Part shown: piece by piece, positions 1 through 64,000 of the stretch
Position numbering within the stretch: the stretch's first letter is position 1
Layout of the letters: every line of letters starts with the position of its first letter
Assembly: GCA_964270895.1 (NCBI GenBank)
Contig: OZ185442.1
Reading direction: 5' to 3' (one strand)
Origin: Podarcis filfolensis
Taxonomy: Eukaryota
Length of the DNA: 64,000 bases
Made by a program: the position numbers and the translations under genes
Notes under the pieces: generated by a model
Told to the model about the DNA's origin: nothing
Databases searched by the model: none
The model's input: only the letters and a program-made list of their open reading frames with translations

Positions 1-6004
<6,004 letters not shown>

Positions 6005-6656
6005 TCAGACTCGCCCGCCTCGACTGAAGGGGATTCTTGGGCTTCCGAGGCCGCCGTACCTTAGGCCACTCCCACTCACCAGCCAGGTGGAGAGGCGGGG
6101 GGTGGGATGAGGTGGAGGAGGGCATAGTGCTCAAAGGCCAATCGGAACGACGCGCCATTGACTTTGTCAGCCAATGAAATAGTCCACTTTCTCTTCGTAA
6201 ATACGTACGACTAGAATGTGCTTCATACGGGACGTTTGAGAGGAATGGCGTCAGCGTAGACAGGCAGATAGCATATTAATTGGTTTCTTACCTGTATGGA
6301 AATGATGGATTGATTGTTTGGGGTGTATGTATGATATCTTCCCACTCTTCAATATAAATTATATACACGTACACAAGTCTGAGAAGCTGATACACGAATA
6401 TGTACTCAAAACAATTTAAAAAATTATAAGAGCATAACCATTTTAACACAGATTGAAAATAATAAAACTTAAAACATATAAAGGTAACTATATATGTCTA
6501 GATAGGCTTACCGAAACAAAAAGGCTTTCAGCAGGTGTGAAATAGGTAGGAGGATGCCTACCTTATGACAATGGGTATGTGTAAGGACTCTGCTGGCAGG
6601 GAGGTTTTCTGGATCCAGGAAGGGGACCGTCAAGATTACCTAGGAATATCTTAAAA

Positions 6657-6949
6657 TAAACCACAGAGCCTAGGGCTTGCCGATCAGAAGGTTGGCGGTT
6701 CGAATCCCCGCGATGGGGTGAGTTCCCATTGCTTGGTCCTGCCAGCCTAGCAGTTCGAAAGCACGTCAAAGTGCAAGTAGATAAATAGGAACGGTGTTTC
6801 TGGTTCGCCAGAAGCGGCTTAGTCATGATGGCCACATGACCCGGAAGCTGTACACCAGCTCCCTTGGCCAGTAAAGCGAGATGAGCGCCGCAACCCCAGA
6901 ATCGTCCATGACTGGACCTAACGGTCAGGGGGGTCCCTTTACCTTTACC
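6657..6949 (+). mobile_element. 5'-truncated Sauria SINE with internal deletions, flanked by an 84-bp direct duplication
   Basis: Same family as 4806-5158, B box GGTTCGAATCC, tail cctttacctttacct. Flanks 6576-6659 and 6950-7033 match at 78/84 positions. Confidence 0.85.
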
Positions 6950-7192
6950 TATGTGTAAGGACTCTGCTGGCAGGGAGGTTTTCTGGATCCAGGAAGGGGA
7001 CTGTCAATATTACCTAAGTACATTTTAAAATAAGTGAATGAGAAAATGAGTTATATCTTTCCACCTCTGCCTTACCTGGGATTTGAAGGGAGCACCAGGA
7101 GTCCACGTAGGAGTTTTCAGAAGAACCCTCAGGCTGAAATAATTCTAAAGAGCTTGAAGAGTGCAACACTTGCTATTGCCGATTTCATCAAC

Positions 7193-7285
7193 TGGGTGCC
7201 CTCCAGTTGTTTTGGACTACAGCTCCCATCACAGTCAAAGATGTCATCCAAAACACCTAGAAGGTACCAGGTTACCAAAGACTAT
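7193..7285. mobile_element. Decayed palindromic hAT-type MITE
   Basis: ccctccagttgtttttggactacagctcccatca...ccaaaacacctagaagg, same family as 34467 and 44409. Confidence 0.45.
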
Positions 7286-9599
7286 GCAACTGAATGTAAG
7301 TGTTCTATGTAGATGCCACCTCTACTACATTGGGACACACAACAGACTTCAAACATAACTTAGAAAACACTAATCAACAATCATTTCACAAACACATTAG
7401 AACAAACCTGTTTCAAAATAATTTATTGTTGTTTTTAGGACACCCCTCACAGAGCCACAATTCCCAGAACACTTAAAAAACTGGTTTCCAGGATTCTTTG
7501 GTGGGAGCCATAATAGTTAAAGTGCTGTGAGAGTACTTTCAACAAATGGTGCGGAAATGACTGTCAGTCCTAAATACATTTATTTATTTTATTTATGTAA
7601 CAAAATTCATATACCAATTGATTGAAAGAAAATCTCTAAGCAGTTTACAAAATTACTTATATTTAGAATATATCTTGCTAATTTAATTGGATTTTCTTTA
7701 AGCTTAGTTACAAACCTAGGCATGCTTTCTTAGGATCAATACTGATTGAAATAAATGTGACTCACTTGCCAAATATTTTTACACTGTTAATGATTCTTCT
7801 GTACATTTATCCTCATACAACACCACAACCATACCCTCTGTTTCCAGTCTTCAGGCTGTGATGCTGGTTTCTTATGCAGTCAAAATAGTAGCACCAGCAC
7901 AACAGGAACTGATCAGCTGGGAGAAACAAAAAGCTGGGAACATGGGGTGGACTCCAGAAACAGCCCTATCAGAACTGAGATGGATTGCAAGTTGGTGGGG
8001 GTTGGAACAGGAAGACGGAGGTTGAGGAAGGTGAATTAAATAGAGAAACTAGAACCCTGGACTGAAACAGTTGCTGCATGTCCCAGTTTAATCTATTTTG
8101 GATTTTAAAAAAATAAAAATTGAAGGTGTGGGGCAGATATAAATGCTTGAACCTGTATCCTGAGCAGCCTGACAAACTTAAAGCAGATACAAGCCAAGGG
8201 GTTGTGCATGTCACTGTTTCCCCATGTATACATGGGTCTCTGAGCAGTGAAATGTTTGAACTAAGGACACACATTCATTTGAATCTCACCAACAAAGTGC
8301 AGCTACATTTCAAAAGCTTTCTGGGCTTTGGCAATTGGTTCAGCTGAATTGAGCAATGATTCACATCACTGCACAAATAGACCTTGGCATATGAGGGCAA
8401 GAAAGTGATTGATCCAAGTACATGCATCAGCTTTCAGAGTAACATTACACGACTTTGCCAATATGCTGAGTATTTGAGACGTGATCTCTAGTTCTTCACC
8501 TGCTCTTATTGACAAGGGAGATGAGTGGGAAAGGGGCCCCAACACATTCAGATACAAAAGTTGTATGAATTATGGGGTGTGTGTTTCTCTTTTTGCCTGA
8601 TTATCCCCCTATGACAGCCTTGCCTTCCTGTCTTCTGTTTATTCAGTCACGGGAAATATTTTCAGGTTGAGGGGAGTGTGGAAAGCCATCATTTTCACAG
8701 GAAATGTGCATTTCTCTTTATTTTCCAGTTAAGCAAGTTAAACCACATGAGCTGGAGGGCAGCCCAACAGCCTCTTCATTTATTTACCATCAAGTTGCAG
8801 AGGGTTGGAATGGGCTGAGATAACAACAGGCCAGAGACGCACAGTCACGATGCTTCCATATCTGCACGGTGGCTCCAGCTTATCTGCAGTCATAAAAACA
8901 AAAATGTAGGTACGGTAGTTCTATTCCCTTCATTACAGCAATTCGCTTATTTGTTGAAAAATGACCTTAGTGTTGTTATCTGGGGCTTCTGGAAAACCCT
9001 CCAAGGAGTGGGGGGAGTGAGGAGGGGATGAATTTGCCCCCTTGTCTTTCAAACCATATTATGAGATTCTTTGGGGAGCAACAATATTTCTGCCCAACTC
9101 ACCAATTCTGTGTTGAATTACTATAGTTATAAACGTTCACATGGGCCCAGGTATGAGTGCTACATCTCAAAGGCACCAATCCTTCTATTTCAAAACATAT
9201 CTGAAAATTAGCTCTTAGATCTTCATGAATATGACTCCTCCTCTGCTGAAAGCCTTCCACACACCCTGTACCTAATATCTGCATTCCCAAATGTGAGGGG
9301 GTGTGACCTATCTGTCCCTTCTCTAGTAATTTACAGCTCTGTGGTCTTTAACCCCTTCATTTACTAACTAGCATAGGTATGCATTGTTAGCTTTGACTGC
9401 AAACAACTCCCACAATAATTACCCAGTTGAAATGGACAGCAACTTGGCCATAGAAAACATGGAGGTTACCAACTTGGCTCATGTTAGTGGTAACCAAAAA
9501 TCCAATTGTACTTATAGAACAGATGATAGCAACAGCTGTAAAAACCAGACATGAAATCAATAAGCCCCTAAGTAGGATGCAACAGAACAATTTCCCTCA

Positions 9600-9708
9600 A
9601 CCAGGCACCCTCCAGATGTTTTGAAGCACAACTTACATCTGTACTAGCTGGGGGTGGTGGGAGCTATAGTACAAAACATCTGGAGGACACCAATTTGTGG
9701 AAGGCTAG
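9600..9708. mobile_element. Palindromic hAT-type MITE copy
   Basis: Internal inverted arms ccctccagatgttttg ... caaaacatctggagg. Confidence 0.55.
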
Positions 9709-10209
9709 AACAGAGAATTATGCCTAAATAATTACACCAGCGAGGTCTACCTTATTTGCCATTTTGTCTTTTCCTCTACGTAGATCTGCTAATGAGAGGT
9801 AGTTGTTCTTGCTTAAGTCCTTTTACCACCTTCCAGAGTTACACTTTTATCATCTGTGTTTTGATGTCTTATGGAGTAGATTAAACCTTTCCTCAAGCTA
9901 GTTACTGTCCTTGTTCCTGTGGAATACTCTAGCAGAAAGCAGAAACTTCCTCTGACATACCAAATAAATAGTGGCTTATTACTAATAAGAGTGCTTCTGG
10001 GGCATGATCCTGCTGGAAATCATTCCATCAGCAACACCCTATACATGTGCTCAGGGCCCTTCAAATGCAACAAATATCTGACATGGATAAGCGGACATAA
10101 GGGAGAAGTGGTTGACTTAGCCAGGTAAGGAGAAGAGATGGCAGACTATTTTTCTTTCTGATGGTAATGCTGCTGACCTTTGTCTCTCTGATGTTTACTC
10201 CTCAAAAAA

Positions 10210-10213
<4 letters not shown>

Positions 10214-10257
<44 letters not shown>
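10214..10257. repeat. (CT)n microsatellite
   Basis: Direct reading. Confidence 0.95.
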
Positions 10258-10260
<3 letters not shown>

Positions 10261-10739
10261 GTTCTTATTCCTTAAGTAAAGATTATTTCCCTCTGCTTGT
10301 TAAACCACAGCCATTAAACCAACCAACTCTCTGCAGCAACCTTAACTATGTTGCTGCCCTTCCTTCTTGTTCACAGTTAAGCATGTGGTCTTATGACAGA
10401 GAAGGATCGATGGAATTTGGCTTTTGGGCTGAGGATTATGACCATTGTCAACTTTGTCATACAGAAGAATCTTCTCTGGCTAGACCTTTAAGCCCACTTT
10501 CTCATTCCTCCACATGCAAACTCCTCCATCTTGGCTGTGAGTCCTGAATGTCCTGATCCCTCCCTTGCAGAATTTTTTCCCTACCTGGCCTGGGAGGGTG
10601 GGCCCCTGACTGACTCTAGCTACAAAAGCTGAGGCTTCACAAAATATGAGGCTTCACAAAATATTATTGGGCTGAGGTATTGGGGGGTGGGGCGGCTTGC
10701 TCTTGGTTTTTCGTATCTTTAGTTTAGATCTTGTTGTGA

Positions 10740-10875
10740 TTTATGTGGACATTGTTCTGTTTGGTTCTGTTCTGTGTATTTTTTTAATGTTTTGTTTATT
10801 GTTGTAATTACATATTCATGTTGTAAACCGCCTTGAGCGTGGTTTGAACTGTGGAAAGGCAGCATGCAAATAAAA
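10740..10875 (+). mobile_element. L2-type LINE/SINE 3' end remnant
   Basis: T-rich tract followed by gtaaaccgccttgag...ggaaaggcagcatgcaaataaaa, the typical squamate L2 tail. Confidence 0.45.
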
Positions 10876-13800
10876 CTATGTATCTATGTGTGCATGTAGC
10901 TTACTTTCCCAGGTTGCCTTTATTGATGCCAATAATTGCCTAGCTGTTACCCACAGTAGGGCCTAGAAAATGCTCTTGATTTTCTCCAGGCAGGGATAGT
11001 TTCATACAGCAGCAGCCACGAGGCACTTGGCACCCAGTATATGTGCTCACCAGTGTGCCCCTTGTAATTTTCCTTTTGGGAGGGTGGGGTCACTTCCTAT
11101 GACCCCCTCCCTCCCGCCTGCTTTTACAGTAACTCCTGCAGAAGGCCAGGCACACAAGACCTCAGCAATGTGTGGGTCCTGGGCCTGGAATGTTTTCTTT
11201 CATCTCTAATCGCTGCACTGAGGCTCATAAATCATGTAGCCAAGACAACAAGTAAAAACATGACTGTAATTTGTTTCTTCCTGGCCCATTTTTGGCACAG
11301 CAAAACCAGAGACTTTCTTGGCTGGGAATGATGATGACACCATAACAGAAAGCGAGTGAGTGGACATCAACCTGGTGACTCTTTCCCCACCTTCCCTGCT
11401 TTCTTTTTAGAGGTGCCAGGAGGTAGTAGGATGCTGACAGTTATCTCACTGCTGACCATGCTGGATAGAGAATAACACAATTAGCAACCGGATTGTGTGT
11501 GCGGGCCACTTCTTTGAGGGAAAGAACGTCATATTCATGTGTGTTTATTGTCACCAAAGGCAGCTGATCAGATGGTGGAAACAAAATTTTCAGATAAATG
11601 AATTAATATTTTTTATATTTTTCCTTTTGGAGATTGGAGGCAAAACAGGCCTGGTGGTGCAAGAAGTTTATGGATTGAAAAAAAGTTATGTTTTACATTA
11701 TTGTCCTTATTTATATCACGTCCGCAGCAATCCTCTGCAGAATTAAGTGGAAGCAAACCTCACTGAACACAGTTATATTGACTTTGAGGCAAACATCCAT
11801 GGGAATGGGCCACTGGATCCTAATTTCCTGAACCACAGGTGACATGTTCCTGCTCCTAAGTAGTTTAGTGTATGAGTTCAAAACTGTCTCCCATGAATAC
11901 ATAACAATTGATTGACTGTATTGTGATGGGCCACCTCATCCAGAACTGTTTCACAAAGTGGCTCTGGGAAGCTCTCAGATCAGAGCTGACAGAAAGCACC
12001 ATCCCATGTCTGTCTCAAGCAAGTACACTCAGGCATTGACAGCTGGCCACCCCATTAGCCTCAAGCAGGCTTCACCACCGGATGCAACCAGATGTTGTGG
12101 ACATGGCTCTCATAAGCCCCAGCATCATATGGCCATAGTGCCTGGGGTTCATGGGAGCTGAAGTCTGAAACATCTGAAGAGTGACAGGTTGGCAAAGACT
12201 GGCAATGCCACCACTTGAATGGGCTGTGCTGTTGGGCCAGTGCTACACAATCCGACATAATTCTTCAGTTACTATTAAAAAGAAAAGAAGAAAGATAGAA
12301 ACTTTTTTTCCCCCTGAGAATGCCACTGCCTTTATGAGAACAGAGTTTTACACAACTCCTAGTTGGGAGTCCTGGGAAATAAAGGCTTGGGATGTGTGTG
12401 ACTTACTCATTTCTGACTAGCCTGATAAGACCCAAGATGGACCCCACCACCACTGTTGTCTTCCTCCTACCCCTTTCCCTCAGTGGCTGTCAAAGAATAT
12501 GAAGTGGGAGGGAATTCCACAGATCTCTCTTGGGCCTCAACTGAAACTCCCCATTCCATAGCTCACTGGAAGAAGAATGAGGAAAAACACATATTTATAC
12601 CAGAGCCTGCCAAATGGAAAATTATAAAACAGTGGGGAGAGGAGCATGATTGACACACACATAAATAACACTTAGAATGAGACACGTTGTTTAAAAAGAA
12701 GGGAAGTTTTCTTTTCGCTCCATTCCTACTTCAGAAGTTATGACAAGCAACAGCTGACATCTTGTCAAAGTTGTTGGATCCAGTATGTCCCATTGAGTTC
12801 AATGGGCCTGCTCTTACGGCTGTCTGGATCCAGCACCTTATTTGCTGCCAATAGCTACAGCTGCTCTCTCCAACTCTTTTTCTGCATAACGTGAACTGGT
12901 GAAAATGTGCCTCCTTTAGCTTAATAGATAGTGGTATAATGGTAAATTCTGTAGTACAAGAGCTCATCTTGACACAGATAAATTTATAAGTGATGAGAAT
13001 AAGGTGGTGCAATTGGGGCAGAGTGAGGCAGCTGCCTCAGGCAGCAGGGTGGGCAAAAGAAGAGGCAAGTGGAGCTCTCAGAGGGTGAGCTTGGTCTGGC
13101 AGATGACCATCTTCTGGAGTAGAAACAAGCCTTTTTCACTGCCTCTCTAATTTACACATAGTGGGCAAGCAATTCCATTGGTGGGCATTTAGCCCTCTCG
13201 GTCCCCCACCCTTCCCCAGTGCCACCTGTATCCCAAAGATTTTATAGCATAAAGGAAGGAAGGCAACACCTCTGCTATCTCTGTTATCTGCAAACAGAAC
13301 ATGCAGCCCCCAGAAAGGGAAATACAACAACCTTTCAAACATTAATTCAAAAGTAATTCCCAACTACAGCGTTTGAAGCTTTCATGATTTGCAATTGCAC
13401 ATTTAATTTTTTAAAAAATACACTTTTCCAACAGGACTAGATATGACAATGCTGCAAGCAAGCTATTTCTGGAACTCCGCAAGGCTATGGAAATGCAAAG
13501 CTCACATTGAATTTTAAGCAGATATTTTGCTTGTGTAGTAAGAGCATGGTTAGGATCTCTTTAAGCGGGTGACAGCAGGTGTTTATTTTAAATGCAGAAC
13601 AGGTAATTTATTGGTGTTCCACCCATGTGCTCTGTTCCCTGCGGGTATCCGCCCTGGCCAAGGATAGTGTTCATGATTCATGTAATAAAACCAGTTTAAC
13701 AAACCCGTTCTGGTGCCCAAGGTGAAAGAGTCCTACACGTGAGGTGTTTCACCATGTTTAAATGGCTGTTCCACTTTCATTACAGCCTTTTGGAAGCATA

Positions 13801-14106
13801 ACAATGTCACAACTTTCCCCAAAGACTTTTTGAAAGATCTGTTAGTTGTGCCAAACTAGAGCCTAACAGCAACCTCCAGTATGTGAATAGTCCAGCATCA
13901 TGTTCTCATGATGAAGAAGGTGGGCATCCCTACCCGCTGGATCCATGATGTGACTTGTATGGTTTTTGATGTTTTAATCTTCTTATTGACTTCATGTAAT
14001 TTCAAGTCAGTATTTTGCTACACCCTGCTCTGGGATTATTTTAGTGAAGAGCAGAACATTTCCCCATCCCTGAGCTAAGCCCTGAATGTTATAGGAAGTG
14101 TGTGCC

Positions 14107-14149
<43 letters not shown>

Positions 14150-14240
14150 TATTTATTTATTTATATCCCGCCCATCTGGATGGGTTTCCCCAGCCATTCT
14201 GGGTGGCTTCCAAGAAAATATTTAAAATACATTAAAACAT
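14107..14240 (-). repeat. (AAT)n microsatellite (14107-14148) at the tail of an L2-type fragment
   Basis: AAT array followed by atttatttatatcccgccc...ccagccattctgggtggcttccaa. Confidence 0.6.
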
Positions 14241-15226
14241 CAGTCAAATAATAATAATAATAATGCCTGTTTTGTAGCAATACACTCTGCCCAAGCAGGC
14301 CTCTGGCCATTACTCCCTTCATACCCACGACCAGGCTAGATTCAAGTGGGGGGAAACCAACCATGATGCCATTCATCTGTTGGCCAGAGCCAAGGCTAAA
14401 TGGGTTAACCCGCAAGCCTTTGCTGGATTGCCAAGAGAGGAATCATCACCCGCTTCCTAGTCCTGCTCTTCAGCACCCTCTCGTGGGATATGTACACACA
14501 GCAGCTTAAAGTGGATTCAGTGCATCCACACATTGTCCTCATCCAAATGGCAGCCTGAATCCTACCCACAGCTGCTTTAATTTGGATTTCCCCAATATAC
14601 AGATAACGCAGCAAAGGATATAAAGAAAATTTCGTAAGGGGAAAAAAGGCCAACATTGTGTGGTCGAGTATTTTTATTATAAAAAAAAACCTGGTGATGT
14701 TTTTTCTGGATGCCCTCTATTAATACCCTCTGTTACTAAGTCCTGTACTTTCATTGGCAAACTGCCTCCATGGGCCTGAGGCAACATACTTACTTTTTAA
14801 AAAACCCACTGTTTTGTGCAAGTGTGGTATATCGGAAAACTCGTATCTCAGAAATTAAAACAAATTGCCCAGTTCACAATGGGCCTCAGTTTTCCAGAAC
14901 TCAGGGAGGATGGAGAATAACTAATTAAGAGAAAGGAACAGCAACAGGTTGATTTTGGTAGACAACCTGTTTATTGAACATTCTTCCTGATTTGTTTGTG
15001 GGAGGTTGTATGATACCTTATCAAGCATTTTTTTTTTATACCACACTCTCCAGGGCATTGCCCCAGCGCTTTCCTTACTGCAAAAATCCCTTTTTATTTG
15101 GAAGCAGCTTTCTTGTGTAAGAGGGCCCAATCCACTTGAACTGCGCCACCTGAATTTGCCAGGAATGTATTGAATCTCACGCACAAAACAGTAACAGCCT
15201 GGAAGTGGTCTCATTCTGGAGACAGG

Positions 15227-15268
15227 TAATTAATTAATTAATTAATTAATAATAATAATAATAATAAT
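15227..15268. repeat. (TAAT)n/(AAT)n compound microsatellite
   Basis: Direct reading. Confidence 0.9.
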
Positions 15269-16074
15269 ATTTTTATTATTATTTACACCCTTCCCATCTT
15301 GAACCATTAATGGTGTTTGTACTCAATTCTTTCCTTCTACTCTTGTCTCTGGTTGACCAGGTTTGCCAGGTTTTTGAAAAGGGAGGGAGGAATAAAAACC
15401 TTGTTTACTAAAAGCAAGGTGAGCACAGTCAAAAAAATTTACCTGCCTCCAGCTCCAGCCTGTTGTTGTCACAGGTCCTGTTGTTTTGCAAACCACACTT
15501 CCCCAGCCAGATGCATTCCTAGCCTCCCCTTCCTGCGAATGTGAGACTGGGGAGCCAATGCGAGAGCAATAAACCTGGGAGTGAGGAGGAGGAGAACATG
15601 GCAGCACAGTGAGAGAAGCAGGAGCAATTGGTATCACATCAACCTCATAACATTTTGGAGGGCATTATTTTATTTTATCGATTACGATAGGAACACATAC
15701 TTTTGAGGGTAACTTTAATTATTTAACAAAACCCACATGCCACTTGATTGTAATAAAATATCTAAGTGGTTAATTAAAATTAAAGTCAAACAATAGGAGA
15801 CTGTTAAAAACAGGAATTAAAAACATTCAAAAGATAACGTTCCTGTGTGCTGGTGGAGATCTTGAATTTCACTCAGATTTCTACAGCAGAACTGTTGCTA
15901 TCTAACCACTGTGATCAAAGAAGCGCATTCAATATATGAGGCTGAAAGCAGGGGTTTCTCCCCAGAAAGGCTGCTGTGTGTTTGGACTATATTTTTAAAG
16001 GGAAACAACATGCAATAATGCAAAACAGCCAGGGACTCCAAGGTCACATTTGACATACATCAACCCTCTCCCAG

Positions 16075-16180
16075 CTGGTGCCCTGAAGATGCTTTGGACT
16101 ACAACTCCCATCAGTTCTAGTATCACAAGGTTGTGCCAGCTGGGGACTAGGTGAGTGGTAGTCCAAAGGGTACCGGCTTG
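16075..16180. mobile_element. Decayed hAT-type MITE upstream of the novel PKD1L-like gene
   Basis: gatgctttggactacaactcccatca...ggtagtccaaagg, same family as 44409. Confidence 0.45.
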
Positions 16181-16571
16181 GGCAAGGCTGGTATGCATAA
16201 TTTTAAAGAGAGAATAAAGTAGAGAAGCTTTCTCTGGTGATGGTGTCCACACTCTGTTTAAGATGGCAAAAAATAATGTCAAATTTCACTGGAACCTATT
16301 TCCAAAAAGATTGCAGATGTGATCTATTCCTATGTGCCCTCCCCACCACAATCTCGCCCCACAAGCTTTGTCATCCTCCTCTTCCTCCTAGAGTCAAATT
16401 TCCCTGCCCAGTGTTTGTGGAAGCTGCCCAGCTGCCCCCTTGATTTCCATGGGCAAACAGAGACACCGGGAGGGCTTGGCCTCTTCCTTCTCCTGTGTTT
16501 CATGTGGGCTTCTAGCCAGAGGAGCAAGCAGATCCCTGCTGGGACCATCTTGCCTATCCTGCCAGGTTGAG

Positions 16572-19500
16572 ATGGCACTGAGGCGACAGACAGCTCCCGG
16601 CTTAGCCCTGCTGCTCTGGGTCCTGTGCAGCACTGCTGTGCCTGCCACCACGCCTGAGGCTGTGCTAAGGGAGCACCAAGGACATTGCTACCAGCTTGCT
16701 CAGGAAAGACTGGCTTTTGAGGATGCCCAGGCTGCCTGCGGCCGATGGGGAGGGCACTTGGCACAGGTCCCTTGGGAGGTGACAGGGACGTGGGGTGCTC
16801 TGAGAAGGAGGAGGGGGCAGCTGAGAGGGCCCTCTGGAGGCTGGTGGGTCTCCAAGGGCCCAACCAAGCCTGCGGTGGCAGGTAAGTCAGTCCTGTGGGG
16901 GCACCAGAGAGGGCTGGGCAGAGGTGGGAAGTTGTTTCTACTCCAGAGGGTGGAGGGTGCGTCCTGGTTTCTATCACAAAGGCCAGGTCCCTTTACACAG
17001 CTGGCTTGGCTGTGGTTAAAGGCTGGGATTTGGGGAGCCACATTGAGGGGCAGGGTGTGGAGGTGGGGGGCACTGTGCTGCAGAGAGCTGGCTCTTTTGC
17101 TTGTAGTGTAGAATTCTGCTTATTTTCATCTGCTCTGTCAAGGGCATACCACCCCGCTCTGCCTACTGTGGTCAGATCTTACAAGAGGGCAAGGCCCTCA
17201 CCTTGCCCTGCCCAGCTTGCCGCCATGCCCATGGCAGCCTCTTGTGTCTTTGCCCAGGAGCCCAGCCTCATCTGCGTGGGGCTCACCATCAGCCCCCCAC
17301 CTGCACCTTCCTCTCCAACCTGGGCTTGCTGCAGGAGGCTACCGGGCCAACGTGCCGCCAGAGGCATCCTTTCATCTGCGAATTTGGTGAGAGGCCAGCT
17401 GGGCTGCCAGGGTGGGATTGTGACACCCCCACTCCACCCCACCCCTGAGGACAGAGATTGCTCCTCCTGAGCCAGGAGGGGCTCCCTTTCAGGATGGTCC
17501 TTTTTGCAGGTCCTGTGGAGGGAGGTGAATGCCCAGTCAAAGTGGCCAGGAGTGCCAACAGCTCCAGGCCTTGGCAAAAACAGAAGGCTCAGCTGGTAGG
17601 TGATGGTGGCCAGTTCTCTTCCCTCCAAGTCCAAAGCAAATAAGCTTTCCCTCCTGCTGCCTGAAACCAAACTCCAGCAGATGCACCAAGGCAGAGGATG
17701 GGGGGGGGCAATAAAAATAGCCTGTCTGCCACCTCTTAGCCACCCTCCAGACAATTCCTTTGGGCATGATTCCTGGGCAAGCTCCTAACAGGGAACCCTT
17801 TGCCCTGCCCCTTCCAAGAAAGCCTATTGGGTGACATATCCTACCTGGCACAGTGGCACTGCTGTGTCCCACTCTTTTTTCTCTGTCTGCCTCCAGGATC
17901 TGACCTCCATGGGGCGGAGGCCACAAAGGCTCATGCGGCGGCATCTGGGTGATAAGCAGAAGTACCCAGGTGATGTGGGGATTTATTGACTTCTGAAATA
18001 ATGCATTGAAGAGTAGGTCATCTGCAATTATAAGCAATTGTGAGAGGCTGATCATCTTGGGTCATTCTGCTTATTTTAACAAACCCTTTAAATGCCCTAA
18101 AATAATATTTGTGGGGCTGAAAGGGGTATTTTATCTTATTTCTCATAGACCATCTTTTCCAAAAGATTGTAGATGTCAGCACAACCAAAAGATATGCTTT
18201 CAGTCTGCCTGTACAGTATTACAACTCCAACATTTACCAATGGTATTTGTTTAAGCTGTGCCCAAGGGGCAAGGCACCCATGATGGTAACTGTTTTTAAC
18301 AAGTTTTATTTCAGATAAACTTTTATTGCCATGTTCTACCTCTTCCATGGAAAGAGCCTGAAGCAATGCTCAGGATGAAAATAAGCAACTGTAATGATGT
18401 AAAAGCGGGAATATAACTAGTAGCCAGCGGTTCCCTTATCATGAGGCTGATCCTTTTGCCGGTCACGGCAGTGGTTTTCCCCTGAAAGGAAGCAGCTTGT
18501 TGTTGAGACAGGCTCACCGCAAGGAGTTTGTGTTTATGGAGGCCAAAATGCCTGTTTCTGTGTAGGGGGACCCTGAGGGGAGAAAAGACTCTTGCTCATA
18601 CTTCTCCTCTTGCCTCCAGAGACATCAGCAATCAGGGAGGCCTTGCAGGATGTTGTTCCCAGGACCTGGCAGCAGGTAAAAGAGCCCCACTAGGAGGGAG
18701 TATCTGGGGAGGGGACCCCCTTCAGCCCAGCCCCATTGAGGCCCACAGCAGAGCCACCAACCTTCCTCTGGCTCAAGACAGCCAACCTCTCTTCTGGTGG
18801 TTAGCACAGGCCTTATGTAGGCCGGGAATCCCTTATTCAGTGATCTGCATTTGCCTGCCAGCATTTGAGCCCAAACTCCTGATTCTGCCTGCAGGAGCTG
18901 CTCCAGCGACTGACACTGCCGGTGAACAATGGTGCCTGGAGTGCCTCTGAGCTGGTATGATTGGGCCCATGGGGAGGGCGGATGCCCCAGAAGGGACTGA
19001 GCCCCAACTCCAAAGGCTGTGTAGCTCCCATGGGGAACCTGAAGAAAGAGTCAGGCCAAGTCCTAAGAAGCTCTTTCCTCCAAGAGAGGTGATGGGGAAC
19101 ATCTCATGGAAGGAGTCGAGGGACCCCCATTAGTGCTGAGGGTCTTGGGCAATGCATGGGCATGGAGGAACATTAACATTATGTGCCTTTGTGTGCCAGG
19201 AAGAGGAGGTGGGGTTTCTTCAGGCTGTCAGTGAGGACCTGCTGAAAAGGAGGCCTCCAGCCTCCCCACACTGGCACCTCCTCAACCTCCTGGCAGTCCA
19301 TGGCACCAGCCGGCTCCTGCAGGTCATTCTGGGCCCCTGCTCACCCAACGTCAACATCCAGGTGAGGATATGCCACACTCCCAGGTGCCCTGGTGGGGAG
19401 GGACAGGCCGGTGCATGGGTCCCTTCATCCCATATTGCCCCATCTTGGATGGAGATTGAGTCCCCAGTAACTGCCCACTTCTCCCTCCAGCAGCATGAGG

Positions 19501-22500
19501 CCCTGACTGGCACCCTGATGCAGATCCTTCACAAGCTGGAGCAAGCTCTTCAGGAACTGGGGGGCAGCAGTGATGCCATCACCATGGAGACGCCTCTCAT
19601 CAGCATCTATACACACAGGTAAGCTACCAGGCTTGCAGCCACTGGGTAACGGGGAAGGTAGGAAGCTTGACTGGTCTGGGAAGGGAAGGGAGAAAGATCT
19701 TGGCAGGAAGTGTCCAAGAGAAAAGGCCTTGAGGTAGCCATCTGCCCTTCCCTCATCATGGCAGCTGGCTCACATTTGCCTGGCTGTCCTGCAGATTGGC
19801 AACTCTCCTGAGGCACCCTGATCCCAGGCACCATCTGCTGTGCCCTGGCTCTAACCCTAACTCTCTTTGTCTCCCTGGCTCAGGGTGAACTCTTCCAGGC
19901 TGGGCAATATGGCGTTCTCCTTCCCTGGCAACCCATGGGCAGCCAGAGTCATTTTGCCAGAGCAGTCTGCGCTGGGCGCCGTCATGCCACAGAATATCCC
20001 AGTGGATGTGCAGGTCAGAGGGAGCAGGAGTGTGTGGCTGGCCCTCTCCTTTGGACTGGGCACAGGGGCCTTCCCTTTCCATGAAACGCAAACTCTCCTC
20101 TGGCATCTGCTGCTACCCCAGGAGGAGAAGGAAGGCAGAGAGCACCCAGGCAACGAGTCACTTGCTGTGCTGTGGAATGCATGGGGGCCCAGCACTCAGA
20201 AGTGACTTGGCTCCTTCAGATCAGCCTAATGATGCACCCAGAGGCATCTTCCCTCCCTCCCTCTTCTGGAGCCTCATGCTTCTGGGTTGGACTCCAAACA
20301 TTTCATGACACCCCCCTTGCCAACACCCCTGCAACCAAGGCCCCCTGACTTGGCCCCACTCAATCTACCTACCCAGTGCTTCCAACAGTAAGCAGCCATG
20401 TTTCCAAAAATGGGGAGCAGAGCGTGAGGGGGGGGAGCGCCCAGCCATCCTGCCGAGTGTGGCCATGTGGCCGAGCAGGCATGGCTGGTGGGTCAGGCCC
20501 CCTCAGCAGTGGCGCTGCCCTTTCTTCTTCTCTCCCTCTCTCTTTAGATGGTGAGCTTCCTGGGCAGCCCCTTTCCCCCGAGCTCTGGGGAAGGGGTCAC
20601 AGGAGCTGTAGCTGAACTGAACCTCCTTTCTGAGGGCAGCCAGATCAGCGTTAGCAACCTGAGCACCCCTGTCCAGGTATGTCCTGCCTAGAGACTTTGG
20701 GCTGAGTGGAGCCTTCCTCCCTGTAAGGGGGTGGGCTATTGAGCATCTCCAGAGGGCAAGGACAGCCCTCCAGGATCATTTCTCATGGCACGATCTCACA
20801 GTGTGGAGATCAGCTGGATTAGCCACCAGGTAGGCCAGCCGCTTAGCCTGGGAGAGCCTACAGTACAGGGTCTGGTCTCTCTGTCATCATCCTTCCCTCT
20901 CTCCCACCGCAGCTCACCTCCATCAGTGAGGCTGCCTCTGCTCCGGGTGAGAGCCTGAGGCAGCTGCTCATCTCACCGTGGTGGTGCAGTAGCAGCCAGT
21001 GACATCCTGCTCTCTTTTCCCATCCCAGATTTTCCTGCCCCGGGTTGGGCCTACAGCCCCTGCAGAGCCAGCTGCCTTCCTCTCTCCAGGGGAGGCCCTC
21101 CTTCTGACTGCGAACGTGACATGGACAGGGGGATCCCTGATGATCCACGCTCACCTGGACCCTGTGGGGCCTCTGGAGCTCTTCCTGCAGCCAAGCGAGC
21201 AACTCCGGGAGCCCATTGAGCCCAACGTTGGCCTGGGTATAGCAGGGGGACAGAAGAGCTGGCTTCTGCTTCCACTTTCGGCCTGGGGAGTGTGAGGACC
21301 TCTTCCTAAAATGGTTTCCCTTTTGTGTCCCCCCCCCCCGCCCCATCTCCTGCAGATGGCTACACTTGGCTAGTGAAGGAGGAAGTTCTTCGTGACCTGA
21401 GAGGAGCCCTTCAGTTCCTGGTGGTGCCACTGAACCTCTCTGCCAGCCAGGGTCCTGCCACCTTACATGTCAGCACCTATGGGATCCAGTGCGTCTCCCG
21501 GCACCTGCCTGATGCCCAGTGGCAAGAGGCAGGCTGCAAGGTGAGTCTTGGCGTTCAAGAAACAAAGGGAATCTGGGTACCTTGCGCCCCCTACTGCCAG
21601 AGGCAGGGAAGAATCAGAATAGCAGCCTCTGGTCCTTAATAACACTTCTATCCCATTTCAAGACCATACTACCTGTTTCTTTATTTAAAGCATCTGGATC
21701 TCTGTTTTGTGAGAAATATCCAAGGTGATCTGCTGCCCAGAAGTGCCCTTAATCCCACCCTGTTTGCAGGTAGGAGAGAGCAGCAGCCTGGCGGAAGTCC
21801 ACTGCCTCTGCACCCACCTCTCCTTCTTTGGCAGCAGCTTCTGGGTGGCGCCAGTCCAGCTGGATGTGGTGCGCACAGCAGAGTACTTTAGCCAGGTGAA
21901 CAAGAACCCAGTTCTGGTCGTGGTCCTGGGAGTCGTCTATGCCCTCTACTTGGTGGGGGTGGCCTGGGCCCGCTGGTTGGATACACGCCCCCTGCACCAG
22001 GTAAGTTGCTGGGGGGTGAGAGGGCCGGAGGTAAGGGGGGGGGGGCCTGGCAGCAAGCAGCACAAACTCACAGGCCCTTGGCAGCTCTTAGGTGGTGATG
22101 CTCCCAGAAGGGCAGGTCATGCAGCAACAGCCGTCATTTGGAGACTGAACTCTTGGAGGGTCTCCAGCTGCTCTCCCACACCATGTGGAGAGGAAAGGAC
22201 TCTGATCTCCTCACCCCCACCCCCACCCCTAAAGGGTGTGGCTGGCTAGGGACGGGGAAGGCTTCTTATTTGCTACAAATGGTCATGACTGCATTTTGCT
22301 CTCTATAAACATACAGCTGAGTGAGATGCAGCTAACTCTGTTCTGTCTAACGATTCCATGTGGATTTAAGGTTTGCACATCTCTTTGCCAGCAAAAGAGA
22401 TCCCCTTATTCTGGTCTTCACTGGGGCCACGTGGGAAGGACAACTGTATGTATGGGGCCTCAGTGCTCTCTGCTCTCCTGCGCTGCTCCGTGGCAGAGCA

Positions 22501-25500
22501 TGACCCTAGAAACGCCACCCCTCACACCCCTCTCCCTCTCCCAGGCAGGGCCAGTCCTCCTGTCCGATGATGATCCCTGTGCCCAGTATGGCTACCTGCT
22601 CCAGATCTGCCTGCATGGCCAGCAGAAGGCCCCCGGAAGCAGCCCATGTGTGAGTGGTCTGCCCTGAGTGATGGAGGGGGTGGAGTGGGGTGCCTGGTCT
22701 TTGCCCCAGAGCTCACCCAGCCCTTTCATCTCCAGCAGGTCTGCATCTGCCTGCAGGGATCGTCTGGTGTCAGCAAGCCTCGGCGCCTGCCCCTGGATGC
22801 CAGCCTCTTCCTCCTACGGGAGCCATACCCACTGGGAGAGCTCCAGAGCATTTGGTTGTGGCAGGAGCCCCACTCCGCCCCACAGCTGCCCTGGTCAGTC
22901 TGCCCAGAAGTAGGGTGGGTGACATCCCACTTGGAGACATTGTGCTGGCATGCGGACACTGCCCACCTCCCATGGCTTGGCTCTGGGGTGCCAGCCTGCC
23001 TCTGCTGGACATGCCACAATTCTCCCTCTCTCTGAATGGGGCAGAGGTGGTTATTGTGTCAGGGTGCCCATCCTCAGGTACCCTGAGGAGGTGGGGCTGG
23101 AGGGGGTCACCAGCACACCTGGCACTCGTCCAGCAGGGAAGCCTCTTGCTTCTGCCTGACAGGACTTTCTTCTAAGTGGGGCACTAAGAGCACCAGCCTC
23201 CTTCCTGGCACTCATTACCCATCCCCTTCCCTCAGGCATATCGCCCACATCACAGTGCGAGACCTGCAGCAAAGTAGGAGGTTCCATTTCTCTTGCCAGC
23301 CGTGGCACATCCCAGCAGCAGGGGCCCCACACAGCACTGCCCAGCATTTCCTAGCAGCTCCACAGCACCAGCCAACAGCATTCTGGTAGGCTTACCAAGA
23401 GATGGGGTCTGTTTGGGTGTTCTCAGCCCCCACCTGCCCACTGTGCATGAACTTAGCAGGGATCTCTGAACCGCCTCCTCCCAGGCAGAGCTAGAGACTC
23501 CAACTGTCTTCCTCCTCATAGCCTGGCCTTGGGTGCTGCTCCCACCCACCCATCTACTGCTCTCTCTGCAGGCCCATCTTCCGGCAAAGGACTCTGAGCG
23601 GTCTTCGGGAGGAGCACACAGTGCTGACAGTGCTACTGACCCGAACAGGCCACGGGCGGCCCGTCACGCGGGTCCAGGGCCTCTCCTGCGGCTTCTGCCT
23701 CCTCCTCTGCTCTGCCCTTGTGAGCCTCATGTTCTGGGAGGTGCCCCATGATTCACCCGAGCTCCTGAATGTTGGTAAGGGTTGTGCCACATGGGATATC
23801 TCCCAAGGGCCACTGGCATGGAAAAGGGGGCTGTGCAACTCCTCTGCTCCAACTCCTGCCAGTGGAGGAAAGTCCCTCTTGCCACAACTGGAGGGACAAA
23901 CACAGTCATACCCTTTGGGCCGGCAGGAGGGAGGTTCATGTATTAGGACTTTGGAAGAGCCTGGGTGCAGCTGGATCAGGCCAACTGCAGGTGGGATCTA
24001 GCCTAGCATCATGCTTCTCACACAATGGCCACCCGATGCCTCCTGGGAAGCCCACAAGCAAGGCTCCTCTCCTACATTTGATCCCCCACCCCCTGAATCC
24101 AGAGGTATCCTGCCTCTGATTGTGCAGGTAGCAGTTGGTGCCTCCTTCCAGCGTCCCTGGGGCACAAAGAGTGGTGGCTGGTAGGTCCACTTGCAGGCAC
24201 TTTCCCCCCCTGTTGATACACAGGCGGCTGCTTCTCCCTCTCCTGGAAGGACATCATGATCAGTGTGGAGAGTGCCTTGATTACCTTCCCCGTCAACTTG
24301 CTCCTTGTATTCATCTTCCGCCACGCTGAACCACGCAGGAGCCATGCAAAGCCCGGCCTGGCAACGTCTGTGCTCAGTGCCCCTGCCAGCCCAACAACCC
24401 TGGACACTGTGCATGAGGTAGGGACAAGAGCTCTCCAGGACCCAGGACATTTTCCCCATTGTGCCTCCCCTTGGAATAAGGTCAAGGCTGAGTTGGCAGT
24501 GGACAAGAACCCCCACCCGATCCCCAGCTACCTCTCCCTCAAGCCGCATGTCTCCCAGGATCCTTCTTGCACCAGTGAACTTGGTCCCAGGGAGACGTTT
24601 TTGCATTTGCAGATACAGCAAGCACTGGCTTGCCAGAGATTTTTCTCTGTGGCACTTATGGGATGGCTTTTAATAGGTAAGAGAGGATATGTTAATGGCA
24701 ATTTATCCCTCCAGGTGCCCACATTTGTGGGCTGAACATACAAAGAGATCAGCTTATCGCTTTGTTTAAAACACGGGGCTGAGCAGAGTTCAAAGTCTCA
24801 TCCTCAGCAGAAAAATAGAAAGCATAGGAAAATGCTGTGAAGCATTCATTAAATTCAGTCCAGCCACAAAGCAAGCTGGTTGCCCCTTAACAAAGAACCA
24901 GACACAGACTGAGAAGTAAGTTTAAAATATGTTTACTTATTCATAGTCATGCAATTGTTCTCAGCAGCAACAGCAGTAAAATAAATGCAGGCAAAATACT
25001 TATATTTACAGTATGAACAGCTTGAGGCATGTGGCCAATTCTGGAACGATAGGATATATGTCTGCTCCATCACTGGCTGAAGAGAAAAGAGAGAGGGAAG
25101 GAACAGGAAATACTTTGATTCTTCATTTCCAAGAGAGGAGGGAAAATGACCTCACACAGAACCGTCTCTACCAATTACATTTCTATGGTCCAAGTCTCTC
25201 TATCAATAATGTGACCCTATGGTCTTAACCCCTTCACATGCTAACTCACAAAAATATGCATTGTTAGATTTGGCTGCAAATCTCCCACAGCACTTCTCCC
25301 ATCTGCTACATCTTCTTGTGCCCAGCTTTGCCCACCTTACCCTCAGCCTGTTGGGTGCATTTGTGCCCCAGTTGCCTGCCACTCTCCCGTCTATCCGTGC
25401 TTGTCTTTCCCTCCCTAGAGCCTGCGCGGGGCAGTGGAGACGCTGAGCAAAGCCAGCAAGCAGAGCCAACAGCTGCTACATCCCGACATGAACCTTGAGG

Positions 25501-27013
25501 AGCTTCTGCAGTGGCTGGCTCGTTTTATCCACCCTGATCCTGGGGAGGAAGAGGAGGCAGCAGGTGAGAGCCCAGCCATGCCTGCCTGCCTGCCTTGGGC
25601 AGCACTGCTAGACCACCAGAGGATGGTGACGCTGCGGCTTCTGCTTGCAGGGAGGGAGCCCAAGATCTCCAGTGTGGCGCCCAGCCCTGATGCGCTGCAC
25701 CAGACCTACTGCAACCGCTACCTCCTCCTGAAGCTGCGGCACATCTCCCGTCTCCTGGGGGAGCTGGAACCAGGAGTCCCAACAGCCAAGCACCCTCCGG
25801 CTCTGCAGCAGCGCGTGGAGGAGATGGCCAGGCGTCTCGAGCTAGCAAGCCCCATCCGGTCTCGCTCCATGTAGGTAGCTCAGACAGGCTCTGTGAGCAG
25901 GCAGGGAAGCCTACCTTGCAGAGCCTCTTCCTCATGCCTTCCTCTTGTTCCTCCACAGCCGAAGGTGGCACTTGCCCTGGTGGGGCGCCTGGGTGGGGTG
26001 GGCCCTGCTGGTCTCCCTCAGCGCAGTGGCCACCTTCTTCTCCTTGCTCTATGGCTTCCACTATGGCAAGGAGAGCACCAAACGCTGGCTCATCTCCACT
26101 GCCATCTCCATGGGCCAGGCCCTCTTCGTCCTGCAGCCCCTCAAGGTACTTCCCAGCCAGGCTGAGCAAACCCAGCATTCCTGGGGGGCCTTCTCACGGG
26201 AGGTCGGGTTGCCAGACCTCTAAGTCTGATCTGAAGTCTTCAGGTTTGCCTAGTACCCTCCAGGTGGCAGGTGAAGGGCTTGAATCGTTAGATGGGTGAG
26301 AGTTCCAATGGTGTGTGTGTGTGTACACAGAAAACTGTGTATAGAGTGTGCACACTTTGGACCAGCAGGAGCTGGATGCAAATTATAGCACAGACACTCT
26401 GGGGGACTACCTCCACTCTTCTCCTAATTAACCTCTGTCTCTAGGACCCTTGTGACTATACCAGGGTCTGTGCCTCTGACACCACCAGGGGCAGCCCCTA
26501 GGTCTCAGGTCTGGGCCCTGAAATCTCAGGGTCTGTGATACTCCTCAACTGGCAACCCGTAGGGGAGGGGACATCTCAGCAGCAGCAGCAGAAATTACGG
26601 TGCACATACTTCTTCCTCATCTCAAGTATGTGTCTGCCACCTGCCTGCCTGTCTGCCTGCCTGGGACAGGTGTCTGGCATTGGAGCACTGCAAACACCCA
26701 CTGCATCTCCTCTTTTCTTCCCATGAATTTCAAGGGGGTGGGGGAGAATTTAACCAAAGCACCCTCACACATACACCAGTTTGTTGTGGTGTTTTGGCAC
26801 AAAGTGAGGGGCTTGGCTCATCTGGAGAAAGGGAAGCCTACAGATGCTCCCTCTGTTTTATGGATGGGGGGGGCAAAATGGCTGTGGATCCTGCCCATCC
26901 CTCTTCTTCCATGAAACCCACTGCAGGTGATAAGCTTTGCCATCTTCTGTGCCCTGATACTGAAGAAAGCAGAGGATGAAGATGAGGCAGCCCTGGACCT
27001 GGAAGACCGGTAA
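16572..27013 (+). CDS. Polycystin-1-like (PKD1L2/PKD1L3-related) 5-TM protein lacking the channel domain, ~1110 aa, 22 exons
   Basis: Exons: 16572-16881, 17258-17386, 17510-17595, 17897-17969, 18620-18675, 18895-18954, 19200-19361, 19491-19618, 19884-20013, 20548-20676, 21029-21236, 21356-21540, 21770-22000, 22545-22649, 22739-22893, 23236-23385, 23572-23774, 24224-24417, 25419-25563, 25651-25870, 25959-26145, 26927-27013. All introns are GT-AG and phases chain without a stop (3333 nt). Domains: signal peptide (LALLLWVLCSTA), C-type lectin (CYQL..AQAACGRWGGHLA...FICEF), GPS (CVSR..WQEAGCK/VHCLCTHLSFF), TM1, PLAT-like, TM2 (RVQGLSCGFCLLLC), TM3, TM4 (LPWWGAWVGW), TM5 (QPLKVISFAIFCALILKK), then stop. 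Small N-terminal exons 3-6 rest on splice/phase fit only. Confidence 0.8.
24836..25238. mobile_element. Solo LTR-like element in intron 18 of the 5-TM gene
   Basis: Termini TGTGAAG...CTTCACA (TG..CA, inverted). ATGCT occurs on both sides, overlapping the termini by 1 nt, so the TSD boundary is ambiguous. Confidence 0.55.
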
Positions 27014-27699
27014 AGGGAGGAAGGAGGCTTGCAGAAGTTGAAAGGCAGGATGAATTGAAGGAGGGAAAGGGAAAGGGGCCTCTCCAGAGAGGGTTGGGGC
27101 CTGGACTGCCTCCAAGTAGAGAAGGGCAAAGGTGGCACTGAGAATGCCCTGCACCCACTGCAGAAAACAAACTCAAGTTCAAAAAATTCCTTTCACGACA
27201 GTGGCCAGGCAAGAGGAAGGGTTTTCAGTACTACGTCTGTTCCCTCTTCCACCTCCCGTAAGGGAAGGTTATGCACACACAGAGAAGAATCACGCCTCTC
27301 CACTTTGGATTGGCATGACTAGGAGCCCACCTGGACCATTCCTCTGCTGCTTTGAGTGGCCCGGCAAGGCATGCAGACTTGGTGGAGGAATCCAGTTGCT
27401 GGTGTGGGCACCTCTGGTTGCCAAGAGCAGGTAGCCCAGGGCCCGCTCTGGGAGACTCAGAGGATGCAGAGTGGCTACACTAGGCATCTCCTGGGCTTGC
27501 TAAACAGGAAGGAAACACATTGAACTGAAGCCCCTGCAAGGGCAGGACTGGGACTGTCCCCTGTGGAAGGGGAGAAGATTGGGGAGGGACTAAAAGGTAG
27601 TGACTGGCATGTGCACAGTGGGGGTGGAGAGGAGTCACCACCCAGTGGCAGAGCAGCTGCTTTGCAGGCCCCCTGCCTTCCTAACTCTTGACACTCCCC

Positions 27700-27705
27700 A
27701 TTAAA
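27700..27705 (+). terminator. Candidate poly(A) signal (ATTAAA) of the 5-TM gene; alternative AATAAA at 28456-28461
   Basis: First hexamers I found after the stop at 27013. ATTAAA is followed by a U/GU-rich tract. Confidence 0.35.
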
Positions 27706-28803
27706 AAGATCTCGAGTAGTCTCTCTTTGCTCGTGGCCTTGAAACACCACTGCCAGTCAGACTAGAGCAGACATATTAGGTTACCAGTAATTTAACCATC
27801 CTAAGGGACACTGCAGCTCCAGGACTGGGGCCAAGGGAGTAGAAAATATGCTGGGAAGCAGTCCTAGGGCCCCATCCTGACCCACGTCTTCGACCTCTGT
27901 GATTGCAGGCTGTGCTCTTTCCAGTGATGGGAGGACATCTTTCTGCGAGGGCACCTTGGCTTTTGCCACACCATGTGCCCAAGACCTCCAATCAGCCTCT
28001 CCAACATGATGTCACCCACACCTGTACAAAGGCCAGGACCATCTCTCTGGAGGAACGGGAGGGCACAGCATGGGAGGGGGGCAGCGAAGTCCCATTCTGT
28101 AACCTGCCAATGGAGCCAACCCTGAACTCACTGAGTGTTGAAAGAGTTGGGATGCAACTCAGCTTGCTGAGGGTTCGCATGAGGTTAAAGTGGATAGAGA
28201 AGGGAACCTCCAAGATTGTCTAACTGCCCTTTGATCTCTGTGATGACCTTTCCTTTACTATTAGACTGATATTCTTAGGGTTCCTGACAGTGACCAAACT
28301 TCCTGCTTCCCCCTCTTCCTTCTGAAGCTGAAGGAGAGAGGACATCTATGGATGTATCTCTGCCGAGAGTAAAGAGCAAGCATGACTCCCTTGTAGCTTT
28401 AAGATTAATTAGCTAAAACTAGGAACTCTTTTCTATCCAAGTATATATTTCTTATAATAAATGGAGCTTTATTATATTCCAATTTTAAGTACTCTGTGTG
28501 TGATTGCAATGAAGGCAAGCCTCCTCTCCCCAGTAAGAAGTCCATGTGTGCTGTGTGCTATCTTGCAAAGTGATTCAGCACTAGGCGCGGCCCACACCGA
28601 ATAAATGGCAGGCTACAGTTCAGTGGTGTCCATGGAAGCTCTCTTTCACTCTCTGAGGACTTCATGATTGGCTTCTCAGGGGCCCAGGCCCAGATCCAGA
28701 CACCCATTCCCACTTCAAACGCCGTGGTGGCCCCCTGGCAGTGACATGCAGTAAATTGTAAAACCTCATGTGGCTGGCTGGAGGCTCGCCAGCACTTGTC
28801 CAG

Positions 28804-28985
28804 AAGAATCATAGAACTGTAGTGTTAGAAGGGACTGTGAGGGTCATCTACTCCTACCTCCTGAGGAATCCCACTAGCACAACCTCCCTGGAAGGAGGGT
28901 CCCTTCGCCTCCGTTTAGAAACCTCTAATGAAGGGGAGTCTGTCACCTTCCTGTCTGCCCCACTCCCCAACCCCTTGAAATCCCA
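28804..28985 (-). mobile_element. CR1-type LINE 3' end fragment
   Basis: Begins agaatcatagaa (reverse complement of the CR1 TTCTATGATTCT tail), followed by ...tagaagggac...gggtcatcta. Confidence 0.6.
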
Positions 28986-29279
28986 TTTCTTGTCACCCGA
29001 ACTGCTTGGTTATCATACTGTTCTTTGGAGCAAGAGGAATGGGATGTGCCACCTGGGCTCTCAACATTTGCGTGCCAGCGTGCCTTTTATGCAGCAGACA
29101 ATGCAGTTGCTCCTCCTTTCTTCCTCGCAGGGGTGCAGACAATGGCATCCTCTTCTTTGCAAACAAGAGGGCCCATCTCCAGCTGGAGCGCCAGGTGCTG
29201 CACCTGTTCAGCCTCTGGGTGTGGCGCTGCTCTGCTCCTCTTTTCAGCAGCTCCCTCACCTGCTTTCTCAGTTCTTGGG

Positions 29280-31300
29280 CTGAGCGTGCACGGTGTGTGT
29301 GTGTGGGGGGGCGGTTTAGACTATTAAAGGGTGGCCCCGAGCCAGCTTGCTCCAAAGAGGGAGCGGCATGGGGCTCCCTATAGGGATGTGGCTCTGGCTC
29401 TGGGCCGCACAGGTCTCTTCGGAGGAATCGGAGCCCGCCTGCCTGCCCGTGGCAGGAGAGGACTGCTATCGGCTGCTCCGGTGGCCACAACCCGCCTTGG
29501 GTGCAGTGATTGTGTGCGGACGATCCCACGGCCGGCTCCTCCACACGTGGAACCAGCAGATCCAGGACGCCTTGCGCGACCGCCTGGACGACAGGAGCAA
29601 AACCTGGATCGGGGCTGCAGCAAAGGCGCTCCCAGAAGTGAGCCACCCTGGCAAAGGTGAGAGCGGGGCGGGGGCGCAGAGGCCCAACAGCAGCACCGCA
29701 GAAGAGGGGCAGCAGCAGCCAATTCCAGTATACTCTGCCGGGATGTGTGTGATTCCCCACTCAGCATCTCTGACTCGCCCAGACGCCAAACCCCTCAGGG
29801 CAAGACCGCCACCCTCCCTACACGAGGTGGGACCACCGTCTCCTCGTGGGGATCGAGGCGGGGCAGCAAAGCTTCTCACTTCAAGGGCTCAGCCAGGCCC
29901 TGCAGACCCTTCCCTCCGTCGAGGGACCCCGCCCACCTCCTCCCATGCCAAGCCCCGCTGCTGATGGCTCAGCTCTGCAATCTGTGACAGGCAGTCAAGG
30001 AGTGGGGAGGGTTAAAAATAATAATAATGCAAGGCCGTCCGAGGGTTTGCTATCAGGCACTCACCCTATGCAAAGGCTCCCCTTAAACCACTTGCCACCA
30101 CTGGGAGACTCTAGTCTGGAGAGGGAGCGGAGCCCTACAGGGGGCGCTCAGGGCAGCCTCAGCCGGAAAGCCTTATCTTAAGAAAATCCCTCAAAGGCAA
30201 ACAACTGGCGGGCTGGTGCTGAGTGTGGGGTGGCGGGGAAGAGGGATAACCGTGTCTGACGGCGGCGCCTACTCTCCGCAGACCACTGCAAAGTCCTCGT
30301 CCGGAATGGGGACCAATTCTATACCAGGAGGGAGGAGTGTGACCAGAAGCACTTTTTCATCTGCCAGTCTGGTGCGTGAGTCTGCCCGCCCACCGGGGTG
30401 GGAGTTCGTGCCCTCATTCCGCACCCGCAGGGGCTTGGGCAGGGGGCCTCCAGCTTCAAAGAGCGAGAAGGACCTCGTGGCTGAGCTGAGGATGAGGCTC
30501 TCTGGAAGCACGCCTCTGGAAGCACCCCCCACGAAGCACGCCCTTTCGAGGTGGCTGCAACCCCGGAGGCAGGGCCAGGGCCAGGCTCTCCCGAGGCGGC
30601 TGGGCTGGGCCGTCGCAGGTCCTAGAGCCATCCCTGCCGCCCCGGAAGCGCCGCTTCCATGAATCCTCCCGAGCTCAACCCCTTCTGCTCTCTGTCCGCT
30701 ACAGGCCCCCCGAGGACGCCCCGAGAGACTTCCACGCCCTGGGTGGTAAGTTCCCGCCAAAGCAGGTGCCTGCGCAGCCGTCGAACAGAAACGGGCGAAG
30801 GCTCTCTAGGCCGCCCTCGCTGCGCAGCGCCCCCTGGGCTGACTGCAGCGCACCACCGAGCAGCCGGCCCTGGTGACTCTCTCTCCCTGTCTCCCAGAGA
30901 ACGACCTGCCAGCATTTGACGTGCGGCCCGACGGAGGCGACGCCCATCCTCACCGAAGAGCCGACGGCGACTGCTCCTCTGAGCGCCCAGCCCTCCGCCG
31001 CGACTCCTCCGCCGCCCAGTGCTCCTCCAGGAAGCAGCACAGTTCGCCAGCCGACCACCGCTGACATCCAGTCATTCCTTGGGACCAGGCCAGAACTCGG
31101 CACTCCCCGCCATCCGCCGAGCAGCCCCAAGTCGGCATCCAGCACCTGGCCAGCCAGCAACAGCAGCCAGACTCACCCCAACTCTCAGACCTCAGCCCCA
31201 GAGCCCAGCACTCAGCCGCTGCCCACCAGCAAAACCACCTCGGGGGGTACCAAAAGCCACGAGTCCAACACCAGCCCGGACTCCTTCACCTTCAGCCCTA
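29280..31300 (+). promoter_or_regulatory. CpG island / promoter of PKD1L3
   Basis: CpG-rich across exons 1-4. TATA-like CTATTAAAG near 29320, about 45 bp before the ATG at 29368. Confidence 0.55.
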
Positions 31301-34300
31301 GAGACTTCCCCCCTGAGGACCAGGGGAAGGTAGGGAGACATCTGGACTGGCACCTGCCCCCACCCTGGTGGCACCTTGTCCAGACAGGCTCTCCTCTCTC
31401 TCCGTCCCATACCCCACACCCTGCTCCGGAGATGCCAGGAGGTGGGGGTGGTGTGTGCGTTGCAGGATTCTTCCTTTGCACCTGGAAAAACCAACGCTGA
31501 GGTGCAGATCAAAGATGAGTGTGACTCGTATGTGATTTCCCAGGGATCCAAAGTCACTTAGTGAGTGATTTCCAGACTGGTTTTGCCCACAGCAGAAAGG
31601 GGGGCAAGTGGCTCTGGGGAGGTGTGGGGGGATGTGTGGCTCCCTCCCGCCTAGCTGCCTTTTCAGGTCTTCCCCCTATAGGGTAGAGGAGCCTTCCTAG
31701 AATTAGAGATTTAGTGATAAGCTCTACTTGCAGGCTCACTGACAGCGTAATAGGGCAACCAGGCCCCCTTCTCCCCCAGCCCCTCTCACTCAGGGTCTGT
31801 CCCACAGGCCCTAGAGAAGGTGCTGCACCAGTTCAGCCAGGCTGTGCAGACCCCAGAGCACCCTATGGCACTGGAGCAGGCAGCCCGGATGCTGGAGAAT
31901 TTGACAAATTTCCATGCTCTGCTCTCAGACGATGCCCAGGTACTGGCATGTGGCAGGGAGGGAAGGAGGGTGGGTGGGTGGCACCCCTCATCTAAGGGTC
32001 TGTCCCCTGTGGCCTATTCTCCCAGTCCTTGGTTGAACCAGGCTCTACCCAGGCTATGTACAGAGGCAAGCCTGCTGCTTGGCACAGCCAGCCTCGCCCT
32101 TGCACCCCCTAATCAGCCCCGCCAGATGATCAGCCCTGCCTTGTTCCTACAGGCCTCTGCCAGCCAGGCACTCCTCTCCCTGAGCTCTCAGCTACTGAGG
32201 GACCACCCTGCTAGCAATGCCTCCTGCCTAGACCTTGCATCACAGGCTCTTTTCCAGGCCCTCAGCAACCTCCTCCAAGCCTCAGGCAGCCAGACACCCA
32301 GCTTCGGCCCGCAACAGGTGGGGAAGAAAGAGGACCTGCAGGGGTCGGATGGAGGAGGCTATTCAGAAGGATGGGGTTGCCAGCTCAGGCCTGCTGCATG
32401 GCTGGGTCTCATTCTGAAGGCACCCCCTTTTGTCCAGGCCTTCCCATTGCTCTGAGCCCATGGGAAGGGAGCTGAGCTTCCCAGCTCCCCGCCCTGGCTC
32501 TGCCCAGCTCCTGACCACACCTGGCCTTTCTGCAGCAGGAACCAAAGGTCCTGGAAACAGCATTGGAAGCCCTTCCTCTGATCCAGATGGGGCTCCTGTT
32601 GGGAAGCTCCACCATGGAGGAATCCACAGTAACTGTGGTGTCTCCTGTGCTCAGCACCACCCTCAGCAGGTACCAGTCTCCTCTCTCCTAGGCACTCAAG
32701 AAGTGGGGGCGGGGGCTTGCTCAGGGCAGCTGGGGAACTGAATGAATTGTTTGGTTGCCAATTACCTATTGGAATCCTTTTGGTACGCAGAGTAAGACAT
32801 TGTTCAGAGAATGCATCTTGGTTAGGGGACAGACTTTTATGAGTTACAATCTCACACACAGGGATGTTTGTAGTTAAGATAAATAATAAAGGAGTCTATT
32901 ACAATATTTTTAAAATTATTACTACATTTATAACCCACTTTTTCTCCAAAAAGCTCAGGATAGCTCACAGACTTCTCCTTTTTTCCATCTTATTCTCATA
33001 ACAACCCATGCAAGGTAGGTTGGGGCTGAGAGATAGTGACTGGCCCAAAGTCACCCATTGGGTTTCATGGCAGAGAGGGGATTTGAACCCTGGTTTCCCA
33101 CGTCCATGTCTCGCACTCTAACCACATAGTTGGATAGAAAAGTTCCAAGTTCTAGCCTAACAAGTCTGTACTAGAGCATGGTAGCCATGCTGGCTCCTGT
33201 CTTATCTCAGAGGATAATTCTTCTTGGAGAGAGAAATGTGAGAGGAGCAGGAAGTTGTGAAACAGAGTGCAGCCTGAGAATATCAAAAGAGATAGAGAGG
33301 TGAGCTGAAGAGGTTAATGACACAAAGGTAGTCTGGGAATCTGGAGGTCTCGAACTCTGTTCTATCTGTCCTAACCTACGCAAGACCCCTCTTCTGAAAA
33401 TGGAGTTGCACTCAAACTTTCAACAGTAACCCCTCTCCCCACTCCCTACCAGGTGTGACAAAGCCTCCCTGTCCCATGCCTCCTTCCACCTGCTTCAGCC
33501 AAGGGGCCTGAACGTAACCTTCCCATCCAGCTCTGCTCTGGAGCCAGTTCTGAGCCAGCACCCTCAAGTACAAGTCCAGGTAAGGTGGTAGTGGCTTGCT
33601 GCCCACTGGGTCCTTGTAGGGGGACATAGTGCAGGGCTGGCAGGGCATGGAGGTGGGGCAGAGGGCACCCCCACAGTTCTCTCTTGCTCTCATCTTCATT
33701 CTAGGTAGCCTCCTTTGCATTCAACCCTTTCCAGCACCTGGATGGGAAGCCAATCAAAAGGATGGCGAGTATCGCTCTCATGGCCAGCGAGGAGTCCATC
33801 AGTGTCCACAATCTTGCAGAGGAAATAGAGGTGAGAATGGATACTGTACTGGAAAGTTCTCTCATCAGGGGGACTCTCCTCTCTGCACCCAAGTGGCATG
33901 GAGAAGCAGCGCTGTCCAAGGTCCAGCGCTGGATCAGAGATAAGCACTTTGTGCTGTATGGCCTGATGGGAGACAGTATGTGCTCAAGGGCCAGTGGGGG
34001 GCACTTCAGGGCTGACCATGGACATGCTGTCTGCTTCCAGATTGGGCTCAGTGCTGAGGCTAGTGCTGAGGCCCCTCACACTCACTTGACTGGCAACGTG
34101 AGGAACTTTGACATTGTGGTAAACATCACATCAGTAGAGGATGCCCTGCTAGTATTGGTGGAATCCAGCACAGTGGTCCAGATCACCTTGCACCTGGGCC
34201 TCCAACCTGAGCCCAACAAGAACAGCAGCCTCCTCAACACCACCCTGCCCAGCAGCGGATGGCAAGAGGGTGAGGACTTGTTAGAAGGAAGCTAGAGGGC

Positions 34301-37300
34301 AGGTGCTGCTTTGGGACTTCCTATTGGAGCATCTGATTGACATCTAGGAGAATAGTGCTGGACCAGAATGGTCATTGGCCTGATGTAGCAGGTTCTTCTT
34401 ATGCTCATACATACAACACAATGCTGCATGTATCCCCTTAAAAGTAAGTCTCATTGACGTATTTGGCAGGCTTCCTCAAACTCGGTCCTCCAGATGTTTT
34501 GAGACTACAATTCCCATCATCCCTGACCACTGGTCCTGCTAGCTAGGGATCATGGGAGTTGTAGGCCAAAAACATCTGGAGGGCCAAGTTTGAGGAAGCC
34601 TGCTATATGGGAACAATTTACCTCTATAAATAAAAAGGGAAAGTTGCAAAAGTATACAGATTGAATCAGGTGTGTTTCAATTATTTAATTGCCCATTAAA
34701 TTCATTTAATTGCAAATTAACATGGTGTAGTGGTCAGATTTGCACTGTAGGAAACATCAATGGGAAATTTGTTTTAAATTGCTTAGTTAAATCAGCCTGT
34801 TTCTTCATTTACATAATTGACCAAATCACTTTGATTTAAATCTGTGCACCTGGGAGTAGGCACAGAGTTAGGGAGGGAGGGGCTTGAGGAGCTGGGGCCA
34901 GGCAGGACTGTGTCCCCCAGTGGGGGAATGTGTGGGTGAGGTCAGTGGGTGTGGTCCCTCTTTGCTCTCTTTGACTCATGCTCTTGCTTCAGAGGGTACC
35001 TACACATGGGTGATTCCTCCTGAGGAGCTGCAGCATCATGGCCTGGGCACCTACTACATCTCTGCAGAGGTGGCTCCCCTCTCTCAGGGCCCCTGGAACC
35101 TCTCCATTCACACCATCATCTCTGGATGCTACTACTGGTCCAGCCAGCATCAGGCCTGGAGAAGTGATGGATGTCGGGTATGCAGTAGGGTCAACCAGGC
35201 CAGAGGGCTGTTGGGCAGGCAAGCAAGCCTTTGCTTCCGTGCTGGGAGAAAAAAAACGTAGGGCAGAATGTCATGGGGAACCAAATGGAGCAGAACTTTT
35301 GGGCCTCATCCTCCTGTGTTGGTTTCTAATGCATCAGTGCCTCCCTCCCAGGTGGGCTCCCAAAGCACCCTCCACAGCACCCAGTGCTTGTGCAACCACC
35401 TCACCTTCTTTGGGTGCGTTGCCTTGGTCCTGCCACACCTGATTGACCTTCACAACACTGCAAAGCTCCTGAGCACCGTGGGCCAGAACCCTTCTGGGCT
35501 GGCCTTGCTAAGCAGCTTGTTGCTGGGCTATGGAGCTGCCCTCGTTTGGACTCGATGGAAACAGAGAACGGATGTTAAAAAGGTGAGGGAAAAGGGCAAG
35601 CAAAAGATTTATGATGGTTGTTTGGGGTTATTAGCATTTGCAGGCCAGAGACACCCACCCCCCATCTGCCCTCATTGAGGCCATTCTTGTCTGATGTGCT
35701 GAAATGATGAACAATGTAGTTTTTTCGTTGGAAATGCAAACAGGTCACGACATTTTACACCGTCTTTTTAGGGTATGAGATATTTATCCAGCAAACAGCC
35801 AAGAGCCAGACACCCTGGAAAAGTCGATTTGCTGAAGTGGGGCTTGGCCATTTCTAGGGCCACCCACCCCATGTGTGTCTCTCCCCCCTCCAGGTGAAGG
35901 TCACAATCCTAGCAGATAATGAGGCCACCGCCTGCTTCCCTTACCTGGTGCAAGTCTTTACAGGCTACCGCCGAGGGGCTGGGACCTCTGCTAAGGTAGG
36001 GGAGGGTCTCACTTCCCTGCAGGCCCACTTTGTACTGTTGATGGTACAAGTGCTGCCCATCAAGTTCCGTGACCTCAGGCACCTGCCCACAGAATCTGGG
36101 CCGAGTCTGGCAGATCTCTCCCTATCGGGGAGTGGTTGTGTGGGGTGCAGGCTTCTGTGTGACTGGCTGCATGCAAAAGCCTGTCTTTGATGACATCCTT
36201 CATGCGCTCCCTGCTTGGGCAAGGAACTGAGGAAAGGAAGCAATCCATGAACCCCACCCAGCATCCGCCCTCTTTTCCCTTTCCTTGATTGACCCCTTCT
36301 CCCTCCTTGGCTTGAGGTTATCCTGACCCTCTATGGAGCAGAGGGCCGGAGTGAGCCACACCTGCTACAGCACCCCCAGGGGCCCTCCTTTGAGCGAGGT
36401 GGGCGGGATGCCTTCCTCCTTGCCACTCAGAAGTCCCTGGGCAACCTCCATGCCATCCGCCTCTGGCACGACAACACTGGGCCCAACCCCAGCTGGTAAG
36501 TCCACGGCCCAGCGAGGGCTGAGGGTGGGGGCCAAGAGGGTGGGGTTAGAGCGAACCAGACTGCAGCTGGGATGCCAGGCAAGGAGGAGGCTGGAAGCAC
36601 ACAACTGGCATGGGAGAGTCCGTTGGCATCACCAGACCTTATCAGATGCTAGTAGGCAAAGGGACACTGCAGCTGGCATACCTAGTCCTCCCATGCCATG
36701 GGGTTGTGCTGCCAGGACCTGGACACATGCAGAATTCCCAGGTCCTCAAAGATACCTCCTTTCAAGCCTATACTGAAGAAATTCACAAGATCCCTGTCCA
36801 ACTGTAGCAAAACTAGCAGCAGGTCAGTTGGACATTCCAGGGGAACGATGGAACTGTGGCATGTCTTGTCCCACCCAAGGTTCATGCTCACCATGTTAAA
36901 GGCCAGCTTTGGCTCCAGAGGCCACATTGTCATGTCAAATAATGCATTACGACCCACCTTTGGTCTGACCCCCCAAACATAAAGGATACATCAGGGAGGG
37001 AATACCCTTCCATCTCCAGTCTTTTCCCAAAGCTGCTGGGCAAAGAACACTTTACGTATAGGTTAACTTGGAGCAAAGCTTCCCTTGTGCTTGAAGGAAG
37101 CCACATGCAGATCTGTTTTGGCAAGGTGATGAGGGCAGAAGGAAAAGATCCCCACTGCTTCTCTTTAACCTGCAGCTCTTGAGTGATGGGGGAGTGGGGG
37201 CAGATCCCTTGGCTGCAGCTAATGGGCACCACATGACTGCTTGGCAGTGCCACCCATGTGTGGGCAAACGACTGAAAGGCCTGAGCCTCCTGCAGGTTTG

Positions 37301-40300
37301 TGAGGCGGCTGGTTGTCTGTGACCTGCCTGCCAAGAAGAAGTGGCATTTCCTGTGTGACTCTTGGCTGGCAGCTGACCTGGATGACGGCCATGTGGATAA
37401 AGTCTTTGCTGCTGCCTCCGAGAGGGATCTCCTGTCCTTCAGGTAAATATGAGCCCCACCCACCCACCTCCTGCCAGTTTGTGGCATCTCTGGAATGTGT
37501 TTTTGCCCTTGGGGTGTTTTGTGCCCCTGATCTACCCAACAGGTACCTTGCCTTTGACTGAATTATGCTAAGAACACCTGTGTGAAAAAGCAATATGCAG
37601 ACATCAAAAAATAAAAGTCAGGGAACGGCAGGCTTTGTCCCAGAATCTGCTTGGAATGACGAATCTCAGACCCAGTGAGGAAAGTTCCTTTGACTATACA
37701 CAGAGAGGGCCTTTCTCTCCCACCCATCTGGGAGTTGGGTCTTCCTTCCAGGTCAGAGAGTGTGATGCAGCTTCCAGCTCCTCTCCATTCAGAAATTAGG
37801 TGCAACAGGAAAGTTCCCACCCTGCTCCTGGCCCTTGACCCTCTCTGGCTCAGCTCAGCCCCCACCAAATACATCCCTTATCCCACTTCACCAGGTACCA
37901 GTTCTGGTCAGGGCTGGTGGACAAATTGACGCAGGAGCACCTGTGGCTGTCGGTGGTGACCTGCTCGCCCTGGAGCCCCTTCACCCGTGTGCAGAGGCTC
38001 TCCTGCTGCCTGGCCCTCCTCTGCTGCACCTTCCTCATCAACATCATGTTCTGGAGAAAAGAGGCAGCGTCCAGAAGCCCTGAGGCTGGTGAGTCAGCTG
38101 CCAGCTGGAGACTAGCATAGCCAGTGCCTTTCCTTGTCCCCTGCCCCAACATGATGCAGGTGGGTGCTGGGCTGGGGGGCAGGTGAGTGGGTGGGGTAAG
38201 GAAGAGGCTGGCTTCCCACCACTTGCCATGGCTCACAGCCCCCAAGGCAGGGCCCTAAAGAGTCCTGTATTTTTGCTCCTGTCCCCATGCTACACCTTCC
38301 ATACACAGGGCTTGTATGTCTGTAAGTAGCACTGAGGATTCTAAGCTTCACAATGGAGCTGGGAGTCCCCCTCTGGACCCCACCCAGCATTTTTGGCATT
38401 GAAACGGCCTCAGCCACAGGAGTGATCCTTTTGGCCACCCCCTCCTTCTGACTGAAGGTCTCTGTCTGCCCCACCTCTCCCCCCTGCCGCTCCCGAGACA
38501 GGGCCTTTTATGGTGACTTGGCACGAGCTGCTGGTGAGTGTGGAAACAGCCATCTTCCTAATGCCAGTGAGCCTACTCATCAGCCACATCTTCCAGCTGG
38601 TCCAGCCCCCAGCCCCAAAGCCTCCAGCTGCCAGCTCCGAACTCCTGCAGACTGTGATGCCCCCCAAGCAGGTGATGCCCATCACACAAGTCAAGCAGGT
38701 GAGACCCCCTCCTCACAAGTCCCTCCAGTCAGCAAGAGGTTCTGAGCGGTCAGCCTCCGCCCTGATGGGTGCTTGGCACTCTTGCCCTGCTCTCTCCATT
38801 GCAGGAGCTGGAGGAGACCCTGGGCTTCCTCTACAAGAACAGCCTCTGCCAGTGCAGAGCCATGGACAAGTTCCCTGGGACTTGTGAGCAAGTACCGGAG
38901 CTTGTGGCTGCTCTGTGTGACCTCATTGAGTCCCACCTCCAGCACCAGAAGGACCTGGAAGGTCCCCCTCAGGGTAAGAGTAGCTTGCCTTGGCAACGGG
39001 TGCAAACACCACTCCCTTTCAGACAGAGAGTGCGCCACCCTTCCTCATGCTCTGTGCACCAGCTTGCACCTTTGGGGAGCTGAGCTGACTCAATTGGAAA
39101 GAGGAGGGGGAATTAAGGCTCTGTAGGGTGAGAGTGATGCCTCTTTGTACTTGTTTCCAGAGAGGCGCTTCAACCTCCACAGCTACCTGAGCCATGTGCT
39201 GAATGACTTGGGGACTCAGCTCTGCAGCCTGGATTTGTGCAGCTTCCCTAACCCCTATGACCATCTGCATGCAGTGGACCAACTACGAAGAGTCCAGCAG
39301 CACCTAGAGCAGCAGCAGGCCCAGCCCTGGCCCAGCCCTGAGGGGCCTGGCAGGTAGCCCCCATCTGGAAGCTCCCCTCAGCTATCTCTTCCCCACTCTC
39401 CTGGCCCCATTTCCTGGTAACATTTTGCAGAGATTGCTCTAAACCCAAAATAATACTTGGGGAACAAGATCCTTGTAAGCCACTGTGAAACTCTGCGGCA
39501 TCTACTGTACACACCCTACATATGTATACAAAGAAACACACCTAGCTAAGGTCAAAGTTCCTTCCATGAAATAGCTTACAGGAAGAAACTAACCAGATAT
39601 CTTCACACTCCAGGGAATGCCTTCAGGGGCTGGGTGAGGAGGCAGGTTGCAGTTACAGGAGATAGAAGCTGCCCCCCCAGGACGCACCAATGAGAATGGG
39701 GGTTGCATATGCAGCAGAGTGTTCATATGTGACCCAGAAACAGAGTGAGGCAACAGTCCAAGGTCACCACCGCAGTCGAGTTCAGGCAAGGTACAATGCA
39801 GCAAGGCAGGGCGATGAGAATCAGGAAAGAAGGCACCATAGACCTGTATTATTTCCTGCAACTAGAAGGCTCACTAGGGAGGCTTTATATACTCTTGTCT
39901 CCTAAACTACACTCAGCCACTGACTGCTTCCTCACAAGCAGACTGCTGCCTCTGATTCCAGAGACTGGCAGGGGGAGCTGTTCCACCTCCTGTTCTGACA
40001 GTTCCAGGAGTTTTTCCATCAGGTACTAACCTGGAGGGCCCCTGGATCTATAGGGTATCTGGTTCATCTTCAGAGGACTCTGCGTCTGGTCCCGTGTCAC
40101 ACTCAGACCCAAAGCCAGCCAGTTTTCCCAGCCCACCCAATAATGGTTTTTCTTAACTGCTGATTGCTTTTTCTGCTTGGTCTGTGGGACATTTGCCCTC
40201 CCCACTGCACAGTTCCCTCCCTCCACTGGTGTTCCCAAAGGCTGAGGTGCCATTTATTCTCCTGTCTCTGTGTCTCAGGCCCACCGGGCCCAGGAGCGAG

Positions 40301-43300
40301 CTCAGCAGTTTCCCACTTGAAGACCCTGACAAGGAGAGGCCGCCGTTCTCCCACTGTCTCCCCGGGAGATTCAGTTTCGCTTGCTGGCTCACAGTGGGGA
40401 GCATCAGCCTGGTTTCGGCCTTCTTCACAGTGCTCTACAGCCTTGAAATGAGCAGGGACGAGGCTGGGCACTGGGCCATCAACATCCTGCTCTCAGTGCT
40501 GCAGAACATCTTTGTAATGCAGCCCCTGAAGGTAACTTGGCCCTATCTGGGGTGCAGCTAACCTCTCCCCACACCCTTGCCAGAGCCAGCATCTCCCCTC
40601 TTCTCCCTGCCTCTACAAATGTCTTTGGTGTTCTGTGATTCTGCAGCAACCCAGCAGGGTCAGAGGTCTGCAAGGAGCCTCAGACCCCACATAAGTCCAG
40701 ACTCTGGGTTTAATGCTTGTTCATCTCCCCCCCAATCTGCACTGGTAATGGGTGTAATGTTACTAACCATTCCATTTGTGGTGGGGCCTCTCCTGCATAT
40801 TCTGCTAAGAGGGGCCCCAGACACCTGCCCTGTGGGGCCCCCCAATGGCAACCCTGTTCTCTCTCCTTCCCAGGTGTTGGCTCTGACCTTCCTCTTCTCA
40901 CTGCTGCACAAGAGGGAGTTGTGGAAAGACAAGGGGCAGGAGCAGCAGCTCTGGTGGGCCCTGGGCCTCCTCACAGGTAATTCAAGCTCTCCAAACCCCC
41001 CTCCCCATGCCTCCATCTGCAGTGCTCGATAGGGCATCTGCCTGAGCGACCTCTGACCAAAGGGGGCCTTTTTCCTCTTGCTTGGGACTTTCCCTCTAGC
41101 AAGGGGCCTACAACTGGAAGCTTATGGGCGGAGAGACTGGGCAGACCCAGCTTACAGACCCCCTGCCCTCCAGCCAATGGTGCGGCCAAAGGAACGAGCC
41201 TTGAAAGACAAGAAGTTGTACTCCTTGATCAGAGAGATTGCAGGTGAGACCAGGCTCGAAGGCCAGTAAGGGCGTGGATGGGTTGTGCAACACTTCCTGC
41301 TCCCTCCCCACACCAAGCAGGGGTGAAATATGCTCAGCATTCACACTCCTAAGCATCAGTGGTTAAGGAAGCAAGCAAGGCAGAGAATGATACCAAGGCC
41401 TAGGTCAGAATGGTGGGAGCAGCAGTCGCCTCTAGGAACACAGGAAGAAACTACCACATACCATGTCAGAACATTGGGCTTACCTTACATTTTCATCAAA
41501 AATTTGCTTTGCACAGGTAACTACCATAGAGTTATCAAAATTTTCAAAAATAGGGGGTCCATGGCTTGGCTTTTGAAAAATAGGGGGTCCTCAGTAAAGT
41601 GGTACCTCGGGTTACAGATGCTTCAGGTTACAGACGCTTCAGATTACAGAATCCGCTAACCCATAAATAGTACCTCAGGTTAAGAACTTTGCTTCAGGAT
41701 GAGAACAGAAATCGTGCAGCGGCAGTGGGAGGCTCCATTAGCTAAAGTGGTACCTCAGGTTAAGAACAGTTTCAGGTTAAGAACGGACCTCCGGAACGAA
41801 TTAAGTTCTTAACCCGAGTTACCACTGTAATTAGCTAATTGGGAACCACTTCATAAACCACAATGTATACATAACTCAGTAGGTGCAGAATCTGCTCAGG
41901 ACAAATTTTCAGATGTAATTTGCAACCTTTAAACTACCAGCAGGGAACATCATACCCAGGAGCATAGAAAGGGGGGTGCGGGGGGGGGTGTGGTCGCCCC
42001 GGGTGTCATCTCTGAGGGGGTGACAAAATGGCACACCGCGGGAGGGTGACACCGTGAGGCCTGGCCTGCAGTGCACCCAAGCCATGCATCTCTCCTGGGA
42101 GTGATGCAGTGGCTTGGGGCCCTGTGCTGCCCAAAATGGCAGTGTGGGGCTTGCGTCTGCCAGGCGGACTCCATGGGCAGATCACCCCGCTGCCCCCCCC
42201 GGGCGGATCACCGCGGTGCCCCCATGGGCACGCCCCCCGCTCCCGCCACTCTGGGTGCCGGAGCAGCTAGCTACGCCCTATCATACCTGCAAGCGGGTGG
42301 GTTGCTTAGATATGGATGGGATTATAATTTGGCCTGTGAGGTTGTTCCCCCCACGTCTTCTGGCTGTAGGGATGCAAAATCCAACAGGACAAACTGTTTC
42401 GACCCACTTCCCTTTTCTGACACCCAGTGCAGCTTGTGTTCCTGGCTGTGCTGATGGTCCTCAGCTATACTGAGAGAAGCCCCAATGAGTTCTATTTTAA
42501 CAACGCCCTCCAGAAGACCTTCACATCCCACCTGGGAGCCATCCTTACCCCAGAGGAATTGTACGGGTGGATCAGGGTGATTCTGCTGCCTGGCCTCCAT
42601 GGCGATTCTGAAGGTGAGCAGCACAAGGACCAGAGATAAAAGAGACATCCTTCTGTATACAGGCAGCCCTCTGCTTATGGGTGTTCTACTTGTGTGTGAC
42701 TGCTTTTATGCGGGTCACCACAAAATGAATGACTGAATAAATTGAAACAGTGTGCCTTCCCTTGCTCAGGGCCACTGCCTGGAAGTCTCTTTTTGCTGCT
42801 CACTCACTGCAATGGGAGGGATTGTGGGGAAGGCTCGAAGCAGCAGCCTCAAGTGAGAGGTGTGCCGGGCAGTGGCCCCAGCGGCACACGCTGTATAAAA
42901 TATACAAACATGGCTCTTTAGGCTTTTTCAGTGTTGCCAAAGCTGAAACCTGAAATTTACCCAGCTTTTCACATCTGAACAAACAGGTGTGCATTTGTGT
43001 GTTTTGCTTCTAAGCAGCACATTTCTCCCCTCTCTCGATCTCCCAGGTTTGGCCATGGATGGAAACTCTTTCCTTGTGGGCAGCGTGCGGCTACGGCAGA
43101 TCCGAGCCCCGCCAAAGCCAGGGCCAGCTGTTCTCCCACTCCAAGAGGGAAAGCAGGGTCCCATGGCCAGCTGGGGGCCTCCTGCTGCAGGTGGGAGAGG
43201 TCAGGCGAGTGCCTGGGTCTTCCAGAATGAGAGCACCCTGCAAGAGTACCCCATCTGGGGGAAGTTTGCTCTCTATCCGGGAAGCGGCTACCTGGCAAAC

Positions 43301-46022
43301 CTTGGCAGAAACAAAAGCTACGCCAAGAGGTATGTGGACTGGGGGAGCTGCAGAACAGGCATCAGGTCCCGAAAGCTCCAGGGGCTCTTTCTGGGCAGGT
43401 GTATCTCAGTCTCTGCCCTCTCAGTCTCTGGTGAAGCTGTGGGAGAGGCAGGTGAAAGCTAAAGACCCACAATCCTGGCTAACAGTAGTGAATATGGCAT
43501 TGCTAGCTGGAGTCTGGCAGGTGGTACTTGTGGGAGAACTGATCAACTGGGCAGGGCATGCAATAGTAAACTAGAGTTGTGTTTCTCTTCCCCTGCTGCC
43601 AGTAGATTTAGGCACAGCCCTTAGAATTCTCTCCCACTGCAAGGTGGACACACAATACAACTTTTTTCTGCACCATTCCCCACCAGAACCCTTCGCTATC
43701 TGGAACGGAACAACTGGCTGGACAGAAGCACACGAGTCGTCTTCATTGAGTTTGTTGTCTACAATGCAAATGTCAACCTCTTCTGCGCAGTCACGCTTAT
43801 CCTGGAGGCCAATGGGATAGGCAAGAGCGTGTAGTAGAGACAAAGGGGGCCTAGCCCTGCAATGGGCCTCTGAGGCAGGATGGCTGTCCTGGGGCTGTTG
43901 GGGAGGGAGATGGAGAAAAGGCATTCCCTCTCCCTGGGAGCCAGCCTTGCTTGCAGCCTCCGTGCTTGACCTTGTGCCTGTTTCTGTGACAGGGGCCTTG
44001 TTCAGCAAATCGGAGCTGCAAATTCTCCGCCTCTATCCAGACCTCCAGCTCGTCCTCCAATTTATCTGTGCCCAGATCACCTTTCTCCTGCTCATACTGT
44101 ATTACATCTTTGTGCAGGTGAGCGGAGCCTCTGTGAGGCAGCTTAGTTGCCTTAGCCTAACACCCTCCGGATATTGCTGGACTACAACTTCCATCAACTT
44201 TAGCCAGCACTCTCAAGGTGCCTAGGGTTAGTGGGAGGTATCAGCCAGCACCAGCTCAGGGGAGCTGAGATGTGGAACCTGCAGGGGCCCTCTGGGTGCT
44301 GCTAGGCTCCCATCATTCCTGACCATTGGCTTCCTAGAGCAGTTGGGCATTTGGATTCCAGCAACACCTGGAGTGCCGCAAGAGTGTCATCCCACCTTTG
44401 TTTTAGGGCAGTGTTTCTCAACCTTGGGTCCCCAGATGTTGTTGGACTACAACTCCCATCATCCCTGAGCCTTGCTAGCTAGGGATGGGAGTTGTAGACC
44501 AAAAACATCTGGGGACCCAAGGTTGAGAAAGGCTGTTTTAGAGGGTGGTGGTGTGTGGAGGTTGCTGTATTGCCAGAGAAAGAGCATCACACCACCACTG
44601 CTCCTTCCGCTTGCCCCCCCCCTCCCCAACATGTGGCTGCCTGAGTCAAGCCTGCTTCTTCCATGGGGCCAGCAGGGCCGGCAGTTGAAGCAGCAGAAGT
44701 GGAAGTACTTCAGCAGCAAGAGAAACCTGCTGGATGCCAGCACCATCCTCATAAGTATGGCAGCTATTGGCCTTTATGTGAAGAGGCGCGTGCTGGCAGA
44801 AGGCATCCTGAAGCAGCATCGCCAAGACCGCAACAAGTGAGTGTCTACCATCTGAAACAAGGGGCAGGGGCAGACCCCCACTCAGCAGAGGCAGCTTTCA
44901 CACACCCTAAAGCAAATCTCCCTCCACACCCCTGCCAGGTTCATCAGCTTCTATGAGATGGTGGAAGTTGACTCTGCTCTGACATACCTCATTGCTTTTC
45001 TGGTGGCCTTGACAACCATCAAGCTGTGGAACCTCCTGCGCCTAAATCCCAGAATGCACCTCATCACACAGACACTGCAGAAAGCCTGGGATGAGGTCCT
45101 GGGCTTCCTGCTCACACTTCTGGTGCTACTTGTGGGTTACGCCATTGTGGTAAGAAGAGACCTGCCAACTGCAGGGAAACCAACCAAGGGCGGAGGGAAG
45201 AGCCCCCCCCTTCCTGTGTCCTTATACCCCTCCCCCTACATCACCTTCACTCTCTTGCCATCAGTGCAACCTCATGTTTGGATGGAGCGTAGATGACTAC
45301 AAGACCTTCTTTAACTCAGCTGTGACCATCGTAGGGCTTCTCATTGGAATCTTTAATTATGAAGAGGTGAGTGCCATACAGCCCCACTTTAGGCCGAGGC
45401 ACACTGCCAGGCTGCCCTTCCAGGACACCACAGATCGCAGCAGACCCCCAGCCCCGTTCAGCTCCCAGCTCAGCACCCAGAGAGACCTGCATGGATTTCA
45501 GCTTTCTGGGTCTAGAATGCCATGCTTCCCTGTGCCCTGCAAAGCACAGCACGGCCAACAGCTCTCTGCTAAGTGCATATGTAGACACAGGGGGCATAAC
45601 TGTGCTCTTCATGCTTAGGTCATTGCTGTGGACCCCGTGTTTGGCGCTGTGCTGATTGTAACCAGCGTCATCTCCATGGTGTTTGTGATCATCAACCTGT
45701 TTGTCTCTGCCCTTTTGACGACCTTCAGTCGGGAGATGAAGGCTGCCAAGGTAGGTGTAAGCCCAAGCGGCTGGTGCTGCTCATCACCAGCCACCAGCCA
45801 AGCTTCAATCAATTAAGCCTTCATGAGAAGCTGCTTGTGCCGCAGCCACTCCTCAGGATCTGAGTTCACATATAAGGCATCTCTCTCTCTCCCGGTTCAT
45901 CACAACAGGCCAGCAAGGAGGAATCCATGTTGCAGCTGATTCAACTGAAGATTTCCACCTTGTTTGGAATCAAGAAACAGCCACCCTTCCCAGGAGCTTC
46001 CCGAAAGGAGCCACAGGACTGA
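29368..46022 (+). CDS. PKD1L3: Polycystic kidney disease 1-like 3, complete 11-TM, ~1769 aa, 31 exons
   Basis: Exons: 29368-29656, 30282-30371, 30705-30745, 30898-31329, 31808-31939, 32153-32317, 32536-32669, 33453-33579, 33705-33830, 34041-34269, 34993-35177, 35352-35582, 35894-35995, 36317-36495, 37296-37442, 37895-38088, 38502-38698, 38805-38973, 39161-39353, 40279-40531, 40874-40976, 41100-41243, 42428-42613, 43047-43329, 43687-43820, 43993-44117, 44676-44836, 44939-45149, 45265-45366, 45619-45750, 45909-46022 (5310 nt, no internal stop, one GC-AG intron). Domains: C-type lectin, P/S/T-rich stalk, GPS (CLCNHLTFF), canonical PLAT ([15 protein letters not shown]), TM1-5, TOP ([23 protein letters not shown]), S1-S6. 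Sits tail-to-tail with IST1 as in mammals. Confidence 0.93.
32915..33125 (-). mobile_element. MIR-like/Squam3-type SINE in PKD1L3 intron 7
   Basis: aacaacccatgcaaggtaggttggggctgagagatagtgactggcccaaagtcacc...ggatttgaaccctgg, reverse-strand relative of 4389-4597. Confidence 0.6.
34467..34602. mobile_element. Palindromic hAT-type MITE
   Basis: TIR CAGGCTTCCTCAAACT...AGTTTGAGGAAGCCTG. 8-bp flanks gtatttgg/ctatatgg (6/8). Confidence 0.8.
41597..41827. mobile_element. Tc1/mariner(pogo)-type MITE
   Basis: (A)AGTGGTACCTCGGGTTA...TAACCCGAGTTACCACTG flanked by TA. Same family as 51089-51330. Confidence 0.8.
41957..42279. mobile_element. Non-autonomous hAT element
   Basis: Imperfect TIR (caggagcatag / ctacgccct) with a perfect 8-bp TSD ATCATACC at 41949-41956 and 42280-42287. 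GC-rich interior. Confidence 0.75.
44409..44535. mobile_element. Palindromic hAT-type MITE (further decayed copies at ~44160-44390)
   Basis: TIR CAGTGTTTCTCAACCTTGGGTCCCCAGATG / CATCTGGGGACCCAAGGTTGAGAAAGGCTG. TSD ttttaggg/ttttagag (7/8). Confidence 0.85.
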
Positions 46023-46891
46023 AGTGGCATCATCCCACCTCCCCATTTGGACAGCTCTTTTCTATTCTAAAATGGGAAGGGTCACCATTTTCCAAGTATC
46101 ACTAATGTACATGCTATCTTTAAGAATATCAGAGGTCAGCTGGGCTGGCAAGAAAATCTATAGGGCTTTTCTCCCACTTTTAAGCTGCCCCTCCTGCTCT
46201 TCAGCTAATTTACCATGTGATCTTGACTCAACATTACCTCATGCTACATCCTACTTCCTTTATCCTTGACACGCCTTTGAGTTGTTGGGACTAACCAAGG
46301 CAGAAATCCCCTGCTGCTGCCCTGCAGGTTGAAGAGCAAAACCGATCTTACTGGCTTCCAGCGCAAAGGCCGGTCAAGTCCCTAAACAGCAGGAGCCAGT
46401 TTCTTCTCTGCCCAAAGAGGCAGAGCAAAGGCGGGCTGTTCTTATTTATAGCCAATCCCAAATACTCAGTGGTGCACATCAATTAAGCCTTACAAATCAA
46501 GTTATTTTTCATGTCGCTGAGGAACTCGTTACCTATTGCAGGGCTTAACATCTGAGGAGACAAACAGGGAATTGTAGATTACACTCCCCTACCCAGCCAC
46601 AGATTTGAAGAACTTATATGACAAAGGTGGGTCTGTTGAGATGCACAAAGGATACACAGTTTCAAGGTGAACCAGAGGGAGGAGATAGAAGGGTGGGTGG
46701 GGAAGAAGAGTGACTATTGCCCCTCCCCACCCAGAGAGCTCAGTTTGCCCAATGGGAGAGATCAAATCCATGAAAGGAATCCAATCCTGCCTTTCCTTAA
46801 AGGCAGCCAACCTCCAAGATGCAAGGATCCTTAAGCAGCCCATACCTTAATCCAGAGGGGACCCTTCAGCCTGGCCCAAGCAGAAAGCACT

Positions 46892-47707
46892 TGTCAGAGC
46901 TACCCTAGGTCCCAGCTCACAAAGGACCAACGCTGCTTCGTTGTTAAGTATAAAAGTCTTTATTGAAGTCCAGTTTCACTTCCAGAGCCGCAGCGCGCAG
47001 CTCTACGTCTCAACTGTCAGACCGCTGATGCTCCGTCTGAGTCTCCTCCCCCTTGACACCAATTTAAGATTCTAGCCTTGCTCCACCTTCTCCGCTGCTC
47101 CTTCCTCCTCTGGGTCCGCCTGCCCGCCGGGGTTCCGCCCTTTCTAGCCTCTTCTCCCGCTGATTCCCCTGAGCCTTCTCCCTCCCTCCGGCGGGCTTTA
47201 GGAGCTGGTTCCCCATCCGGGTCTCCTGCTGTTCCGCGTGCCTGCACATTTGAACTTGGCGCGCGCGCCCAGCCAGCAGCTTTCCTCCTGACCGTTTCAC
47301 TGCTGCTGTCACTGTTTCCCCCTTCGGGGGGGCTAGCTGCAACTGACCTCCCTTCCGTTCCCCCACTCTCCGATGGAGGCGTGGTCAGCCCTGACTCCCT
47401 CTCTGGAGGAGACACTGCCCCTGACACATGTGCCTCTTCCCCCCCACTACGCTCTGGTGGGGAAACTGGTCCCGATCCTCCACTGCTGCTTTGGGGTTCC
47501 CCTCTGGCTCCTTGTTTCTGGTGCGTCCCCCCTGGGACCCCCCTTGCCCTGACCATCGGCGCCCCCTTCTGGGAATCTTCTGATTCGCTGGAGAAGCTCA
47601 TGGAATCTCTCGGGCCACTGTCATACTCCCCTACGCTGCCCTCGGATTCTTCCCCTTCGCTCTCCCAATCCTCTCTCCCCAGTGCTCCTGCTCCTGATTC
47701 CCTGACA
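46892..47707 (-). mobile_element. Solo LTR (816 bp)
   Basis: Termini TGTCAG...CTGACA, perfect 5-bp TSD GCACT (46887-46891, 47708-47712), minus-strand AATAAA at 46959-46964, CpG still abundant. Confidence 0.85.
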
Positions 47708-48274
47708 GCACTCATCCCCCTACTCCAACCTGTAAAGGTCAGCATAAATCCTACAAGGGCTAATTTCTCAAGAATGATGGCTTGACAGTTCTATCACATC
47801 ACGGCAGTGAAGGACAACTGCTTCAGCACCCAGGCACTTCCCCGTGCCCTGCAGGACAGGTGGCCCACTCTTCTGAAGATGCCACTGCTGCCACCACCCA
47901 CAATGTCTTGTGGGAAGCAAGTCTAAAGGGAGCCTCATAAATTCGCCTGTGGGTGGTGGTTGTGGGCTGGACTGCAGATCCTCAGGTGTGCGATCCAAAC
48001 TGATAGGACTTGTTCCAAAATATAACTGCGAAGCCAAAGTAAAGGCAACACATTTGCATGCTCCTTTTTGCCAATATTTCCCCTTCCCTCAATAAATAGT
48101 TTAACTGGAAGTGTGACTGTCAGTCTGAAGGAACAGCCATGATAAGAACTGGTGGCAGCTGCCCCTCCATGTTGTAAACATACCATGCCTCCTTTGCTTC
48201 CCCTCCACAACTGCCAGAAGCCAGAAAATATTATGTTTTACTTGAGACAGATCCAGTCAAGGCTATTCCTCAAC

Positions 48275-48280
48275 TTTATT
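48275..48280 (-). terminator. Probable IST1 poly(A) signal
   Basis: TTTATT (AATAAA on minus) about 850 nt downstream of the IST1 stop. Confidence 0.5.
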
Positions 48281-49128
48281 TAGAATTAATAGAGAAGATA
48301 CAAACCAATCAAATTGTCCCAGAAAAGCCACATGAAAGAGTTACATACAGAGTGTTACATGGGAGAGCTGAGGTTGGCTGCTGGCACTGCAGCTGGTCTG
48401 TAAGAGCAGCAGAAGTTGCTGGATGTGTTGCTGCTGCTGTCACCACCACCACCCATGGCTTTGCCCTATAGGCAAGGGAAGAGGCTAGAGAACCAGGAGT
48501 GATGGCACATGTCAAGCAATGGCCCTGAACCCAGCCTGATGCAGAGCCACGTTAAGGCAGAACTGGGCTCACTCAAAGCTAGGAAAATGTGCCTGCTGCT
48601 CTGCAAGCCAGAGGCAGGAGGACCACTGAGCCACGAGGAGTGCAGACTGGTCAACTCCTGTGCCCCACAGCATCCCTCCCCAAAGGAAAGTCATAATGGC
48701 CCCGGAGGGCTCCCTGAGAACGCGCCAGGCAAAACAAAGCTATCAGGGGCCCAGAGCAGCTCCCCTTCCACAGCACATGCCTGGAGGGGGGGGCGCGCTT
48801 CTGTCCAACTACGTTGCCCAGAATCTTCAGGTTGGTGTCCCTACACCACTGTCCAAATGAGAGGCCACCTACATCACTCCCTTTCCCCTCTAATGCCCGG
48901 CTGCAGACTGCAGAGCAATGCATTCGGAGGGATTGTTCCTGCTCCCATCTCAAAGAGGCTGTGCAGTCCCCCACTCCTGGAGCAGAATGTCAGAAAAGCA
49001 GTGGCATTTGGTGTAAGTACAGAAGGAAGAAAGGCCAAGCGGAAGAAGAGGAACGAGCACTTGGCCGTGCTAAGAGGGAAGGAGGAGGCAGCAATCAGGC
49101 CCATCGGCCCCCTGTTCAGGGGCTCTTT

Positions 49129-49558
49129 TTAAGTTTTCTTCTTCAGTTCCTCAAACCTTCGAGAGAGGTCATCGAAGTCAATGTCTTCTGAGGTGGAAGT
49201 GTTGGCACCAGCAGAAGCGGCAGGCAGCGTGTCTGGCACAGATGGCAACTCTGGCAGCACAAAATTATCGCCCGTACTAGGAACTGCAGCTGGTGGCCTC
49301 CCCCTCGGCTGTGGCATTGGGGCTGGTCCTGCAGCAGACAAGAGTGACTGGTTACAAGCAGTGGGCAGGCTCAAGGCAGCGAAGACAGTAGTCTACCTAA
49401 CAGGAGTAGGGGCAGGGGCAGGACTATTCTTCTTTTTGCTGGACTACCGTTAGTATATGTCCTGTAGAAGCAAGCACTTGCTGCACTTCAGTTGAGCCTT
49501 GCAGCTCCTACCAGTTACTACATGGGACCAAGCTTGAAGAGACCCAGTCTCTGCCCCC

Positions 49559-49608
<50 letters not shown>

Positions 49609-52600
49609 TACCTCAGCAACTCAAGAGCAAACACAAGTGAAAGGGACCAACAATAAACACAAGCACCAGCTTTCCCCTGACATCACCACCTCCCTCCCTC
49701 CCTCCTCACTGCCTTGCCAGCTCCACAGCCTCCCCCTCCGGCCCTGCACTCACCGGTCACCTGTGGCGATGGCAATTCCTTGTCAGCACCCATGTCATCA
49801 ATCTGAAACAGAAAAAAGCTGGCTTTGCATGGAGCGCCCCACATAGAACCACCACCTGACAACTCCCTAGAGGCCTACATGCACAGCAGAAGCACCATAT
49901 CTGGTGTTCCCATCTTCTTCATGCAGCCTGGCCAGACAGCAGAAGGAAGGATGAAATGAGGGATCTGGAGGAGGAGGAAGCAGTGGTGGTGAGCCTGGCC
50001 TGGTGGCACCATAGGTGAGGGAGAGCCATTCAGCATGGCTGACTACCTGAATAGGAAGCGGCCCTGGCTATGTCCCCTAAGGATGGCCTGACGGTGCAGT
50101 AGCTCTTCACCATCGCTGGTGGTCTCACCTTCAACCTGACATGAACCACCACCACCAGCAACCACAGAAGTCTGGAGAGCAGCAGCTGAACAAGCGCAAG
50201 TGCATGAAGGTGGGCACATCCCCATTTCCACACTCTCTAGCTGCTCAGCCCACCCCCACATCTCGTCCTCCGCTCATGCCTTCCATGGGCAGCAGCCTGG
50301 ACTCTGAGACCAAGGTGACCTCTGAGTCACTGCCTGCAAGCTCATCCAGGCTGCTGAGATCATGCTGAGGCTCCCTCAGTATCATTATCACGGCCCCTCC
50401 CTCCTGCCTGGTAGACTCAAGTAGCTGCCCTGCTCGCTCCCCTCAGTGGCTGCCTCCTCCACCACCACAATGTCAACCAAGGCGCGGTTGAAGAAGCTGG
50501 AGCAGCTCCTGGTGGACAGGCTGCAGGGCCACTGCTGGACCTCCTGGTCGGCCTCTATACCAAGTGCAGTTGCCACTCGCTGCTCCAGAGGGACAGGCTT
50601 GTCTTGGACTTCCTCAAGTGGGAATGGGACTCCCGATTATTGAAAGTGACCTGGGCAAGTTTCTCCTCAACAATGCCTAGGCAGGCAACATCCCCTGTAC
50701 CACTGGCAGTAGGCCTAAGAGCCCCACCATCTCCACCATGGCCCACTACTCGAGGACCCCAGCCAGTGCAACATCTGGCATTATGTGCATTTATGTGTAT
50801 GTTAATGAACTGAACAGAGTGAAAGTTTATGAGTCATGGGGGTGCAGAGACTGTGTGAATGAACTTAGTGCTTAGCATATTTTTAATTGCTATTTTGTTA
50901 ATTTTTGAATATTGTTTTATAGATTCTAAATGCCGAATTGATTTGTTAATCACATGACTTGCTGTAATTGTGAGGTTTAGCTTATTTTTAGTTGCTGTTT
51001 TGTTAAGTTTTTTATAGATTGCCACTGTTTTATTGAAAATTTGTTAATTATTTTATATGATGTATGCTACATTTGCGACATGCTATTACAGTGGTACCTC
51101 AGGTTACATACTCTTCAGGTTACATACGCTTCAAGTTACAGACTCCGCTAACCCAGAAATATTACCTCGGGTTATGAACTTTGCTTTAGGATGAGAACAG
51201 AAATCGTGCTCCGGCGGCGCGGTGGCAGCAGGAGGCCCCATTAGCTAAAGTGGTGCTTCAGGTTAAGAACAGTTTCAGGTTAAGAATGGACCACCGGAAG
51301 GAATTAAGTACTTAACCTGAGATACCACTGTATGTTTTATTATGTTATGGCTATTTATTGTTTGTAAGCTGCTTTGAGATCATTTGAATGAAAAGCAACG
51401 TAGAAATGCAATAAATAAAAATCAAATCAAAGGTGCATGAAGTCTGCTGCAAGCCCCAATCCAGTGGATGGCAACTCCTCAGTCAGTCCAAGTGGGAAGG
51501 CCTGCCAGTACCCAGCACTAGACTAGGGACAGCAATAGTCCCAGCAGAGAGGACTTGCCCTCCCAGCAATTCATCTTTTGTTTTTCATCAGCAGTACTTA
51601 CAGACTCATATGTTGGAGGTGTTGCTGGAATCTGAGGTGGGTGAAGGCTGGTGAAAGGCTGGTAGGTGCCCACCGGTAGCCCGTTGAAGTGCTCCTAAGG
51701 GGAGAAATTATTAATCAGACCAGCACCCCTTTCTAATGGCAGAATCAGATAGGCAATACCTGCCAGAACAGCTGGAAAACCTTGTTCACACAGCAGGTAG
51801 TGAGGTGTGCTCAGATGCTAACTCACCACAGTAGACTGGTATCCTTCCCCCCCCCACTACCACCCCCAATCCCAACTTTACAGACTCCCCTCCTGTTTCA
51901 AGCAAGACATAGGACTTACTGGTCCCTTTGGAGGTGGGTATGCAAAAGGGGGAGCTGGAGATGGCATGGGCATGGGCATTGGCATTGGCACAACTCCATC
52001 AGGACCAGCCATTGGGGTCATGAAGCCACCGCCGCCACCACCACCTCCACGGCCACCTTTCTTTGTATCATCCACGAATCCCACATCAATCAGGTCAGCT
52101 TCCACGCCTGCGGGAGCCTCAGCCTGGGAAGAGGAAGAAGCTGATGTCACATGTGGGAAAGGGAGCTGCTACTGAGGGAATTGAGAGTGGAACCGCCTCC
52201 CAGTCACTCACCATGACAACAGAGTCTGGCTCATAGGGCACGTTGTAGTTCTTTGCGATCTCAATCAGGTACCTCTCCACCAGGATTTTGGGAGGTGCCT
52301 CTACGCTCAACTTGTGCATCAGCTGGAAGGGAGGGAGGGAAGAGTGAGCCCTTCACTGAGCTGGGCAGGTCAAGAACACTTACCTAGCTAAGAGATATCC
52401 AAGCCAGAAAAAAGATAAATTTCTACCTTGCCTGGTGAAGCACCACAGGCAGGACCACCTGCTGCAAACAACTCATCTTTATGAAGCACTGATATCGTTC
52501 CCTCCCATAAGAACAGCCTGCTGGAGCCGCCTGTCTAGCCCAGCATCCTGTCCTCACAGTGGCCAAACAGATGCCCCAACAAGAAGCCCCTGAGTGGAGC

Positions 52601-54292
52601 AGCAGCAGTGCTCTCCTTCACCTGCGATTCCCAGCAACTGACATCAGGAGCAGATCACTTCTGACAGCAGAGGAAGATGTAGCCATTGTGGTTAGTAGCT
52701 CCTGAGAGCCTTACCGCCATCTCACCCCCATGATGCCCTTCCCATTCCACTCACCCTGTCATTGACAGTCCCAATCTGGTTGCTCCGGCACAACTTGCCA
52801 TACTCTTTGCTGTACTTGGCACAGAGCTGGTCAGCAACCTAGTATGGAAATGGCACACTCAAAACAGAGTCCAGGCACCACTGGCTCCCCTTTATTTAAG
52901 ACAGGGCACAGCAACTATCGCAGCACCCCTGGACAAAAGGTTCAGGAGTTTGGAGACTGGAGCCAACCTAAACTCCCAGATCAAACAAGAAAGTCACCAA
53001 GTTCTCTGAGCATCCTGTGAGGATAGATCAAAGTGTTTTCCCAACTGCTGCCCCCAGATGTCCAGGAAGGTTGAGCAGCCTGCCAAGACACAACTGGCAC
53101 TACTCACCATTTTCAGCTCAGCCACCTCCGCTTGCAGTCGGGGGGCAGCCCAGATGAGGGTGGAGACAGCTTCTGCCAGGCCGGAGTCCAGCTCCCTGAA
53201 GGGACACAAAGTAAGGCAAGAGTGAGCAAGTAGTTGAAAGACAAGGAGGACAAAGAGGTCCCAGACCTAGCAGACCGAGGGGAGGGGACACGTGGCAGGC
53301 ACCCAGCACCCTCTTCCCCATAGGCCAAGACCTTACTTCATAGATTGTATGAGGCCAAAGCGTGCCAGAAGCAAGTCACAGTAGAGCTCCAGGATCTCCA
53401 TGGCCTCCACCAAGTAGTCCTCCCGGATGATGTGCTCCACACGGATGCGAGCCCGCTCATCTTTGCCAGCAGACAGGTAGTCAGCAATTTCCTTCCGTGC
53501 CTTCTGGGCTAGCTCAGCTGCAAGAAAAGGGTTCATCATGGGGCAGCAGGGGAGGCCCACAAGCCTGCCCTGGCCCTGCCTGGGGTGTTTGTGTATGCAA
53601 AGAGAGGGGCTCCACCAAGAAGGACTGTGGGTTGTCTCCAACTAAGTTATACTTAGGCATATTGAAATTAAGTAACCATGTCCATTCAATGAGTATAGTG
53701 GGGCTAGAACTGGACACAAGTCCACAAACCTGAGAACTCTTCACAGAATCCACACCCCCATCCCAATGACCACAATTCTCAGCATCTTTGAAATACAGTA
53801 CACACACACAAGCAATTCCACACTTACACTCTGACATGTCAAAATAAGTTTAAACAATTCTTTTAAAAGATAGTTAAAAATACTCTTCTTAAAAACCTAA
53901 AAACTCCCTTTAAAAAATCAAGTCTTCAAAAAAGTTATACGATCTAAGAAAGTCTTTAAAAGAATCCTTCCAAAAGAATTTAAAAATTATAATGTAGCAC
54001 CTTAGAGACCAACTGAGTAGTATAAGCTTTTGTATGCATGCACACTTCTTCAGATACACTGAAACAACATGTGCAGGCTATAAATTAAGCATCTCTTAAT
54101 TTATAGCCTGCACATGGTGTTGTGGGACACCATGACTACCAGAAACCTCCTGAATCACTACTCTGGTGATGAGGTCAAGGAATTAGGTAGGAAAGTCCAC
54201 TCACTTTTCTTTTTCTCCAACAGTTTGAGGCGATTGATGACAAGACGTAGGTTGACTCGCAAGCGCTCGGCCTTGAACCCAGAGCCTAACAT
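49129..54292 (-). CDS. IST1: IST1 factor associated with ESCRT-III, 365 aa, 9 coding exons
   Basis: Exons: 54292-54205, 53517-53337, 53195-53108, 52838-52755, 52322-52212, 52123-51920, 51694-51602, 49802-49754, 49328-49129, all GT-AG (1098 nt). Protein MLGSGFKAERLRVNLRLVINRLKLLEKKK...ARIRVEHIIREDYLVEAMEILELYCDLLLARFG..., with PMPMPMP tract, MIM2 LPELPSVP and MIM1 DDLSRRFEELKKKT. Confidence 0.97.
49562..49605. repeat. (CA)n microsatellite in IST1 intron
   Basis: Direct reading. Confidence 0.95.
50470..50622 (+). pseudogene. CDC42BPB: Frameshifted fragment of CDC42BPB (MRCK-beta) first coding exon, antisense within an IST1 intron
   Basis: MSTKARLKKLEQLLVD, then after a frameshift LLDLLVGLYTKCSCHSLLQRDRLVLDFLKW. 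Compare the recalled human MSAKVRLKKLEQLLLD...[29 protein letters not shown]. Confidence 0.8.
50860..51425 (+). mobile_element. L2-type 3' remnant interrupted by the mariner MITE
   Basis: AT-rich tract resuming after 51330 as ...tttgtaagctgctttgagatc...gaaaagcaacgtagaaatgcaataaataaa. Confidence 0.45.
51089..51330. mobile_element. Tc1/mariner(pogo)-type MITE
   Basis: TA|CAGTGGTACCTCAGGTTA...TTAACCTGAGATACCACTG|TA. Confidence 0.9.
53993..54065 (+). mobile_element. Penelope-like element fragment
   Basis: gtagcaccttagagaccaact...ataagcttttgtatgcatgcacacttcttcagatac, homologous to 54631-54813. Family assignment from recalled reptile PLE termini. Confidence 0.5.
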
Positions 54293-54630
54293 GGTGTAGA
54301 ATTCCTGCCAAGAACACAAGAGAGAAAAAGCCTACTATCATGTGTGTTAAAGGCAGACAGCTAGCAGTTTCTTGTGTAGATATATTCTACTTGTAATATT
54401 TATACATTGCTTTGCACATTCAGAGCCATTCCAGAGTTATTTAGAATAAAATACAAAATACATTTAAAATTCAAAAAAGTGATACAAATATAAAACACGA
54501 AAAGTGCTCAAAAATTAATCTAAACACAATATTCCTTGCTCTACACAAGCAGGACACCAGTATTCTCAAAAATCTCAATCATCAGCGCTGTCCAAATGCT
54601 GAGAATAACTTTTTTGCATGGTTCTAGATT

Positions 54631-54813
54631 CAGGTAGGTAGCTGTGTTGGTCTGACGCAGTCGAAATAAAATAAAAAAATTGTCCAGGAGCACCTTAGAG
54701 ACCAGCTAAGTTTGTTCTGGGTATAAGGTTTCGTAGGTATCTGAAGAAGTGTGCATGTGCACGAAAGCTTATACCCAGAACAAACTTAGGTAGCCTCTAA
54801 GGTGCTACTGGAC
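54631..54813. mobile_element. Penelope-like element, forward plus inverted copy forming a long hairpin
   Basis: Arms 54682-54734 and 54761-54813 are near-perfect reverse complements. The spacer is the reverse complement of the 53993 element interior. Confidence 0.55.
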
Positions 54814-55479
54814 ATTTTTTAAATTAATCAATTTATTTTTTGCATGGTGCTGGAGCATTTCACAATTGGAGCAAGGGGGGGATCTGTTCTCTTGTTGCTA
54901 CCTGCTGAACATCTTTTGGAGACGCAGACAGTGAATGGTCTCAGATCTCAGGATTGGTTTGAATGTGGAAAGGTTGCGAGCTGTAATGTTTTATCTCCGC
55001 TGCAAATATATAATAAAGCAAACAAGCAAATATAAGTAATTTTAATGTGAATTTTTGTATACAGCAAGAATAAATGTTTGAATAGACTATAAATGCCAGC
55101 CATTTTTAAACAGAGTCCATACAGACTCAAGTGTGTGTAATAGTACAGTATGCCAAAACCTATTTATCCACTTAAGAAATGCTTTGTGTGTGTGTGTTTT
55201 TGTCTGTATGTATGTGTAGAGCACTTTCATCTGTGCAAGCAACAGATTTCTGTTTTTTTCCCCTTTTGTACATGATTTGATCAGCCAGGCCCAACCATAT
55301 ACAACACAAGGGGCAGCTCACAACCTTGGATCTCTTTAACCAGTTTCAATCTCTGGAGGACAAACCTGCCCCGCTTTTCAGCACTGGAAGCGGTAGAGAG
55401 CTCAGCTCCCACCTATGTGGGAGCTGGTGGAGGATTTGCTCCAAGAGGGTGGGGGAGTTTGCAGGTAGTTCAACTACAG

Positions 55480-57260
55480 AGGCACGAAGGCAATTCCCAA
55501 CTCTTCTTCCGGCAACGGCTTCGCTTTCGGCTAGACACAGGCAGCTGCCCGCTCCGGGTTCAGAGGCCCCAAAGGCGAAACACCAGCGCCGCCCGACCCG
55601 TAGCCCAGACAGCCAGTTTCGATGTGCTACAGGCCCCAAGGAGGAGCCATTCCCGGCCAGCGGCAGGAGCAAGAGCCGGAAGGGAAGGCGAGCGGCCAGG
55701 CTGGGCAGAGGCCAAGCCCGCCAGCCGCGGACCAGGAAGCGCCGCTTCTTCGCCCGCGCCTCTCGCCACCGGCTGGCCGAAGGCAGCTTCAGGCGGCGGC
55801 CCCTCCGGGCCTCTCTCGCCTTTCCCGGGGCCCTTCCCTGCCTCGGCCCGTTCCTCGGGCGAAAGGCGACCGGGAAGGCGGGGGAGGCTTGTGAGGGCGG
55901 CGGGAAGCAGGACCTCGAGTCGTCCAAGGAGGGCAACGGCCCCGCTCCCCGGAAAACGCAGAGCCGAGCGAGGGCGGTCAGCCGGGGCGGCCTTACCCGG
56001 GGGCGGGGGGGGGAGTCTTTTTGTCTCCGTCTGTCCCGGCAGGCAGCGAAAGTGGCGTCGGCGGCGTCACGGATCCAGCCTCAGCTGGGCAGGCGGAGGG
56101 ATACGTCTCTTCTCTGCTTTTCAGGAGGAGGAGGTGCGCGACAGCGACAGTAGCAAAAGCAATAGTCGTAGTTCTTAGCAGCGTCCGGCCCTCTGTCTGC
56201 GACGCGGCTTCTCCAAGATACAGTGCAGCGACGCACGGGGCGCTTTGTGTTTGTACGGAACTACTTTACCGGCGGAGGGATCTTTCGCCAGAGAAAGAGG
56301 GACCTCAATAAAAGTCGTACTTCCTAAAACGAGCGTTACCTTTATTGAGGTCCCTCCATAGCCCTCAACCGCGGCTGGAGAGTTCCGGCCTCGTCGGGTA
56401 CGACGTCGGAGGAGGAGGAGGAAGAGGCGGCGGCCCCGCCCATTGCCCCCCTCCCTCCGAGCTGCTTCCCATCCCCGGGGGCGTCGCGCGGCAGACTGGA
56501 GCCCTCCCGCTGTAGGGGCGCTCGCGTGAATGGCCGGGCGCCTTGCAGGGCATGGCGGGGGCGTCAATCGAGTCCCCCTGCTCGTGGCTTGAAAAGAGGC
56601 GGGGACGGCGGCAGCCCCGCCACTAGCACCGCGGCGGCGCCGCTCCGACAAGAGGAGAAGCGGCCCCGTGGAAGGAGGCGACTCGGGGCAAGGGAGGCGG
56701 GTTGCAGCAGCAGCAGTTGCTCCTGCTCCTCCTCCTCCTCCTCGGTAGCCGGGCCAGTGGAGAGCGCCGAAGGACACAACTCTGGCCCTGCTGGCTGGTC
56801 TGGGTGCGTGAAGCCCCCGGAGGCGCCGGCCTGATGGCTGCGGGACCCCCTCCCGGCTGAGCGCCTGCGCCGGCCTCGGGATCGGCGCCCCTGCTGCCAG
56901 GCAGGAGGCGCGCTCCGCTCGGAGGGGAGGGCTCCAGCGCAGCGCGCCCCCGTCCGCCTGTCTGTCCGTCGGTCCCGCCGTGCACGAGCCGGGCGCTCCC
57001 GCCGTGCCGCCATCTTCCTCTGTCTGTCTGTCTGCCAGCCCGGGCGGCCCTTTGTCCTCCTGCAGCGCTGCTGGGCGAGCCCAGGCCGGGCGACGGAGTC
57101 AGGTAAGGGCCGAGGCGGCGGCAGCCTCCTTTCGAGCGCGGGGTGGGGGCTGATCTCTAAACGCCCCCCGCTCGCCTACCCTGGTCATCCCCCGCATGGT
57201 GACAGGGCTCTTCTTTCCGCAGGTGCGCCCCCCCCGGGGGGGGAACCATGTCCCGTCGGA
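55480..57260. promoter_or_regulatory. CpG island with divergent IST1 (-) and ZNF821 (+) promoters
   Basis: Very high GC/CpG. YY1-type GCCGCCATCTT near 57006. ZNF821 non-coding exon donor AG|GTAAGG at 57102/57103. Confidence 0.85.
55997..56200 (-). other. IST1: Probable non-coding first exon of IST1
   Basis: GTAAGG donor at 55996-55991 inside the CpG island. The acceptor of the ATG exon is at 54306-54305. 5' end approximate. Confidence 0.55.
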
Positions 57261-60200
57261 AACAGACCACCCCCAATAAAGTCCACTGTGAGTAATAAGG
57301 GGAGGGGGGCTGTTGTCACTTCCACCTTCACCCCCTTCCCCCGCTCAAGCGAGGCATCCTCATCCGCAAAATGATGGGGGGGGACAGCCCTCCCCTCCAC
57401 TATTTGCTGCATTCTTCTCCCATAGCCCTGGTGGGGACTCCCTGCCCAGCATCGAGGATTTGTTGGCTGAGCTGAGACATGTCCACGTATCACCTCTTGT
57501 AGCCTAAGGGCTCCTTAGGTACTCTGGGGGCTCAGAACCCCTCTCCGCCATTCTAGTGGCATTCTGTCTCTCATTGGGCCACCTTACCCACTGATGTTTC
57601 TTCTGCAAATGAACAGCTTCTCAGCACTAGTTGGGAATGGCTGGCTAGTCTCCCTTGCACAATGAGGAACAGGGGACTTCCAGGCACCATGATAGCTTTA
57701 GGATCAGAATTGAAATAGCAAAGGCCCAGGAAAGAGTCTGGCAATTTCAGGCAAGCACTGCCCACTTTGCACAACTTAAGAGAAAACGTATCAAGGAGGA
57801 ACTAAAGCAGATAACTAAACCTGGACCACAAAATCCACAGAAGACGTCTCCCACCACAAATTCGGTTTGCAAAAGTAGATAAGTAGGTTTGCTATTGCCT
57901 ACACTAAAGCATCTTTTACACACATGTAACAGCTTTACCCCTGGAGGAGAACCTGTATGGCAGGACAAGCTCTTCCAAAATATGGGCCCGGGGGGGGGGA
58001 GCACATGCAAATTCTAGGGCGGAGCCAGGGCAGGCAAGAGCCCTCCCTGTGTGCTTAATGCTGCTGAAGACATTTGTATTTCCAGGTCATGTTGGAAAGG
58101 ATGCGAAGGGACGGATTGGTCAGGCCACCGTTGCTTTGCAGGAAGGGTTTGGGGAAAGCTGTTTTGGGGAATGGAGCCCAGGCATTAGTCCCATTCTGGG
58201 CCATCTTCAGGTAGGGGAGACCATCACTGGGCATCTGAGGAGGGGGCAAGGAATGATTGGGCTTGGGAAGGGCAATGGGCTAATGTGGTTTCTTCCTCCC
58301 CCATTGTACTTCCAGGGGAGCAAGTCTTTGCTGGGTTAGAAGAGCACACACGTCAGGCCATGATGCGAAGAGACTTCCCTGGGCTGCTTGGAGCCCAGTC
58401 ACCACTCATGCAGCAGCTGCCACCTCCGCCACAAGAAAAGGACTCCAGCAGCAGCAGTAGCAGCAGCAGCAACAGTGAGTTTCCCCATCTGGTACAGGAG
58501 GGCAGCTCTGGGACACCTGGGAGAGACCAAACACCTGCATGCTGCTTTGGAATCCTGTCAGCTGGTCTGTGGCAGAGGCCTAAAGCTGTTCTGTATTCCA
58601 GGTGATAGCGAGGGGGATGAGACAACACAAGATGAGGTCTCCTCCCATGCTTCTGAGGAGGACGGAGCATCAGCGACAGTGAAAAAGGAACTGGAACTTA
58701 CTGAGCAGCTGGGCTGCAGCAAGCAGGTCGCTCGAGGCCATGAGGCAAGTGCATCACATTGGCCGTAGTCAACACATACTAAAGCAAAAGTGCAACGCTG
58801 CTGTGGTTACTCGGTGGAAGGGAGAATAGCAATAGCAGACTCTTGGGTGGCCCTAGCATGGAGAAAGAGGACTGTATAGCCCACTCTGGGATTCCTGGGC
58901 CTGGTCCATTGATGTGTCCAAGTGATCACTACAGCAGGCTCAAGTAATTGGGTCTGGGCTTTTTGGCATTAGAGTTCCCTAATGGTAATGGGGGCAAGGG
59001 GAGTGATAGAGCTGTTGTCATCTCATTCTGGGCTTCCCAGAAGAGACATTTGGTTTGGCTCCTGTATGTTATACAATACACAACTAGGTAGACCCTCAAT
59101 CTGATTGCGCAGGGCTAATCTTACATTGTAGAGAATCCGTCAACATGGTCTTAAAGGGTCTGGTGCAGCATCAATTGGGGGGAAGGGTATGTGTATGCAT
59201 GTGGCAGAATACCAGGCATGGGTCTTGTCCTCTGCTCTTTCCTTAGCCTGCTTTTCCTTGCTTGCAGATGGGTTTAAATGCCAGCCCAGATACCCTGATG
59301 GGACTCTCCCGTTGTCCCCTCTGCCAGCTAGAGTGTGGAAGCAGGGAGCAGCTTGTCACTCACGTCTATCAGGTACTCAGAGGGGGCTTTGATGAGACCA
59401 TCACGCAAGGCTAAACCATCCCTGCCCTGGCTCCCCCTTTCCTTCCAGGCTGAAATTAGTAATCCTGGACTGGGAAAGGGTGGGGATGGGGGCAGGGGCT
59501 GTTGGCATTGGATGCAATTTGAATCATCCCCCCTGGTGGGTTTGCACCACATCCCAGGGAAGGCCTTGCGGGTCTCTCTCCTTCTTTCCCTAACAGAAGA
59601 GGGAGCTCTTCCGTGGCTTGGCCTTGGCTGCCAGCCCTCATAGGGACAGCTGAGAGGGGGACAGGGCGGCGGAGCCCTTGCCTCACAGCCCGGCCTCGTT
59701 TGCAGCATACGGCAGCTGTGGTCAGTGCCAAGAGCTACCTGTGTCCCGTCTGTGGCCGAGCACTCAGCTCCCCGGGCTCCTTGGGCAGGCACCTCCTCAT
59801 CCACTCCGAGGACCAACTGTCCAACTGTGCGGTGTGTGGGGCTCGCTTCACCAGCCATGCTACTTTCAACAGGTGAGAAGTGGGCATCTCTGACGGTGGG
59901 ACTGGGACAACGTGGCCCAGGCCGCATTTTGGAAGTCCTGGAGGGGCCCTGTTCAGTGGAAGCAATGGAAGTTATACCTGGCAATTTCTGGAGGCAGCTG
60001 GAATAGGTGACCCCAGCCCGAAGCATTCTGCAGGCCAGCATTCATGTGGGTGGGGTGGCTTGTAAGCATGGCCAAAGGGAGGGGGAGGGTTACAGCTAAG
60101 GCAGTAGCTTGCAAGCCTACACAATGGCTTCTTAAGATCTGTGCCGACCACCCGTCATTTCTACTCTTTGACTTTCACAGTGAGAAGGTGTCAGAGGTGC

Positions 60201-60850
60201 TGTGTGGAGATGCCCTACCCATTCCCCTCCCTGAGGCTTCTTCTGGTGCTGAGGAAAAAGCAGGTGGTGGCACTGCTGCTGCTGTCAGCCCCACAGTGTA
60301 TCCTGCTGGCATCCTCCTGGTGTGCAACAGCTGCGTGGCCTACCGCAAGCTTCTGGAAGCTCAAGCTCCAGGGGTTCGCAAGTGGGCCTTGCGAAGGCAG
60401 AACGAGCCCCTGGAGGTGCGGCTGCAGCGCCTGGAGCGAGAGCGCACAGCTAAGAAGAGCCGTCGAGACAACGAGACGCCGGAGGAGCGGGAGGTGAGGC
60501 GCATGAGGGATCGAGAGGCCAAGCGGCTGCAGCGCATGCAGGAGACGGACGAGCAGCGTGCACGCCGCCTGCAGCGGGACCGTGAAGCGATGCGCCTCAA
60601 GCGGGCCAACGAGACCCCTGAGAAGCGGCAGGCTCGGCTCATCCGGGAGCGTGAAGCCAAGAGGCTAAAGCGGCGGCTGGAGAAAATGGACATGATGCTG
60701 CGGGCACAGTTTGGCCAGGACCCCTCGGCCATGGCTGCATTGGCAGCCGAGATGAACTTCTTCCCACTGCCAGTGGGTGGGCTAGAGCTTGAGGGGCAGC
60801 TGCTTGGTAAAATGGCCTTTGAGGAGCCGAGTCCCAGTGCCCTGCACTGA
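57248..60850 (+). CDS. ZNF821: Zinc finger protein 821, 427 aa, 6 coding exons
   Basis: Exons: 57248-57287, 58316-58474, 58602-58744, 59268-59372, 59706-59872, 60181-60850 (1284 nt, one GC-AG intron). Protein MSRRKQTTPNKVHWEQVFAGLEE..., C2H2 fingers (CPLCQLECGSREQLVTHVYQH; CPVCGRALSSPGSLGRHLLIH) and STPR repeats (ETPEEREVRRMRDREAKRLQR). Confidence 0.97.
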
Positions 60851-60987
60851 GGAGGGTAAAAAGGAGGACCTGCTCTTGTCTGCTGAGGCCCCACTTGCTC
60901 CGCCAGTGAAGCATGGAACTGGAGTGTGACAACGGTCTGAGAGGGGCAGGGAGGGAGGAAGGGGCGGGCGCACTGGCTGTGATCAGA

Positions 60988-60993
60988 AATAAA
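60988..60993 (+). terminator. Candidate ZNF821 poly(A) signal
   Basis: AATAAA 138 nt after the stop. A distal AATAAA lies at 61935-61940. Confidence 0.5.
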
Positions 60994-61799
60994 TTAATTG
61001 TACATGTCCTCAGTCTGTGCCTCGTGGGCTTGGCCAATTCACTGCAGCAGCTTGAGAGGCAGCTGCTGCTTCTGCCTTGCCTAGCTTGCTTCCTTGCTGG
61101 GCAAGATCCAGCTGGAACTTTGCAGTTCTGTAGCCTGCCCTTTACTATATCACGCTGGAGCTCTTAAGTGGGGACTAGCAAAGAAGGTGGAGTCCTGAAG
61201 AGGGAGGTGTATAATACGGCTTGGAGCCTCACAAGTTACCCACAGGGGTTTATTAGGCCTAATCATAGTAGCTGCTAGACTTAGGTACAGCAGCACCAAA
61301 TGGGAGGTTTGTGGAAGAATTTTACATTCTGGGGGGGTACGTGTTGGGGAGGGAGAAAGCAGCTAGATTTGAGTGCTGCTGCTCTTGCCTTTGTGCTTAG
61401 AGAGATGGTGGTGGAAGGGAGGCAATTTCTCCCAGGGAGCACCAGTGAAAGGCAGACTTCTAAACAAAGGCTAGAGGAAGACCCTACTGAGGGGTATATT
61501 TCTTTTCTTGGTCAGCAGCCTGTGTCGTCTCTTGCCCAACTTCCAAACTAGGTAAAAGGGAGAGACTTGGCTGCACAAGCGAGGAGAAGTTATCTCTGAC
61601 TTGTTAGCCAGGTCTGTTCTGTCCTATTAATCTTAAATCATAAAACCTATGTGCAGCCTGTTAAATTTTTACACAACAGAACAGAGCTAATTGTGCCAGT
61701 GTGAAGATTGCTAATTGGGGCTTTAGTGACCACTGTATGAATTTAAGGAAGTTTCCTTTATGAGCTTTGGTGTTTCTGCCAAAATTTTCTCCAGGAGAC

Positions 61800-64000
61800 A
61801 AGTAAGACACAGACACATCAAAGGAAAAGCTATTGGCTTATAATTATATAGATATATATATAGATATAGATATATGTATATATACTGTTTACATAAGTCA
61901 ACAAGTTAAATGCAGTATTCATAAGAGCATTAACAATAAAAATACAATCTGTGTGTACAGAGACTTTAAATGGTAAAACAGGAAAAAGGATCTCACCCAA
62001 AATACAAATATACAGTACAAATTGATTTATTTAAAACAGGTACAAAAAAAGCACAACAAAATAGATTATCCTCCTTAGATTGGTAATGCTTCATTAAAGA
62101 TCAGGTAGGAGAAAAGGGGCTGGGCACTCGGCTAGTCCTAAGGCTTTAGAGATACGATGCAGTGGGTTTCGGAGTGAAGATGACTGGTGTTGGTTGCAGG
62201 GCTGCTACACACTTGCCCCTTGCCAGCTGCATACAGGAAGGTGACCCACCCCAACTAAGGTGCTATGCAAGGGATTGAAGGGTGGCAGGCTGACTCTGTT
62301 TGCTGTCTTCCTCAGTGCATCTTGAGATATAGCAAAGGAACTTTCTCTGCAACAAGCCACTGGGTCAGGCCATCGCTCAGTGTTTCTGGGCAGAGGTGGG
62401 ACTTAATATAAGCGGATGTTTGCTCTTGCAGGCCAGGGCTACAGAAACAGCTGGCAAGAAGGGACGGGAAACCTTTTAGCTGGAAAGGGTATCTGGTTGG
62501 TGCCCTTCTGAAAAGCAGGACCCCAGTTCATCACCCCCTAGTTTGGCACCCCACACTGAAACGTGTCTCTTTTAGCAGCCCCCATCCTACCCCATGGAAT
62601 GGCCAAATGGACACAGCTGTGCAGCTGCCAGTCCCACAGTATTGCATATTAGGAGCCCTTCCCAAATATTTACTAGGGCTTGGAAAGGGGTCGTGCTGTA
62701 GTGTCACAAGAGAGAAATAGCTTATTGCTCTAGGAAGCTGGTTCTCCCAACCCTCCAGCGGCCCCAGATGGAGTAGTGCCCAAAGACACTTCCATATTTT
62801 GCAGCTCTATTCCTAACTCGGTCCTGGGCCCTAAAGGCTGTGCAGCAAGCTATCCTGAAACAGCACTGGACCAGGGTGGCAGTAGTGTTGGGCAGTCCAG
62901 ATGAACTGAGGGGAACTGACCCTCAATAGCCATGGAGGGCCAGAGTTGGTGCCAATGAAAGAGGTGGCCAATCAGGCTCTTCAGCTGTGATGCTGTGCAA
63001 GTGATCCATCTCCCATGAAGCCCTGGGAGTAGAAGGGCACTCTGCCCTAATGCCATGAAGCAGACACCTCCTCCCTGGTGGCAGGGGAGCTGAAGGACAA
63101 AGGAGAAACCTAGGCCAGCATTTACATGGAAATGAGTGTTGGTCTAGTAAGCACACAATCCAGGGGAGCCCAAGAGCAAGGAAGGAAGGCAGAGGGTGGT
63201 TTGCGGGGAAACCTGGCTCGGAATAGTGCAAAGTGCCGGGCCTTCCAGAGGAGAACAGCAAAGTCTTCCACCTTTCATATAGAGAGGGCTTGGAGTGGAT
63301 GAGGTGTCTGGTCAGACAAGAAAGCAGTTCCCGTTGTGAGCCAGGAATGCCTGTAGGCAATGGCCTAAAAGCAACAACTGTAGACAAAACATCCAAGGGA
63401 AACAAGCCAAGGCTGCCCATTTGGAGCAGTGGGAGGAGCTTCCTGGCTGCTATTCTGGAGTGGGACTTGGATGGCACTGATGCAGAGTCACGGCTATGAT
63501 TCAGAGCCCTAGAGCTCACCCCTGCCGAGTTGAGGGCACCGGTGCAGGAGAGGGTACTCAGCCAGCGTCTTGAACCCAAGCAGTTCTACAGCTTTCTCGG
63601 CTCAAAAACTGTTAACTACTTGCACATTTTATCTTCTTTCATTCTGTTTGAGTCACCAGTGCACACAGAAGAGCAATTTTCATCTTTATCAGAAGAACCT
63701 GAATACATTTTTCTAATATCCAAAGAAATCTTACACATGTAGTGGGGGCCATTCAAGCTGGTTACAGTGGCCAGAATGCCCCCTCTCCAAATTCTCAATA
63801 GGAAATGCTTTAATCACCCCAAGGAAAAGCAGGAGTGTCTGTATGTGCACTAGCATGCTCTTATATACAAACTGCCTTGCACTTTTCAAAGGAGCTGGCT
63901 GTAACTTGAGGCATCCACCACTGTGACAAGCCTTAGTCAGCCCAGGCCATTCAGACCTGGCTTAGCTGTGAACATCTAAGGCATCTGCAACAGAAGTGGA
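61800..64000 (-). other. Probable distal 3' UTR of ATXN1L (no coding sequence in window)
   Basis: AU-rich block with minus-strand AATAAA at 62026-62031. In mammals ATXN1L is convergent with ZNF821 here. Identity by synteny only. Confidence 0.45.

Follow-up and report, generated by a model that had tools for sequence, protein, structure and literature searches.

A channel-less polycystin-1-like gene directly upstream of PKD1L3 in Podarcis filfolensis and its relatives in other vertebrates

The window analysed here, a 64,000-nucleotide stretch of contig OZ185442.1 from Podarcis filfolensis (assembly GCA_964270895.1), carries directly upstream of PKD1L3 an intact paralogue of the polycystin-1 family whose product includes the TM1-5/PLAT unit and stops where the S1-S6/TOP unit would begin. 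An earlier note on the same DNA had proposed such a gene, and the open frame, its conservation and the lack of channel exons bear this out. The note had also argued against a pseudogene; the gene has its own spliced and polyadenylated transcripts and is under purifying selection. Its orthologues are the fish "partial pkd1l3" and the short genes of amphibians, and all of them are called S below. We favour the hypothesis, with a probability of about 75%, that it belongs to an old, conserved, channel-less family and encodes a membrane receptor with a role independent of PKD1L3. What is new is the relationship, that of an old gene separate from PKD1L3; short genes of this kind were already known.

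An exon chain guided by proteins of relatives, built independently of the earlier note, reproduces exactly its 22 exons from the ATG at 16572 to a TAA at 27011-27013. Each of the 21 introns has GT-AG ends, and the frame, with 3333 coding nt followed by the stop, contains no internal stop and closes with ...ALILKKAEDEDEAALDLEDR. An ab initio chain (splice matrices with an open-frame bonus) gave 23 exons and 5109 nt with over-extended exons, and was replaced by the homology-guided model. The gene end at 27013, however, needs correction. The TAA overlaps a strong splice donor (CCG/GTAAAG) and is valid only when the following intron is retained. Four RNA runs, taken from two related species, yield spliced contigs in which position 27009 is joined to 27909, and the Podarcis, Lacerta and Zootoca models in RefSeq use the same donor and acceptor and have the same C-terminus. 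With this terminal exon the mature mRNA counts 23 exons, runs on to about 28480 and encodes a protein of 1116 amino acids, five residues longer at its C-terminus, that ends in ...LEDRLCSFQ. The features are as follows; exons 3 to 22 all rest on the homology-guided chain, with further evidence in brackets.

16572 to 16881, plus strand: exon 1, ATG, signal peptide and start of the C-type-lectin-like domain (its CAG/GTAAGT is the sole strong donor yielding the 3333-nt frame)
17258 to 17386, plus strand: exon 2, end of the C-type-lectin-like domain, ...TCTFLSNLGLLQEATGPTCRQRHPFICEFG (match to the N-terminus of the Phrynocephalus homologue)
17510 to 17595, plus strand: exon 3
17897 to 17969, plus strand: exon 4
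18620 to 18675, plus strand: exon 5
18895 to 18954, plus strand: exon 6
19200 to 19361, plus strand: exon 7, helical stalk / GAIN subdomain A (AF2 model)
19491 to 19618, plus strand: exon 8
19884 to 20013, plus strand: exon 9, start of GAIN subdomain B (AF2 model)
20548 to 20676, plus strand: exon 10
21029 to 21236, plus strand: exon 11
21356 to 21540, plus strand: exon 12
21770 to 22000, plus strand: exon 13, GPS motif (HCLCTHL/SFFG) and TM1 (Pfam GPS in the orthologue; hydropathy places TM1 at residues 600-618)
22545 to 22649, plus strand: exon 14, start of the PLAT-like domain (AF2 model, Foldseek)
22736 to 22893, plus strand: exon 15, PLAT-like domain, shortened by a small deletion when compared with fish and frog
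23236 to 23385, plus strand: exon 16, end of PLAT
23572 to 23774, plus strand: exon 17, TM2 (hydropathy; exon end carried by an RNA-contig loose end at 24223)
24224 to 24417, plus strand: exon 18, TM3 (RNA joint of 24417 to 25419 in 4 runs)
25419 to 25563, plus strand: exon 19, cytoplasmic loop (87-nt intron removed from the RNA in 4 runs)
25651 to 25870, plus strand: exon 20, cytoplasmic loop (RNA contigs)
25959 to 26145, plus strand: exon 21, TM4 (LPWW...) and start of TM5 (RNA joint of 26145 to 26927 in 4 runs)
26927 to 27009, plus strand: exon 22, remainder of TM5 and acidic tail (RNA contigs)
27909 to 28480, plus strand: exon 23, terminal, ...(R)LCSFQ, stop at 27925-27927 and about 550 nt of 3' UTR (joint of 27009 to 27909 in 4 RNA runs)
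28456 to 28461, plus strand: polyadenylation signal AATAAA (coincides with RNA-contig ends)
30659 to 46019, plus strand: neighbouring full-length PKD1L3 with channel exons (P. muralis PKD1L3 maps at 76-100% identity)

The 5' end of the model, with the signal peptide and lectin exons, is less certain. Exon 1 is equally long and in the same frame in Lacerta and Zootoca, and the Zootoca RefSeq model begins at the equivalent ATG; the RefSeq models of relatives have differing first exons, and in the Zootoca model alone is this ATG the start. The RNA runs contain just 0.12-0.15 of the words sampled from 16500-18700. Their spliced contigs, obtained from two relatives of the animal sequenced here and from unstated tissue, span exons 17-23. 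They stop at 28461-28482, placing the transcript end about 20 nt past the AATAAA at 28456.

These 3' data bear on whether the gene could be an alternative 5' module of PKD1L3, transcripts of the upstream promoter being spliced from exon 22 into the channel exons to give a second full-length polycystin whose ectodomain differs. The strong donor of exon 22 has the phase of the homologous PKD1L3 exon, and three public gene models fuse both genes; these are annotation artefacts, because they traverse both a further signal peptide and a further lectin domain or, in Amia, skip an entire N-terminal module. Against fusion, all four RNA runs join the donor to the 27909 exon with its stop and AATAAA, and none has a joint or loose end leading from the short gene to PKD1L3, whose first exons have zero depth in these same runs. 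Splicing to overlooked channel exons, which the earlier note had named among the findings that would overturn its proposal, is not seen in these runs; the contigs end in the terminal exon at 28.48 kb. In plaice, moreover, S has no PKD1L3 behind it. We regard the 5'-module explanation as very improbable.

The gene order in the window is S, PKD1L3, IST1. No similarity to the channel domain is found between 27000 and 30800, in agreement with the claim that no TOP or S1-S6 exons precede PKD1L3, and the YRPP...REI exon of PKD1L3 lies at 41100-41243 as had been described. A lectin exon of PKD1L3 is located further 5', near 29.35-29.96 kb. S and PKD1L3 stand in tandem in Lacerta, Zootoca, Phrynocephalus, Anolis, Pelobates and Amia, the last a bowfin. 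S is absent from a turtle locus, and in a gecko it is reduced to a two-exon relic containing a stop. The plaice locus has S and lacks PKD1L3. DHODH adjoins S in Phrynocephalus, Pelobates and plaice; tblastx with the plaice and Phrynocephalus DHODH regions gives no hit in positions 1-16500 of the window, which places the lacertid DHODH further upstream. In a marsupial, the glider, the list of called genes, taken without the DNA, has none upstream of PKD1L3. This and the turtle absence are consistent with the earlier note's statement that the mammalian locus has no such gene, a mammalian absence that rests on called genes and literature.

The encoded protein consists of a signal peptide, a compact C-type-lectin-like N-terminus, GAIN/GPS (HCLCTHL/SFFG), TM1, a PLAT-like domain and TM2-5. 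Hydropathy, which detects the signal peptide and five transmembrane segments, and Foldseek on an AF2 model, which recovers GAIN, PLAT and a polycystin-1-like transmembrane part (from an alignment in which fish and frog sequences prevail), agree with the domain content first read from the sequence; transmembrane prediction and an AlphaFold model had been suggested as checks. The top Foldseek match is to the GAIN fold (E about 1e-6). In the P. muralis orthologue (97.6% identity) the GPS domain reaches 23.9 bits in Pfam against a cut-off of 22.5; HL/S is kept in the lizard motif and the first conserved GPS tryptophan is replaced in lacertids. Pfam PLAT stays below detection (E<=0.01) in the lacertid protein and reaches 42-85 bits in frog, bichir and plaice orthologues. 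The AF2 beta-sandwich matches PLAT domains of lipases and lipoxygenases, in a model shaped by the family alignment. Scanned as raw open segments, the DNA gave only weak GPS in Pfam, and the GPS/TM1 exon by itself had no sequence match in the PDB.

In cryo-EM structures polycystin-1 falls into two units, one N-terminal (TM1-5/PLAT) and one channel-like (S1-S6). Phmmer aligns the lizard protein with PKD1 chain 6a70_B over TM1-PLAT-TM3 and TM4-5, and Foldseek matches it to polycystin-1 chains (6a70, 8zkt and others) over about 550 columns. In polycystin-1 this unit is covalently joined to S1-S6 in the pore tetramer, whereas in S it is the whole membrane part: Pfam finds no S1-S6/TOP polycystin channel domain (PF08016, PF20519) in the protein, whose C-terminus lies 22 residues past the LKK that follows TM5. 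S proteins stop about 15-28 residues beyond this LKK with an acidic tail, and the lizard protein fits; counted from a TM4-5 probe, the tails measure 14-28 residues in all members and 17 in lacertids. Adhesion GPCRs have the GAIN fold and the HL/S motif in common with S, in which cleavage and tethered-agonist action are putative, but carry a 7TM bundle after the GPS; S has no secretin-like bundle of this kind, and presents five transmembrane segments with an intracellular PLAT instead. Sea-urchin proteins of the REJ1/REJ2 type are polycystin-1/REJ members without the channel-like unit that act as receptors. They differ from S in their truncation points (one or two transmembrane segments) and ectodomains, and orthology is not implied.

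The frame of 3351 nt has neither indel nor stop across three lacertid genera, in which intron lengths differ. Lacerta and Zootoca have all 23 exons with zero indels and the same AG/GT sites and stop (44 of 44 splice dinucleotides kept). Exact orthologous exons give dN/dS of 0.31-0.41 in lacertids, with bootstrap upper bounds of 0.43-0.56, not exceeding that of the N-terminal part of the neighbouring PKD1L3; a ratio near 1 and scattered stops, the signs of decay, are thereby ruled against in Lacerta and Zootoca. Earlier HSP-based ratios of 0.50-0.65 were inflated, probably by HSPs running into introns, and were replaced. The S exons of Anolis and Phrynocephalus are open too.

The squamate genes nevertheless could be transcribed relics on their way to loss, open by chance or through recent constraint, the family job being gone as it already is in geckos, turtles and mammals. 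Such an explanation draws on the long squamate stem branch (0.91 changes per column in the ML tree), on the loss of about 30% of family-invariant residues (54-55 of 177 positions in squamates vs 2-20 in amphibians and fishes), on a PLAT domain under the Pfam threshold in lacertids, on the gecko relic and turtle absence, and on the fish copies having been taken as remnants (England et al. 2017, PMC5318412). The intact frame and splice sites in three genera, the dN/dS well under 1, the spliced and polyadenylated transcripts and the open exons in Anolis and Phrynocephalus speak against it, and we consider it unlikely. Squamate S has undergone a burst of change, mainly in PLAT, followed again by constraint. 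Since S is missing in a turtle and a relic in a gecko, it is dispensable in several amniote lineages.

A profile search built from trimmed members retrieves more than 190 short proteins with GPS and PLAT and no PKD_channel domain from teleosts, sturgeon, gar, bichir, frogs, newt, caecilian and lacertids. In an ML tree of the shared GAIN-TM5 region the S clade (support 99/95) contains all short genes, follows the species tree internally and places squamates as sister to amphibians. Tetrapod PKD1L3 and the bowfin downstream gene form a clade of their own (97/98), and S lies outside the PKD1L2 clade (100/97). Assignment of the lizard gene as a PKD1L3 orthologue was rejected on its separate clade and missing channel unit, and as a PKD1L2 orthologue on the tree and the differing domain lists. 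The general polycystin-1-like N-terminal module is common to PKD1L2 and S, whose profile scores PKD1L2 above PKD1L3, but true PKD1L2 has about 2450 amino acids with Gal_lectin, REJ and channel domains that S lacks. A bowfin protein with an S-type N-terminal module and a channel domain, tried as a full-length S, proved by mapping to be a chimeric model of two tandem genes.

PKD1L3, a partner of PKD2L1, is the tandem neighbour of S and shares with it the order of lectin head, GAIN/GPS, TM1, PLAT and TM2-5. It differs in its S1-S6/TOP unit, the common part is 31% identical, and S has its own promoter and polyadenylation site. This adjacency, with the same orientation and domain order, would suit a recent partial tandem duplication in which the lizard's own PKD1L3 gave rise to a copy of its N-terminal half, an origin to which we give almost no credence: identity is 31% to the neighbour vs 35% to frog and bichir S, the S clade is well supported, and a tetrapod-only duplication of S with tetrapod PKD1L3 is rejected (p-AU 0.008). 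A sister relationship of S and PKD1L3 is compatible with the data (p-AU 0.129). As S adjoins PKD1L3 in lizards, frogs and bowfin, the pair predates the split of ray-finned and lobe-finned fishes.

The gene is not unrecognised. In lizards, amphibians and ray-finned fishes S is annotated in RefSeq, wrongly as PKD1L2, and the fish orthologue has been published as a "partial pkd1l3" without channel domain that is being lost, gar and teleosts having the short gene without PKD1L3 (England et al. 2017, PMC5318412). The zebrafish protein (ENSDARG00000091803, 1083 aa) has Lectin_C, GPS and PLAT and no channel domain, as in the lizard. Both belong to the same clade and a similar size class, with DHODH neighbourhood in plaice, Pelobates and Phrynocephalus, and plaice S shares the lizard 3' architecture, a TM5 exon followed by a short terminal exon. 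Lizard S is 32-35% identical to fish members and its PLAT signature is degraded. The fish gene was read as leftover pkd1l3, but S stands beside a complete PKD1L3 in Podarcis, Anolis, agamids, frogs and bowfin, and is therefore a separate gene and not a PKD1L3 remnant. We incline, with some reserve, to see S as a sixth, unnamed vertebrate polycystin-1-like subfamily, separate from PKD1L3 and PKD1L2 before the ray-finned/lobe-finned split and kept channel-less for more than 400 million years.

The S protein would be a membrane receptor, the counterpart of the polycystin-1 N-terminal unit standing alone. Because it lacks the S1-S6/TOP unit, it would have no access to the polycystin-1 seat in the 1:3 pore with PKD2-type subunits. 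Signalling or anchoring could proceed through the ectodomain, with its lectin head, GAIN and possibly a GPS-tethered stalk, and through the cytoplasmic PLAT and loop. The earlier suggestion of an accessory or decoy of PKD1L3 is unlikely as core role, given S without PKD1L3 in plaice, gar and teleosts and the zero depth of the first PKD1L3 exons in the RNA runs. We propose a role independent of PKD1L3 because fishes without PKD1L3 keep S.

For the lizard itself this is a modest finding, a diverged but constrained member of a family whose gene several amniote lineages lost. The record is corrected on two points: the fish "partial pkd1l3" corresponds by orthology to a gene distinct from PKD1L3 and is no decaying copy of the latter, and the RefSeq name PKD1L2, misassigned by similarity, is wrong for hundreds of S proteins. 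If S is indeed a sixth subfamily, fish S would be a functioning gene that outlived true PKD1L3 in most ray-finned fishes, non-squamate amniotes would have lost S, and the GAIN-TM1-PLAT-TM2-5 module would be an autonomous receptor or signalling unit. The role of the isolated polycystin-1 N-terminal unit is a question of polycystic kidney disease research. The S family, which spans bichirs, teleosts, frogs and lizards and includes zebrafish and Xenopus members, consists of the first polycystin-1 unit only and lets the TM1-5/PLAT unit be studied without the channel half.

S, the short gene directly 5' of PKD1L3, is a self-contained transcription unit encoding a secreted-pathway protein with five transmembrane (TM) segments, the counterpart of the N-terminal unit in polycystin-1-type proteins. 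The window (51% G+C, no runs of N) carries the following genes.

16572-28480, plus strand: S, a short channel-less polycystin-1-like gene
30659-46019: PKD1L3, mapped in the window
49100-52300 (about 49.1-52.3 kb), minus strand: IST1 exons downstream of PKD1L3, found by tblastx to the Anolis IST1 region

The order S-PKD1L3-IST1 is the conserved one; window 1-16500 yielded no DHODH. The YRPP...REI exon of PKD1L3 maps to 41100-41243, as first read, and nothing in 27000-30800 resembles a polycystin channel unit, in line with the previous claim that channel exons are lacking before PKD1L3.

A search of 1.84 billion representative proteins with the GPS/TM1 exon of S (21770-22000) gives as best match a 940-aa protein of Podarcis lilfordi (99% identity). 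The name "polycystin-1-like protein 2" is attached alike to the RefSeq/GenBank models of S from P. muralis (936-938 aa), P. raffonei (1107 aa) and Lacerta agilis (975 aa). The gene model, built with proteins of relatives as guides and refined at each junction, reproduces exactly the 22 exons of the earlier note from ATG 16572 to TAA 27011-27013, with 21 GT-AG introns and 3333 coding nt plus stop, the open frame ending ...ALILKKAEDEDEAALDLEDR. A strong donor, CCG|GTAAAG, overlaps this stop, and the S proteins of relatives terminate in ...LEDRLCSFQ, their additional residues coming from an exon at 27909. Logan contigs of four RNA runs (X1-X4) from two related organisms (95-99% alike), placed on 24100-30000, join 24417 to 25419, 25563 to 25651, 26145 to 26927 and 27009 to 27909 in all four runs, and 25870 to 25959 in one of them. 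RNA coverage of the terminal exon reaches 28461-28482, with an AATAAA at 28456. With the joint at 27009 to 27909 and this coverage, the mature mRNA has 23 exons and encodes a protein of 1116 aa. The protein does stop just after TM5, as proposed, but the C-terminus first given is an intron-retained reading. The final protein is 98.3% identical to that of P. raffonei, 97.6% to P. muralis, 93.7% to Zootoca and 93.6% to Lacerta, which places the source of the window among Podarcis-like lacertids. In the four runs no joint or loose end on 24100-30000 heads downstream of the terminal exon, and depth is zero over the region of the first PKD1L3 exons (29.2-30.0 kb).

Some features of the transcripts and models deserve mention. 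Intron 19 (25564-25650) has 87 nt, is in frame and stop-free, and would lengthen the TM3-TM4 loop by 29 residues if retained; it is removed by splicing in all four runs. At 24102-24252, contigs of X1, X3 and X4 cross the boundary of intron 17 and exon 18 unspliced, about as deep as the spliced form, and represent unspliced precursor or intron retention. Low-depth contigs of X2 and X4 lie at 28805-29141, between the polyA site of S and PKD1L3; at 28805 and 28835 they have loose ends in both directions, a pattern of a repeat or an unrelated transcript. The first exons of the P. raffonei model XP_053257891 (window 16745-17386) are in a different frame (MGRALGTGPLGG...) and join the lectin frame only at ...TCTFLSNLG. 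The 5' end of S is poorly annotated across lacertids, since the models of relatives begin at four different places.

Mapping of the 23 exons onto the Lacerta agilis and Zootoca vivipara loci reveals identical lengths for every exon, no indel over the 3351 nt, every AG acceptor and GT donor retained and a common terminal stop as the sole stop. Intron lengths, unlike exon lengths, vary between these genera.

Pairwise dN/dS of S (Nei-Gojobori, all 1116 codons; bootstrap 95% interval in brackets)
Window and Lacerta: 0.41 (0.28-0.56)
Window and Zootoca: 0.31 (0.21-0.43)
Lacerta and Zootoca: 0.39 (0.26-0.55)

The lectin, stalk/GAIN and membrane parts have similar dN/dS, and the N-terminal part of neighbouring PKD1L3 gives 0.43-0.48 by a cruder, HSP-based method. 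The view that S is not a pseudogene is supported: stops are not scattered, dN/dS is not near 1, transcripts are present and no joint in the four runs leads into channel exons. The structural interpretation of S as a channel-less polycystin is supported.

Hydropathy of the 1116-aa protein predicts a signal peptide at residues 7-25 and TM segments at 600-618, 803-821, 847-869, 1033-1051 and 1076-1094. Pfam detects GPS alone in the lacertid protein (23.9 bits) and no PLAT there; in the frog, bichir and plaice orthologues PLAT scores 42, 85 and 82 bits, respectively. Against PDB sequences, phmmer matches S to human polycystin-1 (6a70_B) over TM1-PLAT-TM3 and TM4-5. The P. muralis orthologue was modelled in AlphaFold2 with a 69-member family alignment (pLDDT 76, pTM 0.49); the model arranges in order a helical stalk, a GAIN beta-sandwich up to the GPS, TM1, a beta-sandwich where PLAT is expected, TM2 and TM3 with a hairpin between them, a helical loop region and the TM4-5 stretch. 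In the PDB, Foldseek matches the model to GAIN domains of adhesion GPCRs (E about 1e-6), to the polycystin-1 chains in PC1/PC2 complexes (about 550 columns) and to PLAT domains of lipase and lipoxygenase. As the model leans on fish and frog alignment rows, a PLAT domain in lizard S is rated no more than likely.

A profile built from trimmed short members has no fewer than 196 matches with E<=1e-30. The 120 matches listed are short, about 635-1210 aa (complete models about 900-1200), with GPS and PLAT and without PKD_channel, the exception being a chimeric Amia model. Their sources are numerous teleosts, sturgeons, gar, bichirs, frogs, a newt, a caecilian and Zootoca; none of those listed is from a mammal, bird, turtle, crocodilian or snake. 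All members end 14-28 residues past the TM4-5 probe, and in plaice, as in the lizard, a short terminal exon stands about 900 nt beyond the TM5 exon. The GAIN-to-TM5 region common to 49 sequences (S, PKD1L3, PKD1L2, elasmobranch and lamprey relatives; 812 columns) was analysed in IQ-TREE under LG+C20, with PKD1 and PKD1L1 as outgroup.

Support for clades (UFboot/SH-aLRT)
S, whole: 99/95
Ray-finned S: 100/100
Tetrapod S: 100/99
Squamate S: 100/100
Amphibian S: 99/98
Tetrapod PKD1L3: 100/100
PKD1L2 including lamprey: 100/97

S falls outside a weak pairing of PKD1L2 and PKD1L3 (81/76), and S and PKD1L3 as sisters are not rejected (AU test, p 0.129). A tetrapod-only duplication, uniting tetrapod S with tetrapod PKD1L3, is rejected (AU p 0.008). 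Proteins of Pristis and Amblyraja (about 1700-1800 aa, named PKD1L2) cluster with PKD1L3 (90/88) and not with PKD1L2, so that a PKD1L3 orthologue seems to exist in cartilaginous fishes; England et al. could not find PKD1L3 in elephant shark (PMC5318412).

The tandem arrangement recurs. S precedes PKD1L3 in Lacerta and Zootoca; in Anolis open S exons lie at 2974-8436, immediately 5' of PKD1L3, with IST1 after. Phrynocephalus has DHODH(-), S and PKD1L3 as one fused model, then a 369-aa gene; Pelobates fuscus has DHODH(-), S and an 1836-aa gene, and in P. cultripes S and PKD1L3 make up one fused model. In plaice, DHODH(-) and S are followed by unrelated genes. The bowfin (Amia calva) protein MBN3299417 ('PK1L2 partial') could be taken for a channel-bearing S. 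On locus L003 (10001-34600), mapping resolves it into a chimera of two genes, with S exons (10.0-15.5 kb) joined to the channel exons (30.6-34.6 kb) of a downstream complete PKD1L3-type gene that has its own complete N-module (24.8-30.1 kb); IST1 is next. The downstream gene has one in-frame stop, in the PLAT exon 27558-27677, in a gap-rich assembly. As a separate complete gene behind S, it indicates that bowfin retains a PKD1L3 orthologue. Its grouping with tetrapod PKD1L3 (97/98) and the tandem arrangement indicate that the pair predates the ray-finned/lobe-finned split, more than 400 million years ago.

In the turtle Emydura macquarii (L006, 8237-10001), only 1.8 kb separates DHODH from PKD1L3, there is no S-like match between them, and S has been lost. 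The gecko Eublepharis macularius has two S-like exons alone between these genes, one for GPS/TM1 and one for PLAT that contains a stop (3355-3585 and 4285-4398), which look like a pseudogene. Among the genes called in a marsupial, none lies in the 10 kb upstream of PKD1L3. A long stem branch (0.91 changes per column) leads to the squamates. Podarcis retains 123 and Phrynocephalus 122 of the 177 alignment columns at least 90% conserved in 65 fish and amphibian S proteins, and the individual fishes and amphibians checked retain 157-175. The losses are concentrated in PLAT (TGHR, AGT and WHD motifs, a short deletion), with further loss of the first GPS tryptophan (lacertids) and the Asn preceding HL. 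Such clustering, together with the present dN/dS of 0.3-0.4, fits an early-squamate burst of change followed by renewed constraint; relaxation and adaptive change are both compatible with the data.

England et al. (2017) described a "partial pkd1l3" adjoining dhodh in zebrafish, other teleosts and gar, the zebrafish protein having 1083 aa with Lectin_C, GPS and PLAT and no channel domain, and reported gar and teleosts to be without PKD1L3 (PMC5318412). Our literature search brought up no study of the short gene in tetrapods. With S in RefSeq under a wrong name and its fish orthologue published, the gene is less novel than first assumed. What is new is that the short genes of lizards, frogs and fishes form a single old family, distinct from PKD1L3 and coexisting with it; the published "remnant" reading of the fish gene therefore needs revision. 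Gar and teleosts lost PKD1L3 later and retained S, the opposite of that reading.

The role of S may be approached from its architecture. In PC1/PC2 cryo-EM structures such as 6a70, the S1-S6 unit fills one seat of a 1:3 tetramer with PKD2-type subunits, and TM1-5 and PLAT lie at the periphery. Lacking the S1-S6 unit, S would be unable to serve as a pore subunit. We privilege the hypothesis that it is a receptor or anchoring protein, whose ectodomain would act through the lectin head, GAIN and perhaps a GPS-exposed stalk of the kind proposed for polycystin-1, and the cytoplasmic PLAT and the long TM3-TM4 loop would form a second acting part. A decoy or accessory role for PKD1L3, suggested in the earlier note, is not the best guess because S is kept in fishes without PKD1L3 and the RNA runs cover S and not PKD1L3. 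Association of S with other PKD2-type channels is possible.
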